From: an uncultured Planctomycetales bacterium
GTDB taxonomy: Bacteria > Omnitrophota > Gorgyraeia > Gygaellales > Profunditerraquicolaceae
NCBI GenBank assembly: GCA_964579435.1
Contig: CAZOGI010000001.1
Span: forward strand, 157,907-221,906
Length of the DNA stretch: 64,000 bases
Direction: 5' to 3'
Part shown: positions 1-64,000 of the stretch, one piece after another
How the letters are laid out: the number at the start of each line of letters is the position of its first letter
Position numbering within the stretch: the stretch's first letter is position 1
Made by a program: the position numbers and the translations under genes
The notes under the pieces: model-generated
Database searches by the model: none
What the model was told of the DNA's origin: nothing
The model's input: only the letters and a program-made list of their open reading frames with translations

Positions 1-480
1 ATAGGGAATAAAGCGTTTGCAGTCAAACGACACCAGCCCCGAGAACTGCCAGTCATCGAGAACCGCTTTGTGCTTGACGACGCCGACATCGATCGAGTGC
101 GGATGGATACTGATGTGCTGAAAGCCGACGGTTGCTTTCAGGCGTTCGCCGGAAAAAGCGGCGTAGCGGAATCCGTAGCCTCCCCCCATATACGTCGGAT
201 AATCCAGTTCGTCCGCCGCCCCGGGGTGCTGCTTGATATATCCCGCCCCGCCCTTGAGGTCGACGCTGAATCGCTGCGTCAATCCGTACGAAAGCAGGAA
301 AAAATCCTGCCACGAGCGCAACTCGCCGGCAGAATGCTCCTGATAGCGGTTCAGGAGCGCATAGCTCTGCAGGCCGATCACGACCTGCCGCTTTTGCGGC
401 TGCGTCGGCCCCATGCAGGGCGCTGCCGTGGCAACCGCGGCCCAGGCCGTCAGAAGAAACCCGATCAGAAAAACCCTCAT
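1..480 (-). CDS. Partial CDS whose 3' end lies beyond the window start: signal-peptide protein, putative outer-membrane beta-barrel-like hypothetical
   Basis: Own translation of the minus strand from ATG at 478-480 gives MRVFLIGFLLTAWAAVATAAP... and stays open for 160 codons to position 1. The start overlaps the stop of the upstream gene as ATGA. It is absent from the ORF track because there is no stop inside the window. The Gly/Tyr/Phe-rich alternating pattern (YPTYMGGGYGFRYAAF) is beta-barrel-like. Confidence 0.5.
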   Translation of the reverse strand, partial: MRVFLIGFLLTAWAAVATAAPCMGPTQPQKRQVVIGLQSYALLNRYQEHSAGELRSWQDFFLLSYGLTQRFSVDLKGGAGYIKQHPGAADELDYPTYMGGGYGFRYAAFSGERLKATVGFQHISIHPHSIDVGVVKHKAVLDDWQFSGLVSFDCKRFIPY

Positions 481-1145
481 TGTCGCTTTCCTGCAGGAAA
501 CCCCCGCAGCGGACACTCCCCGCAGCGCGGATGCTGTTTATGGCAGTATTCTTTCGCGACCCTGACGAACAACGCGTGGTATTCGTTAAATAATTGTACC
601 TCTTTTTTCAGGTTTTTCATGAAAAATTTTTGCGCCTCCTCGTAGGAGACATCCTCCGGCAGCAGACGGTGACGCGCCAGAACGCGTTTCGTGTAGGCAT
701 CGACCACGAAAACCGGGCGGGCGAAGGCATAGAGAAGGATAGAGTCGGCGGTTTCCGGCCCCACGCCGTTGATCCGCAGCAACTCCTCCCGCAACTGCTC
801 CTGCGGCACCTGACGCAGTCGCGTCAGCCGGCCGCCGCAACGCCGCATCAGCCAGCCGAGTGTATTGCGCAGCCGTTGCGCCTTGAGCCGGTAATATCCC
901 GCGGGCCGGATCAACCGCTGCAATCTGCCGGTGCGTATGGATAAAACCCCCCGGAGAGAGAGTGCACGCGCCGCCCTGAGGTTACGGATCGCGCGCTCGA
1001 CGCTACCCCAGTTGGTGTTCTGGGTCAACACCGCTCCGACAATGACTTCGCAGGGGGTGCGCGCCGGCCACCACCCCTGCGGACCAAAATGCCGATAGAG
1101 CAGGCGAAAAAGGGAGCGCACCAGAACCTGTTCCGTGGCCGACAT
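477..1145 (-). CDS. HhH-GPD superfamily DNA glycosylase (endonuclease III-like)
   Basis: Motifs VIVGAVLTQNTNW, INGVGPETADSILLYAF and VFVVDAYTKRV. I prefer the internal ATG (MSATEQVL...) at 1145 over the track start at 1214. Confidence 0.7.
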   Translation of the reverse strand: MSATEQVLVRSLFRLLYRHFGPQGWWPARTPCEVIVGAVLTQNTNWGSVERAIRNLRAARALSLRGVLSIRTGRLQRLIRPAGYYRLKAQRLRNTLGWLMRRCGGRLTRLRQVPQEQLREELLRINGVGPETADSILLYAFARPVFVVDAYTKRVLARHRLLPEDVSYEEAQKFFMKNLKKEVQLFNEYHALFVRVAKEYCHKQHPRCGECPLRGFPAGKRQ

Positions 1146-1149
1146 ACGG

Positions 1150-3111
1150 TTATTCGGAGAACTGCAAGGGGTTATAGCCGTAATAGGCGAAGAGCGTGTA
1201 GGCGGTGCCGGCAACCGAACCAGTGGCTTTACCTTTGGGAGTCACCCAGCCATGGCCGGTATCAACCGACTGTTCCGAGGCATACGGCAGACAACCCTGC
1301 CCTTGTCCCGACGGAGAGGGACTGGAAATAACCATCTTTGCCAACTCATTGAGATAGGCGCTGGCCTTTTCTGCATAGAGCGCGGCCTTCGCGGCCTCGT
1401 TGCGCGAAGCAAAATAGCGCGAGAGGATCTGATACGAAACGACCATCTGGGCGGTCCATTCCGGGGAAACGATGCCGCCGCGGGCCAGGTGCCGCTGCGC
1501 CGCGAAATCAAACCCGCGCACGCGCACCGCCGCTCCCTCCGGGCGCACATAGGAAACCTCGACGCCGCACTGGGTCTCGGCGAACGCCATGATCTCCTGC
1601 GGATCCATGCCCAGCTCGCTGAGCTTTTCCGGTCCGATGCTGGCAATCGACCAGGCATAGGTATCGGTGGCCACCGTAGCATCGCCTTTGCCGCGCTGCA
1701 CCGGAACCTCGCCGCGGTCATAGGTATGCGCCTGGAGCCAGGAGAGCACCCGTTCCGCCGCCTGCTGGTATCGCTCGTGCCCGGTCATACGGCTCAGCAG
1801 ACGGTAAAAAGCGTAGGCATCCAGATTGTGCTCGGTAGCAAACCAGGAGACGTTGGGTCCGCCGCGGATACCGCCGCCGTCATCCTCCTGCTGCAACTGC
1901 AAGATGGCCGCGGCAATCTCCTGCGCCAGCGGCAGAAAGGTCTCGTCACCGGTCTGGCGGGTATACTGCAGCGCCGCGATTCCCAGCCAGATATTGGGTC
2001 CGGCATGCACGACGTATTCCGCAGGCGTCCCGTCGTTGAAATAATAGGCGTTGACGAAGCGGCCGTCGATGCGTTTTGCCCGCTGCGCGAAAAAGGCCAG
2101 GATATTCCGGGCGCGCGCCGCGTCGTTGAAGAGCAGGTACGCCTGCACCGCCAGCGCCTGGTCGTACACGAACGCCCAGCCGCCGACGGCATCGTCCCCT
2201 TCAAAACTCAAGACCAGGCCGGTGCGCGGATTCTGGTGCACCGCCAGCCACTGATACATTTTCTGGATATTGGCCTTCTCCAAGACCGCCTTACGGTGGA
2301 CCAGACGCGCTATCTGGGTGCTCGTCTGCGCCTCATTGGTCCGGACCCGCTGGAGGCGATGCTGCAGGATCGAGCGCTCCGTCAGGAGCTTGCCGATAAG
2401 CGTGTTGAGCTTGCTCAGGCGCTCTTCCTGGCGCAGGGACGAGGTACGCGCCGCCTCCAGATCGTTCAGATGTACCTCCAGCCGCTGCAACTTCTGTTGC
2501 AGATCCGCGCGCGCCGCGCTCAGGGAGTGGATCTGCTGCTCGGCCGCTGAGGTTTCCTGAGAGACTTTGACCAACTGGGAGATGAGCTGCTGGTTGCCGC
2601 TCACCAGCCGCGCGTTCCAAGCCGCGCTCAAAAGCAGACCGGCCCCCAGGAGAACGAAAATCCCGGCCACGATCGGCGCGGTCAACACGCGCGTCCAGGC
2701 AAAACGCAAAAGCATCCTGCCGTCCGCGGCATCGATCTGCTCATAGCGGACGCCGAAGAGATACCGGCCGACCCCGTCGGTATCCTGGCGCATCCAGGCC
2801 GCGGCGCCGCGGGCACTGACCAGGCGCTTGGTGAACGGAGTCTCGATCTCGAGGGAGAATTGTGCCTTCTGGGAAGCGAGCTTTTCTGCGGCGTCGGCGG
2901 AGAAACGGTTAACCGTCAGACAGATCCCGCCTTTACCTATATTGTTGGTGAAACCCTGGAACCACTCGGAGAGAAAATGTTTCCCGTCGCAGCTGACGAG
3001 CCTAAACTCAACCGGCAACACCGTATCCAGACGCAGGTATTGGCGGCGGTTCGACCGGTTGCCGGTGCCGGGCTGCCCCAAAGACTTATGGTCGCTGGCC
3101 GGGATCGTCAT
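1150..3111 (-). CDS. PilZ-domain protein with one TM helix, a coiled coil and a C-terminal (alpha/alpha)6 glycoside-hydrolase-like domain
   Basis: N-terminal PilZ-like motifs RRQYLR and NIGKGGICL. TM segment LTAPIVAGIFVLLGAGLLLSAAW, followed by a Gln/Leu-rich coiled coil. The C-terminal 350 aa resemble a six-hairpin glycosidase fold (WAFVYDQALAVQAYLLFND... NIWLGIAALQY... FATEHNLDAYAFYRLL). ATG at 3109-3111. Confidence 0.6.
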   Translation of the reverse strand: MTIPASDHKSLGQPGTGNRSNRRQYLRLDTVLPVEFRLVSCDGKHFLSEWFQGFTNNIGKGGICLTVNRFSADAAEKLASQKAQFSLEIETPFTKRLVSARGAAAWMRQDTDGVGRYLFGVRYEQIDAADGRMLLRFAWTRVLTAPIVAGIFVLLGAGLLLSAAWNARLVSGNQQLISQLVKVSQETSAAEQQIHSLSAARADLQQKLQRLEVHLNDLEAARTSSLRQEERLSKLNTLIGKLLTERSILQHRLQRVRTNEAQTSTQIARLVHRKAVLEKANIQKMYQWLAVHQNPRTGLVLSFEGDDAVGGWAFVYDQALAVQAYLLFNDAARARNILAFFAQRAKRIDGRFVNAYYFNDGTPAEYVVHAGPNIWLGIAALQYTRQTGDETFLPLAQEIAAAILQLQQEDDGGGIRGGPNVSWFATEHNLDAYAFYRLLSRMTGHERYQQAAERVLSWLQAHTYDRGEVPVQRGKGDATVATDTYAWSIASIGPEKLSELGMDPQEIMAFAETQCGVEVSYVRPEGAAVRVRGFDFAAQRHLARGGIVSPEWTAQMVVSYQILSRYFASRNEAAKAALYAEKASAYLNELAKMVISSPSPSGQGQGCLPYASEQSVDTGHGWVTPKGKATGSVAGTAYTLFAYYGYNPLQFSE

Positions 3112-3133
3112 CGAAAGAGGCCTCGCACGGCGT

Positions 3134-5563
3134 TCATTCCTTCTGACCCTGCGATAGTTTGTTCTGCCGCAGGACTATATGTTGTTTGCACCGGTATGCC
3201 AGGCGCTGCATAAATTCCCTGAATGCCGCGTACTCCGGAAGCGGAACCGTTGATTTCTTACGCACCAGCTCCTGCCTAAAAAATATTGTATTCTTTTTCT
3301 GGCGGTATGCAACCGTAAAAGACAGCCAGGGACTGTCTTCAAAGAAACTCTCCGGAAGCGAAAGGACGCTCAGGCTTGCAGGCAATTCGATCTGGAACTC
3401 ATTCTCCTTGGCTTCCAGGCATTCAAATTCAAGCGGATAGCTGCGCCTGGCCAGGGCGACCGCTGACACATCCAGGGAGGGAAGCTGCGGGATGATGCGC
3501 AGCGATCCGGCGCGCGCGAAATACTCCGGCCCGCGGAAAGAGTACCGCAGCAACGGCGTCTCTCCCAGCCCGGCGGCGTTCCTGGTCTCGTACCGGGACA
3601 GCTGCGCCCCGATAGAAAAATCCTGTATCCTGCCGGCCAGCTCCTGCTCGATGAGCTCCGGGGGCGTGAAGAGGAACCAGTGGCGCATGGCCTGCGCGTT
3701 CAGCCCGTAGGAAAGAACCGTCCGCTCCGCCAAAACCGATTCAGCATCAGCCTGTACCCACAGCTTCAGATCCTGCTTAAGCAGATTGTGGGCGGCCGCA
3801 AACGCCGGCGTCCGCAGGATCCGGTAGCCGTCGGGGCCGCAGAGCAGCACCGTGCGGTCCTGGTCGCCCAGCGGCAGATCCCCGAACGAGCAGGTCTGTG
3901 CCGTCGGATCGAGAAAAACCGTCTCCCCGTCGATCTCGGTGGCGGCGATACAATGGTTAAAGAGCACCGTCGAGAAATCGGCGCGCATGTCGGGCAGCTC
4001 CTTTGTCGGGATAAGCACCGGCCATCCCGGCAGCCCGGCGGCGCGCAGCATCGTCACCAAGAGAACCGCCTGATCTTTACAGTCGCCGTACTTGTTGCGG
4101 AAGATATCGGCGGCGGCGTGCGGCTCATACCCGGCCTCGCCGTATTCGACCGCGACATAGCGGATCTCCTGCGCACAATACTCGTAGAGCGCCTCTGCGC
4201 GTTCCCGCGGCGAACGCGCAGAACGCAGGAGCTCCCCGATTTTAGCCTGGATCGCCTCGTCCGCCCGGATCTTATCCTTCGCCAGATTCCACCACCACTC
4301 GTACACCTCCTGCCAGTCGTCAAACGTCGACAACAACACCGTCGGATTGATCCGGGCCTCCTCGGGCATGAGCGGCTCGGGAATGATCTGGGGGATATCC
4401 GCCATCACCCACTCATAGGCCGGCCCCCGCGCGGTCTCGGTTACGACCGGCTGCATCTTTACCCCGAAAGAGTTGTATTCCTCGTTGAGCAGGAGCGAAG
4501 AGAGCCTGCGTCCCGGAGGCAGGCTGACCTGAAGCGCCGCGCGCATGATCGGCTCACCCGACTGCACCGGATAGCGCAGCACAAAATCCTTGCCGTTGAT
4601 GAGCTCGTGCGAGACGATACGCGCCCGGTACTCGACGACCGAACCGACCGCCACTTCGGGGAAAGAGATGATGAGAACGCGCGCGTTGCTGTAGAGGGGG
4701 AAATTCAGGTACTTCGAAACGTCCCGCAGGTGCCTCGTCCCGACGTCGACGACCGTCCCGTCGGGCTTGATCGTGCGGGCATACTCCAGCTCTATCTTTT
4801 CGTACGTCGAATCGTACTCGAGGGGCAGCTCCGAGAATGCCTCTTTGCCGCGCTCGTTGAGGATCTTAATGACGTAATGCAGGCTCGTCTCCTGGCCGTT
4901 GCCGGGGCCGACGCTTAAACGTTCGTCACAGAGCAGGATGAGGGCGCCCGCCTGCGGGTACCGCTCTTTCCCCGGGGCTGCGGCGATCAAGGCGCTGATC
5001 TCGGGAGCGGCATCTCTGATATGAACCAGTCCCATTTGGCGTTCGATCGCGCCGATGCGCTCGGCGGCCCGGCCGGCAAATGCGGGTTGGGTGATCAAAC
5101 GGTAGTGCTGCAACGCCTGATCAAAGAGGTTCAGTTTCTCGGCGGTGAGGGCGCGGAAATATCGCATTTCTTCGTCAACGGGATCGTGCGTGCGCAACAC
5201 CTCCAGGGCATCGGTATACTGCCCGAGCCGATACAGCGTTATCCCCAGGTATTTGCGTGCCTCGGGCAGTGCGCTTTGACGCAGATGCTCCAGGGCTTTC
5301 TCGAACTCCGCGTGATCGAAATAGAGCCTCCCCAGCGCCGCATGCGTGCGGTCGGTATCGATGCCGCGGAGCAAACCTTCCTGATAGCCTGCAACCGCTT
5401 GACGGTAATAGGACGCCGAAACCTCCGCCAAACGAGCGGGAGAAGCGAGTCGTTCCTGACGGCAGCCGCCGGCGCAGCAGAAAAATGCCCCCAGCAGGAA
5501 CGCGCTCCCCAGAAGAACGCCCCGCTTTTTTCCCCCGAAGCGATTACGTAACGCGGTATTCAT
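3134..5563 (-). CDS. Transglutaminase-like (DUF3857-type) lipoprotein with N-terminal TPR repeats
   Basis: The internal ATG at 5561-5563 (MNTALRNRFGGKKRGVLLGSAFLLGAFFCCAGGC, a lipobox-like signal) is chosen over the 922-aa track ORF. TPR-like segment LGRLYFDHAEFEKALEHLRQ. Transglutaminase core Cys in YGDCKDQAVLLVTMLRAAGLPGWPVLIPT. Confidence 0.6.
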   Translation of the reverse strand: MNTALRNRFGGKKRGVLLGSAFLLGAFFCCAGGCRQERLASPARLAEVSASYYRQAVAGYQEGLLRGIDTDRTHAALGRLYFDHAEFEKALEHLRQSALPEARKYLGITLYRLGQYTDALEVLRTHDPVDEEMRYFRALTAEKLNLFDQALQHYRLITQPAFAGRAAERIGAIERQMGLVHIRDAAPEISALIAAAPGKERYPQAGALILLCDERLSVGPGNGQETSLHYVIKILNERGKEAFSELPLEYDSTYEKIELEYARTIKPDGTVVDVGTRHLRDVSKYLNFPLYSNARVLIISFPEVAVGSVVEYRARIVSHELINGKDFVLRYPVQSGEPIMRAALQVSLPPGRRLSSLLLNEEYNSFGVKMQPVVTETARGPAYEWVMADIPQIIPEPLMPEEARINPTVLLSTFDDWQEVYEWWWNLAKDKIRADEAIQAKIGELLRSARSPRERAEALYEYCAQEIRYVAVEYGEAGYEPHAAADIFRNKYGDCKDQAVLLVTMLRAAGLPGWPVLIPTKELPDMRADFSTVLFNHCIAATEIDGETVFLDPTAQTCSFGDLPLGDQDRTVLLCGPDGYRILRTPAFAAAHNLLKQDLKLWVQADAESVLAERTVLSYGLNAQAMRHWFLFTPPELIEQELAGRIQDFSIGAQLSRYETRNAAGLGETPLLRYSFRGPEYFARAGSLRIIPQLPSLDVSAVALARRSYPLEFECLEAKENEFQIELPASLSVLSLPESFFEDSPWLSFTVAYRQKKNTIFFRQELVRKKSTVPLPEYAAFREFMQRLAYRCKQHIVLRQNKLSQGQKE

Positions 5564-6638
5564 AGGAAATGGCACAACTCCCTTCCCGGGAGACCATACA
5601 CGGCCCCAGCGGAGACTGCGGCCTACAGCGGCGCGCGAACAACGGGCAGCGCGGCGGATCGAGCTTTCCCCGCAACACCGCAGCACAGCGACAGCCTTCC
5701 CGGGGAGAAACCGGCTGCCTCTGCCTCCGCAGCGCAACGGCATGCCGGGCATCAAAATGAGCGAATTGCGCCCGGAAAGAGAATCCGCTTTCCGCGATAG
5801 AGCCGAACCCGCGCCAGACCGCAGCTTTCGGTTCGAAGACGCGATCCAGGATGCGCTGGGCATGCACATTACCCTGTGGCCGCACGACCCGGCTATATCC
5901 ATTCTCGACCCGCGCGATGCCGCGGCGCAACTGCCGCAACAGCGTCAAGATCCCGCAGAGCATATCCGCAGGCTCAAACCCGGCCACACAACAGCCGATG
6001 CCGTACGTCCGGGCAAACGGCTCATACGCGCGCGTCCCGATAATAACCGACACATGCCCGGGACAGAGGATGCCGCTGATATCGACACCCTTGCCGCGCG
6101 CCAGGAACGAGAGGACCGGCGGGATACGCTTGAGCGCGTTGAGAAAAAAAAGGTTCCCGACCTTCTGGCGGCTGGCCTGCAAAACCGCCAGCGCCACTGC
6201 CGGGGCAGTTGTTTCGAATCCGACACCCAAAAAGACAATCTTTTGTCGCGGATTCTCCCGCGCCAGGGAGAGAGCCTCCAGCGGCGAATAGACCGTGCGA
6301 ATCCGGGCACCGGCTGCACGCGCCGCGGCAAGACTGCCAAAACTGCCCGGGACCAGCAGCATGTCCGCGAAGGTCGCCACCTGAACCCCGGGCGAGCGGG
6401 CATAGGCGATCGCCGTATCGATATAGCGTTGGTCGCTGACGCAGATCGGACAGCCGGGACCGGAGACCAGGCGGACCGTCTTCGGCAGATACCGGTTCAG
6501 GCCGAAGCGGTGGAAGGCGCGGGTATGCGTCCCGCAGACCTCCATCAGGACCGCCGGTTCCCGCGGCGCAAAGCGCTGCAGAAGCCCTCCGAGCCGTTCC
6601 AGATGCCGCGGGGAGCGGAACTCGTCAACAAATCTCAC
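5544..6638 (-). CDS. hypD: Hydrogenase maturation factor HypD
   Basis: N-terminus MRFVDEFR..., then LMEVCGTHT, GPGCPICV, and a C-terminal Cys cluster. GTG start at 6636-6638. Overlaps the hypC stop. Confidence 0.85.
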   Translation of the reverse strand: MRFVDEFRSPRHLERLGGLLQRFAPREPAVLMEVCGTHTRAFHRFGLNRYLPKTVRLVSGPGCPICVSDQRYIDTAIAYARSPGVQVATFADMLLVPGSFGSLAAARAAGARIRTVYSPLEALSLARENPRQKIVFLGVGFETTAPAVALAVLQASRQKVGNLFFLNALKRIPPVLSFLARGKGVDISGILCPGHVSVIIGTRAYEPFARTYGIGCCVAGFEPADMLCGILTLLRQLRRGIARVENGYSRVVRPQGNVHAQRILDRVFEPKAAVWRGFGSIAESGFSFRAQFAHFDARHAVALRRQRQPVSPREGCRCAAVLRGKLDPPRCPLFARRCRPQSPLGPCMVSREGSCAISYEYRVT

Positions 6639-6834
6639 GTAACACCCTCAGGGTCTCGGCGGCCCGCCGGGGATCGATCTTCTCGATGGCGAAACCGGCA
6701 TGGACCAGAACATACTCCCCGACCGCGACGCCCGGGACCATGGCGATGTTTATCCGTCGCTGCAGCCGCCCGGCAGCGACCGTGGCAAACGAGCCCTCTT
6801 TACTGACGATCTTCAACGGAACGGCAAGGCACAT
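6625..6834 (-). CDS. hypC: Hydrogenase assembly chaperone HypC/HupF
   Basis: N-terminal MCLAVP motif, 69 aa, directly upstream of hypD. Confidence 0.85.
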   Translation of the reverse strand: MCLAVPLKIVSKEGSFATVAAGRLQRRINIAMVPGVAVGEYVLVHAGFAIEKIDPRRAAETLRVLREIC

Positions 6835-6837
6835 ATC

Positions 6838-7983
6838 TTAACCCTGGAAAGAAGAAAACCGGCTCTTCGGTGAACAGGAAGCGATGACCGCCTGCCCGAG
6901 GGAGACCGACGCGTCCCCCGCGGGAAGCCGGCGATGCACCCGCACGCAAAACCCCGCTTTATATAGTAACGCACCCAGGTGCTCCCGCACAAGGGTATTG
7001 TGCATGACCCCGCCCGCAGCCACCACCGTGTTGATTCCCGTTCTGGCGCGCAGGCGCACGCATACCGCCGCAGCAAGGTGCGCCACGGAATAGTGCAGCG
7101 CGGCCGCAATATCCGCGCGGCTTTGTTTGGCCTTCAGGTCAACGACGATCCCGCGCACGATCCCACCGAGGGCAACCTCCAGGCATCCTGCACGTTCCCG
7201 CAGGCGGTACGGATACAGCCGCGGCGGGTTCCGGCTGCGGCGGGCCAGCGCTTCGAGTGCCCGCGGCAGCTGCGCCTCGGCGCACGAATCCCGGCAACAC
7301 AGGATGATGCTCGCCGCGGCATCAAAAAGACGCCCGGCGCTGCTGGAGAGCGGCGACGCAAATCCGCTGGCAGCCAGCGCCAGAACCGCCCGTGCTTTTT
7401 TGCGGGGAAGGCCTTTTAAAAAACTCAAGCCCTGCCGCCACAGACGCTCGCCGTAGAGACGCTGCAGCCATACCAAAGCCACCCGCCACGGCTCCCGGAT
7501 CGCCGCTTCTCCTCCGGGCAGAACAACAGTCTCAAGGTGCCCGGCGCGGATATAGCTGCGGTAATCGCAGATCAAAAACTCTCCTCCCCACAGCGTGCCG
7601 TCGCTGCCGTACCCGGTGCCGTCAAAAGCGATGCCGATCACCCGGCGGTTAGGCAGGCCGCTTTCGGCCATAGCCGCAGCGATATGCGCGTGGTGATGCT
7701 GGACGCGGACCAGGGCCACCCGGCGCCGGGCCGCCACCTCCTGCGCGTACCGGGACACGCTATAGCCTGGATGCAAATCCGCCGCCAGAACGTGCGGCCC
7801 CCTCTGCATCCACCGACGGACCGCTTCCCTGAAGCGCACGCGCTGGCGATACTCGCTGCAGTCGCCGTGGAGACGCGAGAAAGAGGCGGACCGGCCGGAG
7901 GCGAAACAGAGGGTATTTTTCGTTTCGGTGCCGAAGGCCAAAACCGGGGTCGGAACCGGGAAAGGCAGCGCAAGCCTATGCAT
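6838..7983 (-). CDS. HypF-like carbamoyltransferase, Kae1/TsaD-like C-terminal domain only (no acylphosphatase, Zn-finger or YrdC domains)
   Basis: AFGTETKNTLCFASG matches the start of the HypF Kae1-like domain. Histidine-rich HHHAHIAAA and GGVMHN motifs. The start was moved to the internal ATG (MHRLALPF) at 7983. Adjacent to hypC and hypD. Confidence 0.6.
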   Translation of the reverse strand: MHRLALPFPVPTPVLAFGTETKNTLCFASGRSASFSRLHGDCSEYRQRVRFREAVRRWMQRGPHVLAADLHPGYSVSRYAQEVAARRRVALVRVQHHHAHIAAAMAESGLPNRRVIGIAFDGTGYGSDGTLWGGEFLICDYRSYIRAGHLETVVLPGGEAAIREPWRVALVWLQRLYGERLWRQGLSFLKGLPRKKARAVLALAASGFASPLSSSAGRLFDAAASIILCCRDSCAEAQLPRALEALARRSRNPPRLYPYRLRERAGCLEVALGGIVRGIVVDLKAKQSRADIAAALHYSVAHLAAAVCVRLRARTGINTVVAAGGVMHNTLVREHLGALLYKAGFCVRVHRRLPAGDASVSLGQAVIASCSPKSRFSSFQG

Positions 7984-8818
7984 CGTTTCCCTCCGCAGCC
8001 ACCAGCTCCAACGAAACGATCGCATCGACCCGGAACGTCCGCTCGGCACCGCGCAGCAGGCAATGCCCGCGCACGTACGAAACGCCGTTTTCCTTGAGGA
8101 TCTGCTGCGGCACGATCAAACGTTGGCTGAGCGGGCCGCCGCTTTTCGCCAAGTAGCGAATCGCAAGGCGCGCCCCGTCGTCGATCGCCTCCTGGATGCG
8201 CGAGATCTTTTCCTGTTCGCGGGCAGCCAAAGCGCTGTGGGGAAGCGCACAAAGATCCAGGAACGTATCGGTATCCCTGATGCCTTTTGCCTGCAGCAGA
8301 CCAAGCAGGGCCAGAAAAACACGCGCGGTCAACTCCACATCCGCTCCGGCGCGGTGCGCCTGAGGAATGCCCAGGCCCAGCGCCTGCGCCACCGCCTGCA
8401 GCGAATAGCGCTCCTGTCCCGGCAAGAGCCGGCGCGCCAGCCGCAGGATATCCGCCACTATCATCTCTGCCGGTTCCGCCAACCCTGCCGCTGCAAGCTC
8501 GGCGCGCAAAAACGCCAGGTCAAAACGGGCGTTGTAGGCGCAGACGCAGCTGCCCTGGATAAAGCGCAGAAACTCCGGCAGCACCGCGCGGCAGACGGGC
8601 TTGCCCGCCAGCATTGCGTCGCTGATATGGTTGACCGCGAAGGCGGCCGGCGACACCGGGCGTTGCGGATCGATGAGTGTTTCAAAAACCGCCTCGGTCA
8701 CGTCCCCGCGCAGACGCAGTGCCGCCAACTCGACGATACGGTCTCCCGTCTCCGGATTCAGTCCGGTCGTCTCGGTATCGAATATGGTAAAAACGGTACG
8801 GTCAAGCGCCTGTCCCAT
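7976..8818 (-). CDS. DnaQ-like 3'-5' exonuclease (DEDDh) fused to a C-terminal WYL-like domain
   Basis: Exo I motif FDTETTGL, then YNARFDLAFL and HRAGADVELT. C-terminal LAIRYLAKSGGPLSQRLIVPQQILKENGVSYVRGHCLLRGAERTFRVDAIVSLELV matches the WYL consensus (the ...RtFrldRI.. motif). Confidence 0.6.
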   Translation of the reverse strand: MGQALDRTVFTIFDTETTGLNPETGDRIVELAALRLRGDVTEAVFETLIDPQRPVSPAAFAVNHISDAMLAGKPVCRAVLPEFLRFIQGSCVCAYNARFDLAFLRAELAAAGLAEPAEMIVADILRLARRLLPGQERYSLQAVAQALGLGIPQAHRAGADVELTARVFLALLGLLQAKGIRDTDTFLDLCALPHSALAAREQEKISRIQEAIDDGARLAIRYLAKSGGPLSQRLIVPQQILKENGVSYVRGHCLLRGAERTFRVDAIVSLELVAAEGNDA

Positions 8819-9710
8819 GCCCCGGATACGCTACAAACGCCGGAATTAAACGCAGCGGACGGTACGATCTCTTGACCGCTCGCAGGTTCTCCAGTCCGGA
8901 ATCGTCCATAACGTTGATAAACGGATACGCGCGGAGTTCCGCGCAGAGCTCGCGGAAGATATATTGGGCCGCCCCCTTCAACGCAAGGTCGGTGAATTCA
9001 AAGAGGACGCAGAATGTCCGGGGGCTCAAGGCCACCCCGAAGGTGAAGGCGCAGAGTATGCCGTCGGCCGTCGCCACCCGGCCGATGCCCCCGAGTTTTT
9101 CAAAACCATCCAGGAGCACCCGCAGGCAACTGAAGGTGTCCTCGAGCATGCCCCGGTAAAGCGGATCGCTGCTGCGCTCCCGGCGCTGGCACATCCACCG
9201 CTGAAAGAGGCGTACGCATTCCTGCCGGTCGCTGCCCCGGTACGGCCGGTACTGCGCCCGGCAGTGTTTGACGAAATAATTGTACGCGGCGCGCTTTGAT
9301 TTATAGGCGTTGCCCGTCAGCCGGGCAAGACAGGAGCGATCGCAGACGTACTCCCCGGATTTCTCGCTGCAAGAAAACCCGCCTTCGGCAAACAACGCAC
9401 GTTCCGGAGCTTCGATATTCTCGATCCGGGTAACGCCGCTTTCGCCGTTTATCCGGCGCAGGCGCTCACCCGCAGTACGCGCCGCCACGATCCTCTTGCC
9501 CTTACCCAGCGGTGGCAGAAAGAGGAACGCGCCGACGCGGTCCCGGAAAAACACGCACAGCTGTTCGTCGATGAGCTGCCATTCTATGCGATAGAGCTCT
9601 TGCCAGATAAAAATGGAAGCGAAGGCGTACGCGGACAATTCGTGTTCGCGCTCACCCAGAAACAAAGAAAAAGTCCGACGATGCGCATACTGCAGCTTAT
9701 GCAGGCTCAT
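8802..9710 (-). CDS. DUF2156 domain protein (homolog of the C-terminal aminoacyl-tRNA-dependent transferase domain of MprF/LysX)
   Basis: GNAYKSKRAAYNYF motif plus overall pattern. 302 aa, stand-alone. The family assignment is from memory, not a search. Confidence 0.5.
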   Translation of the reverse strand: MSLHKLQYAHRRTFSLFLGEREHELSAYAFASIFIWQELYRIEWQLIDEQLCVFFRDRVGAFLFLPPLGKGKRIVAARTAGERLRRINGESGVTRIENIEAPERALFAEGGFSCSEKSGEYVCDRSCLARLTGNAYKSKRAAYNYFVKHCRAQYRPYRGSDRQECVRLFQRWMCQRRERSSDPLYRGMLEDTFSCLRVLLDGFEKLGGIGRVATADGILCAFTFGVALSPRTFCVLFEFTDLALKGAAQYIFRELCAELRAYPFINVMDDSGLENLRAVKRSYRPLRLIPAFVAYPGHGTGA

Positions 9711-10203
9711 GCGGGATATCCAGCTCGATAAGCTCCAAAACGTCCTCGTACGCCTGGATGATCTGCGGATTTTCGCTCAGGAGCCTGCGGTAGGCGCGGG
9801 AATTGAGCAGTTCGGTCAGCGAGGAGACATGCGCCTTGAACGCCGGCTGCGCCAGCCGGGAGGCGACATACGGGCAATTCAGGTCGACCGTCAATACCAC
9901 GCGCTTCTTGCGTACATTCAGCAGAAACGGATACAACTGGCATTCAAATGGCCGGGTCGCGTAGACCTTGCATTTGTTCGAAGCGCGCTCAAGGAACGGA
10001 CACCAGAAATATCCCGCGCTCTCGTCGGGCACCAGGACCAGCCGCTTATCCGGCGAGATCGAAACGGCGGGGGCGGCGGCGTCGACAAAGGAGAGGATCT
10101 CCTCCTCCAGCAGACAGGGCGCCCATGCCGAATGCGCCTCCCGGAACCGACAGCATCCCTGGCAGGAAAGGCAGACCTGCGACGGAACGAATTGCGGGAT
10201 CAT
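9697..10203 (-). CDS. YkgJ-family Zn/Fe-S cysteine-cluster protein (UPF0153)
   Basis: CLSCQGCC and CPFL...C...C cysteine spacing. 168 aa. Overlaps both neighbours. Confidence 0.55.
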   Translation of the reverse strand: MIPQFVPSQVCLSCQGCCRFREAHSAWAPCLLEEEILSFVDAAAPAVSISPDKRLVLVPDESAGYFWCPFLERASNKCKVYATRPFECQLYPFLLNVRKKRVVLTVDLNCPYVASRLAQPAFKAHVSSLTELLNSRAYRRLLSENPQIIQAYEDVLELIELDIPHEPA

Positions 10204-10520
10204 TTAACCACGCTGCCGACGGCGACCTTCTTTTCCGGAGTCACGATAACCGGACCGCTCTCACCCGATGCAGCCAGGAGCATCCCCTGGCTTTCGACAC
10301 CTCGCAGCATCGCGGGCTCCAAATTGTCGACCAGCACGACCTGCCTGCCGATCAGGGAGTCCTTGTCATAGGCGTTGCGGATCCCCGCAACGACCTGTTT
10401 GCTGCGGCCGCCGACGTCCAACGTTATAACGTAAAGCCGGTCTGCGTTCGGATGCTCAGTGACCGCGGTAATCTCGGCAATACGCAGCTCAAGCTTTTTA
10501 AAATCATCGATCGTGATCAT
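10200..10520 (-). CDS. tRNA-binding protein (CsaA/Trbp111-like EMAP/OB-fold domain; MetG C-terminal-like)
   Basis: LRIAEITAVTEHPNADRLYVITLDVGG...QVVAGIRNAY, 106 aa. GGAGGGGGT sits upstream of the ATG. Confidence 0.65.
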   Translation of the reverse strand: MITIDDFKKLELRIAEITAVTEHPNADRLYVITLDVGGRSKQVVAGIRNAYDKDSLIGRQVVLVDNLEPAMLRGVESQGMLLAASGESGPVIVTPEKKVAVGSVVK

Positions 10521-10544
10521 ACCCCCTCCGGTGCCCCGCTGCCG

Positions 10545-12068
10545 TTAGAACGTCCATTCCAAAGACAACTCTACCTGGTAAGCCGCATCCGCCTTTGCGT
10601 CTCCCCGCACGAAAGGGGTCAAAAGGCTCCCGTCGACGTCATCGCGCCGCTCCCGGTAAAAATTCCCGGGGATAAAGTAACCGGCAAGCAGGCTTACCAG
10701 GGCGCGTTCGTTCATTTGATAATCGAGCGTCACATCCACTTCATAGCCCAGCTCTGCCGAGAGCGCGCGCGGCTCCCCTTCCCACATGCCGACCCCCCGG
10801 GCAAAACAACGAAGATAGTATCCCTGCACCGTCACCAACACCGCATCGGTGAGGGATACCTCACAGCCCAGAGAAGGCATCAGCAGATTATCGTAATCAG
10901 ACGCCCCGAAGGTCCCGGGACGGGGAACCCCGTAATTGAGACCCCACCCGCTGCCCATTGCCACCAGCGGCTTGGCATCGCAGCTCTCCTGGCCGATGGA
11001 GTCGCCCTGGGCCTGATTGAGCGACGAGAAGACGCTGAACGCCCGGTTTTTGCCGCGGGAGAGTGTCGCATCTTGCGCCAACACTTCCTCCTCGGTAACG
11101 GCGTTGCCGGAACAGACGAGGAATTCCCCGAACGGGACGACCCGTTCTTTCCCGTAGGCTACCCTGCCGTATACCAGATATCCCTGATGCTGAATATCCT
11201 TAAAGGAGGGGTCGCCGCTTTGGGCAACCCCGAAATTGCGGGCGCACTCCGCCTTGAACGCAAAAGGCGCAGCCTCATAGGTCAGGGCAAACCCTGCGGT
11301 GCCGAGGATATCGTGCTTTACCGGCGCGCCCCAGAGCGAATCGCGTTTGCCGGCCGCAGTATAATCGCTTAGTACCCCGCAGTACGGCTGCAGCCACAGC
11401 CGCTCCCTGCGCCAGGAGAGATCAGCTGCCCAGAAGTTGATCGCCCCCGGATGGTAATCAATCCCTTGCTCCTCGTCCTGACGGATACGCGCACCGAGAT
11501 GGTTTTTCAGGTGCGCGTCCGGCCGGCAGTAGTAGAGGTGCCAGGAGAACGGCTCCGCCTCGCGGTACAATTTCACGCCGATGTTCTCATAACTGCCGTT
11601 GAGGCTCATCCCCAGTCCGACGACATAGCTCGTCAGGCCGGCCTGGACCCGGAAACGGTCCCGCCAGGGCACATCCACCCACAACTCCTCCAACTGCGGG
11701 AGAAGCTCATCGTCACGGTACGCCTCGATGCGGCCGCCCGACGTCAAAAGAGCATTGCTTACCCACAGCGGCGCCGAATAATCGAACGGCCCGTTGCGTT
11801 CTATCTTCAGATATGCCCGCAGGCCATCGTCTTTGTGCGTATACCCCAACCCCAGGCTGTAATCAAACCCGATCGACGCGCTGCGGTCATCGGTGTTGCG
11901 ATGATCGAGGTCCACCGTATTCTCGAAAGTCACCGCATCCGTGCGTTGATACAGCTGCAGGGTCACCTCGGCCCGGGGCGTATCCATAACCGTCAAAGCC
12001 TGCGCGCCGCCTCCGCCGGCACACAGCACCCCCGCCAGACCAAAAACAAGAAAAACTGCCCGCCGCAT
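10545..12068 (-). CDS. Putative outer-membrane beta-barrel protein (alginate-export/porin-like)
   Basis: Signal peptide MRRAVFLVFGLAGVLCAGGGGAQA. Alternating aromatic/Gly beta-strand pattern. C-terminal ...LEWTF aromatic terminus. Confidence 0.4.
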   Translation of the reverse strand: MRRAVFLVFGLAGVLCAGGGGAQALTVMDTPRAEVTLQLYQRTDAVTFENTVDLDHRNTDDRSASIGFDYSLGLGYTHKDDGLRAYLKIERNGPFDYSAPLWVSNALLTSGGRIEAYRDDELLPQLEELWVDVPWRDRFRVQAGLTSYVVGLGMSLNGSYENIGVKLYREAEPFSWHLYYCRPDAHLKNHLGARIRQDEEQGIDYHPGAINFWAADLSWRRERLWLQPYCGVLSDYTAAGKRDSLWGAPVKHDILGTAGFALTYEAAPFAFKAECARNFGVAQSGDPSFKDIQHQGYLVYGRVAYGKERVVPFGEFLVCSGNAVTEEEVLAQDATLSRGKNRAFSVFSSLNQAQGDSIGQESCDAKPLVAMGSGWGLNYGVPRPGTFGASDYDNLLMPSLGCEVSLTDAVLVTVQGYYLRCFARGVGMWEGEPRALSAELGYEVDVTLDYQMNERALVSLLAGYFIPGNFYRERRDDVDGSLLTPFVRGDAKADAAYQVELSLEWTF

Positions 12069-12096
12069 ATCAGCCTCCCGTGAACGGGCTGCGTTC

Positions 12097-12468
12097 CTAT
12101 TGCAGATATTTGCGGATAAACCGGAAGAGCTCTTGCCACTGGAACGGCTTTATAAAGTAATCCTTGGCGCCGAAGGCCATCCCCTCCTCGATATACTGGG
12201 TCTGGCCTTTGGCCGTCACCATGATAACCGGGATCTCGTGGGTGGCATCATGGGCCTTGAGCTGCCGCAGGAGCGTCAATCCGTCCGGGTGCGGCATGAG
12301 GATATCCAGGAGGATGAGGTCCGGCCGCTCTTGGACCGCCAGGGCGAGCGCTTCGGAGGAGTTGGTGGCGCAGATCGCCCGGTACCCTTCGCGCTCCAGG
12401 CGTTCCCGCATGAGCGAGACCACCTCTGGTTCGTCGTCGATCACCAGCAGCGTGTACGGTTTCTTCAT
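12097..12468 (-). CDS. Stand-alone response-regulator receiver domain (CheY-like)
   Basis: The internal ATG gives MKKPYTLLVIDDEPEV...LILLDILMP...VIMVTAKG, 123 aa. The start overlaps the stop of the upstream radical SAM gene by 4 nt. Confidence 0.7.
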   Translation of the reverse strand: MKKPYTLLVIDDEPEVVSLMRERLEREGYRAICATNSSEALALAVQERPDLILLDILMPHPDGLTLLRQLKAHDATHEIPVIMVTAKGQTQYIEEGMAFGAKDYFIKPFQWQELFRFIRKYLQ

Positions 12469-13877
12469 CTGCCTCGCAACAGCATCTTGGCCAAACCCCA
12501 GGCTGCCTGCATATTGAGCCTGAACCGGTTGAGACTGCGCATGCGCAGGAACTCCCTGACGATCTTGGACGGACGCAGATAAAAAGAACGGTATGCCCGG
12601 TGCTGCCATGCCAGCAACTCCTCCGGAGTCAACCCCGGGAGACGATGGATCGGCGGCGTATGGATCCCGAAACGGCGGTAATCGCGGGTCAGGATCGCGT
12701 CTTTGCTCAGGAGGAAATCGTACACCTCGCTTCCGGGATAGGGCTTCAGGATATGGAATTTGGCGATGTCCGGATCGAGCTCTTGGGCAAAGGATATCGT
12801 CTGACGGATCGAATCGGGGGTCTCCGCAGGCAACCCGATCATAAAAAACCCCCACAGCTCCAGGCGTAATTCCCGCGCCAGCGCGAACACCTCTTTGAGC
12901 CGGGCGATGTGCGTTCCCTTATGCGCCGCGTCCAGAACCTCCTGGCTGCCGGATTCCACCCCGATAGCCAGACTGTAGGTCCCCATCTCCTTGAGCGCCG
13001 TTAATACCTCGCGCGAAAGAAAATCGGCGCGGATCCCGTTGGGAAAGGCGAAACAGACCTTGAGCTTGCGCCGCTGGATCTCGTCGCGGATGGCGAAGAC
13101 CCGTTGGCGGTCGGTCGTGAAATTGTCGTCCCAGACATGGATCTCGCGGATACCGTAGCGGCGCACCAACTGTTCGATTTCATCGGCAACCCGCAGCGCG
13201 CTGTGCGCCCGGAAGACCCGGCCGCAAACCCGGTGTGACATGCAGTAGCTGCACCGGCCGGGACAGCCGCGGCTGGTCATGATCGGCGCGGTCCGGCGGT
13301 AAAGCGCGTCGGGATACGTGTAGTGGGTGACCGAAAAAAGGTGCCGTGCCGGAAAGGGCAACCGGTCCAGATCCGTCAGAAGCGGACGCGCTTCATTTTC
13401 GACAATACCCCCGGTTTCGTCCTTGTATGAGAGCCCGCGCACGCCGGCATAAGAACCCCCGGCCTTCAGACAATCAACCAGCTCCCGCAGCGTCTCCTCC
13501 CCTTCCCCGCGCACGACCATATCGACCGCCGGATTCCGCAACACCTCCCGCGGCAGGATCGTCGGATGCGTTCCCCCGAAAACGACGCGGGTCTGCGGAC
13601 TGTATCGCTTGACCGCGGCAGCCAGGTCAAACGCGGTAAAGAGCAGCGGGGTCGTGACGGTGCAGCCGAAAAGGTCGAAACGTTCGGCGCGGATCAGCGC
13701 GACAAAATCGTCGAGCGTCAGGCGCTGGGCCTCCATATCCACCACGCGCACCTCTTCCTGCAGGAGCATCGCCGCCAGGTAGGCCAGTCCCATATGCAGC
13801 TGCACCGGGGAGCGCATCGGCCCGTAGATATCGCTGGCGGGGGGATTGACCAGCAGGATGCGTACGTTCTTTTTCAT
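12465..13877 (-). CDS. B12-binding-domain radical SAM protein
   Basis: N-terminal B12-binding-like MKKNVRILLVNPP... Radical SAM MTSRGCPGRCSYCMSH CxxxCxxC-type cluster. ATG at 13875-13877. Confidence 0.7.
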   Translation of the reverse strand: MKKNVRILLVNPPASDIYGPMRSPVQLHMGLAYLAAMLLQEEVRVVDMEAQRLTLDDFVALIRAERFDLFGCTVTTPLLFTAFDLAAAVKRYSPQTRVVFGGTHPTILPREVLRNPAVDMVVRGEGEETLRELVDCLKAGGSYAGVRGLSYKDETGGIVENEARPLLTDLDRLPFPARHLFSVTHYTYPDALYRRTAPIMTSRGCPGRCSYCMSHRVCGRVFRAHSALRVADEIEQLVRRYGIREIHVWDDNFTTDRQRVFAIRDEIQRRKLKVCFAFPNGIRADFLSREVLTALKEMGTYSLAIGVESGSQEVLDAAHKGTHIARLKEVFALARELRLELWGFFMIGLPAETPDSIRQTISFAQELDPDIAKFHILKPYPGSEVYDFLLSKDAILTRDYRRFGIHTPPIHRLPGLTPEELLAWQHRAYRSFYLRPSKIVREFLRMRSLNRFRLNMQAAWGLAKMLLRGR

Positions 13878-13897
13878 CGTGGCAGAGGAGGCGTCGT

Positions 13898-13935
13898 TAA
13901 AAAAAACTCCGCACAAAACGTGCGGAGTTTTTTGT
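13898..13935. terminator. Bidirectional rho-independent terminator
   Basis: Perfect 9-bp stem actccgcac/gtgcggagt with a 5-nt loop, flanked by an A8 run upstream and a T6 run downstream, so it functions on either strand. Lies between the entericidin-like gene and the radical SAM gene. Confidence 0.6.
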
Positions 13936-14014
13936 TCGGCTTGCGTTTACCCCGTAAAACCACAGCGGAATAGGCGTTTCCCGCGCGCGGCGCGGCGCGG
14001 GAAGAAAAACGGAC

Positions 14015-14173
14015 TTACCACAAATGTTCCCGCATCCAGGCGTCGGCCTCCTGCAGATTGACGTTGGTGTTCTCGATGTCCTTCGCGGCACCTTTCATTG
14101 TCTCGCAACCGGCAGACAAAAAGAGGCAGCCGAGCACAAACAAAAGCGCCAACCCTGTTGCCCTTCTTCTCAT
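14015..14173 (-). CDS. Small entericidin-like lipoprotein (EcnA/EcnB family), 52 aa
   Basis: Own translation: MRRRATGLALLFVLGCLFLSAGCETMKGAAKDIENTNVNLQEADAWMREHLW. The lipobox LSAGC followed by ETMKGAAKDIE matches the entericidin pattern. Its ATG overlaps the gltX TGA (ATGA). Below the ORF-track size cutoff. Confidence 0.45.
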   Translation of the reverse strand: MRRRATGLALLFVLGCLFLSAGCETMKGAAKDIENTNVNLQEADAWMREHLW

Positions 14174-15474
14174 ACGCCGCTCCTTTGTATCCATCGTTCG
14201 AGCCGCTCCTCGGTACGCGCCCTTCCCAGACAGGCAATGGTCTCAAACAGGCCCGGGCCAACCGTTTTTCCGGTCAGCACGACCCGCAAAGGATGAACCA
14301 GTTCCCGCGCCTCGATCTTCAGCTCACCCACGAGGCCCCGGAACGTCTCTTCGATCGAAATGGCATCCCAATGCGCCAGTCCGTTGAGGCGCTCGCGCAA
14401 CAGACTCAGCGCTTCGGACCAGTCTCTCTTTAGATACTTCTGCCGCGCCTGCTCCTCGATGGCGTAATCGTCGCGGAAGAAAAAATCGGCACGGCCGGGA
14501 AAATCGGTTAAACGGGTAAGCCGTTCTTTGAATAATTGTACCAAAGAAACCAGATAGTTTCTATCAAATTTATCGGGTGAGAGCAATCCCGCTCCTTCCA
14601 ACAGCGGCAGGAGCATCTCCGCCAGCTGCTGCGGATCAGCGGCGCGGATATACTGGTTGTTCATCCAGTCCAGCTTCTTCATATCGAAAGTCGCGGCGGT
14701 CTTGTTCACGGCACGGATATCGAAGAGGCGAACCGCCTCTTCGGGAACGATGATCTCCCGGTCGTCCTTGGGAGACCAGCTCAAAAGCAAAAGATAGTTG
14801 ACCAGGGCCGCCGCCAGATATCCCATCTGGCGGTATTCCGAGATCGCCGTCGCACCGGTGCGCTTGGAGAGGCGCCCCCCCTCGATACCCATGATCAGCG
14901 GCAGATGCGCAAACGCCGGGAGGTCGAAACCGAGAGCCTCATAGAGGAGCACCTGCTTGGGGGTGTTGGAGATGTGATCGTCTCCCCGGATGACATGGGT
15001 GATCCCCATGAGCGCGTCGTCGACGACACAGGCGAAATTGTAGGTCGGGGTGCCGTCGGACTTGATCAAGACCTGATCCTTGATCACGCCGGAGTCAAAC
15101 GAAATTTCGCCGCGGATCAGGTCTTTGACGACGATCGGGCGCGGGACGACCTTGAAGAAGATCGCCTCGCCTTTGCCTTCGGTCGTCTGAAGATACGCCG
15201 CGCCCTCCCGAAGGAGGCGTTCTGCCTGCTGGCGGTAGAACGCAACGCGCTGGCTCTGGAAAAACAGCTCGTCCCAGGAAAACCCCAGCCACGTCAGGCT
15301 CTGCAGGATCTCGTCGACATACTCCTGTTTGGAGCGCGCCTGGTCCGTATCCTCGATGCGCAGGATAAACGTTCCCTTCTGCGCGCGCGCATAGAGCCAG
15401 TTGAAGAGCGCAGTGCGCGCACCGCCGATATGCAGGAATCCGGTAGGGCTGGGAGCGAACCGAACGCGGGTCAT
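14170..15474 (-). CDS. gltX: Glutamate--tRNA ligase
   Basis: RFAPSPTGFLHIGGARTA (HIGH region), RLSKR (KMSKS-like), 434 aa. Confidence 0.85.
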   Translation of the reverse strand: MTRVRFAPSPTGFLHIGGARTALFNWLYARAQKGTFILRIEDTDQARSKQEYVDEILQSLTWLGFSWDELFFQSQRVAFYRQQAERLLREGAAYLQTTEGKGEAIFFKVVPRPIVVKDLIRGEISFDSGVIKDQVLIKSDGTPTYNFACVVDDALMGITHVIRGDDHISNTPKQVLLYEALGFDLPAFAHLPLIMGIEGGRLSKRTGATAISEYRQMGYLAAALVNYLLLLSWSPKDDREIIVPEEAVRLFDIRAVNKTAATFDMKKLDWMNNQYIRAADPQQLAEMLLPLLEGAGLLSPDKFDRNYLVSLVQLFKERLTRLTDFPGRADFFFRDDYAIEEQARQKYLKRDWSEALSLLRERLNGLAHWDAISIEETFRGLVGELKIEARELVHPLRVVLTGKTVGPGLFETIACLGRARTEERLERWIQRSGV

Positions 15475-15995
15475 GCCTGCGCCGCCTCCCTGCCGCGCTC
15501 AAAGGCGCGGCGGTTCAATTCCAGGAGCCCCCGCTTATCCGCGGGAGCGATCGATTCCATCGCCCGCACGATCGCCGCGGCAGCGACCACCGGCCGGCGC
15601 GCCAGATAATAACCGAGTGCTATCATATTCGCTACCTTGATATCCCCTATCTCCAGTGCCAGATCGGTAAACCGCTCCCCCGTTGCGCCCGGCGCGGCGG
15701 GGATCAACGAGCGGTTCAGGATCAGAAGACCTCCCCGGCAGACGCGACTTCGAAAACGCTCAAACGATGGCCCGTTCATGATGATCCCCGTATCCGCCTG
15801 CTCGATGTAGGGGAACCCGATCTCCCGATCGGAAATAATCGTCATGCAGTAGGCAGTCCCGCCGCGCACCTCCGCCCCGTAGGCGGGCAGCCAGGTCGTC
15901 GCCTTCCCCGTGATCATGGCGGCAGTGGCCAGGACCTTGCCCAGGACCATGATCCCCTGGCCGCCTGACCCGGCAATGATAATCTTTTCCTCCAT
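15471..15995 (-). CDS. 2-oxoacid:ferredoxin oxidoreductase gamma subunit
   Basis: MEEKIIIAGSGGQGIMVLGKVLA... typical Por/Kor gamma. ATGA overlap with gltX. Confidence 0.75.
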   Translation of the reverse strand: MEEKIIIAGSGGQGIMVLGKVLATAAMITGKATTWLPAYGAEVRGGTAYCMTIISDREIGFPYIEQADTGIIMNGPSFERFRSRVCRGGLLILNRSLIPAAPGATGERFTDLALEIGDIKVANMIALGYYLARRPVVAAAAIVRAMESIAPADKRGLLELNRRAFERGREAAQA

Positions 15996-16011
15996 GCATC
16001 TGCTCCTTCGC

Positions 16012-16755
16012 CTACTTCAGTTTGCCCAGCGGGTACGCCTTCAGGAGCGTCGATTCGATCCAATCAAGAGAAGCCGGCGCAGAAAGATGCCAGTAGGTCG
16101 GACAGGGGGAGAGAACCTCGACGAGGGAAAACCCACGCCCATCCAGTTGATTCTGGAATGCGCTGCGCAGCGCCCCATACGCCCGGCGCACCTGCTGCGG
16201 GGCGTGGAGAGAAACACGCTCGACCGAAAAAACGCCGGGGGACAACGCCAGCATCTCCGAAATCCGCAGCGGAAATCCGTGTTGACGCGCGTCCCGGCCG
16301 TGGGGGGAAGTCGCCGTGCGTTGTCCGCCGATCGTCGTCGGCGCCATCTGTCCGCCGGTCATGCCGTAGACGGCGTTGTTCACGAAGACCACCGTCAGGT
16401 TCTCCCCCCGGTTCGCCGCATGAATGGTCTCCGCCGTTCCGATCGCCGCCAGGTCCCCGTCCCCCTGATAGGTGAAGACCACCACCTCGGGACGCACGCG
16501 CTTTATCGCCGTTGCCACTGCCAGGGCCCTGCCGTGCGCGGCCTCAGAACAATCGAAGCGCCAGTAGTTGTAGGCGATTACCGCACACCCTACCGGGGCA
16601 ACCGCAACCACGCGCTCCCGCAGCCCCAACTCATCGATCACCTGGGCAACAAGACGATGTACGACCCCGTGGCCGCACCCGGGACAATAGTGGGTCGGCT
16701 CCTGCCGCAGGGCAGCGGGACGACAGAAGAGCGGCTGTTCTTTTTCTTTCCTCAT
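16012..16755 (-). CDS. 2-oxoacid:ferredoxin oxidoreductase beta subunit (TPP-binding)
   Basis: CPGCGHG...GDGD...NNAVYGMTGGQ. Internal ATG (MRKEKEQ) chosen at 16755. Confidence 0.75.
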   Translation of the reverse strand: MRKEKEQPLFCRPAALRQEPTHYCPGCGHGVVHRLVAQVIDELGLRERVVAVAPVGCAVIAYNYWRFDCSEAAHGRALAVATAIKRVRPEVVVFTYQGDGDLAAIGTAETIHAANRGENLTVVFVNNAVYGMTGGQMAPTTIGGQRTATSPHGRDARQHGFPLRISEMLALSPGVFSVERVSLHAPQQVRRAYGALRSAFQNQLDGRGFSLVEVLSPCPTYWHLSAPASLDWIESTLLKAYPLGKLK

Positions 16756-16799
16756 CGATCGTTTCTTTGTCTCTGCGCCCGCGCAAGGGCTTTTATTCT

Positions 16800-17870
16800 T
16801 CACAAGCCGCGCAGCGCCTTTTCGACCTGCGATTCGGACGGAATTCCTCCTCCGGCGCGCCCCAAAAAAGCAACCGCGGCCTTTCCGTTGACGGCCAGAC
16901 GTACATCCTCGACAAGCTGCCCGTATGACATCTCCACCACCAGAAAGCGGATCCGACGACGCCGGCGCAGCAGCGCAGAAAACGCCTGCTGCGGGAACGG
17001 CCAAAGCGTTTTCGGGCAGAACAGTCCCACGCGCGCGCCCCTTTCCCGGGCCGAGCGCACGACGTTCTGGGCAACGCGGGCCATGCTGCCGTAGGCGACA
17101 AGTACGATGTCGGCGTCCGGGAGCGAAAGGGCAACGCTGCGCTGCTCGCGCGCACAGACCATCCGGTATTTTGCCTGCAGGCGCTGATTAACCGTCTCCA
17201 GGGCGCCCTCTTGCAGATAAAAAGAACGCACGACGCGGGGGGCGCGGTTACGGCAACCGGTCAACGCCCATGCCGGGCTTTTTTCGCGCGCGTCGCATCT
17301 GCGCCGATACCCGTAGCGGACCGGCTCGCGCATCTGACCCAGCAGCCCGTCCGCCAGTACCAGCGCCGGCATGCGGTATCGATCGGCCAAATCAAACGCA
17401 AGGGGCATAAAGGCATACGCCTCCTGCACCGACGCAGGGGCCAGGACGATCGAATGGTAATCGCCGTGCCCGCCGCCGCGGGTCGCCTGGAAGTAATCCG
17501 ACTGGGCTGCGGCAATATTGCCCAGCCCCGGACCGCCGCGCATGACATTGACAACGACTGCCGGCAGCTCGGCGCCCGCGATATAGGAAAGCCCTTCCTG
17601 CATCAGGCTGATCCCGGGGCTTGAAGACGAGGTCATCGCCCGCACGCCTGCGGCTGCGGCGCCGAACACCATGTTGATCGCCGCCAGCTCCGATTCCGCC
17701 TGCAGAAAAACGCCGCCCTGCCCGGGCAGATGCTGCGCCATATGGGCGATCAGCTCGTTTTGGGGGGTAATCGGATAGCCAGCATAAAACCGGCAGCCGG
17801 CATGAAGGGCGCCGGTTGCGATCGCCTCATTGCCGCTTGCCAGTTCCCACGGAATCCGCTTCGCGCTCAA
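16800..17870 (-). CDS. 2-oxoacid:ferredoxin oxidoreductase alpha subunit
   Basis: GNEAIATGALHAGCRFYAGYPITP... TTG start at 17868-17870 with AAGGAAG upstream. Confidence 0.75.
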   Translation of the reverse strand: MSAKRIPWELASGNEAIATGALHAGCRFYAGYPITPQNELIAHMAQHLPGQGGVFLQAESELAAINMVFGAAAAGVRAMTSSSSPGISLMQEGLSYIAGAELPAVVVNVMRGGPGLGNIAAAQSDYFQATRGGGHGDYHSIVLAPASVQEAYAFMPLAFDLADRYRMPALVLADGLLGQMREPVRYGYRRRCDAREKSPAWALTGCRNRAPRVVRSFYLQEGALETVNQRLQAKYRMVCAREQRSVALSLPDADIVLVAYGSMARVAQNVVRSARERGARVGLFCPKTLWPFPQQAFSALLRRRRRIRFLVVEMSYGQLVEDVRLAVNGKAAVAFLGRAGGGIPSESQVEKALRGL

Positions 17871-18088
17871 CGTCGTCTTCCTTGCGTTCTATGAATCTCG
17901 ATGCAGGTCTCCGGGCAGATCAGAAAGCACTGCCCGCAGCCGCTGCAGGCGTCGCTTTTTTTCGGGACGACGAAACGCGTCCCTCTCTTATTAACCCCTT
18001 CGCCCGCCGCCAGTATTTTCTTCGGGCAAACCCGCAGACAGAGGAAACACCCTTTGCAGAATTCTTTATCGACGCGAACGACAGCCAT
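17867..18088 (-). CDS. 2-oxoacid:ferredoxin oxidoreductase delta subunit (2x[4Fe-4S] ferredoxin)
   Basis: CKGCFLCLRVCP and CSGCGQCFLICP motifs, 73 aa. Confidence 0.8.
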   Translation of the reverse strand: MAVVRVDKEFCKGCFLCLRVCPKKILAAGEGVNKRGTRFVVPKKSDACSGCGQCFLICPETCIEIHRTQGRRR

Positions 18089-18094
18089 CGCTTT

Positions 18095-19963
18095 TCACCG
18101 CCTCGACTCCTTGAGATGCCGTTTGATCTGTTCGGCCAACCCCGGCGCGGACAGTCCGAAAAGGTTCAAGAGCACCTCCCGGTTCCCGCAGGGCAGAAAA
18201 GCGTCCGGGAGCCCGAAGGCCGTCACCGGCCGCTGCAGCGCCTCCTGCAGCGCGCTGCCGAAGCCGCCGGCAACGACGCCGTCTTCGGCCGAAAAAAGAA
18301 TCGGCGCGTCGGCGGCGAGCGTCTTGAGTGCATCCGCATCCAGCGGTTTGACGAACCGGCCGTTGACCACCGTTCCCCGGATCCCCTCCTGGCGCAACGC
18401 CTCGGCAGCCTTAACGGCAGGCTCGACCATGCTGCCTGCCGCAAAAAGGCAATACTCCCTGCCCTGCGTCAACGCCTCGGCCTTGCCCAGTTCCAGGGGT
18501 TCCCCCCCGAAGGAGTCCTCCGGAACCGCTGCCTTGGGATACCGCAGCGCAACCGGTCTTTTCAGGGTGAACGCGAACGCCAACATCTGCTCCATTTCGG
18601 CGCCGCTGGAGGGGACCATGACGACCATGTGGGGGATGCTGCGCAGAAATGCCAGATCGAACGCACCCTGATGGGTCGCCCCGTCCTCGCCGACCACCCC
18701 GGCGCGGTCGATGACGAAAACGACCGGCACGTTCTGCAGGGCGACGCATTCGACGATGTGGTCGTATGCCCGCTGCAGGAACGTCGAGTAGATGGCAACC
18801 ACGGGCCGCATCCCCTGCCGGGCCAGACCGCCGGCGAACGAAACGGCGTGTCCTTCGGCGATGCCGACGTCAAAAAACCGTTTCGGAAAAGCGTCGCGAA
18901 AATCGCTCAAGCCCGTGCCTTCCGGCATCGCGGCTGTAATCGCGACGATGCGCTCATCGGATCGAGCCAGGGAAACCAGCTTCTTGCCGAAAACCGCGGT
19001 GTAGCTGGGCCGCGCATCCTTCTTCGGCGGACGGGGAGCTCCCGAGGCGATCTCAAACGGCGGGGCGCTGTGGAAACGAACGGGATCTTTCTCCGCCGGG
19101 ACGTAGCCCTTGCCCTTCTTGGTGACCGCATGAAAGAGCACCGGCCCTTTGGCGGTCGCCAGGATATTGCGCAGGGTCGCAATCATCGCTGACAGATTGT
19201 GCCCGTCGAACGGCCCGAAGTAGCGGAACCCCAGCTCTTCGAAAAACATCCCCGGCACGAAAAGCCCCTTGAGCCCTTCCTCGAATTTATTCGCCAGCGC
19301 CAGCAGCCGCGACCCGCGCGGGATGCGCGCCTCAATGAAGTGATCGAGCGAATTCTTGAACCGGTTATACAGCGGCTGCGAAATGATCTTGTTGAGGTAG
19401 GTGCTCAGGGCTCCGACGTTCGGCGCGATCGAAAGCTCGTTTGTATTGAGAACCACGAGCATGTCTTTTTTCAGGTGCCCGGCGTTGTTGAGCCCTTCAA
19501 AACACAGTCCGCCGCTCAAGGAACCGTCCCCGATCACCGCCGCGACGCGGAATGCCCCCTCCGGGGGGAGCAGATCACGCGCGCAGACCAGGCCCAGCGC
19601 CAGAGAGATCGCGGTCGAGCTGTGGCCGGTCGTGAACGGATCGAACTCCGATTCATCCTTGCAGGGAAAACCTGTCAACCCCTGGTACTGGCGCAGGTTT
19701 TCAAAAGAAACGTTGCGGCCGGTGAGGATCTTATGGGCGTAGGCCTGGTGACCGACATCCCAAATAATCTTATCCCGTGGGGTATTCAGGCAATAGTGCA
19801 GCGCGATCGCCAGCTCAACCACGCCCAGGCTTGAGGCGAGATGCCCTCCGGTGCGCGCGGTCACCTGGATAATGCGCGCACGGATTTCTTCGGCAAGCAC
19901 CGGCAGCTCTTCCGGAAGGAACCGCCGCAGATCTTCGGGACCTCGTATTTTCTCAAGTATCAC
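18095..19963 (-). CDS. dxs: 1-deoxy-D-xylulose-5-phosphate synthase
   Basis: GGHLASSLGVVEL, GDG TPP motif, 620+ aa. The track start at 20008 is TTG and overlaps xseB. I prefer the GTG at 19963 (MILEKIRGPEDLRR...) with AGGAG 10 nt upstream, but the start is uncertain. Confidence 0.8.
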   Translation of the reverse strand: MILEKIRGPEDLRRFLPEELPVLAEEIRARIIQVTARTGGHLASSLGVVELAIALHYCLNTPRDKIIWDVGHQAYAHKILTGRNVSFENLRQYQGLTGFPCKDESEFDPFTTGHSSTAISLALGLVCARDLLPPEGAFRVAAVIGDGSLSGGLCFEGLNNAGHLKKDMLVVLNTNELSIAPNVGALSTYLNKIISQPLYNRFKNSLDHFIEARIPRGSRLLALANKFEEGLKGLFVPGMFFEELGFRYFGPFDGHNLSAMIATLRNILATAKGPVLFHAVTKKGKGYVPAEKDPVRFHSAPPFEIASGAPRPPKKDARPSYTAVFGKKLVSLARSDERIVAITAAMPEGTGLSDFRDAFPKRFFDVGIAEGHAVSFAGGLARQGMRPVVAIYSTFLQRAYDHIVECVALQNVPVVFVIDRAGVVGEDGATHQGAFDLAFLRSIPHMVVMVPSSGAEMEQMLAFAFTLKRPVALRYPKAAVPEDSFGGEPLELGKAEALTQGREYCLFAAGSMVEPAVKAAEALRQEGIRGTVVNGRFVKPLDADALKTLAADAPILFSAEDGVVAGGFGSALQEALQRPVTAFGLPDAFLPCGNREVLLNLFGLSAPGLAEQIKRHLKESRR

Positions 19964-19982
19964 GGCGCACACGCTCCTGCGG

Positions 19983-20219
19983 TCAGGATTCGGTTTCCGG
20001 CTCTTCAAAAGGCGACAACTCGAACTCGCCCTTTTTATTCTTGGTCAAAACGTCGATCTTCTTGCGCGCGGCCTCCAGCTTCTGTCCGAGCTGGCGCGCC
20101 AAATCGACCCCCTCCTGATACCGCTTGAGCGCCTCATCGAGCGTCAGATCTCCCTTTTCCAAATCCTCGACGATACGCTCCAGTTTTTTGAGTGCCTCCT
20201 CGAACTTAAGCTCTGCCAT
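19983..20219 (-). CDS. xseB: Exodeoxyribonuclease VII small subunit
   Basis: FEEALKKLERIVEDLEKGDLTLDEALKRYQEG, 78 aa. Confidence 0.85.
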   Translation of the reverse strand: MAELKFEEALKKLERIVEDLEKGDLTLDEALKRYQEGVDLARQLGQKLEAARKKIDVLTKNKKGEFELSPFEEPETES

Positions 20220-20255
20220 GCCCTGCCTCGCTTTGCGCTGAACCGGTGCGCATTT

Positions 20256-21596
20256 TTAATTTCCCCCGGGCTCGATCCCGGTAACCGTGCTGATAACCTC
20301 TCCCCGGGAGAGCCGCGTTCGCAGCCGCTGTCCCGGAGCGAGCGTCGCGGCATCCTTCACCACCGCGCCGGAAGGATCCTCAAAGGTAATACTGTACCCC
20401 CGCGCCAAAACCGTCAGGGGGCTGAGGCTCTGGAGTTTCGCGGTCAGGGTGGAAAATGCGGCGGCGCGCAGCGCCACCAAATGCGCTGCCTCCTGTGTCA
20501 GGCGCGTCAGGCACTGCCGCAACTGCTCCCGCGAGCGCACGACGTGCGCGCGGGGATTGACCAAAAACAGCTTTTTGAACGCCGCCTCCGCGCTCTGCCG
20601 GCGTAAGGCAAGGGCATGTTCCGCCGTCACCCCCAGGCGCCGCTTCAGATCCTGGACATCCTGTGAGCAACGCTCTATCTCTTCCCGCAGCAGGCGCCGC
20701 AGGCCCTGCAGGGCAACCCCGAGGCGCCCCGACAGATCCTCCTTCCGGGGGATCACCAGCTCCGCGGCAACCGACGGCGTCGCCGCGCGGACATCGGCGA
20801 CCAGATCGGCAATCGTCCAATCGCTCTCGTGACCGACCGCCGAGACGACGGGGATCGTCGAATCGTAGATCGCGCGGGCCACCGCTTCTTCGTTAAACGC
20901 CCACAGATCTTCGATGCTGCCCCCGCCCCGCCCGACGATCAAAACCTCGACGCGCTCGGTCGCGGGAACGGCGCGATTGTAGTCATTGAAATCCTGAATC
21001 GCCCTGACAATATCCTCTTTCGCCCCCTCTCCCTGCACACGCACGGGAGCGATAAGGACCGGAACGCTGGCGTGACGGCGCGCGCAGACCTTCAGGATAT
21101 CCCGCAGCGCAGCACCCTGTGCGGAGGTAACTACCCCTACGCGACCGGGGAGTGCCGGCAAGGCCCGTTTATGCTCCAGCGCGAACAACCCTTGAGCCTG
21201 CAGTTTCTTCTTCAGCTGCTCCAAGGCTAGTTGCAGGCTCCCGATCCCTTGCGGCTCCATCTTGGCGATGACCAGCTGGTACCGGCCATGGGGCGGGTAC
21301 ACTTCGACGGATCCGAAACAGACCACCTTTTGCCCGTCCTGCAGCTTAAACGGGATGGCGGAGGCAGCGCGGTTGAAAACCACGGCCTGCAGGAGCGCCT
21401 CGCTGTCTTTCAAAGAAAAATACCAATGTCCGGCAGCCGAGCATTTGCAATTGGAAATCTCCCCCTCCACCCATACGTCGCAAAAGGTCTGCTCCAGGAT
21501 ACTGCGGATATCGCGGGTGATCTCCGCGACCGAGTAGACGCGGCGCTCTTCTGCCGCGGGCGCAGGGGATAAAGCGACATGAGAGCGTGGGCGCAT
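20256..21596 (-). CDS. xseA: Exodeoxyribonuclease VII large subunit
   Basis: N-terminal OB fold (YSVAEITRDIRSILE..VWVEGEISN) plus catalytic domain, 446 aa. Confidence 0.85.
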   Translation of the reverse strand: MRPRSHVALSPAPAAEERRVYSVAEITRDIRSILEQTFCDVWVEGEISNCKCSAAGHWYFSLKDSEALLQAVVFNRAASAIPFKLQDGQKVVCFGSVEVYPPHGRYQLVIAKMEPQGIGSLQLALEQLKKKLQAQGLFALEHKRALPALPGRVGVVTSAQGAALRDILKVCARRHASVPVLIAPVRVQGEGAKEDIVRAIQDFNDYNRAVPATERVEVLIVGRGGGSIEDLWAFNEEAVARAIYDSTIPVVSAVGHESDWTIADLVADVRAATPSVAAELVIPRKEDLSGRLGVALQGLRRLLREEIERCSQDVQDLKRRLGVTAEHALALRRQSAEAAFKKLFLVNPRAHVVRSREQLRQCLTRLTQEAAHLVALRAAAFSTLTAKLQSLSPLTVLARGYSITFEDPSGAVVKDAATLAPGQRLRTRLSRGEVISTVTGIEPGGN

Positions 21597-23383
21597 CAGG
21601 GGGTCTCCCCGGGCTCAACCGCCGGCGGCGCGGCGGGGATATCTTTTCGTAAGACCAAAAGCTGGAGCGAATAGGGCAAGAGCGGCAGGAGGAGTTCCGG
21701 CTCTTTCTCCGGCTCCAGCAGCCGCGTCTCCAGCGGCTCAAAGGCCTGTTCCTGATTGGCCCCGTCTATCGCGAAACGCTGGTACTGATACCTGCCGGGG
21801 GCATTGCGCAGGCGCACGCGCAGGTGCCGGGGGTGTTCCTTTGCCTGCTCTGCCGCAGCGCGCAATTCCTGCGCCTCCTGCACGACCGTGCGCAACCGCC
21901 GGGTGAGACGGACGGTGCGCGGATTGATCGAGCCTTTGAGTAAATCTTCAAACTGCCCCGTAGAGACGAGATTCAAGAGTATCCGCCGCTCCCCTTCGCG
22001 CAATCCGGCGATCATGCGCGAGAGCAAACTGCGCACGGGATCCGGATCGATATACTGCGCGATCAGGATCGCGAAACCGTCGGGGGTCCGGGTGGGGATG
22101 ACCGTGACGAAATCGTCGTTCGTGCGCACCCCGGAGACGATCCAATTCTTCCCGAGGCGGGAGAGCATCCGCAGCGCCCCGTAAACCGCTTTTCCCTGTC
22201 CCTTGTAATCGCGACTCTGTGCGTCGTAGGAAAAAGCCCCGACGTTACGCACGACGCCGGCGGGATTCGCCTTAAAATCCTCGAGGCAGAAAAAAAGGGC
22301 GTAATCGATCCCCGCCTCGTACATCCCCTTCAGGCGCGCCGGCAGATAGCTGGCGCTGATATGGGAGGCCCCGCCGCGTTCGGACGCATCGTTGGCGCCG
22401 GCGTCGAAATTCCATTCTGAGACAATGAGAGGGGTCGTATGGTCGAATTTGAAATACCGCAGCCAGTCGCGGATCAGATAGACGGCACTACGCCGCTTGT
22501 ACACGCTCTGTTCCTGCTCTACCTTCGGATCGGTCGCGTAGGCATGCCAACTGATAAAATCGAGCGGCAGCCGGTAATGGAAACAGAACCGGATCAGTTC
22601 GTACATGAGGCTGCGCTCGGGGTTCAGCGCGGTGTTTCCGTCTATCGTCTGGAACCACCAGCTGGTGCTGGGGCCCCCAACCGGGATCTGGAGGCCGTAT
22701 TGCGCTTCCAGCTCCTTGACCGCCTCTGCAACCGCACGGTACAGGTACAGATACTCTAACTTGCTGCCGAGAAAAAAGCCGTCCAAATCCGGCGCGCTCC
22801 AAACCTCATACCAAACGGCGTAGCGTTTTTCGCAGCTTAAAAGACGGATCAACTCTTTGACCAGCGCTTTGTACGCGCGCATATCGACCGGCGGGCTTTT
22901 GGGATCAAGCACCTTGCCCAGCCCGGCCGGCGTCCCGAAAAGGCTCAAGAGGACCGTTCCTCCTCCGTCGCTGATCTCCTTGATGATCGTCTCGTAATTG
23001 CGCAACAAGGCCTGCTGTTGAGCGGGGTCCTTGGCAAGCTCATGCACCTGCCAGAGGTTATAGCGCAGACGCAGCATCCCGGCGCGGCCGATCTCGGAAA
23101 ACCAGACGTCCAAGACATGCGGGTCGGCCACCGATTTCGGCCACGCCGGGTCGGCGTGGAAACCGCGTCCGCTGATGTCGATGTTCGGCTGGAAAATCTG
23201 CGGAAGGGGCACGGGGGGCGAGGCCAAGTCAAGGGTTACCTCAACGGTCTTGGCCGCAGCATCCGGCAGCGCAGCCAGCGGCTGCGAGCGCGCGCAACAG
23301 AAACACGCCGCAAAAAAAAGCGCGGCGCATCCGCTGCCGCGCAGGCGGCGGATCAGGCACAGGGCGAAAGGTTCATGCGGCAT
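21596..23383 (-). CDS. Secreted TIM-barrel glycoside hydrolase (GH-A clan-like) with Pro/Leu-rich C-terminal tail
   Basis: Internal ATG at 23383 gives signal peptide MPHEPFALCLIRRLRGSGCAALFFAACFCCARS. VSEWNFDAG is candidate nucleophile-region context. No precise family assignment is possible by eye. Confidence 0.5.
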   Translation of the reverse strand: MPHEPFALCLIRRLRGSGCAALFFAACFCCARSQPLAALPDAAAKTVEVTLDLASPPVPLPQIFQPNIDISGRGFHADPAWPKSVADPHVLDVWFSEIGRAGMLRLRYNLWQVHELAKDPAQQQALLRNYETIIKEISDGGGTVLLSLFGTPAGLGKVLDPKSPPVDMRAYKALVKELIRLLSCEKRYAVWYEVWSAPDLDGFFLGSKLEYLYLYRAVAEAVKELEAQYGLQIPVGGPSTSWWFQTIDGNTALNPERSLMYELIRFCFHYRLPLDFISWHAYATDPKVEQEQSVYKRRSAVYLIRDWLRYFKFDHTTPLIVSEWNFDAGANDASERGGASHISASYLPARLKGMYEAGIDYALFFCLEDFKANPAGVVRNVGAFSYDAQSRDYKGQGKAVYGALRMLSRLGKNWIVSGVRTNDDFVTVIPTRTPDGFAILIAQYIDPDPVRSLLSRMIAGLREGERRILLNLVSTGQFEDLLKGSINPRTVRLTRRLRTVVQEAQELRAAAEQAKEHPRHLRVRLRNAPGRYQYQRFAIDGANQEQAFEPLETRLLEPEKEPELLLPLLPYSLQLLVLRKDIPAAPPAVEPGETP

Positions 23384-24158
23384 ATTTTTCGTGGATGCGC
23401 CGGATCTGCGTGGCTCTTCCCGTCCGCTCATCGATATCGACGAGCGCCCCGCACAAACGGACATCCCCGCTGGCAACTTCGAACCGCTTGGGCACACTGT
23501 ACAGAAAACGTTCCAGCACATCTTCGGTCCGGCGCCCGATGACCGAATCATAGGGCCCGCTCATTCCCGCATCAGTCAGATAGGCGCAGCCGCCGGGCAG
23601 AATCGTCTCGTCGGCGGTCTGGATATGGGTATGCGTGCCGATCACCGCCGAAACGGTCCCGTCGAGGAAACGGCCGAAGGCGACCTTCTCAGAGGTCGCC
23701 TCGGCGTGGATATCGACGATAATGACCGGGGATTCCTCGCGCATCTTCGTGACCGCCTCGCGGGCGCTGCGGAAGGGACACTCGATCGGCTGCATGAAAA
23801 CGCGGCCCTGCACGTTCAAAACACCGATCTTGCTGCCGCCGGGCAGCGTATACAGGCCATACCCGCGCCCGGGGACTCCGGGAGGCAGGTTGAGCGGCCG
23901 CAGGATACGCACGTCCCGCTCGATACAGTCGAATATCTCGCGCTTCTTCCAGACGTGATCGCCGGCGGTGATGACCGAAACCCCGGCATCGAAGAGCTCC
24001 GCGGCGACGTGCGGGGTGATCCCCGAGCCGCCCGCGGCGTTCTCGGCATTGGCCACGACGAAGTCGATTCCTTCGCCCTCCCGCAGGCGCGGCACCAGGT
24101 GCCTGACCGCTTCCCGGCCGGGATTCCCGACGATATCCCCGATAAAAAGGATGCGCAT
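23373..24158 (-). CDS. ymdB: TIGR00282/YmdB-family metallophosphoesterase
   Basis: MRILFIGDIVG...VVANAENAAGG...GDH motifs. Conserved synteny directly downstream of rny. Confidence 0.75.
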   Translation of the reverse strand: MRILFIGDIVGNPGREAVRHLVPRLREGEGIDFVVANAENAAGGSGITPHVAAELFDAGVSVITAGDHVWKKREIFDCIERDVRILRPLNLPPGVPGRGYGLYTLPGGSKIGVLNVQGRVFMQPIECPFRSAREAVTKMREESPVIIVDIHAEATSEKVAFGRFLDGTVSAVIGTHTHIQTADETILPGGCAYLTDAGMSGPYDSVIGRRTEDVLERFLYSVPKRFEVASGDVRLCGALVDIDERTGRATQIRRIHEKYAA

Positions 24159-24168
24159 GGCCGCCCGT

Positions 24169-25725
24169 TTATTTTGCGTACTCGATCGAGCGCGTTTCGC
24201 GGATGACGCACACTTTTATCTGGCCCGGATACTCCATGCCTTCTTCGATCTTCTTGCGGATTTCCCGCGCCAGGTTCAGCGATTCCGCGTCGTTGAGTTT
24301 TTCCGGCTGCACGATCACCCTGATCTCGCGCCCGGCCTGAATGGCATAGGATTTCTCCACCCCTTTGAAGAGATTGGCGATCGATTCCAGTTTGTCGAGC
24401 CGCTTGATATAGGTCTCCAGCGTCTCGCGCCGCGCGCCCGGCCGGGTGGCGCTGATGGCATCCGCCGCTATCGCCAGCAAGGCAAAGATCCCCCGGCAAT
24501 CGGTCTCCTCATGATGCGCCTCGATCGCCTCGACGACTTGCGCAGGCTCGTTGTATTTGCGCGCCAGGTCCGCGCCCAGCTTCGCGTGCGTGCCTTCCAG
24601 CTGATGATCGACTGCTTTGCCGATGTCATGGAGCAGCCCGATGCGGTGCGCGATCTTGAAATCCAGGCCCAGCTCCGAGGCCATGACCCCCAGGAGGAAG
24701 GCAACTTCTTTTGAATGCTGCAGGGCGTTCTGGCCGAAACTGGTGCGGTACCTGAGCCTGCCCAACAGCTTGATCAGCTCCGGATGCAGGTTCGTCACGC
24801 CGGCTTCGAACGCCGCGCGCTCCCCTTCCTCGCGGATCTTCTCCTCCATCTCTTTCTTGGCCTTCTCGACGACTTCCTCGATGCGTCCGGGATGGATCCG
24901 CCCGTCCCCGATCAGCTTCTCCAGCGCCGTGCGCGCGATCTCGCGCCGCACCGTGTCGAACGCCGAAAGCGTCACCGCCTCAGGGGTATCGTCGATGATC
25001 ACGTCAACCCCCGTCGCCATCTCAAAGGCGCGGATATTGCGGCCTTCCCTCCCGATCACCCGTCCCTTCATTTCGTCATTCGGGAGGTTGACCACGCTGA
25101 CCGTCGACTCCACCGAATGTTCGGCAGCGCAGCGCTGGATGGCGAGGCTGATGGTCTCGCGCGCCTTCTTTTCCGCGATTTGGCGCAGCTCTTCCTCCTG
25201 GCGTTTGATCAGCACCGCTTTTTCGTTGTTCAGTTCCTCGTTGAGACGGTTCAGGAGTATCTGCTTGGCCTCCTCGGCGGAGAGAGAGGATATTTTTTGC
25301 AGGCGCTCCTTCTCTTCCCCGATCAAGGAATGCAGGTGCTGCTCTTTGGCGCGGGCCGATTCCTCCTGCTTCTTTACTTCCTCCTGCTTGACGGCAATCT
25401 CTTTTTCCTTGTTATCCAGCAAGTCCAGGCGCCGATCGATATTCTCCTCTTTCTGAGCCAGGCGACGCTCCAGGGAAGAGATTTCCTGGCGCCGCTCCTG
25501 CGTGGAACGTTCGAAGTCTTGGCGCAGCTTATAGAGGGCGTCTTTTGCCTCCAGCTCCGCCTCGCGGCGCCGGTCCTGTATTTCGCGCTTGGCCTGTTCC
25601 ATGATCTGCTGGGCCTGCGCTTCGGCATCCTTAACCTTTTTGGCTGCCACGGCCTTACGTAGAAGATATCCTCCGGCAAAGGCGGCGGCGGCAACAACGA
25701 GTGTTACCGGGATGAGATAAAGCAT
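24169..25725 (-). CDS. rny: Ribonuclease Y
   Basis: N-terminal TM helix, coiled coil, KH domain and HD domain (GLLHDIGK). ATG (MLYLIPV) chosen at 25725. Confidence 0.85.
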
Positions 25726-25824
25726 ATTGAACAAGAACCCCCTTTTTTCAAGATAGGCGTTTTTTGAACGCACAACGGCGTGATGATGCGACGACAGGGT
25801 CCTCGGCGGGGCGGAGGGTACGGT

Positions 25825-26406
25825 TTACGCCCAGATGACGCGGTTCACCCTGACGTCTCTGGCGGTGGTAGGGACAGAAGGAAGGATTTGAAAATCGTAA
25901 GCCAGGCCCACGGTCGGTGTATCCTGCGGCAGTCGGGACAAAAAAGAGTCGTAACATCCCCTGCCGCGCCCCAACCGGTTGCCGCGACGATCAAAGGCAA
26001 TGCCCGGCACGATCACTAAGTCTATATCGCGCATGCGTAAGAAGCGCTTGGCGCGGGGCTCGGGTATTCCGTAGAGCCCTTTATGCAGCCGCGCCGTCTC
26101 ATGAAAGACACACGGCCAGACCAGGTGCGGCGTGCGCGCAACCGGGACCGCAACCCGTTTTCCCCGCAGAAACGCTTCCCGTATCATGCTCCTTGTGTCC
26201 ACTTCGCCACCGAAAGAGAGGTAAAACATCACCGTTTTTGCTTTTCTAAACGCTGTTGTCCTGAACAGCTTACCTTTTATAGTACAACTCTTTTTGGTTC
26301 GCTCTTCCTCCTTCTGAGTTTTTAACAGCGCTATAATTCTACTACGCAGAGCCTGTTTTGTCAATGCTCTCCCCGGACAGGCGGCCGGAAACAATGTCTT
26401 TTTCAT
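25825..26406 (-). CDS. 5-formyltetrahydrofolate cyclo-ligase
   Basis: GRGRGCYD motif. Internal ATG (MKKTLFPAA...) at 26406. 193 aa. Confidence 0.7.
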   Translation of the reverse strand: MKKTLFPAACPGRALTKQALRSRIIALLKTQKEEERTKKSCTIKGKLFRTTAFRKAKTVMFYLSFGGEVDTRSMIREAFLRGKRVAVPVARTPHLVWPCVFHETARLHKGLYGIPEPRAKRFLRMRDIDLVIVPGIAFDRRGNRLGRGRGCYDSFLSRLPQDTPTVGLAYDFQILPSVPTTARDVRVNRVIWA

Positions 26407-26422
26407 GGAGAAAAGCCGCCTC

Positions 26423-27109
26423 TCAAGCGCTTGGGCGGGGCGCCGCTGATGCTGCGGCGCCGGCAAGATTCTTCCGGTGCGGTCGCCGCGCAACCGCATG
26501 GTCTTTCGGCGCACGAATCGCCCGGAAACGATCGAGCTTCTGTTGCCGCTGGGCCTCTTGATAAATGAGCACCCAGGCACAGTCCTGTTCTTTATCCACC
26601 TCGCACTTGCCTTTATTCATCCCCCCGCAAGGCCCGTTCAGGAGCCCCTTGGGGCAAAGGGTGACGGGACAGATCCCGCCGGTCTGCGCGAGAACGCAGG
26701 CTCCGCACAGGGAGCATTTTTCGAGGAAATTCCCCGCGGCATCGACGGTTGCCCCGAAAACGGTATCGCACCCGGGCAGTGTCGGGGCGCTGGTGCGCGC
26801 ATTGTCTTTGACCGACTGTACCCCGAGCCCGCAGGCCAGCACCAGAAGCGCCTCGGCCTGGCGCACCTGCCCCGCGGCGCGCGCCAACTCCGCTTTCACC
26901 TGGGCTGCCACGCAGGGCGCCTTGGGGATGCGCCAGCCGACCACCGTCTTTCCCGCTTTTTCAAGCTGTTCCTTCAGGAGGCGCACCGCTGCCTCGTCGC
27001 CGGTTTTACACGTGGTGGCGCACTCGCCGCACCCGACGATGAATACCCGGTCGAGACCGCGCAGCGATTCTTCAATTGCGCCAAAGGGTTGAGCGGTGGT
27101 TATTATCAT
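26423..27109 (-). CDS. Methylenetetrahydrofolate reductase C-terminal-domain-like protein (MTHFR_C, MetV-like), stand-alone
   Basis: CPKGLLNGPCGG plus the CGEC, CSLCGAC Cys pattern characteristic of MTHFR_C proteins. Confidence 0.55.
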   Translation of the reverse strand: MIITTAQPFGAIEESLRGLDRVFIVGCGECATTCKTGDEAAVRLLKEQLEKAGKTVVGWRIPKAPCVAAQVKAELARAAGQVRQAEALLVLACGLGVQSVKDNARTSAPTLPGCDTVFGATVDAAGNFLEKCSLCGACVLAQTGGICPVTLCPKGLLNGPCGGMNKGKCEVDKEQDCAWVLIYQEAQRQQKLDRFRAIRAPKDHAVARRPHRKNLAGAAASAAPRPSA

Positions 27110-27421
27110 GGGGGGGTCTTATCCGTAGGGGCATTGTAACACTTTTACCGGGGGGCGACAAGCAAAAACCGGGCAAAAAAAATCCCCGCCTGTGCCGTTG
27201 TAGCCTGGTGGGCTGTGAACCTTCCGGTTACACGTGGGTGCCCGCTCCGCAGGCACGCATGCGCCGCGGAAGAGAGGCTCCCTTTTTTTTGGTGTTGGCT
27301 CACCAATCACCAGGCTCTTGAACGAACACTGCAGGGACTCTTTTCTGCTGCACCTTTGAGTATACCACGGGGGCCCGCCTCTGTCAAACCCGCGCTCTCC
27401 CGAACACAAAGGCGCGCCGCA

Positions 27422-28945
27422 TCAGAGAACGATCCGATACCAGTCAATCTGAACGCCCGAGAGCTCCTGACGACGCAACAGCTCAAGATGCCCCTGGAAC
27501 GACTCGGGCAGGACAAACGGCTTGTTCAACGGCCGCACCAGCCAGAGGGAGCGGATGCCGCGCAATTGAAGCGGGTCGTGGATCACCTCGGTCATGGCCA
27601 GACACAACCAGCCCGAATCCAACTCCCGGCCCAGCTGCTCCATGCTGATCACCTGGCGGAAGGGACGATCCAGATAATGGAAGATGTTCAGGGTCTCGGA
27701 GACATCGGTCACCGCCACCATATCCGCCGGCCCCAGGCGCTCCCGCAGATAGTCGGCGATCACACGGGCATCGGCCTCGACGGTCAAAGAAGGCCGCCCG
27801 TAGAGCCCGACAAAACGCACGGCGTTGGCGACCAGAATGACTGCGGCGAACGCGACCAGCCAGCGCCGCGCCGGCGGCGGGTAGACACTGTGCGCCCAGG
27901 CGATCAGAAGATAAAAAAAAGCGAAGGCTGTTAAAAAATATGACGGATAGTGCAGGTAGGTGCGTCGCAAGAACGCACCCGCGACCGCAACCAGCACCGG
28001 AATGATCCCAGCCAGAACCATAAGCTGCCGCGGGCGCTGTGCGAGGGCCTGCAGGAAACGCAGCGCCCCGGAACCGGACCAGGCGATTCCCCGTAGCGCG
28101 GTACGCCTCAAAAAGAGCGCTCCTACAAAAACACCGATAAACCAAAGGCGCGTGGACCAATGGTTCGCATACAGAAGGAGCAGCTCCCAGAGGGCCGCGG
28201 CAGGACGTACCTCCTGCTGAAAGGCGCGGAAGACGTAGGGGTAAAAACGGTATTTCAGCGCCACCGCCGTCGTGATCCCCATGAGCCCGAAAAGCGAGAC
28301 GGCGATGAGCAGGCGCCGGAAGGGCCGGGAAACGGCGCCGGGGACCAAACAAACCCCCAGCTGTAGCAGCAGCAGGAAAACCCCGAAATAGTGCAGCCAA
28401 ACCGATAGCAGCAGGAAAAACGCGCAGAGATACCGGTAAACCCGCCGGGGATGAGAGAGCGAAAGGAAGAAATAATACATCGTCCCCAGGGACACAACGG
28501 TCCAGATGCTGTAGACGCGCGCCTCGCTCGATAAATAGATGAACCGTTCCGAGCAGGCGATCATCAGGCAGGTCAGGACCCCGACCGCAGGACTAAAAAG
28601 CCGGCTGCCGAGCCGGTAACTTACCCACATGATCCCCACGCCGCTCAGGAGAGAGAAGAACCGCGGCAGGAATTGCCAGAAGAGCGCCCCGCCCAGGAGC
28701 TTTAGGAGAATGAAGTACAGCGGGGGCATCATGTCGCAGGAAGAGAAGAACCGCTCGAACATCTCGAACCAGGGGAGGCGGATGAACGAGAAGGTAAGGG
28801 CCTCGTCGAAATTAAAAGGCCGCAGCAGCATAACGACGCAGCGCAGCGCAGTGCCGAAAACGATTATGGCGAGGGCAAGACGGGAGCAACGTGCAGCTAT
28901 CGTATCGGGGGGGCGAGGGGAAAAAGAAGCATCCCGGTTGTTCAT
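27422..28945 (-). CDS. GT-C fold membrane glycosyltransferase (family 39/ArnT/PMT-like)
   Basis: Twelve or more predicted TM helices. N-terminal loop motif region (FNFDEALTF). 507 aa. ATG overlaps the pheT TGA (ATGA). Confidence 0.5.
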   Translation of the reverse strand: MNNRDASFSPRPPDTIAARCSRLALAIIVFGTALRCVVMLLRPFNFDEALTFSFIRLPWFEMFERFFSSCDMMPPLYFILLKLLGGALFWQFLPRFFSLLSGVGIMWVSYRLGSRLFSPAVGVLTCLMIACSERFIYLSSEARVYSIWTVVSLGTMYYFFLSLSHPRRVYRYLCAFFLLLSVWLHYFGVFLLLLQLGVCLVPGAVSRPFRRLLIAVSLFGLMGITTAVALKYRFYPYVFRAFQQEVRPAAALWELLLLYANHWSTRLWFIGVFVGALFLRRTALRGIAWSGSGALRFLQALAQRPRQLMVLAGIIPVLVAVAGAFLRRTYLHYPSYFLTAFAFFYLLIAWAHSVYPPPARRWLVAFAAVILVANAVRFVGLYGRPSLTVEADARVIADYLRERLGPADMVAVTDVSETLNIFHYLDRPFRQVISMEQLGRELDSGWLCLAMTEVIHDPLQLRGIRSLWLVRPLNKPFVLPESFQGHLELLRRQELSGVQIDWYRIVL

Positions 28946-30984
28946 GTCGGCCGTTCGGTACGCACCTGCGCCCCAAACCGGTGCGTCAGAAACGCCTGAA
29001 CCTGCTGACAGAGCGGGGTGATTTCATCCTCGGTCAGGGTGCGCTCGCTGCTGCGGAATTCCAGCGAGAACGTAAGCGCCCGCATTCCCGCGGGAACCCA
29101 GCCCCCGGCAAAATGATCCGTGAGTCGCGCCTGCCGCAGGAGCGCGACGCGCTCTCCCATGAGCTCCCGGATCATCTCCTGAGCGCTGACCGACTCAGCG
29201 ACGCAGAGGGTAAGATCGCGCTGGATCGCGGGAAAACGCGGCAGGGGCTGGAACCGAACTGCGGCCGCGGCCCCGAGCAGCGGCTGCAGATTCAGTTCGG
29301 CCAAAAACACCTGCTGGGCCTTGATCGCATAGGCGGCCAGGACCTCCGGGGAAACCGCGCGCATGCTGCCGATGGCGCCCCCCTGCACCAGGATGGCGGC
29401 CTGGGGCTGCATCTGGTCGAAGGAAAACGCGTATTCCCGGACCCCCAGATGCCTGAACAATTCCTCGAGGATCCCCTTCAGATGCAGCACGCTCGCCGGC
29501 TCACGCATCGCGCCCCGGGGAGAAAAAAAACATTTCTGGCCACACAGCGCGATCCCCAAATGCAGCTCCTCAACACACCGGCGCTGGCGCACGAAAAAAG
29601 TCCGGGCGATTTCGAACAAACCGACAAAGGATTGCTGCTGATTCAGGTTTGCGCGGATGCTGCGCAAAAGCCCCGGCGCCAGAATCGGGCGCAGCACCTC
29701 CTGCTCCGCGCTCAAAGGGTTCTGCACCTCCAAAAGCGTTTCCCCGTCCGGCCACAGACCCGCCAAGGATTTCTTGTCGACGAGGCTGACGGTTATCGCC
29801 TCGGTCAAGCCAAGCCCGGCCAAGAGCTGCTTCGTGCGGCTGACTGCCGGGCGTATCCCCTGCGGCAAGAGGCGCGGGCGCGTCGCCGGTATCGTCGTCG
29901 GGATGCGTTCGTATCCGTAGATGCGCGCCACCTCTTCGATAATATCTGCCTCCTGGGAGACGTCGAGGCGGAACGCCGGGACGCGCACGCGCATATTCTT
30001 GCCCGCCCCGCGCACGGCAAACCCCAGCCGTTGCAGTATCCGCTGCGTCTGTGCACGCGCAACCGCAACTCCCAGCGCCTGGTCGACGTGTTGCGTCGAC
30101 ACGGGAATGCTTCTCCCCCGGCGGTGCCGAAGCGGCGTCAAGGAGCAGGAGGCCAGGCGCGCACCCGCCCATCGACACAGCAATCCCGCAGCCAGCCCGG
30201 CTGCCCAGCGCGCCGTTTCAACGGCAACGCCGCGCTCGAAACGGTAGGAGGCGTCGCTGTTCATACCGAGCCTCTGGCGGCCGCAGCGCACCAGCGCCGG
30301 ATTAAAAACCGCAGCCTCCAGAACGAGCGCGGTCGTCGCGGCGGTTATTTCGGTTTGCCTGCCGCCCATCACGCCGGCGACCGCTACCGGACGTGCGCGG
30401 TCAGCGATAACCAGGATCTCTGGCCCCAGCGCCCGCTCCTGTCCATCGATGGTCGTGAGACGCTCGCCGGGACGCGCCCGTCGCACGGCGATAGTGTCGG
30501 TCCCCAAGGCCGCGGCATCAAACGCATGCAGCGGGGCGCCCAGGCCAAAAAGGATATAGTTGGTGATGTCGACGATGTTGTTGATGCTGCGGCAGCCGAT
30601 GCGCTCCAGGCGCTCCTGCATCCAGGAAGGCGCCGGGCAGACTTTCGCGTCGAGGAAGACCTGGGCCGAATAAAACGGGCAATCGCGCACGCTCTCGATC
30701 GCCAGCCGCAACGGCTTGCCTGCGCGCGCCGTCTTTGCCAGCGGCCTGCCCGGCGCGCCGAAACGCAGCGGTTCTCCGGTCAGCGCCGAAACTTCGCGCG
30801 CGACGCCGCAGACGCTCAACCAGTCGGGCCGGTTAGACGTTATCTCGATCTCAAAGATCCAGTCCGTTCCGGCGCGCTCCAGCCCTTTGACCTCCAGCCC
30901 CGCCATGGTCAGGCGCTCGGCAAGCTCCTCGGGAGGCAGGGTCAGCCGCACAAATTCGCCAAGCCACTCGTAAGAGATCTTCAT
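28942..30984 (-). CDS. pheT: Phenylalanine--tRNA ligase beta subunit (short form lacking the N-terminal tRNA-binding domain)
   Basis: MKISYEWLGEFV..., B3/B4, B5 and FDX-ACB-like C-terminus. 680 aa versus about 800 typical. Confidence 0.85.
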   Translation of the reverse strand: MKISYEWLGEFVRLTLPPEELAERLTMAGLEVKGLERAGTDWIFEIEITSNRPDWLSVCGVAREVSALTGEPLRFGAPGRPLAKTARAGKPLRLAIESVRDCPFYSAQVFLDAKVCPAPSWMQERLERIGCRSINNIVDITNYILFGLGAPLHAFDAAALGTDTIAVRRARPGERLTTIDGQERALGPEILVIADRARPVAVAGVMGGRQTEITAATTALVLEAAVFNPALVRCGRQRLGMNSDASYRFERGVAVETARWAAGLAAGLLCRWAGARLASCSLTPLRHRRGRSIPVSTQHVDQALGVAVARAQTQRILQRLGFAVRGAGKNMRVRVPAFRLDVSQEADIIEEVARIYGYERIPTTIPATRPRLLPQGIRPAVSRTKQLLAGLGLTEAITVSLVDKKSLAGLWPDGETLLEVQNPLSAEQEVLRPILAPGLLRSIRANLNQQQSFVGLFEIARTFFVRQRRCVEELHLGIALCGQKCFFSPRGAMREPASVLHLKGILEELFRHLGVREYAFSFDQMQPQAAILVQGGAIGSMRAVSPEVLAAYAIKAQQVFLAELNLQPLLGAAAAVRFQPLPRFPAIQRDLTLCVAESVSAQEMIRELMGERVALLRQARLTDHFAGGWVPAGMRALTFSLEFRSSERTLTEDEITPLCQQVQAFLTHRFGAQVRTERPT

Positions 30985-31005
30985 CTGCCCGTTCGCGTAT
31001 CCCGT

Positions 31006-32046
31006 TTAGAATTGGTCAAGGAAACGAAGGTCATTCTCGAAAAAAAGACGGATATCGTCGATGCCGTATTTCAGCATAGCGATGCGCTCCACCCCCATCC
31101 CAAAGGCAAACCCGCTGAACTTCCCCCGGCCGTAGCCGACGGTCTCAAAGACTGCCGGATGAATCATGCCGGCGCCGAGGATCTCCAGCCACCCCTTGCG
31201 GCCGCAGACCGAACAGCCGCGCCCTTTGCAGATGATGCAGGAAATGTCGACTTCCGCAGACGGTTCGGTGAACGGGAAAAAATGCGGACGCAGCCGCATG
31301 CGTATGTCCTCCCCGAAAACCCCCTTTGCAAAAAGCTCCAGCACCCCCTTGAGATCGGCGAACGTGACGGCGCGGTCGACGAGAAACCCCTCGATCTGAT
31401 GGAACATGAACGAATGGCTCGCGTCCACCGCGTCCGGGCGGTAGACCCGCCCGGGAATGACGACGGCCAGAGGAGGCCGGAACTGTTTCATCATCCGCAC
31501 CTGGCCCGGGGAGGTATGACTGCGCAGGAGGAGTCGTTGCGTCTCTCCGGGGCATTTTTCCTGCTTCAGATAAAACGTGTCGAAGGCGTCGCGCGAAGGA
31601 TGCTCCAACGGGATATTCAGCCCGGTAAAATTATTGAATTCGGTTTCCACCTCCGGCGTGTCGGCGACCGAAAAACCCAAGCGTTCGAAAAGCGCGCAGA
31701 TTTCCTCGATCACGGCCGTAATCGGATGGAGTTTGCCGACGCTCGGGGAGACGCCCGGCAGCCCGGCGTATTCCGCAAAACCCCGCGGGGATCCGGCGGA
31801 ACCGGAAAGCGCCGCCGCCTTATGCTCAATCGCCTCCAGCACAAAACGCTTCAAGGCGTTGGTCCGCTGGCCGAACAATCCACGTTCTTCTTTCGGTAGC
31901 CCAGGAATGGCGCCGGTCAGCTCGGCAAGGACGCCTTTGCGCCCGGCATATCTGGCCTTATACGCCTCCAACTCTGCCGGCGTCTTTATGCGCTCGATCT
32001 CTTCGGTTGCGGTTTTTTGAAGAGCTTCAAAATCAACAGAAGACAT
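31006..32046 (-). CDS. pheS: Phenylalanine--tRNA ligase alpha subunit
   Basis: Class II motifs (FRPPLAVVIPGRVYR..., GAGMIHP). Internal ATG (MSSVDFEAL) at 32046. Confidence 0.85.
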   Translation of the reverse strand: MSSVDFEALQKTATEEIERIKTPAELEAYKARYAGRKGVLAELTGAIPGLPKEERGLFGQRTNALKRFVLEAIEHKAAALSGSAGSPRGFAEYAGLPGVSPSVGKLHPITAVIEEICALFERLGFSVADTPEVETEFNNFTGLNIPLEHPSRDAFDTFYLKQEKCPGETQRLLLRSHTSPGQVRMMKQFRPPLAVVIPGRVYRPDAVDASHSFMFHQIEGFLVDRAVTFADLKGVLELFAKGVFGEDIRMRLRPHFFPFTEPSAEVDISCIICKGRGCSVCGRKGWLEILGAGMIHPAVFETVGYGRGKFSGFAFGMGVERIAMLKYGIDDIRLFFENDLRFLDQF

Positions 32047-32489
32047 ATCCCTCCCGCTAAAACAAAAACCAATCGCTTCTTTTCTTCGCTCGGTTTTTCG
32101 TTGAACGGCCTGCCCGGACGCAGAAGCCGCAGGTGCGTCGCATGGATATCCAAATCCCCCCCGTGCTGCGGACAACTGCGCCTGAACGTCCCGGTCACGG
32201 TCACCCAATCGCCGCGCTGTCGGTAATTGCCCGCGCGGGAGACCGCCGCGGCAAAATCCCGGCTGAGCCAGCAGCCGATCGCGACAGTGCCGTCGTGTAC
32301 GTTGACCCAGGCGTGGTCTCCCCGGACCAGTACTTCGCCGACCACCTCCCCTTCGTAACAGACCGTGGCGCCGTCAAGCGAACGCGCCTCTTTAAGGAGC
32401 GACGCCCCGGTCACAGGCGTCTCAGCCGCAGACACCATGCCGACTCCCCACAGGCAGACCGCCATCAACACCATCCGGCCACGGCGCAT
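31986..32489 (-). CDS. Small secreted OB-fold-like (BOF/YgiW-like) protein with C-terminal TM anchor
   Basis: Signal peptide MRRGRMVLMAVCLWGVGMVSA. VCYEGEVVGEVLVRGDHAWVNVHDG is an OB-like pattern. C-terminal LVFVLAGGICLLLILKLF. Overlaps the pheS start by 61 nt. Confidence 0.35.
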   Translation of the reverse strand: MRRGRMVLMAVCLWGVGMVSAAETPVTGASLLKEARSLDGATVCYEGEVVGEVLVRGDHAWVNVHDGTVAIGCWLSRDFAAAVSRAGNYRQRGDWVTVTGTFRRSCPQHGGDLDIHATHLRLLRPGRPFNEKPSEEKKRLVFVLAGGICLLLILKLFKKPQPKRSSA

Positions 32490-32492
32490 ACG

Positions 32493-34061
32493 CTATTTAC
32501 CCCGCAGGAATGCCCACACCACGCCCAGGAGCGTGAAGACCGCCATGAACTCCAGCCTCCCTGCCCACATCTGCAGGATATACGTCAGTTTCAGGGCCGC
32601 CGGCATCCCCGGCTCGGTAATCCCCATGGAAAGACCGACGTTGGCGGCAGCCGAGGTCGACTCAAACAACGACGCAAGGAACGGATAGCCGCAGAGCATC
32701 CCGGCCAGGGCTCCGGCCGCGTACAGACACAGGTACGCGATCGTGATAATACCCGCAGCGCGGACCATTTTATCCTCAAGGAAAACGTCCTTGATATGAT
32801 GGATGCGCTCGGCGAAAATCGCGTGCTCGCTCAGGAGAATGCGTTTTATATCCTGTTTGAAGGCCTTGACCAGAACACCGATGCGCAGCATCTTGATCGC
32901 GCCCGTCGTCGAACAGAGGCCGCCGCCCAGGGCCATCGCCCCCACCAGTCCCACCAGCGCCAGATCCCCCCATTCATGGACGAACTGAGGAGAATAGACC
33001 GTAGAAAAACCGGTGCCGGTATGGCCGGAAAGGAGCTGGTAAAATCCTTTGCGGAACAAAAGCCCCGTCGCCGAATACGTTTGATCCATGCGCAACCCCG
33101 CGGTAACGACTGCGGCCAAAAACAGGACGGAAATGCCGAAGGCCACTGTTTCGATGTTGCGCCAGAGCTCGCGCCGGTCTCCGGTCCATACCTTATAATG
33201 GAGGCGGAAATTAAGCGCGCCCAAAATCATGATCACCGCCGTCGTCAACTCCATCCCCAGGCTGTGATAGTAGAGGACGCTCTGCGACTGCGGCGCAAAC
33301 CCGCCGGTATCGAACGCCGCCATAAAGAGACACGCCCCGTGAAAGAAGGCCAACGCCGGACGTTGCCCGCAGCGCATGCCGGCCACGGCAAGGGCCAGGG
33401 TCCCCAGGAGCAGAAAAACGAAACTGACCAGCCAGATGAACCGCGCGGTATGCAGGACATTCGGCAGCACCCGTTCGTCCCGGCCTTCCCCGACATACAT
33501 CTTGAATCCGCCGGCCATGCCTTTGACAAAAAGGGAGAGACCGATGATCGCGATCCCCTGCCCGCCGATGAACATGGTGAGATGTCGCCAGAGGTTATGG
33601 CTCAAGGAGAGGTGGTCCAAATCCTGGGCGAGCGATAACCCGGTGGTGGCAAACCCGGACATCGCCTCGAAGCAGGCATCCAGGAACGAACCGAAATGTC
33701 CGCTCAGATATAACGGGATCGCGCCAAAGATCATAGCCAGGATCCAGGCGAGCGCCACCACGACCATTCCCTGCATCCAGGACAGATCTCTCGAACGCCC
33801 GCATAAAACGGTCAGCAGGAGGCCGGCAAGAACGGCCGACTCGATGCCGACGCAAAAATCCATCGCCGGATTCGTCTCCCCGGCGGCGAGGGCAACGAAC
33901 AAGGGCACGGCCATCGAGACGCCGAGGGCCAGGAGCATCCTGCCCAGGAAGTAGCCGCACGTGCTCACCTCGGCCAGCTTCGGGCGCAGGATCACGGCAA
34001 CCACCTCAAGAGAATACAGACCGCCCATCCGCCGGCGATGAGCGCCAGGGCGTATGCGCAT
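32493..34061 (-). CDS. trkH: TrkH/KtrB-family potassium transporter membrane subunit
   Basis: Repeated M-P-M selectivity-filter-like segments (MSGFATTGLS, HTGTGFST, AAANVGLSMG). 522 aa. Confidence 0.8.
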   Translation of the reverse strand: MRIRPGAHRRRMGGLYSLEVVAVILRPKLAEVSTCGYFLGRMLLALGVSMAVPLFVALAAGETNPAMDFCVGIESAVLAGLLLTVLCGRSRDLSWMQGMVVVALAWILAMIFGAIPLYLSGHFGSFLDACFEAMSGFATTGLSLAQDLDHLSLSHNLWRHLTMFIGGQGIAIIGLSLFVKGMAGGFKMYVGEGRDERVLPNVLHTARFIWLVSFVFLLLGTLALAVAGMRCGQRPALAFFHGACLFMAAFDTGGFAPQSQSVLYYHSLGMELTTAVIMILGALNFRLHYKVWTGDRRELWRNIETVAFGISVLFLAAVVTAGLRMDQTYSATGLLFRKGFYQLLSGHTGTGFSTVYSPQFVHEWGDLALVGLVGAMALGGGLCSTTGAIKMLRIGVLVKAFKQDIKRILLSEHAIFAERIHHIKDVFLEDKMVRAAGIITIAYLCLYAAGALAGMLCGYPFLASLFESTSAAANVGLSMGITEPGMPAALKLTYILQMWAGRLEFMAVFTLLGVVWAFLRGK

Positions 34062-34104
34062 TCGGCCGCAATGCCCAAAAACGCCTGGGCCAGGGTCTGC
34101 TTTC

Positions 34105-34767
34105 TCATAGTTTCCCGACGAGAAGCTGCAGGAGCTGCGGCTCGTTGCCGATCAGGGTCAGGGCGATCACGTCGTCCCCGGGCTTGAAAACGGTGTTGCC
34201 TTTCGGCACAATAACCTCTTCGCCGCGCAGGATCGAAATCAGAACCGAATTCTCCGGCCAGCGGATCTCCTGGACCTGACGGTTAATGACCGCCGCCTCC
34301 AGAGGCAAATCGACGCGCACGATCGCCAGCTTACCGCGCTTGAAGCTCATCAAATTGACGAAATCGGAGAACGAAACCTCCTCCTCGATCACCTTGGCGA
34401 TGATCATGGTGGAGTCGACCGGAACGTCGATCCCCAGCTGGGAAAAGGTGTGCTCGTTATCGGGATCGTTGACCCTGCCGACGGTGCGCCGGATGCGGAA
34501 GCGCTCCTTGGCGAGCTGGCAGATGATCAGATTATCCTCGTCGTCACCGGTCACTGCCGCAAGAACATCCGCGCGCTCCGCCCCCGCCTGCTCCAGGATA
34601 TGCGGATCGCACCCGTCGCCCCGGATTACCGTCACCTCTAACTGGCGGGCGAGCTCTTCGCAAATCTTGCGGTCTTTGTCGACGAGAACGATGGTATGTT
34701 TGTGGGCGCAGAGGCGTTTGGCGAGGAAAAAACCGATCTTGCCTGCTCCGACGATTATCAGATACAT
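34105..34767 (-). CDS. trkA: TrkA-family K+ transport regulator (RCK N- and C-terminal domains)
   Basis: MYLIIVGAGKIGFFLAKRL Rossmann motif plus TrkA-C. Confidence 0.75.
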   Translation of the reverse strand: MYLIIVGAGKIGFFLAKRLCAHKHTIVLVDKDRKICEELARQLEVTVIRGDGCDPHILEQAGAERADVLAAVTGDDEDNLIICQLAKERFRIRRTVGRVNDPDNEHTFSQLGIDVPVDSTMIIAKVIEEEVSFSDFVNLMSFKRGKLAIVRVDLPLEAAVINRQVQEIRWPENSVLISILRGEEVIVPKGNTVFKPGDDVIALTLIGNEPQLLQLLVGKL

Positions 34768-34786
34768 ACGCGCCTTCTCCCCGAAG

Positions 34787-35431
34787 CTACAGATCGAACA
34801 GCTGTCTGATGCGCGGCAGGCTTGCCACCTTGACCGCGGCTAAAAGGACGTCTTTCTCCTTAAGGACCGAGGTGGGAGCGGGAAGGAAATCGCCCGACGG
34901 GCGGCGGATGGCCACGACCATCAACTCCTGCGGGAGGTTCAGCTCCTGCACCGCCTTGCCGATCAGGCCCTTTTTGACCTCGATCTCGATGACCCCCAGA
35001 TCCTTCGTTTCGATGAGCGAACTGGAAAAGCGGCTTTCGATGATCTTGTCGCGCAACATCGCGGCGAAAAGAACCGTCCCGCTGATGATGTCGAGCCCGA
35101 GAGCGGCATAGATGTGGGCGCGCTGCGGGTCATACACGCGCGCAATGACCTTGGGCACGCTGAAGATTTTCTTGGCGACCTGCGCCGAGATAAGGTTGGT
35201 GTTGTCGCCGTTGGTGACCGCGCAGAAGGCGTCCGCCTTTTCGATGCCGGCAAGCTTCAGCAGCTCAAGACTGAATCCGTTGCCGACGAACGTCAAGCCG
35301 TTGAATGCGCTGCCGAGCCGGTCGAAAGCGTCGGCGTTCTTGTCGATAACGACGACGTTATGCTCCTCGCTGGAGAGGAGTTTGGCCAGCTCCGACCCCA
35401 CCCGTCCACATCCGACGATGATGACGTACAT
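34787..35431 (-). CDS. trkA: TrkA-family K+ transport regulator (second paralog)
   Basis: MYVIIVGCGRVGSELAKLL plus TrkA-C. Confidence 0.75.
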   Translation of the reverse strand: MYVIIVGCGRVGSELAKLLSSEEHNVVVIDKNADAFDRLGSAFNGLTFVGNGFSLELLKLAGIEKADAFCAVTNGDNTNLISAQVAKKIFSVPKVIARVYDPQRAHIYAALGLDIISGTVLFAAMLRDKIIESRFSSSLIETKDLGVIEIEVKKGLIGKAVQELNLPQELMVVAIRRPSGDFLPAPTSVLKEKDVLLAAVKVASLPRIRQLFDL

Positions 35432-35445
35432 GCCCGCGCCTCTTT

Positions 35446-35805
35446 TTAGCGGCCTGCTCGCTTCCCGGTCAAAGCGATAATCTTGGCGAATACCTGCGGC
35501 TCGCGCACCGCCAGGTCTGCGAGCATCTTACGGTCGAGGGTCACCTGCGCTTTTTTCAAACCGCTCAGGAATGCGCTGTAGGTAATGCCGGCGGCGCGGC
35601 AGGCGGCATTGATACGCACCACCCAGAGAGAGCGCATATCGCGCTTCTTGACCTTGCGGTCGCGGTAGGCGTAGACCTGCGCATGCAGGAGCGCGCGGCG
35701 CGCCTGCTGGAACTGTTTGCTGCGGTCCCCCCAAAATCCCTTCGTCCGGCGCAACAATCGTTTTTTGCGCCGCCGTGTCGCTACACTATGCTTGATTTTT
35801 GCCAT
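35446..35805 (-). CDS. rplT: 50S ribosomal protein L20
   Basis: [18 protein letters not shown]... Confidence 0.9.
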
Positions 35806-35873
35806 GGAGAAACTCCTTATCCGCGCTCTCTGGTACCTGCCGTCGGTGATGGCGCGCGGTCGACACCGATCCT

Positions 35874-36074
35874 TTAGCCGTGCGGAAGCATCCGCCTCAG
35901 GAACTGTGCGGTCTTGGCCGCACGGACCGTTTTTCCGCGGCGCAGCCTCCGCAGCCGCTTCGTGGTCTTGCTCGAGAGCAAATGGCTCTTGCCGCAGGCG
36001 CCGTATTTAACCTTCCGCTTCTTTGTCAAACGGAACCGTTTTGCAACACCTTTTTTTGTCTTTAAGCCTGGCAT
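35874..36074 (-). CDS. rpmI: 50S ribosomal protein L35
   Basis: [22 protein letters not shown]... Confidence 0.9.
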
Positions 36075-36102
36075 ATCGTTCCCCTTGCGTACCGACCGTC
36101 CT

Positions 36103-36615
36103 CTATTTCGGCCCGATCACGAATGACATGATCCGGCCTTCCAGGGAAGGTTCTTTTTCGACCTGCCCGTGATTCTGCGTGTCCATGATGAATTTATCGA
36201 GAATCTTGCGCCCCAGATCCAGGTGTTCCATCTGGCGGCCGCGAAAGAAAAGGTTAACCTTGACCTTGTCTTTCTTCTCAAGAAACGTCAGCACGTGTTT
36301 CAGTTTCACCTGATAATCGTGCTCGTCGATATTGGGCTTTATACGGATCTCTTTCAGGCGAGTCTGGTGCTGGTGTCTCCGCGCCTCCCGTTCCTTCTTC
36401 TCCTGATCGTATTTGAATTTGCTGAAATCGATGATCCGGCACACCGGCGGCGTTGCCTGCGCGGCAACCTCCACCAGATCCAGCTCGTACTGGTTTGCCA
36501 GTTCCTGGGCCTTGTGCACCGGCATAATCCCCAGCTGATTGCCTTCGGGACCGATCAAGCGAACCTGCGAAGCACGAATGCGATCGTTGACGCGGATGAA
36601 CTTTTTTATAGCAAC
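36103..36615 (-). CDS. infC: Translation initiation factor IF-3
   Basis: IRVNDRIRASQVRLIGPEGNQLGIMPVHKAQELA... The start is unusual: the track ORF begins far upstream at an alternative codon. The likely true start is GTG (36615) or ATA (36609), just after a GGGAGGTGG Shine-Dalgarno. Atypical infC start codons are well known. Confidence 0.8.
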   Translation of the reverse strand, partial: VAIKKFIRVNDRIRASQVRLIGPEGNQLGIMPVHKAQELANQYELDLVEVAAQATPPVCRIIDFSKFKYDQEKKEREARRHQHQTRLKEIRIKPNIDEHDYQVKLKHVLTFLEKKDKVKVNLFFRGRQMEHLDLGRKILDKFIMDTQNHGQVEKEPSLEGRIMSFVIGPK

Positions 36616-36670
36616 CACCTCCCTCGCGCCGGAGCCTTCCGACGGCGTCGCCGCGGACGGCAAAGGCGCT

Positions 36671-38425
36671 TCACTGTTTCCTTGTCCGAATATCTTCCCG
36701 CAGCGCCGAAACAAAAGCTTCCAGGCTCATCGTTTCGCTCTTGCCGCTGCCCTTCTTGCGCACGGCAACGGCCTGGGCCGCGCGCTCCCTCTCCCCGACC
36801 ACCAGCAGGTAGGGGATCTTGTCCAACTCCGCCTGACGGATGCGCTTATTGAGCGTCTCGTTGCGCGCGTCCAGTTCGGCGCGGATCGCTCCCGCGCGCA
36901 GCACCTCAAGGACCTGGCGGGCGTAACTTTCGGCGCCGGCGTCCACCGGAATGACCTGTGCCTGTACCGGCGCCAGCCATACCGGAAACGTCCCGTTATA
37001 GTGCTCGATCAGCGCCCCGACGAAACGCTCGATGCTGCCGAGCAAGACCCGGTGCAGCATAACCGGCTGCCGCTGCGTACCGTCGGCGTCGACGTAGCTG
37101 AGATTAAATCGCTTCGGCAGGGCAAAATCACACTGGATCGTCGCGCATTGCCAGGTGCGTTTCAGCGCGTCTTTCAGTTTGATATCGATCTTGGGCCCGT
37201 AAAATGCCCCGTCCCCCTCGTTGATTTCATACGCAAGGGCGCGGCGCTTCAGCGCCGCTTCAAGCGCTCCGGTTGCGGCCTGCCAATCCTGATCCGAACC
37301 GATCGATTTTTCCGGCCGGGTGCTCAACTCAACGAGGGGATCCCGGAAACCGAAGACCGCCAGGGTGTCGAAGACAAAATCGATAACGCCGGCAATCTCC
37401 TCGGCCAGTTGATCGGGGAGACAAAAAATATGCGCATCGTCCTGGGTAAAACCGCGGACCCGCAGCAACCCGTGCAACACCCCCGCCTTCTCGTTGCGGT
37501 ACACCGTTCCCAACTCAAAGAGCCGCAGCGGCAGATCGCGGTAGCTGCGCTGGCGCGACTGGTAAATCAGAATGTGCCCCGGGCAATTCATGGGCTTGAG
37601 CACGAATTCCCGGCCCTCGACGGAGAGGGTATACATGTTGTCGCGGTAATAGTCGTAATGCCCCGAGGCCTTCCACAGCTCGGCCTGCATGATATGGGGT
37701 GTCACCACCATCTGGTAGCCGCGCCGCAGGTGCTCTTGTCTTTCGAAATCCTCAATCAACATGCGCAGGAGCGCGCCCTTGGGGTGGTAAAAAACAAGGC
37801 CCGCTCCCGCCTCTTCATGAAAAATAGAGAAAAGCCCCAGCGACGGGCCGAGCTTGCGGTGATCCCGCGCCTTCGCCTGATCAAGGGCGAAAAGATGCTG
37901 CGCCAGCTCTTTCTCCGTCTCAAAACACGTCCCGTAGATGCGCTGCAGCATCGGGTTCGTTTCGATCCCATGCCAGTACGCCCCGGCGACCGATAAGAGC
38001 TTAAAGGCCTTGACCGCGTCGGTCGTCTCGACATGCGGACCGCGGCACAGATCAAGAAACCCCGAACCGGTGCGATAGACGGTAACGGTCTCCACCGGCA
38101 GCCCGTCCAGCAACTCCACCTTGTATGACTCGCCGCGCTCCGCCAGAAGCGCGCGGGCGTCGGCCTTGGCCAGCTCCTGGCGCAGGAACGGCTGCGCCGA
38201 GGCGATGATCGCGCGCATGCGCTCTTCGATGCGCGCCAGATCGGCGTCGGTCAACGGCTGCGCAAGATCGAAGTCATAATAAAAACCGTCCTCGATCGCC
38301 GGACCGATGCCCAGCTTCGCCTCCGGCCAAAGCTCTTTTACCGCCTGCGCCATGATATGCGCGCAGGAGTGACGGACGATTTCCATATCCATACCGGGCA
38401 CTAATAATTGTGGCTCTTGGCTCAT
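36671..38425 (-). CDS. thrS: Threonine--tRNA ligase (lacking the N-terminal TGS domain)
   Basis: HSCAHIMAQA editing-domain motif only 14 aa from the N-terminus. Class II core and anticodon-binding domain follow. 584 aa. Confidence 0.85.
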   Translation of the reverse strand: MSQEPQLLVPGMDMEIVRHSCAHIMAQAVKELWPEAKLGIGPAIEDGFYYDFDLAQPLTDADLARIEERMRAIIASAQPFLRQELAKADARALLAERGESYKVELLDGLPVETVTVYRTGSGFLDLCRGPHVETTDAVKAFKLLSVAGAYWHGIETNPMLQRIYGTCFETEKELAQHLFALDQAKARDHRKLGPSLGLFSIFHEEAGAGLVFYHPKGALLRMLIEDFERQEHLRRGYQMVVTPHIMQAELWKASGHYDYYRDNMYTLSVEGREFVLKPMNCPGHILIYQSRQRSYRDLPLRLFELGTVYRNEKAGVLHGLLRVRGFTQDDAHIFCLPDQLAEEIAGVIDFVFDTLAVFGFRDPLVELSTRPEKSIGSDQDWQAATGALEAALKRRALAYEINEGDGAFYGPKIDIKLKDALKRTWQCATIQCDFALPKRFNLSYVDADGTQRQPVMLHRVLLGSIERFVGALIEHYNGTFPVWLAPVQAQVIPVDAGAESYARQVLEVLRAGAIRAELDARNETLNKRIRQAELDKIPYLLVVGERERAAQAVAVRKKGSGKSETMSLEAFVSALREDIRTRKQ

Positions 38426-38481
38426 CGCCCCCCGCCTACGGCGACGCGCGCCGGGGACTACGAACCATGAGCCAAAAGAAA

Positions 38482-38558
38482 TGGTGGGCCCATGAGGACT
38501 CGAACCTCAGACCTTCACGATGTCAACGTGACGCTCTAACCAACTGAGCTATGAGCCC
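38482..38558 (-). tRNA. tRNA-Val (anticodon GAC), CCA encoded
   Basis: Manual fold: acceptor GGGCTCA/TGGGCCC, anticodon loop TTGACAT, T-loop GGTTCGAGTCC. Confidence 0.8.
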
Positions 38559-38583
38559 AACAACCGCTTGATTCCGTCTCAAA

Positions 38584-38666
38584 TGGGCAAGGAGGGATTC
38601 GAACCCTCACAGCCGTGAGGCCAACAGATTTTAAGTCTGTCGTGTATGCCATTCCACCACTTGCCC
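38584..38666 (-). tRNA. tRNA-Leu (anticodon TAA), long variable arm, no CCA encoded
   Basis: Manual fold: acceptor GGGCAAG/CTTGCCC, anticodon loop CTTAAAA, variable-arm hairpin CCTCAC/GTGAGG, T-loop GGTTCGAATCC. Confidence 0.75.
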
Positions 38667-38729
38667 GCAGCTTTTCTTCGCACCCGTTAGCGCGCGCGCC
38701 CTCCCTGCCGGTGCGCACGGGAGTGGGAA

Positions 38730-38804
38730 TGGAGGCGGCAAGCGGAATCGAACCGCTGGATAACTGTTTTGCAGACAGTTGCCTTGCCACTTGGCTATGC
38801 CGCC
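38730..38804 (-). tRNA. tRNA-Cys (anticodon GCA), CCA encoded
   Basis: Manual fold: acceptor GGCGGCA/TGCCGCC, anticodon loop CTGCAAA, T-loop GGTTCGATTCC. Confidence 0.8.
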
Positions 38805-39373
38805 GTCTTAAGAACGTTGTCAACCGCGGCCAGGATCGTCTCGGTATCGGCAAGACATCCCGGCCCCACCGTCCCGCACGCAAGCTTGCCGACCCGCGGT
38901 TCGACGAAGACATACCCCAACGCGGCCAGTTTCCGGATATTGCCCTGCGTGATCGGATTGGTATACATCGCCGCGTTCATCGCCGGACAGAAAATCACCG
39001 GCGCTTTCGTCGCAGAAATAATACAGGAAAGGAGATCGTCGCAGAGCCCGCCGGCGACCTTGGCGATGCACTGCGCCGTTGCCGGCGCGATCAAAACCGC
39101 ACGGGCCCGTTCGGCCAGGGAGATATGTTCCACCTCCCAGGTTTCGGGCGAATCGAACAACCCCCGATACGCCCGTCGTCCCGTCAAGGCTTCCCAGAGC
39201 AGCGGCCGGATAAACTCTTCCGACTCCCGCGTCATAACGACATCGACCGAGCAGCCTCGATCCCGCAGGCGCCGGATCAGATCGCCCGCCTTATAGATCG
39301 CGACGCTGCCGGTCACGCCCAGGATAACAACCGGGGCGGCTGCGGCGATGCGGCGGGTTTCTTTAGGCGGCAC
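38795..39373 (-). CDS. coaC: Phosphopantothenoylcysteine decarboxylase (flavoprotein, CoaC half only)
   Basis: VVILGVTGSVAIYK...PAMN motifs. About 190 aa with no CoaB domain. The GTG start at 39373 (GAAGG upstream) is preferred over the ATG at 39415, which would overlap rpoZ by 53 nt. The 3' end overlaps tRNA-Cys by about 10 nt. Confidence 0.65.
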   Translation of the reverse strand: MPPKETRRIAAAAPVVILGVTGSVAIYKAGDLIRRLRDRGCSVDVVMTRESEEFIRPLLWEALTGRRAYRGLFDSPETWEVEHISLAERARAVLIAPATAQCIAKVAGGLCDDLLSCIISATKAPVIFCPAMNAAMYTNPITQGNIRKLAALGYVFVEPRVGKLACGTVGPGCLADTETILAAVDNVLKTAA

Positions 39374-39578
39374 CTTTTGCCTTCTTACAGCTGACTTTGC
39401 CTTCAGCAATTTCATGCAGGGCGATAGTGGAGGGCTTGGTGGTGCTATTGATTTCAACCAGCTTCGGTTGCCCTTCCGCAATCTCCAATGCGCGCTTGGA
39501 GGCGAGTACCACTAATTTATAAATCGAATCGTTGCTTCTGTCCAACAGCCTCTCAAGCGGAACATAATTTATAAGCAT
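39363..39578 (-). CDS. rpoZ: DNA-directed RNA polymerase omega subunit
   Basis: YKLVVLASKRALEI...TIALHEIAEGKV, 71 aa. Confidence 0.7.
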   Translation of the reverse strand: MLINYVPLERLLDRSNDSIYKLVVLASKRALEIAEGQPKLVEINSTTKPSTIALHEIAEGKVSCKKAKGAA

Positions 39579-39599
39579 GTCTCTCCCTAAAATGTAACC

Positions 39600-40202
39600 C
39601 TATGTCTTAAAATGCGATACATTGCTGCGAATAATTTTTTTGAGCTCTTGGATAGCCAGCGCCAAGCGGTCATTAATCAGAAGGTAGTCAAATTTCCTGG
39701 CGCGACGCATCTCCTGCCTGGCCAATGCCAGCCGCTGGCCGATCTCGCGCGCCGCCGTTTCCCGTTTACGCGCGCCAATGCGCTTCGCCAAAACCTCCTC
39801 TGAAGGCGCGCCCACCAATATCGAAACGGTCTCCCGGGGAAAAGCTCGCTTAACCTGCCGAACCCCCCGATAATCGAGACAAAGGATCAGGTTGCGGCCG
39901 CGCGCCAGCTGCTGCTGCACAAACGCGCGCGGAGTTCCGTAATAATACCCCAAATACCTGGTCCATTCAAGAATTTTTTTCGCTTTCTGCAGAGCGCGGA
40001 AGCGTTGCGCAGAGACAAAAAAATAATCCCTCCCTTCGCGCTCGCCCGCCCGCCGCGGCCGCGTGGTGCACGAAACCGAACGCCTGAGGCATTTTTTCGC
40101 CTGCGGATCCCGCAGGATACGCCGCGCCAGGGTCGTCTTGCCTGACCCTGAAGGGCCGGAAAGGATGAAAAGTCGTCCGCTCAGGGGTACGGGGGATTTC
40201 AC
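39600..40202 (-). CDS. gmk: Guanylate kinase
   Basis: LFILSGPSGSGKTTL P-loop. GTG start. Confidence 0.85.
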   Translation of the reverse strand: MKSPVPLSGRLFILSGPSGSGKTTLARRILRDPQAKKCLRRSVSCTTRPRRAGEREGRDYFFVSAQRFRALQKAKKILEWTRYLGYYYGTPRAFVQQQLARGRNLILCLDYRGVRQVKRAFPRETVSILVGAPSEEVLAKRIGARKRETAAREIGQRLALARQEMRRARKFDYLLINDRLALAIQELKKIIRSNVSHFKT

Positions 40203-41026
40203 TCGATGTTCTGGACCTGCTCGCGCAACTTCTCTATTTTACTCTTGAGCCCGACCACGATCGCCGAGATCGGCCCGTCGCAGGATTTGGCGCCCATGGT
40301 ATTGGTCTCGCGCTGCATCTCCTGGGCGATAAAATCGAGCTCTTTGCCTACCGGACTGTTCCCCGCGCATTTTTCCAGGAAGGTACGCAGAAAGAAATCC
40401 AGGCGATCGAGCTCCTCGGCAATATCGATATTCTTTAAAAAGCTGGCGCGCTCATCGGGTGTCGAGAGCTGCGCCGCCTTCTCCTTGGCGACGACGCAAA
40501 ACCGGGCGCGGATCCGCCCCACCTCTGTCTGCATGGTGCGGGCATACTGGCGCAGTATCCGCTGCAAAGCGCGCCCCTCTTTTTGGCGCATGCGCAGCAG
40601 TTGCGTCAACGCCCGCGCCAGCAAACGCTCCAGCTGCGGCCACAAGGTCTCCCGCGAAGTCCGCCGCTCGACCAGCGAAACCACGCCGGGCAAATGCAGC
40701 AGCGTTTCCAGCGAAGGCGCCCCCGCGAGGCGATAGCGCCTTTGGACGTGGGCAATCTCTTCCAGGTAGCGGCCCAGGAGCGCGGTGTCGAGACGCACAT
40801 CCGCCGGCATTGCCGCGGCGACCTTGAAGACGCACACCACTCGCCCGCGGCAAAGCTTCTTTTCGACCTCCTTCTTGATCCGGTCCTCAAACGCCAAAAA
40901 ACCTTCGGGCAAATGCAGGACCGTCTCGAGGAATTTATGGTTGGTGCTGCGCAGCTCTATCGAACAGCTGCCCCCCTGCGCAAGCGAACCTTCGGCGATG
41001 CCGAACCCCGTCATGCTGCGAATCAT
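40199..41026 (-). CDS. yicC: YicC/YloC-family protein
   Basis: MIRSMTGFG N-terminus (identical to the E. coli YicC start). The internal ATG at 41026 is preferred over the GTG at 41032. Confidence 0.75.
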   Translation of the reverse strand: MIRSMTGFGIAEGSLAQGGSCSIELRSTNHKFLETVLHLPEGFLAFEDRIKKEVEKKLCRGRVVCVFKVAAAMPADVRLDTALLGRYLEEIAHVQRRYRLAGAPSLETLLHLPGVVSLVERRTSRETLWPQLERLLARALTQLLRMRQKEGRALQRILRQYARTMQTEVGRIRARFCVVAKEKAAQLSTPDERASFLKNIDIAEELDRLDFFLRTFLEKCAGNSPVGKELDFIAQEMQRETNTMGAKSCDGPISAIVVGLKSKIEKLREQVQNIE

Positions 41027-41526
41027 TCCCACGTCTCCACGGTTCGCTCGCGCTCAACCGCCTTTTTCGTCCGGTACAGTGGCACGATAATCTCCTCCGG
41101 CGAAAACCAGAGTTTGATCTCCCGCTCCGCCTCTTTCTCGTCCGAAGAAACATGAATGACGTTTTCGTATACCCCCGAGGTGGTAATCCGGCCATAAGAG
41201 CCGCGGATACTGGTTGACTCCGCCTCCTCCGGATTCGTGGCGCCGGCCAGCTCTCGGCACTTGCGGATCGCCTCTTTCCCCCAATACACCAGCGCCATAA
41301 CCTTACGGCGATCGTGCAGCTCCCCCTGCAAATACCGCAGCAGCTCTTCGAAAAACGGCTTATCCCGCAGATGACAGTAGTGCGCCGAGGCCAACTCCCG
41401 GGAGACGCGGACCATTTTTGCGCCGACGATCTCCAGTTTCGTCTCCGAAAGACGGGTGAGAATATTGCCCGTCAACGATTTTTTGAGCCCGTCGGGCTTG
41501 ATGAGAATAAGGACCGCCTGATTCAT
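41023..41526 (-). CDS. ndk: Nucleoside diphosphate kinase (with about 25-aa C-terminal extension)
   Basis: ILIKPDG...NVIHVSSD (His active site)... Confidence 0.85.
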   Translation of the reverse strand: MNQAVLILIKPDGLKKSLTGNILTRLSETKLEIVGAKMVRVSRELASAHYCHLRDKPFFEELLRYLQGELHDRRKVMALVYWGKEAIRKCRELAGATNPEEAESTSIRGSYGRITTSGVYENVIHVSSDEKEAEREIKLWFSPEEIIVPLYRTKKAVERERTVETWE

Positions 41527-41530
41527 TGCA

Positions 41531-42385
41531 TTACCCCCCTGCCATTTTGTCGACGAGCCGAGACAGGTCGTCGGGAGAGTAGAATTCTATCGCGATCTCC
41601 CCCCTCTTTTTACGTCTCGTAATGCGGACCTTGGTTCCCAATGCCTGCTGAAGCCGCTCCTCCGCCGCAACCAGCGACGGATCCTTGCCGGCGAGGGAGC
41701 GTATGCGCTGCCGGACCGCGCGCGGCGAGCGCCGGCGCAGGAGCGTCTCGAGCTCCCGCACCGACAACGCCTTGATGACCGCCTCGTGTGCAAGACGCCG
41801 CTGCAGGTGCGGATCATCCAGTTCCAGGAGTGCCCTGCCATGCGCAAAACTCAGGCGGCCGCCGCGGATATCCTCCTGCACCTCTGCGGGCAGATTCAAC
41901 AGCCGCAGGGTATTGGCAACGCTCGCGCGCGCCTTGCCCAGCACCACACTGATACGTTCCTGAGTGATCTGGAACTTATCGATGAGGTATTGGTACGCGC
42001 GCGCCTCTTCGATCGCGTTGAGATCCTGACGCTGGATGTTTTCGATAAGCGCGATCTCCAGCGCTTCCTGGTCGTTTGCCTCTTTCAAAAGAACCGGGAT
42101 TTCGCTCAATTGCAGATGCTGTGCGGCGCGGAACCGTCGTTCACCGGCGATCAACTCGAATATATCGCCCTTCTTGCGCGCGACAACCGGTTGGATAACT
42201 CCCTTTTCTTTGATCGACTGTATCAATTCCTGCATCCGCACCGGATCAAAATCCTCCCGCGGCTGCAGCGGATTCGGCCGCACCTGCTCGATCTTGGCAA
42301 GGATAACCGCTCCGCTTTCTTCTTGCAAAGATGCCCGCTCAGGTAACAACGCACTCAATCCCTTTCCTAAAGCTCGTTTTTCCAT
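41531..42385 (-). CDS. parB: Chromosome partitioning protein ParB/Spo0J
   Basis: MEKRALGKGLSALLP; ParB box GERRFRAA. The second ATG (42385) has GAGGA at -10 and is preferred over 42391. Confidence 0.85.
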   Translation of the reverse strand: MEKRALGKGLSALLPERASLQEESGAVILAKIEQVRPNPLQPREDFDPVRMQELIQSIKEKGVIQPVVARKKGDIFELIAGERRFRAAQHLQLSEIPVLLKEANDQEALEIALIENIQRQDLNAIEEARAYQYLIDKFQITQERISVVLGKARASVANTLRLLNLPAEVQEDIRGGRLSFAHGRALLELDDPHLQRRLAHEAVIKALSVRELETLLRRRSPRAVRQRIRSLAGKDPSLVAAEERLQQALGTKVRITRRKKRGEIAIEFYSPDDLSRLVDKMAGG

Positions 42386-42393
42386 CCGCATCC

Positions 42394-43200
42394 TCAGCTA
42401 TTTATGGTTCCCGAAGAATTATCCAGACTGAAATCTGGCTTGGGTATTCCTAAAATCTCGCAGGCAAGCTCTTCATACTTTTGAGCGCCTAATGAATCCT
42501 TGTCATACAAAGAGATTGGTTTGCCGTAACTCGGTGCCTCTGTTAATCTTATGTTTCTTGGAATGACTGTTTTATAAACTTTTTCTCTAAAATACCCTCG
42601 CACCTCTTGAATAACTTCTTTGGTAAGATTTGTCCGGAAATCGGCCATAGTTAAAAGGACCCCTTCAATTTCCAGTCCGGGGTTGAGTGTTTCACGAACC
42701 AGCTTGACGGTATTCATCAGCTGCGTCAATCCTTCTAACGCATAATATTCGCACTGAACGGGAATGATAAGCGAGTCTGCCGCACAGAGCGCATTGATCG
42801 TCAGTAACCCCAGCGATGGCGGCGAATCGATGATCACGAAATCGAAATTGTTCTTTTCCTCGACAAGCGAGCGCTTCAGCTTATACTCGCGCCCCAGAGC
42901 TCCGACGAGCTCAACCTCTGCGCCGGTCAGGTCAAGATTTGCCGGCGCCACAAAGAAATTCGGGACCGCGGTTTCAACAACAACCCCCGCCAGCTTCTCC
43001 TCCTCCAAGAGAATATGGTATGTACTCTTCTTTACATCGTGCCGATTAATGCCTGCGCCGCTCGTTGCATTTGCCTGGGGGTCAAGGTCGATCAACAGAA
43101 CCCGCTTTTGCGCGCGCGCCAGATAGGCGGAAAGATTGATTGAAGTTGTCGTTTTCCCTGTTCCACCCTTCTGGTTGCAGATTGAAATTACCTTACCCAT
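42394..43200 (-). CDS. parA: Chromosome partitioning ATPase ParA/Soj
   Basis: ICNQKGGTGKTT deviant Walker A. Note the low GC (about 43%). Confidence 0.85.
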   Translation of the reverse strand: MGKVISICNQKGGTGKTTTSINLSAYLARAQKRVLLIDLDPQANATSGAGINRHDVKKSTYHILLEEEKLAGVVVETAVPNFFVAPANLDLTGAEVELVGALGREYKLKRSLVEEKNNFDFVIIDSPPSLGLLTINALCAADSLIIPVQCEYYALEGLTQLMNTVKLVRETLNPGLEIEGVLLTMADFRTNLTKEVIQEVRGYFREKVYKTVIPRNIRLTEAPSYGKPISLYDKDSLGAQKYEELACEILGIPKPDFSLDNSSGTINS

Positions 43201-43273
43201 TTAATTTCAAATAGTTACAAATTGTTCCACGCGGAACATTTTGATTGCCCTTGATTCTTTATCTATTGTCCTT

Positions 43274-43501
43274 TTATTTTGCCGGCTTGTCAAGTTTTTT
43301 GTCTGCTGCCGGAACTACGCTTACCCTTACCTTGGCTGGCTTTGCCCCCGCCATACCAAATAGCCCTCTTTCTTCCTCGCTAAGCACTTCTATCTTCACT
43401 TGCTTACGCGGGACCTTGAGCGCAACCAGGGCTTTATTAATAGCGTCCTCGAGATTTTTACCCTCAACCTCGATACTTTGAAATTCTTTATGCGGGGACA
43501 T
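43274..43501 (-). CDS. Jag/KhpB N-terminal-domain-only protein (Jag_N, no KH or R3H domains)
   Basis: Internal ATG gives MSPHKEFQSIEVEGKNLEDAINKALVALKVPRKQVKIEVLSEEERGLFGMAGAKPAKVRV, which matches the Jag_N pattern (GKTVEEAI..AL..LGV...V.VEVL.E...GFLG). Sits in the canonical jag position after yidC. Confidence 0.5.
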   Translation of the reverse strand: MSPHKEFQSIEVEGKNLEDAINKALVALKVPRKQVKIEVLSEEERGLFGMAGAKPAKVRVSVVPAADKKLDKPAK

Positions 43502-45023
43502 TCTTGTACACTCTCGCTTGATAAATAAGCATGAGAAGGCTATTCGTGATCCAGTACAAAACAAGTCCGGAGGGAACGCGGTAAAACGCCATTCCAAAAA
43601 TTATCGGCATTAAGAAAAGCATCATCTTCTGCTGTTCATTGGCTCCAGCGGTTTTACTCATGGATATCTTCTGTTGAAAGAACATCGCAAGAGCCATGAG
43701 GATTGGTAATAAATTAATTTCGTTGCCTAAAAGCGGGAGGTGATTGGGCAAAAGCGCAATCCGGTCAGGCTCGGAAAGATCCTTAATCCAGAAAAACTCC
43801 GCACCTTTTAACGCAATAGAGCGAGGAAGCAGTTGAAGGAAGGCAACAAAAACGGGCATTTGCAATAACAGCGGCAAGCAGCCGCCCAAGGGATTGACTT
43901 TATGCTCCCGAAATAACTTCATTTGTTCTTGCTGAAATTTCTGGGGATTATCCTTATACAACTTCCTTAACTCTTCGAGTCGAGGTTGAATCATTTGCAT
44001 CTCTTTCATCGACTTTGTTTGCTTTATGGTCAATGGAAATAGCGCTATAAAAATTGTGCATGAAACGCCAATGATGGCCCATCCCCAGTTATTGAATAAC
44101 CTGTGGAAAAACTCAAGCAATTGAAGCAAAATTTGTGATATAAAATCAAAGGTTCCAAAATGAATAATCGACGCATACTCGGGATCAGCTTCTGAAAGCA
44201 GCTTTATAATCTGTGGGCCGGCAAATAATTTCAAATTTAACGCCTTCTTTTCTCCTGGTTTTAGCTCCATCAACGACTGCGGACTAAACGTCACCACAGA
44301 AACATTTTTATCCGGACGCGAGATTGATCCGTTAATTTTTACTGAATCATCAGATTGGACAATTAAAGCATAATATCTTGTTTTGAAAGCAATGAAGTCA
44401 ACATCTTTAAAGTCTGCCTTCTTTGAAGGAGCATAGGTAGTTGTATTATTTTTTTCCCTACTCACCACAACACTACTATATTGTAAATCGCTTGCCCCCT
44501 GCTTCAAATCAAAACTTCCCAGAACAACTGGAAAATTTACCGTACGAACATTACTTCCAATATTCTCAACTTCAAATTTAAGATTTCCTTGAACACTATT
44601 CTTAAAAGATAGAATCCTTTTAATTCTAAATTCTCTATCTTCACTAACCGAAATAATGGAATTATTAATTAAATTAGATTCACTAATAATAAAATTATTA
44701 TTAAACCCAACTATTTCTAAGGCATTAAATAACAACATGTTACCACCACCAAAAACTTTTCCAAACTTCAACTCAAACAATGACCCGGTTAAGCCATTAA
44801 ATACCGCCTTAAAATGTCCAAAGTTAAATTCCTTTTTGGACATTTCTTTAACATTTTGCAGATCGTTCTTTTTTATTTCTGGCGGGAGGATTTCTTTTGA
44901 AGACAGCGGCTCTTGTTCAGATCGCAGAAGGAGCGGGGACGGCTGTTGCTTTGGCAAAACGGACGACCAAATAAACAATACCACCGCTGACAAGAAAATA
45001 GCCAAAATCAGTCTTTTTTCCAT
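43488..45023 (-). CDS. yidC: Membrane protein insertase YidC
   Basis: N-terminal TM, large periplasmic domain and C-terminal five-TM core (MPIIFGMAFYRVPSGLVLYWITNSLL). The periplasmic-domain coding region is extremely AT-rich (about 25-35% GC). Confidence 0.85.
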   Translation of the reverse strand: MEKRLILAIFLSAVVLFIWSSVLPKQQPSPLLLRSEQEPLSSKEILPPEIKKNDLQNVKEMSKKEFNFGHFKAVFNGLTGSLFELKFGKVFGGGNMLLFNALEIVGFNNNFIISESNLINNSIISVSEDREFRIKRILSFKNSVQGNLKFEVENIGSNVRTVNFPVVLGSFDLKQGASDLQYSSVVVSREKNNTTTYAPSKKADFKDVDFIAFKTRYYALIVQSDDSVKINGSISRPDKNVSVVTFSPQSLMELKPGEKKALNLKLFAGPQIIKLLSEADPEYASIIHFGTFDFISQILLQLLEFFHRLFNNWGWAIIGVSCTIFIALFPLTIKQTKSMKEMQMIQPRLEELRKLYKDNPQKFQQEQMKLFREHKVNPLGGCLPLLLQMPVFVAFLQLLPRSIALKGAEFFWIKDLSEPDRIALLPNHLPLLGNEINLLPILMALAMFFQQKISMSKTAGANEQQKMMLFLMPIIFGMAFYRVPSGLVLYWITNSLLMLIYQARVYKNVPA

Positions 45024-45039
45024 TGTTTGCCTTTATGCG

Positions 45040-45255
45040 CTAATGAGGCGGATCATAGAGTGGGCCGCGGGTAAAAGGATGGCACCGCAAAATGCGCCGG
45101 CAGGCTTTTAAGCCGCCACACCAAAAACCCCACCGGGAAATCGATTCCTTCGCATACTCCGAACAACTGGGGATATAACGACAGCTGGGCGGCAGGAGCC
45201 CGCGGAAAAACCGCTGATACGTCGCAAGGAACAAAAGCGCTATCCGTCGGCCCAT
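45040..45255 (-). CDS. yidD: Membrane protein insertion efficiency factor YidD
   Basis: YQRFF...CRYIPSCSEYA motif, 71 aa. Confidence 0.8.
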   Translation of the reverse strand: MGRRIALLFLATYQRFFRGLLPPSCRYIPSCSEYAKESISRWGFWCGGLKACRRILRCHPFTRGPLYDPPH

Positions 45256-45393
45256 TTAAGCCGCCAGGCGCTTTCTGCCCTTTTTCCGACGACGGGCGAT
45301 CAATTGCCTCCCGGTGCGCGTGCTCATCCTCGCCCGAAAACCATGCTTGCGTTTTGCGACGATCTTGGTCGGCGTCTTCAGATTTTTTTTCAT
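45256..45393 (-). CDS. rpmH: 50S ribosomal protein L34
   Basis: Own translation: [45 protein letters not shown] (45 aa). The HGFRARM core is diagnostic. Not in the ORF track (below 60 aa); the overlapping track ORF 45053-45418 is a wrong-frame artefact. Confidence 0.8.
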
Positions 45394-45419
45394 TTTGCTC
45401 TCCCTCGGTAAGTGGCAAC

Positions 45420-45688
45420 TCCGTCGAATTGGGATAAATTATAACACATTGTTATCTCAAGTCAACACTAAATGTTTCGACTCTAGAAAAATCTGCAAAG
45501 CAAAACCCCGATGGGATTTTCTCGGGCGGCGCAAAACACAGAAGGGACTGTCGTTTCAATTTTATGTTGACTTCCCGAAAAGGGGCTGTATAATAATCAA
45601 ACGATTTTAAAATACCTGTCCTTTTTAGCCTGACAAAATCTTTCCACAGAGTTATTCAGTTTGTTGATAAACTGTGGATTCTGTGCAC
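45420..45688. other. Putative oriC segment with dnaA promoter region: AT-rich stretch with degenerate DnaA boxes
   Basis: AT-rich 45425-45500 (gggataaattataacacattgttatctcaagtcaacactaaatg). Near-consensus DnaA boxes (TTATCCACA/TGTGGATAA): ttgttgataa (1 mismatch), tgtggattc, ctttccaca, tgggataaa, ttatctcaa. TATAAT at about 45590. The gene strand switch occurs here. Confidence 0.45.
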
Positions 45689-47038
45689 ATGAACACACAA
45701 GACCTTTCTCTTATATGGAATACCGTCCGGGATACGCTGCGGGAAAAGCTCGGCGAGACGGTCTTTGAAACCTGGATAGCGCCCCTCCAGTGCAAAAACC
45801 AGTCGAAAGAGACGGTAACCATTGAAGCCCCCGATATATTTTTCTGCGAATGGATAGAGAAACACTACAAACTTGCTCTTTCACAAGCCTTCGGAAGCGT
45901 CACCAAAAGCCAACCTTCGGTCCTCCTGGAGGTAAGCGGGCAGACGCCACGACCGACCATCCCAGCGCCGGAAACCGCGCCGGCACCTCCAGAGAGCGCC
46001 TTCGAGCCGCATGAACGCGCCGGGCTGAACCCCCGCTATACATTCGACAATTTCGTGATCGGACCTTCCAACCGCCATGCACACGCCTATTCCCTCGCCG
46101 TCGCCGAATCCCCGGCAAAGTCGTACAACCCCCTTTTCATCTACGGGGGAGTGGGGTTGGGCAAAACGCACCTGATGCAGGCGATCTGCCACCACATCCG
46201 GCAAAAAAACGGGCCGCAGACAAAGATCTGCTATACCTCATCGGAAAAATTCATGAATGAGTTGATTTTGGCGATCAAGGACCGCTCGACGCACGAGTTC
46301 CGGCAAAAGTATCGCGGCCTTGACGTGCTCGTGATCGACGACGTACATTTCTTTGCCGGCCGGGAGGCAACCCAGGAAGAGTTCTTTCACACCTTCAACG
46401 CGCTCTACGACGAACACAAACAGATCATCATGTCTTCCGACCGTCCACCCCGGGAAATCGCCAACTTACAGGATCGCCTGGTATCTCGTTTCGGTTGGGG
46501 GCTGGCCACGGATATCCAGCCGCCCGACATGGAAACGCGCGTGGCGATACTCAAGAAAAAGATCGAGCGCGAACCCGTCCAGGTCCCCGACGATGTTTTG
46601 TTCTTTATCGCTCAACTTATCCGCACCAATATCCGCGAACTGGAAGGTGCCCTGGTCCGTACGATCGCGTATGCGCTGCTCGAAGAAGAGCCGATCACGC
46701 TGGGGTTGGCAAAACATGTTTTAAAGGATCTCCTCAAAGAACCCAAAAAATTGATCACTGTCGACTTTATTCAACGCTGTGTCGCCGAAGAATTCGGGAT
46801 ATCTCTCTACGACCTCAAAACGAAGCGCCGCACCCGCACCATTGTATTGCCGCGACAGATCGCCATGTATTTGAGCCGGGAGTTGACCGATTTATCTTTT
46901 CCGGAAATTGGCGGTTTTTTTGGGGGGAAAGACCATACGACGGTTTTGCATGCGTGTAACAAAATCAAGGAAGTGGTACGTACGGATGAGGTTTTACAAA
47001 GGCAAATTGAACACATTATCACGGTTATTAAACAATGA
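45689..47038 (+). CDS. dnaA: Chromosomal replication initiator DnaA
   Basis: Walker A GGVGLGKTHL, box VII, C-terminal HTH (DHTTVLHA). The ATG at 45689 (MNTQDLSLIWN) is preferred over the GTG at 45674. Confidence 0.9.
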   Translation: MNTQDLSLIWNTVRDTLREKLGETVFETWIAPLQCKNQSKETVTIEAPDIFFCEWIEKHYKLALSQAFGSVTKSQPSVLLEVSGQTPRPTIPAPETAPAPPESAFEPHERAGLNPRYTFDNFVIGPSNRHAHAYSLAVAESPAKSYNPLFIYGGVGLGKTHLMQAICHHIRQKNGPQTKICYTSSEKFMNELILAIKDRSTHEFRQKYRGLDVLVIDDVHFFAGREATQEEFFHTFNALYDEHKQIIMSSDRPPREIANLQDRLVSRFGWGLATDIQPPDMETRVAILKKKIEREPVQVPDDVLFFIAQLIRTNIRELEGALVRTIAYALLEEEPITLGLAKHVLKDLLKEPKKLITVDFIQRCVAEEFGISLYDLKTKRRTRTIVLPRQIAMYLSRELTDLSFPEIGGFFGGKDHTTVLHACNKIKEVVRTDEVLQRQIEHIITVIKQ

Positions 47039-47185
47039 TTGCAGGGGGTATACACAGTCCTTTTTTGTGGTAACTTTTTTAATAGGTGTGAGATCGGAGG
47101 TTTTAAACAGGAATGTAACCGCATTACTATAATACGATTACTATTTTTTTAAAATTACTTATTAATAGTAGAAAAGGAGTGGTTG

Positions 47186-48277
47186 ATGAAAATTAAGGCG
47201 AACAAAGAACAATTACTAACCGGAATTCAAACGGTATTAAATGTCATCAGTCCAAAATCTGCTTTACCAATTCTTTCTAATATACTCTTGGAGACGCAAA
47301 CCGATACACTGCGTTTAACCGCCACAGATCTTGATATTGGTATAAGCTGTGAAATAGCGGTGAATAACCAGGAGTCAGGGTCAATAACCGTTCCGGCCAA
47401 GCGATTTTATGAAATTATCCGGGAGTTGCCTGCGGATGAGGCAGTTATTACCTCGAAAAAGAATAATCAGGTCCATATAGAAACGACGACCTGTCAATTT
47501 AAAATTATGGGCCTGGCGCGGGAAGAATTCCCCCGACTCCCGGAATTTAAAGACCGCAATGTTGTTTCTTTGGATCAGGATTTAATGAAACACATGCTTC
47601 ACCTGACCGCTTTTGCCGTATCAAACGATGAGTCGCGGTATATCCTCAATGGGATCTTGGTGCAACTTTCAAAAAACACCGTGAGTATGGTGGCAACCGA
47701 CGGAAAGCGGCTGGCGGTGATTGAGCAAAAGACAAAGAAGGGGAGCGAAAAACCCATTTCTTTTATCGTTCCCAGCAAAACCATTCAGGAGCTCAACCGT
47801 AATTTGGGTGACACCGGGGAGGTATCGTTTATTTTGGGGAACAACCAGGTGCTGTTCGACCTGGGCAAGGTGATCATTATTTCCCGCCTCATAGAAGGGG
47901 AATTCCCCGATTATAAACAGGTTATGCCGCCGGCATCGGAGCAGAAGATTAAGGTGGATCGCGAGGCGCTTCTCTTGGCGGTACGCCGCGCGGCGCTCTT
48001 GTCGACGGTCGATTACCAGGCGGTGAAGTGGGAGGTGTTCAAGAATAAACTGGTTATTTCCAAGTCGACCCCGGATATCGGGGAGTCGCGGGAAGAGTTG
48101 GCCGTCGACTATGCCGGGAAGGAGATGATCATCGGTTTTAATCCGAATTATCTGACCGATGTTTTGAAGAATCTGCAGCATCAACTCGTCGAATTCGAGG
48201 TGACGGACAGCGAAAAACCGGGCGTGGTGCGGACCGACGGGTATACGTATATCGTTCTACCGATGCGTCTCGGATAG
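47186..48277 (+). CDS. dnaN: DNA polymerase III beta sliding clamp
   Basis: MKIKANKEQLL...; three-domain clamp length. AGGAG at -9. The ATG at 47186 follows the track's TTG. Confidence 0.9.
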   Translation: MKIKANKEQLLTGIQTVLNVISPKSALPILSNILLETQTDTLRLTATDLDIGISCEIAVNNQESGSITVPAKRFYEIIRELPADEAVITSKKNNQVHIETTTCQFKIMGLAREEFPRLPEFKDRNVVSLDQDLMKHMLHLTAFAVSNDESRYILNGILVQLSKNTVSMVATDGKRLAVIEQKTKKGSEKPISFIVPSKTIQELNRNLGDTGEVSFILGNNQVLFDLGKVIIISRLIEGEFPDYKQVMPPASEQKIKVDREALLLAVRRAALLSTVDYQAVKWEVFKNKLVISKSTPDIGESREELAVDYAGKEMIIGFNPNYLTDVLKNLQHQLVEFEVTDSEKPGVVRTDGYTYIVLPMRLG

Positions 48278-48285
48278 GGCGTCGC

Positions 48286-51025
<2,740 letters not shown>

Positions 51026-51028
51026 CCC

Positions 51029-53461
51029 ATGTATACACGCAACGAGAAGACCGTTCCGGTTTATATCGAAGACGAGGTTAAGGATTCGTATTTGAATTAT
51101 GCCATGAGCGTCATCGTGGGGCGCGCATTGCCCGATGTACGCGACGGCCTCAAGCCGGTCCACCGCCGGATTCTCTTTGCGATGCAGGACCTGGGGCTGG
51201 AGCACTCCAAGCCCTACAAGAAATGCGCCCGCATCGTCGGTGAAGTGCTGGGCAAGTACCACCCGCACGGCGATGTTGCCGTGTACGATACCCTGGTGCG
51301 GCTCGCCCAGGATTTCTCCCTGCGCTATCCGCTCGTGGAAGGGCAGGGGAACTTCGGCTCACTCGACGGAGACGCGGCCGCGGCGATGCGCTATACCGAG
51401 GCGCGCCTGGCGGCGATCGCCGACGAAATGCTGGGGGATATCGATAAAGAGACGGTGAATTTCGGGCCGAACTTCGATGCCTCCCTGAAAGAGCCGCTCC
51501 TGCTTCCGGCCGCCCTGCCCAATCTCCTGGTCAACGGCTCCAGCGGTATTGCCGTCGGGATGGCCACCAACATCCCTCCCCACAACCTCAACGAAGTTGC
51601 GGAGGCGGTCGTCCATCTCCTGGACCATCCTGAAGCCGACGTCAAAGAGCTGATGCGTCTCCTTAAGGGGCCTGATTTTCCGACGGGCGGCATTATCTGC
51701 GGCAAGGAGGGTATCCGCGACGCCTACACCACCGGCAGGGGAAAGCTGACGGTCCGCGCGCGCGCGACGGTTGAGCATCAGAAGAACGGCAAAGACCTGA
51801 TCGTGGTCACCGAAATTCCGTACCAGGTTCAGAAGTCCTCGATCATCGAGGCGATCGCGCAACTGGTGGATGACAAGAAGGTCGAAGGCATATCCGACCT
51901 GCGGGATGAGTCGGATAAGGACGGCATGCGCATCGTCGTGGAGCTCAAGCGCGACGTCGACTCCCAAATCGTGCTCAACCAGCTTTTCAAGCACACCCAG
52001 CTGGAGACGACGTTCGGCATTATCCTCCTGGCGCTGGTCGATAACCGCCCGCGGGTGCTGACCGTGCGCCAGATCCTGGAGCATTATATCGCGCACCGCA
52101 AGGTCATTATCCGCCGGCGCACGCAGTTTGAGCTCGACAAGGCGCTGCGGCGAGCGCATATCTTGGAGGGTCTCAAGATCGCCCTTCAGTTTATCGACCG
52201 CATCATTAAGACGATCAAGACCTCCAAAAATACGGAAGAGGCGCGGGTGCGGCTGATGAAGGAGTTCGGGCTCTCCGAGATTCAAGCCCAGGCGATCCTG
52301 GAGATGCAATTGCAGCGTCTGACCGCGCTTGAGCGCGACAAAATAGACGCGGAGTACGCGGAACTCCTGAAGAAGATCGAGTGGTGCCGCGCGATTTTGG
52401 CTTCGGAGAAGCGGGTTGAGGGCATCATTAAGGAAGAGCTGGAGAATCTGAAGAAAAAGTACGGCGACCAGCGCCGCACCGACATCGTCGCAGCGGTGGC
52501 CGATCTGGAGATCGAGGATTTGATCGCCGAGGAAGACGTCGTCGTGACCATCAGCCACGGCGGCTACATCAAGCGCCTGCCGGTCAGTTCCTACCGCAAA
52601 CAGAAACGGGGCGGGCGGGGGGTGATGGGGGCAGAGGTGCGGGACGAGGATTTTGTCGAGCACCTGTTTGTGGCCTCGACCAAGGATTACCTGTTGATCT
52701 TTACCGACAAAGGCAAGGTGCATTGGCTGAAGGTGTACGAGATCCCCCAGGCGGCTCGCGCCTCCAAGGGCAAGGCGATCGTGAATCTGGTCGCCATGGA
52801 GGCCGGGGCCAAGATCAGCTCGACGATCCCGGTGAAGGAGTTCGCGCAAGACCGGTTTCTGGTCATGGTGACCCGTCAGGGGCTGGTCAAAAAGACGCAG
52901 TTGTCGGCGTACAGCAATCCCCGCAAAGGCGGGATCATCAGCATGACCCTGGAGGCGGATGACGAATTGATCGGCGTGCAGCTGACCGACGGCCAGCAGG
53001 AGCTTTTGATCGGGACCGCCCAGGGCAAGGCCATTCATTTCCCCGAGGCGAAGGTGCGCGATATGGGCCGCGGGGCACGCGGGGTGCGCGCGATTTCGCT
53101 GGAAAAGAAAGACGCGGTTATCGACCTGGTCCTGGCCCAGCCGCAGACGACGATCCTGACGGTGACCGATCTGGGGTTTGCCAAACGAACTCCCGTCGAG
53201 GAGTACCGGTTGACGAGCCGCGGCGGCAAGGGTATCATCAACCTGCGCGTGACCGATAAGAACGGGAACGCCGTAAGCCTCAAGACCGTCTCCGATAAAG
53301 ACGAGTTGATGGTCATCACCCAGAACGGTATTTTCCTGCGCTGTGCCGTCAAGGATATTCGAACCACCGGCCGTTCCTCGTTAGGGGTGCGCCTGATTAA
53401 GCTGCAAGACAAAGACCGCGTTTCCTGTATTGCGCCGGTTATCGCGGAAGACGAAGAATAG
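51029..53461 (+). CDS. gyrA: DNA gyrase subunit A
   Basis: Active-site Tyr region [24 protein letters not shown]-terminal beta-pinwheel repeats. 810 aa. Confidence 0.9.
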
Positions 53462-53466
53462 ATCGC

Positions 53467-53541
53467 GTCCCCATCGTCTAGCCTGGTCTAGGACAAGAGC
53501 TTTTCAAGCTCTCGACCGGGGTTCAAATCCCCGTGGGGACA
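53467..53541 (+). tRNA. tRNA-Glu (anticodon TTC), no CCA encoded
   Basis: Manual fold: acceptor GTCCCCA/TGGGGAC, anticodon stem AGAGC/GCTCT with loop TTTTCAA, T-loop GGTTCAAATCC. Confidence 0.8.
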
Positions 53542-53590
53542 GGAATTGTTTTGCCGCCGGCCCGGCATTCTGGCCAAGAAAGGTGTTGGC

Positions 53591-55429
53591 GTGTGCGGAA
53601 TAATCGGATATAGCGGGAAACGCCCTGCTCAGCCGATACTCCTCAGCGGGCTGAAGCGGCTTGAATACCGCGGGTACGATTCAAGCGGCATGGCGCTGGT
53701 GACGCCGCTGCCGGCGCCGCACATCTGCATGCGCAAGGCCGCAGGTAAAATCGCCGCACTGGAAGAGGCGCTGCACAAAAAACCGCTCCACGGCACCGCC
53801 GGGATAGCCCACACCCGCTGGGCAACCCACGGTGCGCCGACGTACGCCAACGCCCATCCCCACGCCGATTGTTCCGGATCCCTCGCCCTGGTCCATAACG
53901 GCATCATCGAGAATCACGAAGAGCTGAAGGCGCGCCTGATCAAGGCCGGGCACCGTTTCACCAGCCAGACCGATACGGAAGTGATCGCGCATCTCATCGA
54001 ATCGTTCTACGCTCCCCGGGTCTGCCTCGCCGAGGCGGTACGCAAGGCAAGCCTGCTTTTGCACGGGTCGTTTGCCCTGGGGGTTATCTCGGCGCGCGAG
54101 CCCGGGGTTATCGTCGGGATGCGTGCGGGCAGTCCGTTGATCGTCGGCGTCGGCAAGGGGGAGAATTTTATCGCCTCCGACGTGCCGGCGGTGTTAGAGG
54201 CGACGCGGGAGATTATTTTTCTGGAAGAGAACGAATCGGTGGTCTTGACGGCTCAGGAGATCCGCATCTGCGAGCGCACGGGCAAACCGCTGCGTAAGCG
54301 CACGACCCGGATCGACTGGAACAGCGCGCAGGCCCAGAAGGGCGGGTACCGCCATTTCATGCTCAAGGAGATAAACGAGCAGCCCCGGATCCTTTCCGAT
54401 CTCATTCGCCTGCATTGCGCAAAACGCGGCGTTGTCTTTGAGCGGCTCAATATCGCCGAGTCGCGCTTGCGCTCGATCCGCTCAATTGCCATCGTTGCCT
54501 GCGGCACGGCGTATCATGCGGGTGTCGTCGGGAAGTATGCCCTCGAGTCGCTCTGTCGGCTGCCGACGGCGGTCGATGTATCGAGCGAGTTCCGCTATCG
54601 AACGCTCCTGATTGGCCCGCAGACACTCGTCCTGGCGGTCTCCCAGTCGGGAGAAACGGCTGATACGCTGGCGGGGGTCAGGGAGGCCAAGCGGCTCGGG
54701 GCGCCGGTTGTCGCCATCTGTAACGTCCTGGGCTCGACCCTGACGCGCGAAGCCGACGGGGTAATTTATACTCACGCCGGCCCCGAGATCGGCGTCGCAT
54801 CGACGAAGGCCTATACCGCTCAGCTTGTCGCGTTTTATCTGTTCACGCTCTACCTGGCGCACCTGCGCGGCGGCATGCGCGCTTCCCGGATGGCGCTGCT
54901 TTTGCAGAAGCTCCGGCAGATACCGGAGCTGCAGCGGCACATCCTTAAGGATCAGGAGCGCATCGCCCGCCTGGCGCGCAGCCATTCGCACTTCGGGTCA
55001 TTCCTTTTCCTGGGGCGCAACATCAATTTCCCCTCTGCCCTCGAGGGCGCCCTGAAGCTTAAGGAGATATCCTACATCCCCGCGGAAGGGTATGCGGCCG
55101 GGGAGATGAAGCACGGGCCGATCGCGCTGATTGACGAATACCGTGCCGTTGTCTGCATTGCCCCCGCAGCAGAAACGTACGAAAAGATGATCTCCAATAT
55201 CCAGGAAATTCGCAGCCGTAAAGGCAAGATCATTGCCATTGCCACTGCCCGCGACACGGCGATCACCGCCCTTACCGAGGAGATCATTTCCCTCCCCGCA
55301 ACCGAAGAGCTTTTTTCGCCGCTGCTGGTGGCGCTTCCGCTGCAGCTGTTGGCGTACCATATCGCCGTGAAGCGCGGCTGCGATGTCGACCAGCCGCGTA
55401 ATCTTGCCAAGTCAGTTACCGTCGAATAA
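53591..55429 (+). CDS. glmS: Glutamine--fructose-6-phosphate aminotransferase
   Basis: GTG start directly followed by the catalytic Cys (MCGIIGY). Two SIS domains. C-terminal ...AKSVTVE. Confidence 0.9.
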   Translation: MCGIIGYSGKRPAQPILLSGLKRLEYRGYDSSGMALVTPLPAPHICMRKAAGKIAALEEALHKKPLHGTAGIAHTRWATHGAPTYANAHPHADCSGSLALVHNGIIENHEELKARLIKAGHRFTSQTDTEVIAHLIESFYAPRVCLAEAVRKASLLLHGSFALGVISAREPGVIVGMRAGSPLIVGVGKGENFIASDVPAVLEATREIIFLEENESVVLTAQEIRICERTGKPLRKRTTRIDWNSAQAQKGGYRHFMLKEINEQPRILSDLIRLHCAKRGVVFERLNIAESRLRSIRSIAIVACGTAYHAGVVGKYALESLCRLPTAVDVSSEFRYRTLLIGPQTLVLAVSQSGETADTLAGVREAKRLGAPVVAICNVLGSTLTREADGVIYTHAGPEIGVASTKAYTAQLVAFYLFTLYLAHLRGGMRASRMALLLQKLRQIPELQRHILKDQERIARLARSHSHFGSFLFLGRNINFPSALEGALKLKEISYIPAEGYAAGEMKHGPIALIDEYRAVVCIAPAAETYEKMISNIQEIRSRKGKIIAIATARDTAITALTEEIISLPATEELFSPLLVALPLQLLAYHIAVKRGCDVDQPRNLAKSVTVE

Positions 55430-55440
55430 GGCCCGTCGAG

Positions 55441-56097
55441 ATGCTGTATATCGTCTCCACCCCCATAGGCAACCTGAAGGATCTTTCCCTGCGCGCGCAG
55501 TCGGTTTTGCGAGCGGTGTTCCTGATCGCCTGTGAGGATACCCGCCACAGCCGGATCCTGCTGGAGGAATACGGTATCACGACGCCGACGACGAGTTATT
55601 TTCAGCACAACCGTTTCTCCAAGGGCGCGTATCTGCTGGATCTCTTAAAAGGGGGGAAGGATATCGCCCTGATCGCAGACGCCGGTACCCCGGGGATTCT
55701 CGATCCCGGATACCATCTGATCAATCTGGCGATCGACGCAGGCATTCCGGTAACGGCGATCCCCGGGCCGGTGGCATTGATCTGCGCGCTCGTGCTCTCC
55801 GGAAAACCGGCGCACCGTTTCTTGTTTGAAGGGTTCCTGCCGGTCAAGCAGGCAGCGCGGCGCAACCGGCTGATCGCGCTCAAAGGCATGGATACCACCA
55901 TCGTCTGTTACGAATCCTGCCACCGGATCCTCAAGACCCTCGATGACCTGGCGGCGGTATTTCCCGACCGCACGCTCGTCCTCTGCCGCGAGCTCACCAA
56001 GAAGTTCGAGGAAGTGCTGCGCGCAAAACCGCAGGAACTTTCCCGCCTCCTTCGGGAACGGCCGCGCCCCAAGGGAGAGTTTGTTCTGGTCATTTAA
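55441..56097 (+). CDS. rsmI: 16S rRNA (cytidine1402-2'-O)-methyltransferase
   Basis: MLYIVSTPIGNLKDLSLRA..CEDTRHS...TPGISDPG-like tetrapyrrole-methylase fold motifs. 218 aa (short form). Confidence 0.8.
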   Translation: MLYIVSTPIGNLKDLSLRAQSVLRAVFLIACEDTRHSRILLEEYGITTPTTSYFQHNRFSKGAYLLDLLKGGKDIALIADAGTPGILDPGYHLINLAIDAGIPVTAIPGPVALICALVLSGKPAHRFLFEGFLPVKQAARRNRLIALKGMDTTIVCYESCHRILKTLDDLAAVFPDRTLVLCRELTKKFEEVLRAKPQELSRLLRERPRPKGEFVLVI

Positions 56098-56290
56098 GCG
56101 CCAGAAACCGTTTTCGTTTTGCCGCCGTCGAGCCCTTGCATTTGCGCCTTCCCCGAGATACATTTTAAGTGCCATTTATACGGGTTGTTTTAGACAATGA
56201 TTCCTTCCGGCGTGGAGGGCGCCGGAGGGGGAGCCGGTTTGTGCCGGATCTGCCTTATGCAAAGGGTCAGGTCCGGCTTTCTTTTTGCCT

Positions 56291-59200
56291 ATGCACACGA
56301 CCAGCGTGAAAAAGACAGCAACGTTCATCCTCGCAGGTATCCTGCTCTTTGCGCACTCCCTTGGTCCGCGCGCGCTCGAAGCGGCTGCTCTGTCTCCTGT
56401 GAGCGCCGAAACTGCCTGGTTGCCTCCAGGGAATGCCAGCGCCTCTTTGCGGGGACTTTCGTATGAGCAAGGGCAAAACTGCTTCCGTCTCCTGTTCGAG
56501 CGCGCCGCGATCGCGGGCATCGGCCCCGCTGAACTGGATTCCCTGACACGCCGGTTTCTGAATTATTTTTTCATCGCCCTGGCGCTTCCCGAAGAGTCGT
56601 TCTGGGTGAATCTGCGGCCGGATAAACCCGACGGCATTATCGATCCCGCGCTTGCGCAGACAGCGGTCGGCGCCATTCTCCTGGAGACCGACCTGTTGCT
56701 TAAACAGGATACTGCCCGCGCCACCGCGCCGGATACGGCATCGGGGAGGCTGTATTGGGAAAAGCTCTATCGCAAGGCGCAGGAGTTGTATGGTTCGGCG
56801 CAGGTCAGTATCCCCACGCTGTGCCGCCCTTGGATCGTGCCGGAGGAGATCGTCATGCGCATGACGGCGGGCAACGCGTACGTGTACAAGGCGACTTTGA
56901 AGGTGATGCTGGAGGAGGATTATATACAAGACACAAGTCACCTGTCACCAGACACCGGTGTGATGAGGCAGTATGCGTTCGCGGATGAGCGGGCGAAAGA
57001 GTTGAATGAGTACGCCGCACAACTGATGCGCGAACTGGTCGTGCCGGAGCTGACGCGCAAGGTGAACAACGGACGGGAGTACGCCGCCCTGCGGCAGGTC
57101 TATCAGGCGCTGATTCTGGCGCAGTGGTTCAAGCGGACGGTCCGTTCTGGCGGCGCGTTCGCGCCGCTGGTCAACGGCGGGGCCCCTTCGTCGTTGCGGC
57201 TGCGGTCGCCGCCGGATGTGCGCGGGTACTTCCGTGCGTACCAGCGGCTCGTCCGGCAGGGTGCGTATGATATGCGGGCCGGCGGTTATGCCGGGGGGGA
57301 GCGAGTGGCGCGCCGCTATTTTTCCGGGGGCATTGTCCTGCGCGCCGGACCCGCGATCGACGCGGGAGGCTTTTCCGGCACCAGCGCAACTTTTCCTCCC
57401 GCAGGAACCGCCGCCTTGACCGTCGAAGTGGAAGCGAGTATGTCCGCGCGGGAGGTCGGGCAACCGCAACGCATCGTTGCCGCTGTTGTCCAGCCGCAGG
57501 CCGATGCGGGGATAGCCAGCGACCACCATGCCGGCACGACGCGCGCGCAGCACCTGGCATTTCATCGCGGCGGAGATTTTGCCACGGTTTTGCGCTGGAT
57601 CGCACAAGAAGATCTGGGTCTGGTTGCCGGCAGCGACGGGTGGTTCGATCTGCGCCGGCGGTTACAGGAGGAGCCCCAGAGGCGCCTCGTTTTTGACGGT
57701 CTTGATCGGCGCGGGCAGAAACGGCATACCGAGCTGCGCCTGGAATCTGACGGCGCGCTGGTAGTGGTAGACAGCCGCCTGCGCAAGGACCATGCCGGGA
57801 GAGGCCAATTTGCAGTCTATGCGCGCAACGAAGGCAAGGTGGTGCATGAGCTCTCGGAGCTGCGGTCATGGGCGGCATATGCCCGGGATGAGCTGGGGAT
57901 CATCACTGCTGCCGAGATCAGGGACGGGAAGCTGGGGATACGGCTGCGCCGCTGGATGAACGGACTGGGCGAAGACGAAGCACGGGATTTTTCCGTCGGG
58001 TCGTTTGAGATCAGCCGCAGACAAAAGCGGATCCGGGAAAAAGCCGATACGTTCCATCGCGACGCGCTTATCGAAGAGTTCGTCTTTTGGGCAAAACGGC
58101 AGAGATTACTGGGCACGGCCCAGACGGCATGGGAGCAGCTCCAAGAGGTCTGCGCGCAGGCGGGCACGCGGCCGCAGGAGCTGTTCCGCAGGTACCGCGC
58201 GCAGGAAGGGGTTTTCGAAATCTCGCCCCTCATGCAGGCGCTCTTAACACAGACGGACTTGGCGAAGTACAACTTTTTCGGCCTCCTTTTTGTCACCCGC
58301 CAAAATCTGCTGTCGCCGCTTGCGGTGCGCATCGCCGCGAAAATGAGCACCTATCCTTTGGTCTATGATCCCGACGGGCTCATCGATATTGAGGTGCGCC
58401 TCGTGGAGTATCTGCGCGCGGCTTTGGCGGCAAACCAGGAGCTGTTGGGGCCAGAGGGGGTGCGGGAGTGTCTTGCCACCGCCGCTCCCGTGCTGAGCGG
58501 ATTCTATCCGCACATGCATCAGCATCCGCTGGCTTGGGTAAGCCGGTATACCCAGGCCGAAATGCGTATCCGCGTGCTGCTGGCGGTGCGTTCTCTTGAG
58601 GATCTGATTACGGACGGGCGGCTTCCCGAGGAGCTGATCGCTTATCTGCAGGAGATCGGCTCGCTTGATCCGCTCATCGCCTTGGCCGACGAAAAGCTCC
58701 TCGCCGATTTTGGGATGTCCCTCCCGGTCCGCATGCGCGCGTTGCGTCAGGAGTATCCGGATTTCGTGCGGCGGTACCGGCAGCGGCAGGCGCTGCTTCC
58801 GGAGCCGGAAGAGGCAGAGGAGGAATTTGATTTCATCATCGCTTCCTCTGGAGGCGCGCCGGAGGGGGAAGCCGCAGCATCAGCCGCTGCGCTGCGCAGC
58901 ATCCTTGCGCCGCATCTGCTGGTGCCCGTTGACCTGGAGTTGGTCCTGCAGGCTGTCGAGCGCTCTCCTCGCCGAGAGGCTGCGCTTCAGGCGGTCACCG
59001 TTCTGTGCCGGGAGTTCGTGCGCAATAAGGTTACCCCGATAGACAGCGCGTTGCTCTTGCGCAGCTGCGCCAAATCTTCCTCGTTGAGCGAGGCGGCGCG
59101 GCTCTTTGCCCAGCACCAGCGGTACCTGCGCGTACTGCGGCTGGACCCGCAGCAGCAGCCGGCGATCGTGCGCGCGATCGCCCTTTCGGCGCAACCGGCC

Positions 59201-61489
59201 GAAGCGGCCCGGCGCGCACTGGGGTTTATGGCCGGCAACGCCGGATGGCTGCGCGAGCACAGTCGTCAGCTGCCCTTTGAAACGGTCCGCCTCCTGTTTT
59301 CGGGGACGCTGCAGGAACCGCTTCCGGCATTCGTTTGCGCGACCGCGCCGGTCGGCCATTTGGCGGAGCGCGGCGCACTGGCGGTGCAGCTCAATACCCT
59401 GCCCCGCGCCGTTACGGAATACATCATCGCCTATCTGCAAACCGTCCCGCCGGAAAAACAGTTTTCCTCTGTGCGCGGAATTAAAGAGATGGTGCGCAAC
59501 GGCGGCATGCTTCCCGAGGATACCCTGCAGGACTGGGAGCTGCTCTTGAACCGCTATATTGCGGATTTCGCCTTCCTTGCCTGCCGGCCGCTGATCCTCC
59601 TGCAGCGGCGGCTCTTTCGCGCCGAAGCCTTGCCCGAAGATGGGCTGCTCTCGATCGCTGCGACGGGAGAGGAGGGGGTTGCCCTCCTGGCCGCCCGGGT
59701 TGCGGCGATTAAAGAGGAGCTGTTCCTGCGCAGACAGATCCGCGAGCAGGACCTGCGACATCCGGCTTTTAAGGCGCTTGTTGCCTGGATAACCGGGTTT
59801 TCCAGCGCCAGTTGGGGCCACGGTAAGAACGAAGGGATGGAGTTGGATTATTTCCTTGAGCGGTTCAGGGCCACCGCGGCTCCTCCCCTTGATGCCGCGT
59901 TAACACAGGCGCCGCCTTCGTCTTTCAGCGTCCGCCCGGAAAGGATCGAGTTTACCGAGGATGAACGGCAGATGTATTCCCGCTATCAGCGTATTTTCTC
60001 TCGGGCGCTCTTGTTGTACCATCAGGCCGGATCCGCCGAAGCGACTCTTATCGTTCTGAAAGAGGAGGCGCGCAAAGAGCTCCTGCGGGCAACACGGGAG
60101 CTTGAGCGCTCACGCAAAGAGAGAGGGGCCGGCGCCGTTCTGGAGCATCTGGCCCGCCGGCAGCGGGCCTTCGAGCGCGCGCAGGCTGGCGTCGCCGCGG
60201 CCGCGACCCTCGAATCGTTCTGCTGGGAGATCGTCTCCGGCGTGCCCGAGGTTCTGGAGCACAGTCCGCTCCTGCAGGAACAGGTGATCGTCGCGCTCCT
60301 GCAGGAGGCTTTCCGTCAGGATCCCGCAGCCCTGGAGCGCATTGCCGAGATCGAGCAGGAAGAGCTCAGTATGCGTTCGCTTGACAAGATCCTTGCCTTC
60401 AAAAACGACTATTTCAATAAGATCGAACCGCCCAACTCGATCTTAAACGAACGGCCGCCCCAGGAGGCCAAGCAGATACTGCGGGTCTTTCGCGTGTCGA
60501 TTTTCGAACAGGTGTATGCGCGCACCAAAACCGTCTCACCGCCCGAAGAGGAGCCGTTGGTGCTGCGCGGATTTCTCACCCGGGATATCCTGGGTGAGCT
60601 GGCCGGGGACATCGGCGACGCCTGCTATACGGCGTTGCCGCACATCATGAATTACCCGGCGATGGTCGGAGCGCTCATCTTCACGACCGGGCAAGGGCTG
60701 GATGCGCGTTTTGCCGGGTCGGTCCTTGTCCTGAAGAATTCCGTTGCGGGAAAGCCGGTGTGGATCCTGCGCGGCATCAATCCGCAGGAAGATGTCGTCG
60801 CCGATTACAGCGCCGCGGATTTCCTGGACGGGGTTCTGCGCACCTGCGTGGAGCTGGCGCAGGCGTATAATGCCGCCCGCCCGCCGCAGGAGCAGGTACA
60901 CCGGATCCTGACCCCGGCTCTCGACGAAGGAGCTCTCAGCAATCAGCGCAAGATCAATTCCGTCGTCAAACAGCGGATTGGGCGCAGCCGGGCAGTTATT
61001 CTCGACCACAAAGAGACGTTTAATTTTCACGACATCACCGCTGCCTGTAAAGAATTGGCGACGATCGTCCCTGCTGCCCCGGAGGCGCGTGCGCAGGTCC
61101 CGGGGCCGCTCGTTGCGCAGTCGATTGCCTCATCCCCCGCGCCGGCGCCTCAAGGGCCTGAGACGCAGGTGGGGGGGATAGATCTTCGTTCATTGCCGAT
61201 GTTATCTGAGACGGGCTGGACGGCTGCGCCTGTTCCGGGGCGGGGAGGCGTAGATCTGGAACAGGAGTGGCGGCGTCTGCACCACCTGCTTTCTGCGGGG
61301 ATCGCGCCCTCCGCGCGCAGGATAGCGGATTGTGCCGCCGCCTGCAGCCGCAGCCCGGCGTTTCGCCAGGAATTCAGAGAGCGTCTTCTCGGCTGTATCA
61401 GTCAGACCTTGCTCATCCAGGAGCGGCGCGGGTGCGCTACCGAACCGCTCCTGCAGCGGGCGCTGATCCTTCTGGACAACGCCGAGTGA
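56291..61489 (+). CDS. Giant (about 1730 aa) signal-peptide protein of unknown function, mostly alpha-helical (Ala/Leu/Arg/Glu-rich); paralog A
   Basis: A single uninterrupted ORF. The ATG at 56291 (MHTTSVKKTATFILAGILLFAHSLGPRALEAAA) follows the track's TTG and gives a signal-peptide-like N-terminus. I recognise no catalytic motif. The N-terminal 250 aa are homologous to the next gene. Confidence 0.6.
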   Translation: MHTTSVKKTATFILAGILLFAHSLGPRALEAAALSPVSAETAWLPPGNASASLRGLSYEQGQNCFRLLFERAAIAGIGPAELDSLTRRFLNYFFIALALPEESFWVNLRPDKPDGIIDPALAQTAVGAILLETDLLLKQDTARATAPDTASGRLYWEKLYRKAQELYGSAQVSIPTLCRPWIVPEEIVMRMTAGNAYVYKATLKVMLEEDYIQDTSHLSPDTGVMRQYAFADERAKELNEYAAQLMRELVVPELTRKVNNGREYAALRQVYQALILAQWFKRTVRSGGAFAPLVNGGAPSSLRLRSPPDVRGYFRAYQRLVRQGAYDMRAGGYAGGERVARRYFSGGIVLRAGPAIDAGGFSGTSATFPPAGTAALTVEVEASMSAREVGQPQRIVAAVVQPQADAGIASDHHAGTTRAQHLAFHRGGDFATVLRWIAQEDLGLVAGSDGWFDLRRRLQEEPQRRLVFDGLDRRGQKRHTELRLESDGALVVVDSRLRKDHAGRGQFAVYARNEGKVVHELSELRSWAAYARDELGIITAAEIRDGKLGIRLRRWMNGLGEDEARDFSVGSFEISRRQKRIREKADTFHRDALIEEFVFWAKRQRLLGTAQTAWEQLQEVCAQAGTRPQELFRRYRAQEGVFEISPLMQALLTQTDLAKYNFFGLLFVTRQNLLSPLAVRIAAKMSTYPLVYDPDGLIDIEVRLVEYLRAALAANQELLGPEGVRECLATAAPVLSGFYPHMHQHPLAWVSRYTQAEMRIRVLLAVRSLEDLITDGRLPEELIAYLQEIGSLDPLIALADEKLLADFGMSLPVRMRALRQEYPDFVRRYRQRQALLPEPEEAEEEFDFIIASSGGAPEGEAAASAAALRSILAPHLLVPVDLELVLQAVERSPRREAALQAVTVLCREFVRNKVTPIDSALLLRSCAKSSSLSEAARLFAQHQRYLRVLRLDPQQQPAIVRAIALSAQPAEAARRALGFMAGNAGWLREHSRQLPFETVRLLFSGTLQEPLPAFVCATAPVGHLAERGALAVQLNTLPRAVTEYIIAYLQTVPPEKQFSSVRGIKEMVRNGGMLPEDTLQDWELLLNRYIADFAFLACRPLILLQRRLFRAEALPEDGLLSIAATGEEGVALLAARVAAIKEELFLRRQIREQDLRHPAFKALVAWITGFSSASWGHGKNEGMELDYFLERFRATAAPPLDAALTQAPPSSFSVRPERIEFTEDERQMYSRYQRIFSRALLLYHQAGSAEATLIVLKEEARKELLRATRELERSRKERGAGAVLEHLARRQRAFERAQAGVAAAATLESFCWEIVSGVPEVLEHSPLLQEQVIVALLQEAFRQDPAALERIAEIEQEELSMRSLDKILAFKNDYFNKIEPPNSILNERPPQEAKQILRVFRVSIFEQVYARTKTVSPPEEEPLVLRGFLTRDILGELAGDIGDACYTALPHIMNYPAMVGALIFTTGQGLDARFAGSVLVLKNSVAGKPVWILRGINPQEDVVADYSAADFLDGVLRTCVELAQAYNAARPPQEQVHRILTPALDEGALSNQRKINSVVKQRIGRSRAVILDHKETFNFHDITAACKELATIVPAAPEARAQVPGPLVAQSIASSPAPAPQGPETQVGGIDLRSLPMLSETGWTAAPVPGRGGVDLEQEWRRLHHLLSAGIAPSARRIADCAAACSRSPAFRQEFRERLLGCISQTLLIQERRGCATEPLLQRALILLDNAE

Positions 61490-61645
61490 GCCTGCTTTGG
61501 AGCAAGCGCTTTCCGTAAAACCCGCCCCGCGTCTTGTATCACTTCTCCCAACGGCTATATTTATTATTGGCTGATAACCACCTTTTTCCGGAACGCTGCG
61601 CCTGCGCTGATTTGGTACGGCTGTTTCGGGATACGTCCTTTCCTT

Positions 61646-64000
61646 ATGGCTCGAAAAGCAATCTGTCTAGGGCTCTGCTGTATCCTGCTCCTGCAGCAAT
61701 CCGGGTTTACGCAAGCTGTGGCGCCGGCAAAGGCACCGGTGTTGCCGTTGCCGTCGAGCGCCTCGGGGGAACGGTTCAGGCCTGCGCACCTGCGGTCTCT
61801 GGGCTATGATGAGCGCCAAACGCACCTGGAGCTTATCGTTGACCGGGGAGATCAGAAACAGCCGGGCTCATCCGAAGCAACAGAAACGACCCGCCGCCTT
61901 CTTTCATTTTTCCTCATCGGCATCAGCCTGCCCGAGAGATCCTTCTGGGTGAACCTGCGTCCCGATACCCCGCAAGAGATCATTGATCCGCTTCTGGCCC
62001 AGACCGACGTCGGCAAGATCATGCTGGAGGCGGACCTGCAGCTCAAAAAAGATACGGCAGCCGCGACCTCTCCACAGACCCCGGGGGGGAAGGCGTATTG
62101 GGATAAACTGTACCGCAGGGCAGAAGAGCTTTTCGGCGGCAGCCGGATGTCCTTTCCCACTCTCTCTCGGCCCTGGATTGTCCCGGGGGAGATCATTGTG
62201 CGCGAGACTTCCCGGAACGCATACGTCTATAAAGCGACGCTGAAGGTGATGCTGGAGGAGGATTATATACGAGACACAAGTCACCTGTCACCGGACACCA
62301 GTGTGATGAGGCAGTATGCGTTCGCGGATGAGCGGCTCAGGCAGCTCAATGCCTACGCCGCGCAGCTGATGCGCGAGCTGATTATTCCGGAGCTGACGCG
62401 CAAAGTCAATACCGAGCGTTCGTATGCCCCGCTTCGCCAGGTGTATTATGCGCTGATCCTGGCGCAATGGTTTAAGCGGCGCTTCCGCGGCGCCGGCGGC
62501 CTTTACGCGGAAAGGATCGACAGCGCCGATCTGCTCGGTTTGCGCTCAGCGCAGACTGCCGACGTTCAGGAGTACTATAGGCGGTATCAACAATCGTTCC
62601 GGGACGGGGAATATCGTTTGCAGGCCCCTGCCTATTCGCTGTCCGGAAAAAGCGTGCGCCACTATTTTTCCGGGGGCATTCAGCCGCTCCCGTCCCAACT
62701 GCCGGCGCCCGGAAAATCCGAAACGCTTCCGGGCGGGGGGCTTTATTCCTCGGTTGATGCCAGCGCCCACAGGCGCTTGCCGCAGGACCCTGATCGCGGC
62801 CTGCGTTTTAGCGTCGGGGTGAGTCAAGCGCTGGCTCCTGTTCCGGGCCTGGAGCCGTCGGTTCCCGCAGCGGTCCCCGGGGCGCTGCTTGTCACCGCCG
62901 GGAGCACATACGCCCCAACGGCTTCTCCTCAAGAGAATGCGGAGGCGCTTGTGCGGCTGTTCCTGGGGATCGGTGCCGGCGAGGACCTCGCCGCAGCCCT
63001 CGAAGCGCAGTTTAAGGCCGATCCCACCGAGCTCCTCAACGCCGCGCGTGAAATGCAAGCGGCGCGCGCACTGCCATCTCTTTTTCAGGGCCGCAGGCAT
63101 TTCATCTCTTCGTTCTTTGCGGAAAACGACGCCGCAGGTGCCGCGGGCAAAGAGGTGCTGCAGGCGGCCGCCGAACGCCTTTTTGTTTTTCTTGTCGAAC
63201 ACATAGCCCAAGAAGATCATCAGCCGCCGGCTCCCGAAGCATCCCCAGAGGCGCTGATCCGCGCCGGCAACAAGGTGGTTCTTGAAGACGGAAGCAGCGT
63301 CCTCATAACCCACGCGATCAGCGTCGGCGAATCTCGCCCCGGGGAGCAGTCGCAAGACGGTCGCACTACGCGGCCTCAGGCGCACGCCTTCGGCGCCGAA
63401 GGCGTTTTTTACGGTCTCTACGTGCGCGACCGCGGCACCCGAACGATTTATCTGGATCGCGCCGGCCTTGCCGAACGCTTGCAGGATCCGCACCAGCGAC
63501 GGGCTTTTGCCCGCGTCCTGGGAAGGGAGTCATTCAGCATCGAAGATGCGGCGCGTTTCCTTGACGGACACGAGACGTTCCATGCCCTGGTTGATGAACT
63601 GCGTCTGCGGGAAGAGTTGCCCGAGATGAGCCAGGAGCAGGAGGAGGCATTGGCGGACCTGTTCGGCAGGGATTTTGCTTTCGGCGAGGTGACGCTGGAT
63701 ATTCGCCTGCAATCCTTGCTGACGAAGATGAGCAGGCTGCTGCGGGTGGATGTCGCGCGGGTGCTGCGCAAGAGAGGAACGATCGAAGAGGCGCTCGGCT
63801 ATCTGGGCATCTTTGTTTCCCTGGAGTGGTCGGTCTCCGGCAGCGAGCTTGCCCGCCTTGCCCGGGCGCCTGCGCCGGCGGGAGAGCGGCTGGTACGGCC
63901 TTTCCTGGTGACCGAGCGTACGGCCCTGACCCCTACGCCTAACCGCCGCGATAACGCTTTTGAAGACATGATCGCCCGCTCCAGCTCGCGTTCGCGCGCG
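61646..64000 (+). CDS. Partial CDS (runs off the window end): second large signal-peptide protein; paralog B of 56291-61489
   Basis: Own translation from ATG at 61646 (MARKAICLGLCCILLLQQSGFTQAVAPAKAP...) remains open for 785 codons to the window end. Shares the conserved domain ...FWVNLRPD..IIDP.LAQT..G.I.LE.DL.LK.DTA.AT.P.T..G..YW.KLYR.A.EL.G......PTL.RPWIVP.EI......NAYVYKATLKVMLEEDYI.DTSHLSPDT.VMRQYAFADER... with paralog A. Not in the ORF track because there is no stop within the window. Confidence 0.55.
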   Translation, partial: MARKAICLGLCCILLLQQSGFTQAVAPAKAPVLPLPSSASGERFRPAHLRSLGYDERQTHLELIVDRGDQKQPGSSEATETTRRLLSFFLIGISLPERSFWVNLRPDTPQEIIDPLLAQTDVGKIMLEADLQLKKDTAAATSPQTPGGKAYWDKLYRRAEELFGGSRMSFPTLSRPWIVPGEIIVRETSRNAYVYKATLKVMLEEDYIRDTSHLSPDTSVMRQYAFADERLRQLNAYAAQLMRELIIPELTRKVNTERSYAPLRQVYYALILAQWFKRRFRGAGGLYAERIDSADLLGLRSAQTADVQEYYRRYQQSFRDGEYRLQAPAYSLSGKSVRHYFSGGIQPLPSQLPAPGKSETLPGGGLYSSVDASAHRRLPQDPDRGLRFSVGVSQALAPVPGLEPSVPAAVPGALLVTAGSTYAPTASPQENAEALVRLFLGIGAGEDLAAALEAQFKADPTELLNAAREMQAARALPSLFQGRRHFISSFFAENDAAGAAGKEVLQAAAERLFVFLVEHIAQEDHQPPAPEASPEALIRAGNKVVLEDGSSVLITHAISVGESRPGEQSQDGRTTRPQAHAFGAEGVFYGLYVRDRGTRTIYLDRAGLAERLQDPHQRRAFARVLGRESFSIEDAARFLDGHETFHALVDELRLREELPEMSQEQEEALADLFGRDFAFGEVTLDIRLQSLLTKMSRLLRVDVARVLRKRGTIEEALGYLGIFVSLEWSVSGSELARLARAPAPAGERLVRPFLVTERTALTPTPNRRDNAFEDMIARSSSRSRA

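Follow-up and report, generated by a model that had tools for sequence, protein, structure and literature searches.

Positions 1-13877 of the window (the whole 64,000-nucleotide stretch of DNA analysed here) are likely to cover the first two-thirds, counted from the 5' end, of a modular and operon-like gene array that is specific to this lineage and conserved across Koll11-class Omnitrophota. We propose that this array consists of a constant frame, namely the genes for tRNA_bind, CxxCxxCC, DUF2156, exonuclease-WYL, the TGase lipoprotein, the PilZ protein, HhH-GPD, (OMP), an M20 peptidase, PAC2, (HAD) and UPF0280, into which two optional cassettes, pabB-pabC and a split set of hyp genes, would be placed at fixed sites. 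Transcription of the array would yield a single long polycistronic mRNA, perhaps alongside minor internal starts, and its translation would be coupled via overlapping stop and start codons. Rather than one pathway, the frame would be a co-expression unit passed on by descent, which combines envelope, tRNA-related, DNA-repair and peptidase genes in a small compact genome. Omnitrophota are uncultured and mostly ultra-small, their biology being deduced from genomes, and an array of 15-20 genes whose order holds over class-level divergence gives them a fixed landmark of a rare kind. A literature search found no prior description of it among the papers covered.

The part of the array lying in the window, together with the genes and the terminator at its head, comprises the following features, all on the minus strand and given in the direction of transcription:

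13899..13933, minus strand: intrinsic terminator hairpin (A-tract, 8-bp GC core, U-tract; from sequence and RNA fold)
12465-13877, minus strand: B12-binding radical SAM enzyme (rSAM), 470 aa (PF02310 and PF04055)
12097-12468, minus strand: stand-alone response-regulator receiver domain (REC), 123 aa (PF00072, 1.8e-29)
10545-12068, minus strand: OMP507, predicted outer-membrane beta-barrel with signal peptide, 507 aa (weak Alginate_exp match)
10200-10520, minus strand: tRNA_bind, free-standing tRNA-binding domain protein, MetG C-terminal/Trbp111-like, 106 aa (PF01588, 3e-28)
9697-10203, minus strand: CxxCxxCC, YkgJ-type cysteine-cluster protein, 168 aa (PF03692)
8802-9710, minus strand: DUF2156 / LPG_synthase_C, stand-alone, 302 aa (PF09924, 1.3e-22)
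7976-8818, minus strand: exonuclease-WYL, DEDDh (DnaQ-like) 3'-5' exonuclease fused to a WYL domain, 280 aa (PF00929 and PF13280)
6838-7983, minus strand: HypF_C, short HypF with the Kae1-like carbamoyltransferase domain only, 381 aa (PF17788 and PF22521)
6625-6834, minus strand: HypC, 69 aa (PF01455, 4.7e-25, 88 bits; N-terminal Cys2 motif MCLAVP)
5544-6638, minus strand: HypD, 364 aa (PF01924, 4e-131, 437.7 bits)
3134-5563, minus strand: TGase lipoprotein, TPR - DUF3857 - transglutaminase-like - DUF3858, 809 aa (Pfam)
1150-3111, minus strand: PilZ-domain / transmembrane / coiled-coil / alpha-alpha-barrel protein, 653 aa (PF07238, 4.9e-5)
477-1145, minus strand: HhH-GPD, endonuclease III-related DNA glycosylase-like protein, 222 aa (PF00730, PF00633, PF10576)
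1-480, minus strand: small OMP, outer-membrane beta-barrel with signal peptide (from the translation; cut by the window edge)

The sequence-only reading had described fourteen co-directional, tightly packed genes, and the ORF listing and translation bear this out: the spacing at the 13 junctions of the 14 minus-strand genes lies between -20 and +28 nt (from rSAM to OMP: -4, +28, +24, -4, -14, -17, -8, +3, -14, -20, +22, +4 and -4 nt). The eight overlaps (4, 4, 14, 17, 8, 14, 20 and 4 nt) match those it had listed, the ATGA overlaps recur at 12465/12468 (REC and rSAM), 10200/10203 and 477/480, and every domain assignment was confirmed by Pfam; of the gaps, the three of 22-28 nt stood, while two further ones of 3 and 4 nt had been missed. 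Taken alone, tight spacing and a common strand are weak evidence. In the next 22 kb of the window 16 of 20 same-strand junctions (~80%) are also no longer than 30 nt, so that 13 tight junctions in a row have a probability of about 0.05. Moreover, dnaA lies at about 45.5-45.7 kb, and the origin region around ~45.5 kb carries dnaA/dnaN/gyrBA on the plus strand and yidC/parAB and the rest on the minus strand, so the proximity of the replication origin accounts for the common direction of every gene up to 45.4 kb. Both observations would suit a chance run produced by a compact genome and leading-strand orientation near the origin; the recurrence of the same order in relatives, amid variable flanks, makes this explanation hardly credible. 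It is refuted for the 11 conserved genes; rSAM and REC may have become attached in this way. For genome scanning in general, tight junctions on their own carry little information in compact genomes, and comparative order decides; here, too, the significance comes from comparison.

Related loci were collected from two independent collections (genome and metagenome) and by exact-protein look-ups, using the TGase gene as probe, and belong to Candidatus Omnitrophota of the GTDB class Koll11, whose lineages correspond to Velamenicoccia and Gorgyraia in the taxonomy of Seymour 2023. Among the related loci holding at least four array genes, 122 of 123 are strictly colinear with all array genes on the same strand, a count in which lineages with a lost or scattered array are under-sampled because all loci were found via the TGase gene. 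The order is tRNA_bind, CxxCxxCC, DUF2156, exonuclease-WYL, [pabB-pabC], [hypF_C-hypC-hypD], TGase lipoprotein and PilZ protein, followed by HhH-GPD, OMP, M20, PAC2, HAD, [hypE] and UPF0280, with the optional genes in brackets. Eleven of the 14 window genes, from tRNA_bind to the small OMP, keep their order, strand and tight junctions in these relatives, so the gene order is not unique to this genome, a possibility that had been raised as an objection to a coordinated system. The proteins of these loci share no more than about 40-55% identity in general, and 41-68% with the queries; all-against-all clustering of 77 loci found the array genes in 43-77 of them, and the commonest flanking family in 24. 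Since the order is kept at such low identity while the flanks vary, the array looks selected and is probably co-transcribed. In the remotest TGase homologues (38-44% identity; L061, L062, L149, L153, L156 and L161-L163) the array is absent, and no close relative of the window with more than ~55% TGase identity turned up in a metagenome scan.

The array does not end at the window edge: its counterparts in relatives go on with M20, PAC2, HAD, hypE and UPF0280. As the edge cuts inside the OMP gene, these five are predicted just beyond coordinate 1. Internal junctions in the relatives have medians of -41 to +25 nt; the gaps at the borders are wider, with medians of 93 nt before tRNA_bind and 187 nt after UPF0280, and upstream of tRNA_bind the neighbouring gene lies on the opposite strand in 10 of 37 loci. 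In 34% of loci an extended -10 motif lies no more than 150 nt upstream of tRNA_bind, compared with 0-9% for most internal genes, and after UPF0280 a TTGACAA-N11-12-TGTGATAAA site is found in 23 loci, so that promoter-like sites are present at both array borders in relatives. The latter site was rejected as a general promoter motif: it is specific to the next gene, 23 of 24 plus-strand matches preceding a Ddl-like ATP-grasp gene, and for this reason the looser extended -10 motif served as promoter model. In the window itself, a promoter and terminator consensus scan gave counts equal to those of shuffled sequences (6 vs 3.9 and 21 vs 18.1), none of them in junctions, and nothing resembling a sigma-70 promoter can be seen ahead of tRNA_bind.

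These signals bear on whether the array might instead be a chain of small operons, each with a promoter inside the upstream coding sequence and linked by descent and compaction. Intragenic promoters are frequent in compact genomes, the fixed insertion points of the cassettes could be unit boundaries, and the gaps from OMP/HhH-GPD to M20 and from M20 to PAC2 are slightly larger (medians 18-25 nt, q90 up to 150). Extended -10 motifs are also somewhat enriched before M20 (16%) and PAC2 (13%), and because these upstream regions are slightly richer in promoter-like motifs, internal starts are possible. On the other hand, in most species the majority of internal junctions overlap or measure less than 5 nt, most internal genes seldom have a promoter-like motif in front of them, strict terminator-like hairpins behind internal genes are seen in just 0-4% of loci, and the order is invariant, whereas independent units would shuffle like the flanks at such divergence. 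We regard a chain of small operons as possible, though doubtful; a single, co-transcribed array is plausible from the sequence data. The terminator scan in relatives gave too few matches anywhere to define a 3' end.

The three genes at the head of the window stand apart from the conserved array. The terminator proposed upstream of rSAM is real: a 14-bp stem (AAAAAACUCCGCAC/GUGCGGAGUUUUUU) is followed by more U at ~13899-13933, and the 136-nt spacer holding it folds with z = -2.6. It closes the upstream gltX / small-lipoprotein unit and stops 22 nt before the rSAM ATG; since it occupies the spacer, there is no promoter room directly before the rSAM gene. A riboswitch or leader at this place was rejected, as an Rfam scan of 1-16 kb gave sub-threshold matches only, driven by the terminator hairpin. 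The rSAM protein combines an N-terminal cobalamin-binding domain with a radical SAM core whose CxxxCxxC motif reads CPGRCSYC in the translation; it is HpnJ/BchE-like, far under the cut-offs, and no equivalog cut-off was reached. Homologues of rSAM lie near the array in three loci only (L010, L028, L118), and REC genes upstream of tRNA_bind likewise in three (L029, L053, L070), while an OMP507 homologue is found directly upstream of tRNA_bind in about nine (L006, L009, L016, L028, L082, L088, L093, L100, L144). Together, rSAM, REC and OMP507 are a lineage-specific extra 5' head, only sporadically attached to the array.

The conserved array opens with tRNA_bind (TIGR00399, 111 bits), and the following CxxCxxCC protein was found in 75 of 75 loci covering its position. 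DUF2156 / LPG_synthase_C is the aminoacyl-tRNA-dependent transferase fold of MprF. The corresponding gene is present in 81 of 83 loci and belongs to a family of ~299-aa proteins named from Omnitrophota only; an exact-protein look-up returned a 3-kb Logan contig as its sole match, and similar look-ups of tRNA_bind, PilZ and HhH-GPD (the last with two alternative starts) gave no entry in the position index. As compared with the MprF C-terminal domain and stand-alone DUF2156 transferases, the LPG_synthase_C fold spans nearly the whole protein, which is encoded two genes from the tRNA-binding protein, lacks a membrane flippase domain and has no NCBIfam match; a transferase role is putative. The TGase lipoprotein is the most conserved frame gene (49-50% identity with three relatives by alignment). 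The barrel of the PilZ protein is faintly GH76-like, with a sub-threshold PF03663 match, and the HhH-GPD protein carries a 4Fe-4S loop and scores 100 bits against NF010494, under its cut-off. The first 159 codons of the small OMP lie within the window; it measures ~250 aa in relatives and is homologous to a 253-aa gene of locus L014. An anti-phage defence island was also considered and rejected, as PADLOC gave generic DEDDh, WYL, REC and rSAM domain matches only, and no system.

Would all 14 genes cooperate in one dedicated system spanning envelope, tRNA, DNA repair and metallocentre maturation? Colinearity and tight junctions kept across ~120 lineages speak for it, as does the tRNA-binding protein near an aminoacyl-tRNA-dependent transferase fold, and the lipoprotein, the PilZ protein and the OMP are encoded close by in the frame, with the HhH-GPD gene between. 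However, neither the frame nor the other cassette determines whether pab or hyp is present, exonuclease-WYL (79 of 92 loci), PilZ (85/95), HhH-GPD (76/84), OMP (43/82) and HAD (55/68) are individually dispensable, the head genes are rarely attached, and the role of the hyp genes is well established and unrelated. One functional system comprising them all is thus unlikely. What remains of the coordinately expressed system that had been suggested is the conserved order, strand and tight spacing; that it is one obligate functional system does not hold, because the cassettes vary independently of the frame and frame genes are partly dispensable. Two bolder readings, which taken jointly we rate as rather improbable, are that the frame is a previously unrecognised clade-defining machine, which may for example be an aminoacyl-tRNA-dependent envelope-modification and remodelling system under c-di-GMP control, and that the Kae1-only HypF discussed below is the sole HypF of these Omnitrophota. 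Under the modular reading that we prefer, the array flags a dozen poorly understood genes (among them DUF2156, YkgJ, DUF3857-TGase, PilZ-barrel, PAC2 and UPF0280) as co-inherited and probably co-expressed. Like other long conserved arrays, it is strictly colinear and same-stranded, is kept over deep divergence as the surrounding order decays, and has a core with variable units adjacent to it. It differs from them in that its content mixes envelope, tRNA-related, repair, peptidase and metallocentre genes rather than serving one cellular machine, in being limited to one class-level clade, and in its optional cassettes at fixed internal sites.

Of these cassettes, pabB-pabC sits after the exonuclease gene and is absent from this genome, which carries the hyp cassette; the two are independent of each other in the relatives (counts 20/18/12/14). 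The hyp cassette itself is split: hypF_C-hypC-hypD precede the TGase gene and hypE precedes UPF0280, 6-7 genes apart. Both parts nevertheless co-vary fully, hypF_C/hypD and hypE being both present in 23, both missing in 15 and discordant in 0 of the genome loci (Fisher p = 6e-11), and both present in 20, both missing in 5 and discordant in 0 of the metagenome loci, hence 43 both, 20 neither and 0 discordant over all; on a TGase neighbour-joining tree, ~10 independent changes are needed. A split cassette that still co-varies is a natural experiment, which sets functionally tied neighbours (hypF_C, C, D and E) against merely co-located ones. The hyp genes are intact: the HypD translation has the motifs SGPGCPICV, GVGFETT and CPGHVS and a C-terminal Cys cluster, and the 335-aa HypE of L014 has AIRS and AIRS_C domains and ends in EPLPRIC. 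Canonical hyp operons (hypABCDE plus hypF in E. coli, hypA1B1F1CDE in C. necator) share with the array the adjacent hypC-hypD with overlapping stop and start codons and the intact HypC, HypD and HypE signature motifs, and C. necator hyp1 also has hypF immediately upstream of hypC. They differ in that here the cassette has neither hypA/hypB nor hydrogenase structural genes as neighbours, hypE lies 6-7 unrelated genes downstream, and the cassette is inside a housekeeping-type array; within the 64-kb window no hypA, hypB or [NiFe] large subunit gene was found. Group 4 [NiFe] hydrogenases have been reported in these Omnitrophota classes (PMC10066038).

The HypF gene, whose upstream neighbour is the exonuclease gene (8-nt overlap), had been called a HypF-Kae1 fragment. 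It is no remnant, and belongs as an intact member to a large family of Kae1-only HypF proteins with more than 120 homologues of ~375 aa. Its match to TIGR00143 covers model positions 382-740 of 741 (248 bits vs a cut-off of 466), Pfam gives HypF_C and HypF_C_2 only, and the acylphosphatase domain, the two zinc-finger motifs and the YrdC-like domain were not found in it. The Kae1-like metal/nucleotide-site motifs (HxxxH, DGTGYG and C-terminal D..SLGQ) are present, and VQHHHAHIAA, FDGTGYGSDG and AGDASVSLGQ are conserved in the alignment to PDB 3vth residues 397-746. From what is known of these families, the hyp cassette would build the Fe(CN)2CO group: the Kae1-only HypF would move carbamoyl from carbamoyl-AMP onto the C-terminal Cys of HypE, HypE would dehydrate it to thiocyanate, and the cyanide would then pass to iron on HypC-HypD. 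As the YrdC-like domain is missing, carbamoyl-AMP would have to be made elsewhere, and if the Kae1-only HypF were the sole HypF, cyanide synthesis for the [NiFe] cofactor would depend on such a separate source. C. necator HypF1 is reported to retain one of the three HypF domains and presumably to depend on carbamoyl adenylate (PMC9100943, citing Wolf 1998 and Paschos 2002). Both proteins consist of the Kae1-like C-terminal domain only, without acylphosphatase, zinc-finger and YrdC-like parts; C. necator also has a full-length HypF2, whereas in the ultra-small Omnitrophota the short form is a large family, whose hundreds of natural sequences bear on the origin of carbamoyl-AMP when the YrdC-like domain is missing.

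The array comprises 14 genes on the minus strand, running from position 13877 to the window edge (ORF listing and translation), and each of the gene annotations proposed in the sequence-only reading was confirmed by Pfam.

Genes of the array, with Pfam assignments
Gene 1: 12465-13877 (-), B12-binding radical SAM protein (rSAM)
Gene 2: 12097-12468 (-), receiver domain (REC)
Gene 3: 10545-12068 (-), barrel with weak Alginate_exp-like match (OMP507, 507 aa)
Gene 4: 10200-10520 (-), tRNA_bind
Gene 5: (-), CxxCxxCC, YkgJ type
Gene 6: (-), LPG_synthase_C (DUF2156)
Gene 7: (-), RNase_T + WYL
Gene 8: 6838-7983 (-), HypF_C + HypF_C_2 (381 aa)
Gene 9: (-), HypC
Gene 10: (-), HypD
Gene 11: 3134-5563 (-), TPR-DUF3857-transglutaminase (TGase lipoprotein)
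Gene 12: (-), PilZ with faint GH76-like region
Gene 13: (-), HhH-GPD with Fe-S loop
Gene 14: (-), signal-peptide protein without Pfam match, truncated by the window edge

Taken with start codons compatible with the upstream stops, the 13 junctions measure, in order, -4, +28, +24, -4, -14, -17, -8, +3, -14, -20, +22, +4 and -4 nt. The eight overlaps reported initially are identical to those measured and the ATGA junctions are present at all three places named; the accompanying gap list, however, had omitted the gaps of 3 and 4 nt. The terminator described 5' of the rSAM gene is also present, as a perfect A-tract/GC/U-tract hairpin (~13899-13933), and since it ends 22 nt from the rSAM ATG, a standard promoter has no room there. 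Further upstream, a 52-aa lipoprotein-like ORF (14015-14173) shares an ATGA overlap with the gltX stop and is followed 3' by a GC-only hairpin (~13978-14003), then by the terminator.

By itself, such a tight same-strand run is hardly above chance. The replication-origin region lies inside the window (45400-53461), with a strand switch at ~45.5 kb, which accounts for the common orientation of every gene between 1 and 45.4 kb; the shared direction of ~45 genes is the ordinary leading-strand arrangement.

Genes around the strand switch
45674-47038 (+), dnaA
region from 45.7 kb (+), dnaN, a DciA-like gene, gyrB and gyrA
43488-45023 (-), yidC
(-), parA and parB

Of the 20 same-strand pairs in the 22 kb lying 5' of the array, 16 have junctions of 30 nt or less, several of them ATGA overlaps, and at this background rate of the genome 13 successive tight junctions have a probability of ~0.05. 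The promoter and terminator scan suggested as a check returned consensus matches in the window at shuffle level. Another case of unrelated genes with ATGA-type junctions is found at 15471-17870, where little space separates gltX from the three genes of a 2-oxoacid:ferredoxin oxidoreductase (POR_N/PFOR_II, TPP_enzyme_C, POR gamma).

The case for linkage comes from relatives. Homologues of the 381-aa HypF form more than 120 clusters (~375 aa, 40-46% identity), all named ones belonging to Candidatus Omnitrophota, and on three contigs with such homologues the neighbour order is identical: tRNA_bind, CxxCxxCC, DUF2156, RNase_T-WYL, (Chorismate_bind, Aminotran_4), HypF_C, HypC, HypD, followed by TPR-DUF3857-TGase, a 560-650-aa PilZ-like protein, HhH-GPD, a ~240-aa OMP, peptidase M20, PAC2, (HAD) and a 335-aa AIRS/AIRS_C protein, which is HypE (C-terminus ...PRIC). 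In the genome of the window, too, the array is predicted to continue past the edge, with the remainder of the OMP gene, M20, PAC2, HAD, hypE and UPF0280. With the TGase lipoprotein alignment as probe, 80 related loci from species-representative genomes and 80 from metagenomes were taken with 10-kb flanks and their array genes placed by tblastn. After removal of duplicates, 123 loci had four or more array genes, and in 122 of them these were strictly colinear on one strand, at median identities to the queries of 41-68%; the star-like TGase tree with long terminal branches indicates deeply separated species. Named loci fall, according to their entries in the supplementary taxonomy of Seymour et al. 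(2023), in Gorgyraia (GWA2_41_15) and Velamenicoccia/Gygaellales (UBA6233, RBG_13_41_10, Undivivens, Gygaella), all within GTDB class Koll11. The genome and metagenome collections searched contained no close relative of the window (best TGase identity ~55%). Its GC content is 59.5%, against a median of 43.6% for the related loci (L005-L164), and it groups with higher-GC members (55-58%), the nearest on the TGase tree being L042, L044, L050, L065 and L071 (Undivivens industriae). An earlier description of the array was not found in the searchable literature; by kind, the array is a conserved multi-function, operon-like cluster.

Linkage had been proposed for all fourteen genes. It holds for the eleven from tRNA_bind onwards, but rSAM, REC and OMP507 are, judging from related loci, a lineage-specific addition to the array head; rSAM and REC adjoin the array in few other loci only. 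In all-against-all ORF clustering, array genes occur in 43-77 of the 77 genome loci, the commonest flanking family in 24. Upstream neighbours vary by lineage (V-type ATPase genes, receiver-domain arrays, others), and downstream two alternative continuations exist among relatives. Internal junction medians range from -41 to +25 nt, in comparison to 93 nt 5' of tRNA_bind, where the preceding gene is on the opposite strand in 10 of 37 loci, and 187 nt 3' of UPF0280. Many loci show a hairpin with T-run and then a TGnTAtaAT-like box 20-45 nt 5' of the tRNA_bind start; an extended -10 pattern lies within 150 nt 5' of tRNA_bind in 34% of loci, before most internal genes in 0-9% and before M20 and PAC2 in 13-16%. 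A strict terminator-like hairpin comes after internal genes in no more than 4% of loci, and such hairpins are scarce at the 3' end as well. The conserved unit, spanning tRNA_bind to UPF0280, would thus resemble a transcription unit at its borders; co-transcription of the linked genes is plausible, and a minor internal start near M20 is possible.

Beyond UPF0280, the motif TTGACAA-N11-12-TGTGATAAA was found in 23 loci, ~100-270 nt before the next gene. On the plus strand, 1.37 Mb of sequence contain 24 matches to it, 23 of them at this one position, upstream of the Ddl-like ATP-grasp gene following the array (L005-L083). A ~120-nt leader with conserved stretches comes next, then two Ddl-like genes and a KamA-like radical SAM gene; site and leader are possibly a promoter plus regulatory leader.

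The suggestion of one coordinately expressed system stands as far as selected linkage of eleven genes is concerned, but the array combines a constant frame with optional cassettes and is not one system. Presence was counted only at positions bracketed by detected array genes.

Array genes in related loci (present/covered)
CxxCxxCC: 75/75
DUF2156: 81/83
M20: 74/75
PAC2: 71/71
Exonuclease-WYL: 79/92
PilZ: 85/95
HhH-GPD: 76/84
HAD: 55/68
OMP: 43/82
pabB, pabC: 56/102, 60/106
hypF_C, hypD: 64/108, 68/112
hypE: 40/60

The frame is kept even where the hyp or pab cassette is missing. Although the hypF_C/hypD site and the hypE site are 6-7 genes apart, both were present in 23 and neither in 15 genome loci, and both in 20 and neither in 5 metagenome loci, without any discordant case; hyp presence and absence require ~10 independent changes on the TGase tree, and the occurrence of the pab cassette in genome loci shows no dependence on hyp. 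The hyp genes are therefore a functional module tied to itself and not to the intervening genes. The window carries the hyp cassette, lacks pab and has OMP507 directly 5' of tRNA_bind, being most like loci L082 and L144. At the small-OMP position several lineages (L011, L017, L039, L042, L065, L070, L083) have, instead of the ~250-aa OMP, a ~940-aa protein, judged from sequence to combine an M1-peptidase-like N-terminal with a BamA-like barrel C-terminal part; other lineages carry an additional gene just ahead of M20, encoding a 78-aa FmdB-type zinc-ribbon protein.

The short HypF, previously regarded as a HypF-Kae1 fragment, is no remnant but an intact Kae1-like domain: it matches only positions 382-740 of the 741 of TIGR00143, aligns with residues 397-746 of the Caldanaerobacter HypF structure 3vth, and keeps the motifs HHHAH, DGTGYG and C-terminal D..SLGQ. 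The HypC N-terminus reads MCLAVP, and the HypD signature motifs are present. A known precedent for a short, Kae1-only HypF is HypF1 of C. necator, which has one of the three canonical HypF domains and is believed to depend on an outside supply of carbamoyl adenylate (PMC9100943). The array adds a large new group of HypF proteins with the Kae1 domain alone. The 64-kb window contains no hydrogenase and neither hypA nor hypB; the patchy hyp distribution fits the group 4 [NiFe] hydrogenases reported in Velamenicoccia and Gorgyraia (PMC10066038). At one locus only, L014 (positions 19991-21682 of the locus, which comes from the 1.19-Mb contig), a NodU/CmcH/TobZ-type carbamoyltransferase with apparent Kae1-like and YrdC-like domains lies two genes 3' of hypE; it could conceivably supply the short HypF with carbamoyl-AMP.

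Elsewhere in the window, two large plus-strand ORFs (56285-61489, 1734 aa; 61646-64000, at least 784 aa, exiting the window) gave no hit in Pfam; very long proteins are a known feature of Omnitrophota. PheT (28942-30984) has only 680 aa, with B3_4, B5, core and FDX-ACB domains and without the tRNA_bind (B2) domain. The free 106-aa tRNA_bind protein of the array, closest to the MetG C-terminal domain, may possibly complement this PheT in trans.

Follow-up and report, generated by a model that had tools for sequence, protein, structure and literature searches.

The best-characterized PilZ fusions act from the cytoplasmic side, by gating a synthase (BcsA), by braking the flagellar motor (YcgR and MotI), or by regulating transcription (MrkH), and Alg44 works with its synthase from within a membrane complex. 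Alg44 carries an N-terminal PilZ domain of the canonical type, whose C-terminal helix leads into a single transmembrane (TM) helix and from there into a periplasmic C-terminal part, an arrangement that recurs in the protein described here, and control by cytoplasmic c-di-GMP is presumed for both. However, the periplasmic part of Alg44 is a membrane-fusion (HlyD-like) domain, and its gene lies in the alginate operon together with that of the Alg8 synthase, neither of which was found for our protein. The second point of reference is LapD, a c-di-GMP receptor with a degenerate EAL domain as the sensor and a periplasmic Cache/PAS-like domain, which controls the transglutaminase-like protease LapG. 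Our locus resembles this pair in its predicted membrane-spanning c-di-GMP receptor, its periplasmic output, and an adjoining gene for a transglutaminase-fold cysteine protease, but the sensor is a PilZ domain, the output is an enzyme-like barrel, and the protease-like neighbor is absent from about one-third of the loci.

A PilZ domain joined through a membrane helix to an (alpha/alpha)6 barrel

We focused on an ATG-to-stop open reading frame (ORF) of 653 amino acids that, in the ORF list of the 64-kb stretch of DNA analyzed here (the window), occupies exactly positions 1150 to 3111 of the minus strand (Table 1). Given its more than 1,180 full-length homologs, with E values down to 1e-243 and 50 to 55% identity, this ORF is a real gene and not a chance occurrence. 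The preliminary description had pictured a PilZ domain connected via a TM helix and a coiled coil to an extracytoplasmic domain resembling six-hairpin glycosidases, and this picture was borne out by Pfam matches, hydropathy, and an AF2 model of the full protein (mean pLDDT, 81.5; pTM, 0.69). From the N to the C terminus, the model consists of a beta-barrel (residues 33 to 126), a continuous helix that includes the TM segment (128 to 224), a turn (225 to 228), a return helix (229 to 291), and a 12-helix barrel that extends to the C terminus. We found no paralogs of the barrel or of the PilZ domain elsewhere in the window, and no description of this domain combination was found in the literature. 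Concerning its function, we lean toward a bitopic inner-membrane protein in which c-di-GMP sensing on the cytoplasmic side is linked to a carbohydrate-active domain in the periplasm, that is, a c-di-GMP-responsive, membrane-anchored glycan-processing enzyme.

Table 1. Features of the fusion gene and its neighbors (positions in the window; residues of the 653-aa protein)
Feature	Position	Strand	Basis
Complete ORF, 653 aa: PilZ, TM helix, helical hairpin, (alpha/alpha)6 barrel	1150..3111	-	ORF list, homologs, AF2 model
PilZ domain, residues 21-127, predicted cytoplasmic c-di-GMP receptor	2731..3051	-	Pfam PF07238, MotI profile alignment, AF2 beta-barrel
RRxxxR motif, R22-R23-Q-Y-L-R27	3031..3048	-	R23 and R27 in 120/120 homologs, R22 in 102/120
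[D/N]hSxxG-type motif, N57-I58-G59-K60-G61-G62	2926..2943	-	Conservation among 120 homologs
Single TM helix, residues 142-166, continuous with PilZ C-terminal helix	2614..2688	-	Hydropathy; AF2 unbroken helix 128-224
Predicted periplasmic antiparallel helical hairpin, residues 167-279 (arms ~167-224 and 229-279, tip 225-228)	2275..2613	-	AF2, indels, heptads
(alpha/alpha)6 barrel, residues 280-653, glycoside-hydrolase-like, uncharacterized family; candidate acids D317, E427, D477, D483, E551	1153..2274	-	
Upstream gene: TPR + DUF3857 + transglutaminase-core + DUF3858 lipoprotein	3134..5563	-	Pfam; lipobox
Downstream gene: HhH-GPD/endonuclease III-like base-excision repair protein, likely ATG at 1145	477..1145	-	Pfam HhH-GPD, E 6e-15

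Distribution and genetic neighborhood

The fusion is a single-copy, syntenic core gene conserved across the candidate phylum Omnitrophota. It was present in at least 326 GTDB species genomes, and the PilZ domain was fused to the barrel in all 74 loci that could be scored. The gene is part of a syntenic block of housekeeping genes about 43 kb from dnaA, the window being the oriC region, and its neighbors, which are genes for DNA repair, an RNase, Hyp maturation, and a peptidase, offer no clue to the substrate. Synteny also points to Omnitrophota as the probable origin of the window. In 66 of 71 loci, the HhH-GPD gene is located downstream of the fusion in the same orientation, with its likely ATG in the window placed 4 nt past the stop of the PilZ gene; it is probably a syntenic neighbor that is functionally unrelated to the fusion.

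A Pfam scan of the large ORFs of the window found no exopolysaccharide (EPS) locus or synthase and housekeeping genes throughout, and in three related loci there were no genes for a polysaccharide synthase (GT2, Alg8- or BcsA-type) or for export within 10 kb. Likewise, Pfam and NCBIfam gave no HlyD or MFP match for the fusion protein at E ≤ 0.1. The initial comparison with Alg44-type proteins thus holds for the PilZ-TM-periplasmic topology but not for the membrane-fusion domain or for a nearby Alg8-/BcsA-type synthase. Since the gene is single copy, phylum-wide, and located among housekeeping genes, its substrate is more likely to be a core envelope or periplasmic glycan than an accessory exopolysaccharide. 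A GH39-like ORF lies 18 kb from the fusion gene and is unlinked in related loci.

In transcription order, the gene of the TPR/transglutaminase lipoprotein lies upstream and not downstream of the PilZ gene. Its ORF spans 3134 to 5902, with a likely start at M114; the lipobox Cys is kept in 34 of 39 homologs, and C495, H537, and D552 (numbered from M114) are invariant. The gene immediately precedes the PilZ gene in about 38 of 59 loci (∼64%), mostly at a distance of −4 to +7 nt, while in the other ∼21 loci it is missing from this position and RNaseT-WYL, HypD, or Aminotran_4 abuts a PilZ gene whose product is unchanged. The adjoining lipoprotein gene was initially seen as consistent with envelope or EPS remodeling; its presence is confirmed by Pfam and the lipobox, but it is weak evidence for function, given that it is missing in about one-third of the loci. 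For the same reason, the lipoprotein is probably not an obligate partner, as far as this position in the loci is concerned.

The frequent adjacency, a spacing suggestive of translational coupling, and the intact Cys-His-Asp triad together with a lipobox would all fit an inside-out pair of the LapD/LapG kind, in which the PilZ protein senses c-di-GMP and its periplasmic part binds and controls the cotranscribed lipoprotein, acting as a transglutaminase-fold cysteine protease or transglutaminase. We regard such a pair as quite improbable, however, considering that the PilZ protein persists unchanged where the lipoprotein gene is absent from this position and that the acidic pocket of the barrel (see below) also occurs in relatives with entirely different genetic contexts.

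The PilZ domain and its predicted c-di-GMP-binding motifs

The PilZ domain is N terminal, of the canonical type, and without a signal peptide. It matches Pfam PF07238 over residues 21 to 137 (E = 4.9e-5), its score of 24.1 bits exceeding the gathering cutoff of 22.5, and for about half of the homologs a PF07238 annotation was available precomputed. Canonical PilZ domains are defined by a six-stranded beta-barrel followed by a C-terminal alpha-helix, with a [D/N]hSxxG motif (bioRxiv 10.1101/814665). The AF2 model shows this fold, with strands in residues 33 to 126 and the helix from residue 128 onward (pLDDT, 81 to 90). In addition, an alignment of the family profile with the PilZ domain of MotI/YpfA from B. 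subtilis, which binds c-di-GMP (5vx6; E = 0.006), spans the entire domain and keeps the two motifs in register, with R22-R23-Q-Y-L-R27 placed on RRQYVR of MotI.

The protein contains both motifs first read from it, RRQYLR and NIGKGG, and Gly59 is confirmed at the place of the canonical Ser. Among 120 homologs, N or D at position 57, I, V, or L at position 58, and G62 reach 100%, whereas position 59 is occupied by Gly in 71 (59%), Ser in 40 (33%), and Ala in 6 (5%). Together with the full conservation of R23, R27, and G62, this distribution suggests that Gly59 is a tolerated variant of the family and not a sign of decay. An argument against c-di-GMP binding is that, in characterized PilZ domains, the motif Ser, replaced by Gly in the window protein, contacts c-di-GMP, and in YcgR a Ser-to-Ala exchange at this position reportedly abolishes c-di-GMP binding.

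The replacement of this Ser in 59% of the family, a Pfam score barely over the cutoff, and the existence of PilZ proteins that do not bind c-di-GMP (bioRxiv 10.1101/814665; review) would be in line with a PilZ domain that has lost c-di-GMP binding and is a mere cytoplasmic anchor or protein interaction domain for a constitutively active periplasmic enzyme. This is improbable in our judgment: nonbinders typically lose RxxxR (bioRxiv 10.1101/814665), whereas here R23 and R27 are invariant and R22 is kept in 85% of the homologs. Moreover, the one-third of members with the canonical Ser have an otherwise identical motif, which argues for one shared, selected PilZ function. PilZ domains within fusion proteins are said to retain c-di-GMP binding invariably (review). 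In one relative, a PAS-GGDEF-HD-GYP gene is located on the same contig as the fusion.

The membrane helix and a predicted periplasmic hairpin

The hydrophobic segment at residues 142 to 166 reaches a Kyte-Doolittle value of 2.38 over 19 amino acids and contains P146, which is invariant among the homologs; no second TM segment above 1.6 was found in the 653 residues. A periplasmic location of the outer domain is supported by this single TM segment, by the two invariant Cys residues, which in the fusion family occur only in the outer domain, and by stand-alone relatives that carry signal peptides.

Between the membrane and the barrel, the AF2 model predicts two antiparallel arms of about 55 residues each, although a monomer model may artifactually fold a dimeric coiled coil as a hairpin. 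Among 120 homologs, the indels are all confined to a single site at the predicted tip (between residues 225 and 226), and the hydrophobic heptad occupancies of the arms are 0.75 and 0.67. The coiled-coil lengths in the family peak at 110, 117, 124, and 131 residues, a spacing that fits an extended coiled coil and a hairpin alike. Single-site indels are more informative in this respect than heptad-spaced lengths. As modeled, the hairpin would lead back to the inner membrane and position the (alpha/alpha)6 barrel near its outer face.

The outer domain and its candidate active site

The expectation that the outer domain is a six-hairpin, glycosidase-like domain instead of a membrane-fusion domain proved correct, in that it forms an (alpha/alpha)6 barrel and has no HlyD/MFP match. 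Glycosidases of the inverting or retaining kind and sugar epimerases share this fold, and the closest fold matches of the domain are clan GH-L-like inverting (alpha/alpha)6 hydrolases (GH15, GH125, and MmpH). However, epimerases/isomerases, lyases, terpene cyclases, and noncatalytic binders have the fold as well. MmpH, the methylmannose polysaccharide hydrolase of Mycolicibacterium hassiacum (PDB 7QSJ), has 13% identity to the barrel and no sequence-level match; it is a soluble cytoplasmic actinobacterial enzyme with the catalytic residues D47/D50 and E262, in contrast to the periplasmic barrel of the fusion.

No glycoside hydrolase family could be assigned. PDB searches with the single sequence returned only coiled-coil noise, and those with profiles gave weak matches to GH76 and MotI. 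GH76, whose (alpha/alpha)6 fold the outer domain shares, was the only recurrent sequence match and always remained below the Pfam cutoff: PF03663 scored 19.2 to 20.7 bits against 25.9 and covered only positions 100 to 202 of the 366-position profile. Compared with GH76 alpha-1,6-mannanases such as BT_3782 (4MU9) and Aman6 (4D4A), the catalytic Asp-Asp is replaced by Gly371-Pro372; HMMER aligned both DDNIW of 4mu9 and AAMEW of 6shm (D136A/D137A) onto GPNIW, with the pair on G371-P372, and G371 is kept in 60 of 60 distant relatives. Canonical GH76 membership was rejected on account of this alignment to an invariant Gly-Pro and of the score. Conversely, the conserved acids of the barrel family are lacking in GH76 at the aligned positions.

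These acids are D317, E427, D477, D483, and E551. Each is retained by 57 or more of the 60 distant relatives (30 to 40% identity), which amounts to 95 to 100% conservation, and they lie at the N termini of inner helices on the catalytic face. They belong to a strongly conserved pocket of acidic and aromatic residues on the face that bears the active site in such enzymes. The barrel family comprises about 900 clusters at 50% identity and includes stand-alone proteins with N-terminal signal peptides. Homologs with 33 to 38% identity are embedded in proteins of 1,486 to 7,886 amino acids, at least one of them annotated as Candidatus Omnitrophota. This recalls the Omnitrophota giant protein “Archaeovorin,” in which a GH76-like (4C1S) region was found only by structure prediction (bioRxiv 10.1101/2023.11.21.568195), a likeness that we draw from the description in that paper. 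Giant proteins carry the domain as one of many modules, with prey cell walls as its proposed target, whereas the fusion anchors it to the inner membrane of the cell itself, with a PilZ domain in front.

The loss of the GH76-type Asp-Asp to Gly-Pro in the whole superfamily, the Alg44-like topology, and a hairpin that may resemble the periplasmic hairpins of membrane-fusion proteins could indicate that the barrel is a noncatalytic glycan-binding or scaffold module. The protein would then be an Alg44-like copolymerase or adaptor that, upon c-di-GMP binding, holds or guides a polymer or recruits a synthase or export component encoded elsewhere, without cleavage. We consider this unlikely, because such conservation of five acids at this level of identity is a pattern commoner with catalysis than with binding, because the barrel also occurs in secreted stand-alone and giant multienzyme proteins, and because neither an HlyD/MFP domain in the protein nor a synthase in the window or related loci was found.

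Proposed mechanism and implications

Polysaccharide trimming under c-di-GMP control, as proposed at the outset, is a reasonable hypothesis. In the glycan-processing reading that we favor, c-di-GMP would bind at the predicted RRxxxR/N-h-(G/S)-x-x-G site and alter how the C-terminal helix of PilZ packs or dimerizes; for other PilZ proteins, this helix has been proposed as the read-out element. Through the rigid helix, the TM segment, and the hairpin, the change would reach the periplasmic barrel and affect its activity, oligomeric state, or access, and the barrel in turn would cleave or otherwise process a membrane-proximal envelope glycan. Judging by position, the most likely acid/base pair is E427 with E551, and D317, D477, and D483 may serve as sugar ligands or alternates. 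More tentatively, and with a good deal of doubt, the fusion could be a phylum-wide “inside-out” device, in which c-di-GMP read by PilZ switches a periplasmic enzyme of an unrecognized glycoside hydrolase family via helix, TM segment, and hairpin, with the same module used in giant Archaeovorin-type proteins.

If true, c-di-GMP would here have an output of another kind, in which a PilZ domain is connected across the membrane with a periplasmic domain that resembles an enzyme. Far from being a rarity, the fusion belongs to the conserved single-copy core genes of a candidate phylum that has hardly any cultured members. Its proteins are small enough for expression, and c-di-GMP binding by residues 1 to 140 and a glycan activity dependent on E427/E551 are predictions of the proposed mechanism. 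The barrel defines an uncharacterized (alpha/alpha)6 family with its own conserved acidic site, which recurs in giant proteins implicated in Omnitrophota predation, so that the identity of its substrate bears on both the envelope biology of Omnitrophota and the function of the giant proteins. Should the inside-out reading be true, it would link second-messenger signaling to the processing of envelope or prey glycans in ultra-small, host-dependent bacteria.

A PilZ fusion protein conserved in Omnitrophota

The gene singled out in the preliminary description was confirmed as an uninterrupted minus-strand open reading frame (ORF) of 653 amino acids, from ATG to stop, in the ORF listing. Its more than 1,180 full-length homologues (635 to 670 amino acids, 50 to 55% identity, E values down to 1e-243) rule out a chance ORF of a GC-rich genome. 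The named sources of these homologues are nearly all Candidatus Omnitrophota MAGs, and their public labels read "hypothetical" or "PilZ domain-containing" or mistake the coiled coil for Lpp or a TolA-binding protein. The window genome is unusual among the sampled relatives: it has 61% GC, and its PilZ fusion forms a singleton cluster that shares at most 55% identity over its full length (at most 67% over the barrel only) with the closest sequences found.

Features of the PilZ fusion protein (residues) and of the window (nucleotides)
Feature	Position	Strand	Detail
Pfam PilZ match	21-137		24.1 bits; curated cutoff, 22.5
R22			85% of 120 family members
R23, R27, N/D57, G62			each 100% of 120 family members
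Hydrophobic "h" of motif	58		I/V/L in 100% of 120 family members
"Serine" position	59		G 59%, S 33%, A 5% of 120 family members
Hydrophobic segment	142-166		hydropathy
Beta-barrel	33-126		AlphaFold2 model
Single unbroken helix with TM segment	128-224		AlphaFold2 model
Turn	225-228		AlphaFold2 model
Return helix	229-291		AlphaFold2 model
12-helix barrel	after return helix to C terminus		AlphaFold2 model
Y316-D317			59/60 non-PilZ relatives
G371			60/60 non-PilZ relatives
E427			60/60 non-PilZ relatives
D477			57/60 non-PilZ relatives
D483			59/60 non-PilZ relatives
E551			59/60 non-PilZ relatives
HhH-GPD gene	477-1145	-
PilZ fusion gene	1150-3111	-	653 amino acids
Transglutaminase lipoprotein gene	3134-5563	-
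HypF, C-terminal half	5544-8049	-	5216-7624 in related locus L003
~505-amino-acid ORF	10545-12068	-	1348-2856 in related locus L001
B12-binding radical SAM enzyme gene	12465-13916	-	in housekeeping block
GH39-matching ORF	21596-23551	-	651 amino acids
parB, parA, yidC	41531-45023	-
dnaA	45674-47038	+
dnaA, dnaN, gyrB, gyrA	45.7-53.5 kb	+
1,734-amino-acid ORF	56285-61489	+

PilZ domain and membrane topology

Both PilZ motifs quoted in the preliminary description, R22-R23-Q-Y-L-R27 and N57-I-G-K-G-G62, are present, and the replacement of the canonical serine by glycine was borne out at position 59. The family agrees with the refined motifs of Galperin and Chou, RxxxR and [D/N]hSxxG (bioRxiv 10.1101/814665), everywhere but at the serine position. 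A profile of the family's PilZ domain alone aligns over the full domain with that of the c-di-GMP-binding B. subtilis protein MotI/YpfA (5vx6; E = 0.006), whose RRQYVR and NISAGG fall in register with RRKYIR and NIGKGG of the profile. According to that review, PilZ domains of fusion proteins invariably keep the ability to bind, and the helix at the PilZ C terminus probably serves as the read-out element (bioRxiv 10.1101/814665). Judging from its sequence, the PilZ domain of the fusion likely binds c-di-GMP, with the Gly/Ser polymorphism as the main caveat; the alternative that this domain has lost c-di-GMP binding, to which the polymorphism would lend itself, is weakened by the conservation of the remaining motif positions.

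The hydrophobic segment is the only strongly hydrophobic one in the protein, in keeping with the single TM helix proposed earlier. In the AlphaFold2 model (41-sequence input alignment; mean pLDDT, 81.5; pTM, 0.69), the helix containing it is continuous, so that a single rod would run from the C-terminal helix of PilZ through the membrane-spanning helix into the first coiled-coil arm. For the coiled coil, the model gives two antiparallel arms of ∼55 residues each, folded as a hairpin. Across 120 homologues, all length differences in the coiled coil fall at a single point (between residues 225 and 226) where the model puts the hairpin tip, and this independently supports the hairpin; the length classes themselves (110, 117, 124, and 131, in steps of 7 residues) are compatible with either geometry. 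With such a hairpin, the barrel would sit just outside the inner membrane rather than far into the periplasm. The previously described order of PilZ domain, TM helix, coiled coil, and outer (alpha/alpha)6 domain is therefore upheld by Pfam, hydropathy, and the model.

The outer barrel has its own conserved acidic face

An exhaustive phmmer search with the window barrel over 1.84 billion cluster representatives yielded 917 proteins at an E value of ≤1e-3, 110 of them at ≤1e-30. The top 150 matches included 57 PilZ fusions, 27 stand-alone proteins, 27 other multidomain proteins, and 17 giant proteins (1,486 to 7,886 amino acids). In many stand-alone relatives the barrel begins near residue 30 to 40, behind an evident signal peptide, which independently supports an extracytoplasmic barrel; two cysteines invariant in the PilZ-fusion family only, C515 and C607, further support this location.

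Giant proteins of 3,000 to 7,900 amino acids with many TM segments hold the barrel, some more than once (search matches P0196, P0206, P0223, P0226, P0256, P0261, and P0275); P0256 is annotated [quoted passage not shown] A preprint on giant Omnitrophota genes interprets the encoded proteins as degraders of prey cell walls, notes small pilZ genes beside the giant ones, and reports that a region of an "Archaeovorin" protein, picked up by structure prediction alone, resembles GH76 (4C1S) (10.1101/2023.11.21.568195). Given that the barrel family occurs in proteins of up to 7,886 amino acids, it is likely the same module as this GH76-like region.

The best structural match to the barrel was MmpH (7qsj; score, 31.5; root mean square deviation, 2.6 Å over 305 residues), followed by GH15-related 5z3a (28.8), cellobiose and GlcNAc 2-epimerases and YihS (26 to 28.7), GH8-like 3ren (27.0), GH88 (26.7), and GH76 (23 to 25.6). 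Foldseek concurred (GH76 6u4z; E = 2.6e-8). The proposed glycosidase-like (alpha/alpha)6 fold was thus right, but the fold alone names no GH family; MmpH and the GH15-type hydrolases are nearest in shape, and the fusion is not assigned to either. At the sequence level, GH76 was the sole recurrent match. Residues 379 to 474 match the Pfam GH76 model below threshold (19.2 versus 25.9 bits), PF03663 matches 9 of 10 family members (best E, 8e-5), always below cutoff and over helices 4 to 7 only, and GH76 accounts for 10 of the 15 matches of a broad profile to the PDB (E, 0.01 to 0.17). The catalytic GH76 Asp-Asp pair (DDNIW in 4mu9; AAMEW in the D136A/D137A protein 6shm) aligns to the invariant G371-P372 (GPNIW), so a defining GH76 feature is replaced; we rejected GH76 membership, although GH76 remains the nearest sequence relative.

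Residues invariant in the fusion family make up 71% of inner-helix first turns, 42% of long loops, and 14% of opposite-face loops, clustering where (alpha/alpha)6 enzymes keep their active sites. An acidic face is retained among 60 non-PilZ relatives of only 30 to 40% identity (see table), and its five conserved carboxylates argue for catalysis or at least a specific sugar-binding site. This weakens the alternative of a noncatalytic, Alg44-style scaffold. The Alg44 analogy drawn earlier holds for topology, in which Alg44 is the nearest known system, but the fusion is not a member and has no adjacent synthase or export gene. E427 and E551, each at the start of an inner helix, are the preferred acid/base candidates by position only; the catalytic residues of MmpH are D47/D50 and E262 (PMC9883506). 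On sequence grounds, we treat the barrel as a separate family that has a conserved site of its own.

Genomic context and distribution

The window is a chromosomal replication-origin neighborhood, with dnaA and parB-parA-yidC on opposite strands; GC content drops from ∼0.61 to 0.43 to 0.48 at 42 to 48 kb, where the GC skew switches sign. The fusion gene belongs to a same-strand block (CxxCxxCC, LPG_synthase_C, RNaseT-WYL, HypF [C-half], HypD, TPR-DUF3857-transglutaminase lipoprotein, PilZ fusion, HhH-GPD) whose order is repeated in divergent Omnitrophota contigs. Scanning GTDB species representatives with exact peptide patterns gave at least 326 genomes with the domain, a lower bound because the patterns are exact. 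Among the best 80 of these, almost all labeled Omnitrophota or generic MAG, PilZ was fused to the barrel in all 74 scorable loci and HhH-GPD followed in 66 of 71. Seven MAGs (L007, L011, L013, L014, L018, L020, and L069) carry a typical Omnitrophota-type gene under the title "uncultured Planctomycetales bacterium" or "Deltaproteobacteria bacterium," probably submission-level labels rather than true occurrences beyond Omnitrophota.

The adjoining TPR/transglutaminase lipoprotein noted earlier is real, but optional: a transglutaminase-like gene lies immediately upstream in ∼38 of 59 loci (usual gap, -4 to +7 nucleotides) and is missing there in ∼21, where RNaseT-WYL (12), HypD (6), or Aminotran_4 (1) abuts the fusion. 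Its Cys-His-Asp triad is invariant, so the lipoprotein is probably an active enzyme. A LapD/LapG-like pairing of the two proteins, which their adjacency might suggest, is weakened by this optional occurrence in a functionally heterogeneous block. No glycosyltransferase, synthase, or export gene lies next to the fusion, so that the context offers no substrate clue. One related contig carries a PAS-GGDEF-HD-GYP gene, which indicates that c-di-GMP turnover enzymes are present in these organisms.

Elsewhere in the window, a HypF/HypC/HypD cassette, present in some Omnitrophota loci and not others, lies between RNaseT-WYL and the transglutaminase gene, with no hydrogenase or hypE nearby; its HypF is reduced to the Kae1-like C-terminal half (∼370 to 400 amino acids), lacking the acylphosphatase and zinc-finger N terminus. 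The ∼505-amino-acid ORF keeps a conserved syntenic position without confident annotation, and its window copy has a weak, subthreshold match to Alginate_exp, an alginate export porin (E = 3.3e-4; 20.0 versus 25.2 bits). The GH39-matching ORF (E = 2.6e-12), 18 kb from the fusion, is flanked by xseA and other housekeeping genes; GH39 includes the Psl exopolysaccharide hydrolase PslG. The 1,734-amino-acid ORF has no Pfam match even at an E value of 0.01 and contains neither the barrel nor a PilZ domain.

Proposed mechanism and significance

We propose that c-di-GMP would bind the PilZ domain and move or dimerize its C-terminal helix, a change that could reach the barrel by way of the TM helix and hairpin; the barrel itself may process a membrane-proximal envelope glycan. 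A PilZ domain joined to a polysaccharide-related domain is unsurprising in itself; we did not find this PilZ-barrel fusion described in the PilZ or Omnitrophota literature. With its architecture and phylum-wide conservation solid, the protein would represent a c-di-GMP effector type with a new, extracytoplasmic, enzyme-like output, and its conserved architecture raises testable questions.

Follow-up and report, generated by a model that had tools for sequence, protein, structure and literature searches.

A HypF consisting of the Kae1-like domain only, beside hypC and hypD in an Omnitrophota-like bacterium, and its probable role in [NiFe]-hydrogenase maturation

The hyp genes and their neighbours

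The window, which is the whole 64 kb stretch of DNA analysed here, contains three hyp genes on the minus strand, with a short hypF (hypF') located directly upstream of hypC-hypD. The genes of this region have been assigned by Pfam, and by the NCBIfam models where these are named. The flanking genes (1-5560 and 7976-10520) are listed as context only, and there is no evidence that they take part in maturation.

1-516, minus strand: protein of unknown function, cut by the window edge; downstream part of a conserved block
477-1214, minus strand: HhH-GPD glycosylase (Pfam); downstream part of the block
1150-3111, minus strand: PilZ-like protein, 653 aa (Pfam); downstream part of the block
3134-~5560, minus strand: TPR-DUF3857-transglutaminase, TG (Pfam); downstream part of the block
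5544-6638, minus strand: hypD, Fe-S scaffold protein, 364 aa (Pfam, TIGR00075)
6625-6834, minus strand: hypC, chaperone of the Fe(CN)2CO assembly complex, 69 aa (Pfam, TIGR00074)
6838-7983, minus strand: short hypF, stand-alone Kae1-like carbamoyltransferase domain of HypF, 381 aa (Pfam, TIGR00143)
7976-8818, minus strand: DEDD exonuclease-WYL protein (Pfam); upstream part of the block
8802-9710, minus strand: DUF2156/LPG_synthase_C protein (Pfam); upstream part of the block
9697-10203, minus strand: CxxCxxCC protein (Pfam); upstream part of the block
10200-10520, minus strand: tRNA-binding protein (Pfam); upstream part of the block

The reading frames of hypD and hypC overlap by 14 nt, and both genes are canonical, as the initial annotation had stated. 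HypD scores 437.7 bits with Pfam HypD and 412 bits with TIGR00075, above the equivalog cutoff of 192.8, and shares 42% identity with E. coli HypD along its full length. It keeps all eight indexed residues of the E. coli protein, C41, H44, C69, and C72 together with the four [4Fe-4S] cysteines C323, C336, C343, and C360, and the motifs CGxH, GPGCPxC, GFETT, and PxHVS (as PGHVS) are present. HypC scores 88 bits with HupF_HypC (cutoff 28.5) and 71.2 bits with TIGR00074 (cutoff 48). Its N-terminus, MCLAVP, contains Cys2, and the conserved histidine (E. coli His51) is retained in VLVHAGFA; these are the two HypC residues that had been singled out for checking.

Pfam scans of the ~55 ORFs covering the window reveal no hypA, hypB, hypE, hydrogenase subunit, maturation protease, or YrdC-domain protein. 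Likewise, tblastn searches of the 64 kb with E. coli HypA, HypB, HypE, HycE, HycG, and HycI, and with C. necator HoxG, HoxC, and HoxK, give no match. The earlier statement that hypE, hypA, hypB, and hydrogenase genes are missing from the 64 kb is thus borne out.

Domain content and integrity of the short HypF

The protein encoded at 6838-7983 matches Pfam HypF_C (84 bits) and HypF_C_2 (228 bits). In TIGR00143, a model of 741 positions, it covers positions 382-740 and scores 248.2 bits, which is below the whole-protein cutoff of 466.1 because only half of the model is covered. It aligns to residues 382-739 of E. coli HypF, beginning at ~381. The N-terminal acylphosphatase domain is absent by Pfam, NCBIfam, and alignment to E. 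coli HypF. Neither the protein nor any other part of the window contains the two zf-HYPF zinc-finger motifs, and the YrdC-like carbamoyl-adenylating domain is missing as well, with no Sua5_yciO_yrdC match in the scanned window ORFs. The initial annotation had described this protein as restricted to the Kae1 domain of HypF, and that description holds. The domain boundary is clean and falls exactly at the YrdC/Kae1 junction; in a multiple alignment, the window protein, L069, P0057, and C. necator HypF1 all begin at E. coli HypF residue ~381-390.

The ATG at 7983 aligns from residue 1 with the ~375-aa homologues and overlaps the stop codon of the upstream exonuclease-WYL gene (ATGCATAG). There is therefore no upstream space for the missing HypF domains, and the view that the start had not been mis-called, given an exonuclease as the upstream gene, is supported.

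The short HypF retains an intact active site. Its Kae1 metal ligands H96, H100, D121, and D357 correspond to H475, H479, D502, and D727 of E. coli HypF. The AlphaFold2 model has a pLDDT of 89.8, and Foldseek aligns it to the Kae1 domain of the solved HypF 3vth with a TM-score of 0.87 and an rmsd of 2.2 Å. The same HypF is the best solved relative by sequence (E 1.6e-50), while TsaD structures in the PDB match at E 0.003 and the model compares with TsaD at TM 0.58. The protein is probably enzymatically active.

Distribution in Omnitrophota and the conserved gene-order block

The best 120 database homologues of the short HypF are all 354-432 aa long, and the source organisms named among them are all Omnitrophota or Omnitrophica. 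Proteins of this ~375-aa form are often annotated as "hypothetical" or "FGGY-family kinase". All Omnitrophota-type loci carry a short HypF of ~375 aa, compared with 740-1029 aa for more than 70 HypFs from other phyla; neither the Omnitrophota loci examined nor the top homologues include a full-length HypF. For the candidate phylum Omnitrophota as a whole, a HypF reduced to the Kae1 domain seems to be the norm and may even be the sole type.

The neighbours of the hyp genes had been regarded as unrelated genes, and hypC-hypD as orphans. Comparison with relatives does not support the orphan reading. The hyp genes sit in a long gene-order block common to nine independent Omnitrophota contigs, with the order hypF'-hypC-hypD-TG-PilZ-HhH-unknown-M20-PAC2-(HAD)-hypE. 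The upstream order is the same in L001, L003, L004, L007, L009, L016, and L090 at 41-68% identity, except that the exonuclease-WYL gene is missing in L009. The downstream genes follow in the same order as in relatives at 43-62% identity. Past the point where the window ends, the relatives carry genes of the block for an M20 peptidase and PAC2, in some cases for a HAD hydrolase, and then a canonical hypE, which lies 5-9 kb after hypD in all seven relatives that reach far enough, separated from it by six or seven unrelated genes. The HypE C-terminus in these relatives is PRIC (LPRIC in L009).

The window agrees with the block right to its edge. It ends in a gene ~three genes before hypE, whose cut product is 62% identical to its L001 counterpart, and ~3 kb short of the expected hypE position. 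We infer that the genome of the window contains hypE, most likely ~2.5-3.5 kb beyond window position 1; the orphan look of hypC-hypD is largely a result of where the window ends. In block-type genomes HypE is ~70% identical, as against ~43% for the short HypF. The nine block loci contain no hydrogenase genes in the flanks examined, up to ~10 kb on each side. The long contigs with the block, including one of 1.19 Mb, carry none of the best 120 HycI homologues, which is a weak test.

Hydrogenase operons in the phylum

In two Omnitrophota loci, L069 and L094, the short hypF is part of a hydrogenase operon with the order group-4 [NiFe] hydrogenase/Mrp - ferredoxin - hycI - hypA - short hypF - hypC - hypD - hypE, and the HypE of L069 ends in LPRIC. 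In L093 and L097, the hydrogenase operons end at hycI or hycI-hypA and have no hypF'CDE beside them. Separate placement of hydrogenase and hypF'CDE therefore occurs in the phylum. In the window itself, the partners of hypF' are hypC and hypD, while linkage to hypE and to a hydrogenase is seen in relatives. Omnitrophota genomes have been reported to encode group 3b, 3d, 4f, and 4g [NiFe] hydrogenases (PMC8542988; PMC10066038), and some have been reported with only [FeFe] hydrogenases (PMC8542988). A [NiFe] hydrogenase would be expected in the genome of the window.

Proposed pathway and alternative readings

In the textbook synthesis of the cyanide ligands of [NiFe] hydrogenases, HypF has three connected active sites and two labile intermediates are channelled between them. 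We propose, with a probability of roughly 0.7, that the hyp genes of the window are functional, that they serve [NiFe]-hydrogenase maturation in an Omnitrophota-like bacterium, and that they represent neither an orphan set nor a degraded fragment. [quoted passage not shown] HypE would then dehydrate the carbamoylated product to a thiocyanate, and the cyanide would pass to the iron on the HypC-HypD complex, giving the Fe(CN)2CO unit that the large subunit of the hydrogenase receives. We predict that the genome encodes the hydrogenase, hycI, and hypA at other sites, together with hypB if it is present. Carbamoyl-AMP would be delivered by another protein, the candidates being a separate YrdC-fold enzyme of the TsaC/Sua5 type or a NodU/TobZ-type carbamoyltransferase. 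No donor has been identified in the window or in the Omnitrophota loci examined. Carbamoyl-AMP is a labile compound, which full-length HypF channels internally between its YrdC-like and Kae1-like domains (PMC9654439).

This lability bears on the possibility, raised initially, of a split HypF, in which a separate gene elsewhere encodes the acylphosphatase/Zn-finger/YrdC half and its product pairs with the Kae1-only protein as a two-subunit enzyme. A labile and normally channelled intermediate would favour a dedicated docking partner, and the clean boundary, exactly at the YrdC/Kae1 junction, fits a split gene. However, nine HypF N-terminal halves used as tblastn queries (E<=0.01) find no match, either in the window or in 13 Omnitrophota loci that each span up to ~20 kb. 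Among these loci is the compact L069 operon, with contiguous hycI, hypA, hypF', hypC, hypD, and hypE. Gene calls and ORF reading show no N-terminal half in L094 either, and the C. necator hyp1 operon likewise has no such gene beside HypF1. A split HypF is on balance unlikely. The short hypF could also be the relic of a full-length gene in decay, or an artefact of assembly or gene calling, with the TIGR00143 score (248 vs 466 bits) as the point in favour. That score, however, merely reflects the coverage of half of the model, and more than 120 distinct homologues have the same length, with 50 invariant columns across 31 aligned homologues that are only ~43% identical. Further, the start codon and the stop codon of the upstream gene, which is itself conserved, overlap, the frame has a GC3 of 0.74, which is normal for coding sequence, and the model confidence is as high as given above. 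As judged from this conservation, the remnant or artefact reading is already effectively refuted.

The second suggestion made initially was that the Hyp chemistry has been repurposed. In this reading, the block-type hypF'CD and hypE would be housekeeping genes that serve some target besides [NiFe] hydrogenases, either through an iron cofactor carrying cyanide or thiocyanate or through S-carbamoylation. The position among unrelated housekeeping genes whose order is deeply conserved, at nine loci, the lack of hydrogenase genes within the ~10 kb flanks, the unusual conservation of block-type HypE relative to the short HypF, the HycI result on the long contigs, and the record of Omnitrophota with only [FeFe] hydrogenases (PMC8542988) all point in this direction. 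On the other hand, HypC, HypD, and the Kae1 site keep all function-defining residues, and the HypE of relatives ends in PRIC. In L069 and L094, members of the same protein clade are encoded within group-4 operons together with a [NiFe] large subunit, hycI, and hypA, and those hydrogenase operons of the phylum that have no adjacent hypF'CDE need these genes from elsewhere. No alternative target is apparent. Repurposing is therefore not favoured and we consider it improbable. A bolder form of the proposal, which we regard as a long shot, is that Omnitrophota have dispensed with the three-site HypF altogether and form the cyanide ligands of [NiFe] hydrogenase by combining a stand-alone Kae1-type transferase with an unrecognised carbamoyl-AMP source, such as a second role of TsaC/Sua5 or a NodU-like protein; more radically still, the block-type hypF'CD...E might serve a non-[NiFe] target.

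Significance

For the preferred reading, that of working maturation genes, the Kae1-only HypF as the apparent Omnitrophota norm includes genomes in which it is placed in a hydrogenase operon. Should this hold genome-wide, it would offer a natural system with no full-length backup in which the origin of carbamoyl-AMP can be posed as a well-defined, testable question. The locus is also a lesson for annotation, as a dispersed hyp gene set can look orphaned within a 64 kb window.

Comparison with known systems

The Kae1-like domain of canonical HypF (E. coli; PDB 3tsp, 3vth, 4g9i) matches the short HypF in fold and active site, with TM-scores of 0.83-0.87 and 28-34% identity in structure alignments of the model with the solved HypFs. 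The genomic partners hypC, hypD, and hypE are also the same, hypE being seen in relatives. In contrast, the first ~380 residues of canonical HypF (acylphosphatase, Zn-finger, YrdC-like) are missing from the short HypF. These N-terminal domains hydrolyse carbamoyl phosphate and make carbamoyl-AMP (PMC9654439); the short HypF therefore lacks two of the three HypF active sites as well as the internal channel.

In t6A synthesis by TsaC/TsaD (Sua5/Kae1), a separate YrdC-fold protein makes the acyl-adenylate for a Kae1-fold transferase (PMC9654439). This system is the mechanistic analogy for the proposed supply of carbamoyl-AMP to the short HypF from another protein. The acceptors differ, tRNA A37 for TsaD and a protein cysteine for a HypF-type protein. 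The short HypF itself has been rejected as a TsaD, with 23.3 bits in Pfam TsaD (PF00814, cutoff 24.8), 28.5 in TIGR03723 (cutoff 296.1), and a structural TM-score of only 0.58.

The O-carbamoyltransferases NodU/CmcH/TobZ combine Kae1-like and YrdC-like domains and act via carbamoyl-AMP (PMC9654439). The short HypF has no Carbam_trans_N or Carbam_trans_C match in Pfam and has been rejected as a member of this family. A NodU-like gene is located 1.2 kb downstream of hypE-abpE in L089, which makes its product a possible carbamoyl-AMP donor; the gene is absent from the L090, L091, and L092 loci. In BLASTP, the short HypF matches this NodU-like protein at E=0.002 over just 47 residues.

The closest parallel is HypF1 of C. 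necator (Ralstonia eutropha) H16, a precedent that the initial annotation did not mention. HypF1 had been a single exception to the three-site HypF, and it has full-length paralogues in the same cell. It consists of the Kae1-like domain only (394 aa, against 381 aa for the window protein) and has the same boundary with respect to E. coli HypF and the same HHHAH...DG(T/V)G...GD metal site, at 33% identity over 373 residues. Its gene, in the hypA1B1F1CDE operon of megaplasmid pHG1, is directly upstream of hypC-hypD, as in the window, but hypE belongs to that operon, whereas in the Omnitrophota block relatives hypE is apart from hypD. According to the literature, HypF1 retains a single one of the three domains and is likely to depend on carbamoyl adenylate (PMC9100943). 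It was inactive when expressed in E. coli without the host's own hypF. A neighbour-joining tree places HypF1 with E. coli HypF, and 2 of 100 bootstraps unite it with the Omnitrophota clade; its truncation is independent of that of the Omnitrophota short HypF. C. necator also has full-length HypF copies, whereas the Omnitrophota loci examined show none. The Kae1-only HypF is thus a form already known from C. necator, and the Omnitrophota protein adds to that kind.

Gene content of the window

The hyp genes of the window are, in the simplest reading, ordinary maturation genes that are kept apart from the structural operon. They belong to a string of tightly packed minus-strand genes that runs from position 1 to ~16000 of the window.

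Genes around hypC and hypD at the left end of the window.
10200-10520, minus: tRNA-binding protein (profile search)
9697-10203, minus: CxxCxxCC protein (profile search)
8802-9710, minus: DUF2156/LPG_synthase_C protein (profile search)
7976-8818, minus: DEDD exonuclease-WYL protein (profile search)
6838-7983, minus: HypF-like gene, short hypF (HypF_C and HypF_C_2)
6625-6834, minus: hypC (starts MCLAVP; histidine of VLVHAGFA)
5544-6638, minus: hypD (Pfam, 437.7 bits; TIGR00075, 412 bits against a cutoff of 192.8)
3134-~5560, minus: TPR-DUF3857-transglutaminase protein (profile search)
1150-3111, minus: PilZ-like protein (profile search)
477-1214, minus: HhH-GPD glycosylase (profile search)
1-516, minus: unknown protein, cut by the window edge

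The initial annotation described hypC and hypD as canonical, the HypF-like protein as reduced to its Kae1 domain, and the 64 kb as free of any other hydrogenase-related gene, and these observations have been borne out in full. HypC retains the cysteine of the MCLAVP N-terminus and the histidine of VLVHAGFA. In E. coli numbering, HypD retains C41, H44, C69, C72, and the four cysteines of the [4Fe-4S] site, along with GFETT and PGHVS. A Pfam scan of ~55 ORFs found no hypA, hypB, hypE, hydrogenase subunit, maturation protease, or YrdC-domain protein in the 64 kb. In tblastn searches of the same sequence, E. coli HypA, HypB, HypE, HycE, HycG, and HycI, C. necator HoxG, HoxC, and HoxK, and nine HypF N-terminal halves together turned up no gene beyond hypC, hypD, and the short hypF. 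The scanned ORFs are mostly housekeeping genes, including the replication-origin cluster dnaA-dnaN-dciA-gyrB-gyrA.

The chromosomal replication-origin region spans 41500-53500, with parB, parA, and yidC on the minus strand and dnaA (45674-47038), dnaN, dciA, gyrB, and gyrA on the plus strand, and the cumulative GC-skew minimum is near 46-47 kb. Against ~61% GC for the genome, very low values (34-43%) occur in patches within yidC (44000-45000), where dnaN begins (47000-47500), and within gyrB (50000-50500). Two very large plus-strand ORFs, 56285-61489 (1734 aa) and 61646-64000 (at least 784 aa, continuing past the window end), have no Pfam match; giant ORFs have been reported in Omnitrophota (PMC10066038). 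Near the hyp genes, the ORF of a B12-binding radical SAM protein (12465-13916) and the long ORF of a small receiver protein of response-regulator type (12097-12510) overlap, and the pair lies upstream of a probable outer-membrane protein of 507 aa (10545-12068). A promoter and terminator scan of 1-14500 gave counts close to the shuffled expectation and is uninformative.

The short HypF

HypF_C and HypF_C_2 are the sole Pfam matches of the HypF-like protein, which spans positions 382-740 of the 741-position HypF model, the aligned region being residues 382-739 of E. coli HypF. A mis-called start that conceals upstream domains, which the initial annotation had allowed for, did not materialize. 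The ATG of the short hypF and the exonuclease-WYL stop codon overlap (ATGCATAG), and the protein aligns from residue 1 with homologues of ~375 aa, so the missing domains are not hidden upstream. In the alignment, the window protein, two Omnitrophota relatives, and HypF1, the Kae1-only HypF of Cupriavidus necator H16, all start at E. coli HypF residue ~381-390, which is the YrdC/Kae1 junction. All four proteins retain the metal ligands H475, H479, D502, and D727 of E. coli HypF (H96, H100, D121, and D357 in the window protein).

By sequence, the closest solved structures are those of HypF (3vth, E 1.6e-50; 3tsp; 4g9i), while TsaD is matched at only E 0.003. The AlphaFold2 model (pLDDT 89.8, pTM 0.88) superposes on the 3vth Kae1 domain with a TM of 0.87 and an rmsd of 2.2 Å, compared with a TM of 0.58 or lower for TsaD/Kae1. 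As judged from these sequence matches and the predicted fold, the short HypF is therefore a HypF-type Kae1 domain. The same values rule out a TsaD identity, and a NodU/TobZ identity is ruled out by profile search and sequence comparison.

The best 120 homologues from a collection of 5.8 billion proteins are ~43% identical to the window protein, and all are 354-432 aa long and consist of the two C-terminal HypF Pfam domains alone. Where a source organism is named, it is always Candidatus Omnitrophota or Omnitrophica. Fifty columns of the short-HypF alignment are invariant, including HHHxH, DGTG.G, and WGGEF. A profile search of genome contigs with this alignment listed mostly full-length HypFs of other phyla, which were used as the outgroup; among the matches listed, at least 70 HypFs from other phyla are all full length (740-1029 aa). 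A neighbour-joining tree built from 91 Kae1-domain sequences over 380 columns unites the Omnitrophota short HypFs in a single clade with the window protein and that of L069, a relative's contig locus, as early branches, but strict monophyly is not claimed because the bootstrap support is only moderate (61/100). HypF1 clusters with E. coli HypF, and just 2 of 100 replicates place it in the Omnitrophota clade, so the two truncations are, on the branching of this tree, independent. The short HypF is an independently derived and apparently phylum-wide example of a type, the Kae1-only HypF, that was known before.

The gene-order block and hypE

The initial annotation placed the hyp genes among unrelated neighbors. 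These neighbors form a gene-order block conserved in Omnitrophota that contains hypE. Contigs bearing the homologues (loci L001/L089, L002/L003, L004, L007, L009, L016, L090, L091, and L092) share the same gene order at 41-76% protein identity: outer-membrane protein, tRNA_bind, CxxCxxCC, DUF2156, exonuclease-WYL, PabB-PabC in some, short hypF, hypC, hypD, transglutaminase, PilZ-like, HhH-GPD, unknown, M20 peptidase, PAC2, HAD in some, and an AIRS/AIRS_C protein. The terminal AIRS/AIRS_C protein is identified as HypE by its alignment with the E. coli protein, with which it shares the motif FSTDS...GDIGKL, and by its annotation as HypE at source; in L009 it ends in LPRIC, the carbamoylation site.

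In all seven block-type loci that extend far enough, hypE is found 5-9 kb after hypD. The last ORF of the window, cut by the edge, shares 62% identity with the "unknown" gene of L001, so the window tracks the block up to its very edge. From this gene order, hypE is expected about three genes, or roughly 2.5-3.5 kb, beyond the edge, and hypC-hypD look orphaned because of the position of the window edge. Exact probes of 42-45 nt from positions 20-64 and 341-382 had no match among genome or metagenome contigs, and no database entry has the identical short-HypF sequence.

Several other features of the block were observed. The outer-membrane protein is kept at its head in L007 and L016. The latter contig (CAYOMI010000028.1) is labelled "uncultured Planctomycetales" yet bears the genes from the outer-membrane protein through tRNA_bind, CxxCxxCC, DUF2156, and exonuclease-WYL to the short hypF, which suggests mis-binning or a wrong label. 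Among block-type Omnitrophota, HypE is unusually conserved (~67-78% identity; L009, L089-L092, and the homologous records P0121-P0240), and the adjoining short HypF is ~40-45% identical over the same block-type set. A pair of PabB-like (chorismate-binding) and PabC-like (aminotransferase class IV) genes recurs near Omnitrophota hyp genes and is missing from the window and L090.

Positions of the PabB-PabC pair in loci of relatives.
L001, 7825-9998: just before short hypF
L003, 1984-4224: just before short hypF
L004, 7772-10011: just before short hypF
L069, 6525-8855: just after hypE
L093, 14156-16424: 3.7 kb after hycI

Hydrogenase genes in Omnitrophota

In two Omnitrophota genomes the short HypF lies within a classical hydrogenase operon. 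L069 has the order MrpD/E/F/G, 4Fe-4S ferredoxin, HycI protease, HypA, short HypF, HypC, HypD, HypE (ending in LPRIC), PabB, and PabC. L094, from Omnitrophica bacterium RBG_13_46_9, has NADHdh, small subunit, Complex1_30kDa, [NiFe] large subunit, Mrp subunits, ferredoxin, HycI, HypA, short HypF, HypC, HypD, and HypE; an assembly gap breaks up its short HypF. Four further loci, L093 and L097-L099, found as close homologues of L069 HycI, carry a hydrogenase-Mrp-ferredoxin-hycI(-hypA) unit followed by unrelated genes, and thus their short hypF, hypC, hypD, and hypE must be located elsewhere in the genome. None of the best 120 HycI homologues was traced to block contigs bearing the short hypF or hypE, which is a weak test.

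The HypA adjoining hycI (L069 2937-3179; L094 10458-10700; L097 10458-10700) has 80 aa and covers just positions 1-66 of the 112-position Pfam model, so Omnitrophota HypA seems to be without its C-terminal part. No hypB was seen in the Omnitrophota loci examined.

Published surveys report group 3b, 3d, 4f, and 4g [NiFe] hydrogenases in Omnitrophota (PMC8542988, PMC10066038), and some genera with [FeFe] enzymes only (PMC8542988). In the supplement of Seymour et al. 2023, the KEGG list of one genome includes K04651 (hypA) and K04653-K04656 (hypC, hypD, hypE, and hypF).

The initial annotation interpreted the genes as either a split HypF or repurposed chemistry, and its interpretation overall is partly supported. 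That the Hyp chemistry has been repurposed for a target other than [NiFe] hydrogenase is unlikely, as L069 and L094 place the short HypF in classical hydrogenase operons. A split HypF, with its N-terminal half encoded elsewhere in the genome, is also unlikely: tblastn found no such half in the window or near any of 13 Omnitrophota loci. For the preferred reading of ordinary maturation genes set apart, the remaining interest lies in the source of carbamoyl-AMP and in whether block-type Omnitrophota always carry a [NiFe] hydrogenase.

Carbamoyl-AMP supply

In full-length HypF, the acylphosphatase site hydrolyzes carbamoyl phosphate, the YrdC site produces carbamoyl-AMP, and the Kae1 site passes the carbamoyl group on to the cysteine of HypE, with the intermediates channelled within the protein (PMC6022934, PMC9654439). 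A Kae1-only HypF is capable of no more than the last step, the carbamoyl transfer to the HypE cysteine. C. necator HypF1 is described as possessing a single one of the three domains and as an enzyme that "likely requires carbamoyl adenylate" (PMC9100943), and it showed no activity in E. coli without hypF (PMC5350229). Since the same restriction to the last step holds for the Omnitrophota short HypF, we infer that its carbamoyl-AMP would be supplied by another protein.

On the 1.19 Mb Omnitrophota contig of L089, a NodU/CmcH/TobZ-type carbamoyltransferase (12180-13871; Carbam_trans_N and Carbam_trans_C, 563 aa) is encoded 1.2 kb downstream of hypE-abpE. As such enzymes make carbamoyl-AMP, this one is a candidate donor; at the corresponding position, the gene is missing from L090, L091, and L092. 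The proposed outside supply of carbamoyl-AMP to the short HypF would resemble the t6A pathway, in which YrdC-fold and Kae1-fold enzymes can act as separate proteins (PMC9654439).

Follow-up and report, generated by a model that had tools for sequence, protein, structure and literature searches.

WYL domains have so far been studied almost exclusively as the sensors of transcription factors, with one helicase accessory domain as the addition. In regulators such as PafBC, DriD, BrxR, and CapW, the domain sits behind an N-terminal HTH, usually with a WCX domain at the C-terminus (HTH-WYL-WCX), and in PafBC and DriD it binds ssDNA. Ligands of other WYL domains include ssRNA (WYL1) and c-di-GMP (a regulator of L. 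plantarum). The nearest characterized enzyme-fused WYL domains are those of the Pif1 helicases. [quoted passage not shown] A quadruple R470/C494/R501/R504 mutant of this protein binds ssDNA about 15-fold less well.

The DEDDh exonucleases form the other half of the background to this work. The epsilon subunit of Pol III (DnaQ) carries a clamp-binding motif and a C-terminal segment for alpha binding (alpha PHP). Modular repair exonucleases of the DnaQ clade, which include DinG, PRK07883-type DEDD + GIY-YIG proteins, exonuclease + BRCT proteins, and MrfB, join a DEDDh core to a C-terminal targeting or regulatory module; MrfB is reported to be a DEDDh repair exonuclease. DEDDh and WYL domains also occur around CRISPR systems, as Cas2-DEDDh, the S. 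thermophilus DnaQ, and Cas-associated WYL proteins. A preference for DNA or RNA cannot be assigned to a DEDDh enzyme by sequence alone. Here we describe a protein, Exo-WYL, in which a DEDDh domain is joined directly to a WYL domain, with no Cas2 partner. It is encoded in a 64,000-nucleotide stretch of DNA from an uncultured bacterium of the Omnitrophota, referred to below as the window.

A Complete Gene for a Genuine Fusion

The Exo-WYL gene lies at positions 7976..8818 on the minus strand of the window. It is complete, with an ATG start and 280 codons before the stop, as supported by the list of open reading frames and by both Pfam domains, and a protein identical to its product (P0001) is encoded on a 241-kb NCBI contig. 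The coordinates agree exactly with those of the original prediction. The exonuclease motifs quoted there are all present (FDTETTGL at aa 13-20, YNARFDLAFL at aa 95-104, and HRAGADVE at aa 155-162), as are the WYL motifs LAIRYL, RLIVPQQI, and SYVRGHCLLRGAERTFRVDAIVSLELV, which fall within aa 218-273. A fusion of this kind could arise as a frameshift or gene-fusion artifact. The top 120 homologues are single open reading frames of 266-291 aa with both domains in each, both domains are found in all 63 divergent representatives, and a single frame is seen throughout hundreds of orthologues. Because the homologues are single frames with both domains, an artifact is ruled out.

An Intact DEDDh Exonuclease

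The N-terminal domain (aa 9-177, positions 8288..8794, minus strand) is a DnaQ/RNase_T-type 3'-5' exonuclease with an RNase H-like exonuclease fold. It matches Pfam RNase_T (PF00929) over aa 12-168 with E=7.3e-33 and 114.9 bits, where the cutoff is 24. Exo I (DxE), Exo II (NxxxD), and Exo III (Hx4D) are all present and supply the D-E-D-D acids and the histidine. The catalytic acidic residues of Exo I lie in D14-T-E16 (8771..8779, minus strand), that of Exo II is D100 within N96-x-x-F99-D100 (8519..8521, minus strand), and Exo III, H155-R-A-x-x-D160 (8339..8356, minus strand), defines the DEDDh subtype. These five residues (D14, E16, D100, H155, and D160) do not vary among 40 close homologues. 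Across 63 divergent homologues, conservation is at least 90% at every one of the five positions, and D160 is again invariant. Judged from these residues, Exo-WYL is a catalytically intact DEDDh exonuclease.

The best sequence and structure matches of this domain are DNA exonucleases. Its nearest relatives outside the WYL fusions are themselves DNA-repair fusions: Exo–DinG helicase, Exo–GIY-YIG/UVR, and Exo–BRCT. Exo-WYL shares with these modular repair exonucleases, which are the closest to it in exonuclease-domain sequence, the design of a DEDDh core followed by a C-terminal module. It differs from them in that the module is a WYL domain and in being small (about 275 aa) with two domains only.

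A WYL Domain with the Channel of the Pif1 Helicases

The WYL domain occupies aa 196-273 (8000..8233, minus strand) and has the expected helix, here with I208-Q-E-A211, followed by a five-stranded Sm-like beta-barrel. The original assignment of this region to the WYL family holds: Pfam WYL (PF13280) matches aa 205-271 of the whole protein with E=2.7e-13 and 50.1 bits and matches the C-terminal 104 aa alone with E=4.6e-14 and 52.6 bits, against a cutoff of 21.8. Neither an HTH nor a WCX family appears among Pfam matches up to E 10; the exonuclease takes up the N-terminal part, and 7 aa follow the WYL domain. In agreement with the original prediction, Exo-WYL is thus not a transcription factor; its output is an enzyme active site and not transcription as in the WYL regulators.

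The closest comparison for this domain is with the Pif1 helicases, in which the WYL domain likewise follows an enzyme that processes DNA instead of an HTH. Pif1 WYL and PafBC are the top matches to the WYL-domain profile (both 2e-11), and the best PDB sequence matches are the Pif1 WYL structures of DdPif1 (8BNV, 2e-11) and SsPif1 (8BNS, 5e-9). Residues R233, C253, R256, R260, and R263 of Exo-WYL (8030..8122, minus strand) align with R464, C488, R491, R495, and R498 of DdPif1 and are predicted to line an ssDNA-binding channel. Through DdPif1, R233/C253/R260/R263 correspond to R470/C494/R501/R504 of TePif1 with the same spacing, so that all four residues, the conserved cysteine included, are kept. 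Across the 63 divergent homologues, conservation is at least 90% at R233, C253, and R260. The conserved basic ligand channel of WYL domains, whose arginines are required to bind ssDNA in TePif1, PafBC, and DriD, is therefore present in Exo-WYL, and ssDNA binding is predicted from it. The partner enzymes differ, with an SF1B helicase in Pif1 and a DEDDh 3'-5' exonuclease here. Pfam finds no helicase domain in Exo-WYL, and the similarity to Pif1, being limited to the WYL domain, serves as a comparison of how the module may work.

Between the domains runs a linker of aa 178-195 (8234..8287, minus strand), in which the AF2 model predicts a helix at aa 183-190. F186, L189, and F190 are conserved in the close clade, and this F-x-x-L-F stretch forms a well-ordered helix in the model; across the broad family the stretch is not conserved, and the linker as a whole varies in length and shows little conservation. 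The model as a whole has a pTM of 0.86 and a defined inter-domain arrangement. A rigid, allosteric connection between the two domains would also be compatible with the high pTM and with the conservation that the linker shows among close relatives.

A Housekeeping Gene in Two Phyla

Orthologues of about 273 aa number in the hundreds in Omnitrophota, and a second large clade with the same architecture is found in Chloroflexota/Anaerolineae. In Omnitrophota, the gene belongs to a fixed string, tRNA_bind–YkgJ–DUF2156–Exo-WYL–HypF/C/D. In the window, all members of the string are on the minus strand. A free-standing tRNA_bind gene (10200..10520) heads it, followed near the head by a CxxCxxCC/YkgJ-like gene (9697..10203) and then by a DUF2156/LPG_synthase_C gene (8802..9710) whose stop overlaps the Exo-WYL ATG by 17 nt. 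The DUF2156 gene immediately precedes Exo-WYL in 15 of the 15 Omnitrophota loci with enough flanking sequence. Downstream, the ATG of a HypF_C-only gene (6838..7983) overlaps the Exo-WYL stop by 8 nt, and HypC (6625..6834) and HypD (5544..6638) genes complete the context; this block is present in most, not all, orthologous loci. The placement between DUF2156 and hyp-like genes given in the original prediction is correct.

The Anaerolineae string is a different one, rplS–RNase HII–Exo-WYL–(Fpg)–GyrA. There, Exo-WYL overlaps the stop of RNase HII, and Fpg and/or GyrA follow in three of four loci. The RNase HII, Fpg, and GyrA surroundings are a DNA-metabolism context, whereas the Omnitrophota neighbors (tRNA_bind, DUF2156, and Hyp-like) carry no information on DNA repair. 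We considered the tRNA-linked operon as a clue to function, but it is confined to Omnitrophota-like clades and conflicts with what surrounds the gene in Chloroflexota, and we retain it as a minor alternative. The PheT encoded in the window apparently has no tRNA_bind domain of its own, and supplying one to PheRS may be all that the free gene does.

Inheritance of Exo-WYL looks vertical in both phyla, as for a housekeeping core gene. The WYL domain is not universal among its relatives. L037, a syntenic Omnitrophota exonuclease, has no WYL domain at all, which documents the WYL-less form in at least one lineage, and among the best 150 representatives, about 20 consist of the exonuclease alone. 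The existence of a syntenic orthologue without the domain suggests that WYL is an accessory and not an obligatory gate.

Searches for defense or mobile-element links gave little. None of the eight genes of the conserved string in the window matches a PADLOC defense family. No cas family was found among called neighbors within 6-9 kb at about 25 loci, and the loci examined have no CRISPR context, so Exo-WYL does not group with the CRISPR-associated DEDDh and WYL proteins. The fusion is carried by no phage record. Four plasmid matches reach the WYL region (at least 80% of the query); the one that was checked, a 292-aa Turneriella parva protein whose match seemed to extend into the WYL domain, has no Pfam WYL domain. 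Within Exo-WYL itself, the PADLOC profiles for Cas-associated DEDDh and WYL proteins and PDC-S48 match separate domains only. PDC-S48 covers just the exonuclease (aa 8-178, profile positions 4-173 of 411), and with no full-length match to the 411- or 512-position profiles and no PADLOC matches among the neighbors, Exo-WYL does not belong to that candidate system. At a single Chloroflexota locus, CHAT-SIR2 and nSTAND genes were seen about 1 kb downstream of Exo-WYL. Apart from that locus, no cas or defense genes were seen, and we rejected a defense island as the main reading.

A Probable Function in DNA Maintenance

We favor, with moderate confidence, a reading in which Exo-WYL degrades DNA in the 3'→5' direction and is recruited or stimulated by its own WYL domain, which would hold ssDNA in cis. 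As such, it would be a constitutive, chromosomal exonuclease of the DnaQ/PolC/DinG (DEDDh) clade that trims the 3' ends of ssDNA during DNA repair or replication-associated processing. The WYL domain would most likely serve as a built-in ssDNA-binding module: with the 3' end in the DEDDh active site, the upstream single strand could be held by the Arg/Cys channel, bringing the enzyme to gaps, flaps, and stalled forks and raising its affinity or activity there. Several lines of evidence support this explanation. The relatives of the exonuclease domain are of the DNA-repair type, the Anaerolineae neighbors belong to DNA metabolism, and the searches described above gave no defense neighbor in the window and no phage record of the fusion. 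The retention of the TePif1 binding residues speaks for the ssDNA-binding module, and L037 together with the exonuclease-only representatives fits an accessory role for WYL. Exo-WYL therefore looks like housekeeping DNA-maintenance machinery and not an anti-phage weapon.

Two other enzymatic roles deserve consideration. Exo-WYL could be a replisome proofreader, either a functional Pol III epsilon or a back-up like the mycobacterial DnaQ, in Omnitrophota and Anaerolineae, with WYL replacing the C-terminal polymerase-binding segment of epsilon and holding the ssDNA template or a frayed primer. WYL does stand where epsilon has its clamp-binding motif and alpha-binding segment, but we consider the role unlikely. 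Exo-WYL misses the epsilon equivalog cutoffs of TIGR01406 and PRK05711 (107.9 vs 222.7 and 108.6 vs 196). Among the 63 representatives, the tail past WYL is mostly 0-5 aa, which leaves none that is epsilon-like, and a clamp-binding-like motif (Qxx[LM]x[FL]-type) after the exonuclease domain is found in none with a strict pattern and in two with a loose one; neither feature is conserved. In most non-proteobacterial phyla, moreover, proofreading is reportedly performed by the PHP domain of DnaE. Alternatively, the substrate might be RNA. An RNase T-like or oligoribonuclease-like enzyme could trim, for example, the 3' ends of tRNA or small RNAs while its WYL domain binds ssRNA, and the tRNA_bind gene of the Omnitrophota string would be in keeping with this. 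We find such an activity doubtful: the top matches and the closest paralogous architectures all point to DNA, the Chloroflexota clade has RNase HII, Fpg, and GyrA in place of tRNA-related neighbors, and the tRNA_bind gene has a possible partner in PheRS.

A further question is whether WYL gates the nuclease. The original prediction of a sensor-gated nuclease was right in that an intact DEDDh exonuclease is joined directly to a genuine WYL domain, but the defense or damage-regulator setting that it implied is not supported: in two phyla the gene belongs to the vertically conserved core and sits in fixed strings of housekeeping genes, outside any defense island or damage regulon. A silent defense or stress nuclease, activated allosterically when WYL senses ssDNA, ssRNA, or a cyclic nucleotide, would draw on the role of WYL as the ligand sensor of PafBC, DriD, BrxR, and CapW, on the PADLOC and PDC-S48 matches, on the defined inter-domain arrangement of the AF2 model, and on the CHAT-SIR2/nSTAND locus. 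Those profile matches are at the level of single domains, however, and the fixed position and vertical-looking inheritance, the eight string genes free of defense matches, the roughly 25 loci free of cas genes, the absence of the fusion from phage records, the checked plasmid match without WYL, and the existence of a WYL-less orthologue make this very improbable. Gating could also operate in the core genome. Exo-WYL might be a sensor-effector with an exonuclease that is activated allosterically by ssDNA or by a different WYL ligand, for instance a nucleotide second messenger. It might also be a so far unrecognized proofreader, replicative or back-up, in lineages that have no canonical epsilon (Omnitrophota, Anaerolineae, and some CPR bacteria). 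This is a tentative proposal to which we assign a low probability; direct gating of a nuclease, if true, would be a first for a WYL domain.

Significance

A full-text literature search found no mention of an exonuclease–WYL fusion, and none is found in the WYL surveys of Makarova 2014 and Müller 2019. Exo-WYL, the product of a housekeeping gene conserved in at least two large, mostly uncultured phyla, has its WYL domain built directly onto a nuclease. At about 275 aa and confidently modeled, it is a compact system for studying how ssDNA binding by WYL is coupled to catalysis. It also serves as a caution that a WYL or DEDDh match need not mean defense. For Omnitrophota and Anaerolineae, Exo-WYL is a probable DNA-maintenance factor, one to which annotation pipelines attach the labels "Pol III epsilon," "PolC," and "WYL domain protein" without basis.

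Domain architecture and distribution

The gene at 7976..8818 on the minus strand begins with ATG and encodes a 280-aa protein, Exo-WYL, in which Pfam recognizes RNase_T (PF00929) at aa 12-168 (E=7.3e-33, 114.9 bits vs a cutoff of 24) and WYL (PF13280) at aa 205-271 (E=2.7e-13, 50.1 bits vs a cutoff of 21.8). The last 104 aa searched alone still return WYL at 4.6e-14. The original prediction had proposed a DEDDh exonuclease fused to a C-terminal WYL domain and encoded between DUF2156 and hyp-like genes. All of the motifs that it quoted are found in this ORF, the overlapping neighbours confirm the gene's position, and the fusion is no frameshift artefact, as the best 120 of 692 relatives from a word-indexed search (all 266-291 aa, 47-55% identity) carry both Pfam domains. 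The observation is therefore upheld, and Exo-WYL is a DEDDh superfamily member containing a bona fide WYL domain. An AlphaFold2 model based on a 40-sequence alignment (pLDDT 90.1, pTM 0.86) comprises the exonuclease domain (aa 9-177), a short helix (aa 183-190), a long helix (aa 195-214), and a five-stranded barrel (aa 217-273). Foldseek matches in the PDB (PolC, epsilon, DinG, CRISPR DnaQ, ExoX, RNase T, and TREX) involve the exonuclease domain only, with a query TM-score of ~0.55, and no solved structure covers both exonuclease and WYL. A 315-aa plus-strand ORF (7928-8875) spans the whole gene in antisense. Like other long plus-strand ORFs opposite real minus-strand genes (e.g., 5742-6806 and 9948-11372; 315-474 aa overall), it is most likely a shadow ORF of the 59.5% GC sequence and not a gene.

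An exhaustive profile search across 1.84 billion 50%-identity representatives yielded 1,354 matches at E<=1e-30, and the best 150 of these include ~100 full-length two-domain proteins and ~20 exonuclease-only proteins similar to the WYL-less variant discussed below. Named members among the best 120 of the 692 relatives are Candidatus Omnitrophota proteins called "exonuclease domain-containing protein" or "WYL domain-containing protein", and JGI labels relatives "Pol III epsilon" or "PolC". The architecture is visible in databases, annotated only generically, and the full-text literature searched and WYL survey papers contain no mention of an exonuclease–WYL fusion. By the taxon labels of the MAG records, a second large clade (~278 aa) is Chloroflexi, Chloroflexota, Anaerolineae, or Anaerolineales, and Patescibacteria and Myxococcota contribute single members on short contigs. 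Among the matches listed from GTDB species genomes, only Omnitrophota-type MAGs, some labelled "uncultured Planctomycetales", supply full-length ones, and proteobacterial DnaQ genes match in the exonuclease domain only.

Both domains are under purifying selection, judging from residue conservation at two depths. In 40 close homologues, catalytic D14, E16, D100, H155, and D160 and WYL positions Y222, R233, P237, C253, L255, R260, F262, and D265 are invariant. In 63 aligned representatives from the profile search (27-49% identity to the window protein), all of which have RNase_T and WYL, D160, Y222, and F262 remain invariant and D14, E16, D100, H155, R233, P237, C253, and R260 are at least 90% conserved. 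This conservation predicts an active nuclease.

A WYL domain with a predicted ssDNA-binding channel

A WYL-only profile finds its best matches in a Deferribacter Pif1 helicase (8BNV, 2e-11), PafBC (2e-11), and a Sulfurihydrogenibium Pif1 helicase (8BNS, 5e-9), all much stronger than CapW or BrxR. In both helicases, the WYL domain ends the full-length sequence (PMC9964779). The isolated WYL domain of the bacterial Pif1 helicase TePif1 binds ssDNA and not dsDNA or G4 DNA, and deleting it or introducing R470A/C494A/R501A/R504A lowers ssDNA binding ~15-fold; the study's authors describe the domain as an accessory ssDNA-binding module (bioRxiv 10.1101/163188). The equivalents of these residues in DdPif1 (8BNV), assigned by identical spacing, are R464/C488/R495/R498, and a HMMER alignment pairs them with R233/C253/R260/R263 of the window protein. 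Exo-WYL and Pif1 thus share the channel spacing of Cys, Arg at +7, then Arg a further +3. The same +3 spacing separates R211 and R214 of PafB, both required for ssDNA binding and activation (PMC11804915). These shared residues and spacings indicate an intact ligand channel of the ssDNA-binding type, from which we infer that the WYL domain of Exo-WYL would bind ssDNA.

Genomic context

In all 15 Omnitrophota loci with enough flank, Exo-WYL follows genes for a 106-aa tRNA_bind protein, a CxxCxxCC/YkgJ protein, and DUF2156/LPG_synthase_C, in that order. The usual downstream run is HypF_C-only, HypC, HypD, and TPR/DUF3857/transglutaminase; some loci have a pabB/pabC insertion and some lack the Hyp genes. 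The co-linear string, in which PabB–PabC is optional, occupies 3134-10520 on the minus strand of the window and recurs in six comparison loci (L003, L005, L006, L010, L011, and L013). The window genes abut or overlap (by 17 nt between the DUF2156 stop and the Exo-WYL ATG and by 8 nt between the Exo-WYL stop and the HypF_C ATG), which suggests a single transcription unit. The HypF of the string is only the Kae1-like C-terminal domain (~375 aa), missing its acylphosphatase, Zn-finger, and YrdC parts. No HypE, HypA, HypB, or hydrogenase genes adjoin the HypF_C/HypC/HypD trio, and such a trio without HypE is unusual. In an Omnitrophota MAG (JAFGUY010000048.1, locus positions 1619-2200), the syntenic exonuclease is 193 aa without a WYL domain, apparently a naturally occurring WYL deletion; the DUF3857 gene starts 25 nt after it, and the Hyp genes are absent too. 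A distant Exo-WYL (38% identity; GCA_964634935.1, locus positions 5808-7828) again has tRNA_bind upstream with different genes between, YjbQ and an LDcluster4/LOG-like gene, so the tRNA_bind–Exo-WYL link outlasts turnover of the intervening genes.

Elsewhere, the window is ordinary chromosomal DNA (encoding GltX, Dxs, XseA, RNase Y, PheST, and TrkH). XseA, the exonuclease VII large subunit, is encoded at 20256-21596 on the minus strand, and Exo-WYL is therefore not the organism's sole available ssDNA exonuclease. PheT (28942-30984) is only 680 aa, with B3_4 from aa 102 and no Pfam match to tRNA_bind (B2) at E<1e-5. The free-standing tRNA_bind gene that heads the string (10200-10520) lies 18 kb away and may encode either the detached B2 domain of PheT or a protein like Trbp111/CsaA. 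Two minus-strand ORFs, 1150-3111 (653 aa) and 27422-28945 (507 aa), have no Pfam match at E<1e-5; the former occupies the slot of a conserved ~650-aa weak-PilZ protein after the DUF3857 gene in L003 and L006.

The Anaerolineae context differs, with rplS, RNase HII, and Exo-WYL consecutive in three of four loci, an rnhB/Exo-WYL overlap of 8-14 nt, and Fpg and/or GyrA downstream in two of the three. In two loci (L089, 2775-4997; L091, 2535-4769), a gene for a ~740-aa eukaryote-type topoisomerase IB (Topoisom_I_N, Topoisom_I, and Topo_C_assoc) lies shortly before rplS–rnhB–Exo-WYL. Bacteria seldom have a full-length TopIB of this eukaryote-like kind.

Proposed function

The defence setting implied by the original prediction, with Exo-WYL as a ligand-gated nuclease, is not supported. 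No PADLOC defence family matches any of the string's eight genes in the window, and the fusion is carried by none of 108 matching phage records. Four plasmid matches reach at least 80% query coverage; Pfam detects no WYL domain in the one that was inspected. CHAT+SIR2_2 and nSTAND1–WD40 proteins, typical of conflict systems, are encoded ~1 kb downstream of Exo-WYL in the fourth Anaerolineae locus (Chloroflexota, GCA_054920995.1, locus positions 7909-12059), the sole defence-like neighbourhood among ~25 loci. Exo-WYL also belongs to neither the HTH-WYL regulators, the Cas-associated DEDDh/WYL proteins, nor the PADLOC candidate system PDC-S48, and we regard a defence role as very improbable. A Pol III-type proofreader is somewhat less remote and still unlikely. 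In NCBIfam, actinobacterial-type DEDD-exonuclease (GIY-YIG-containing) equivalogs rank first for the exonuclease domain, followed by PolC, DinG, and DnaQ; no equivalog cutoff is reached, and the sole passing model is the generic dnaq subfamily-domain one. Epsilon scores are sub-threshold, placing Exo-WYL outside those families, the clamp-binding motif is missing (strict pattern in 0 of 63 divergent representatives), and there is no C-terminal tail. We doubt to a similar degree that Exo-WYL is an RNA or tRNA 3' exonuclease, for which the tRNA-related neighbours in Omnitrophota are the only pointer and which the Chloroflexota context contradicts.

The best-supported reading, to which we give about an even chance, makes Exo-WYL a housekeeping 3'→5' DNA exonuclease, with a WYL domain that would bind ssDNA to recruit or stimulate the enzyme. 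The analysis shows the identity of the two domains and their folds, the intact residues of catalytic site and channel, their conservation, and the gene context; we infer that the substrate is DNA, that WYL takes ssDNA as its ligand, and that it acts in cis. The closest working parallel is most plausibly the Pif1–WYL arrangement. The WYL domain would hold the single strand upstream of the 3' end, or ssDNA nearby, and could thereby recruit or stimulate the exonuclease at gaps, flaps, or stalled forks. Allosteric activation by ssDNA is compatible with this housekeeping role and is its most interesting variant. Other architectures among the best profile matches (Exo–DinG helicase, triple-Exo–GIY-YIG–UVR, and Exo–BRCT) indicate that this exonuclease clade has repeatedly been joined to DNA-repair targeting modules, of which WYL would seem to be one more.
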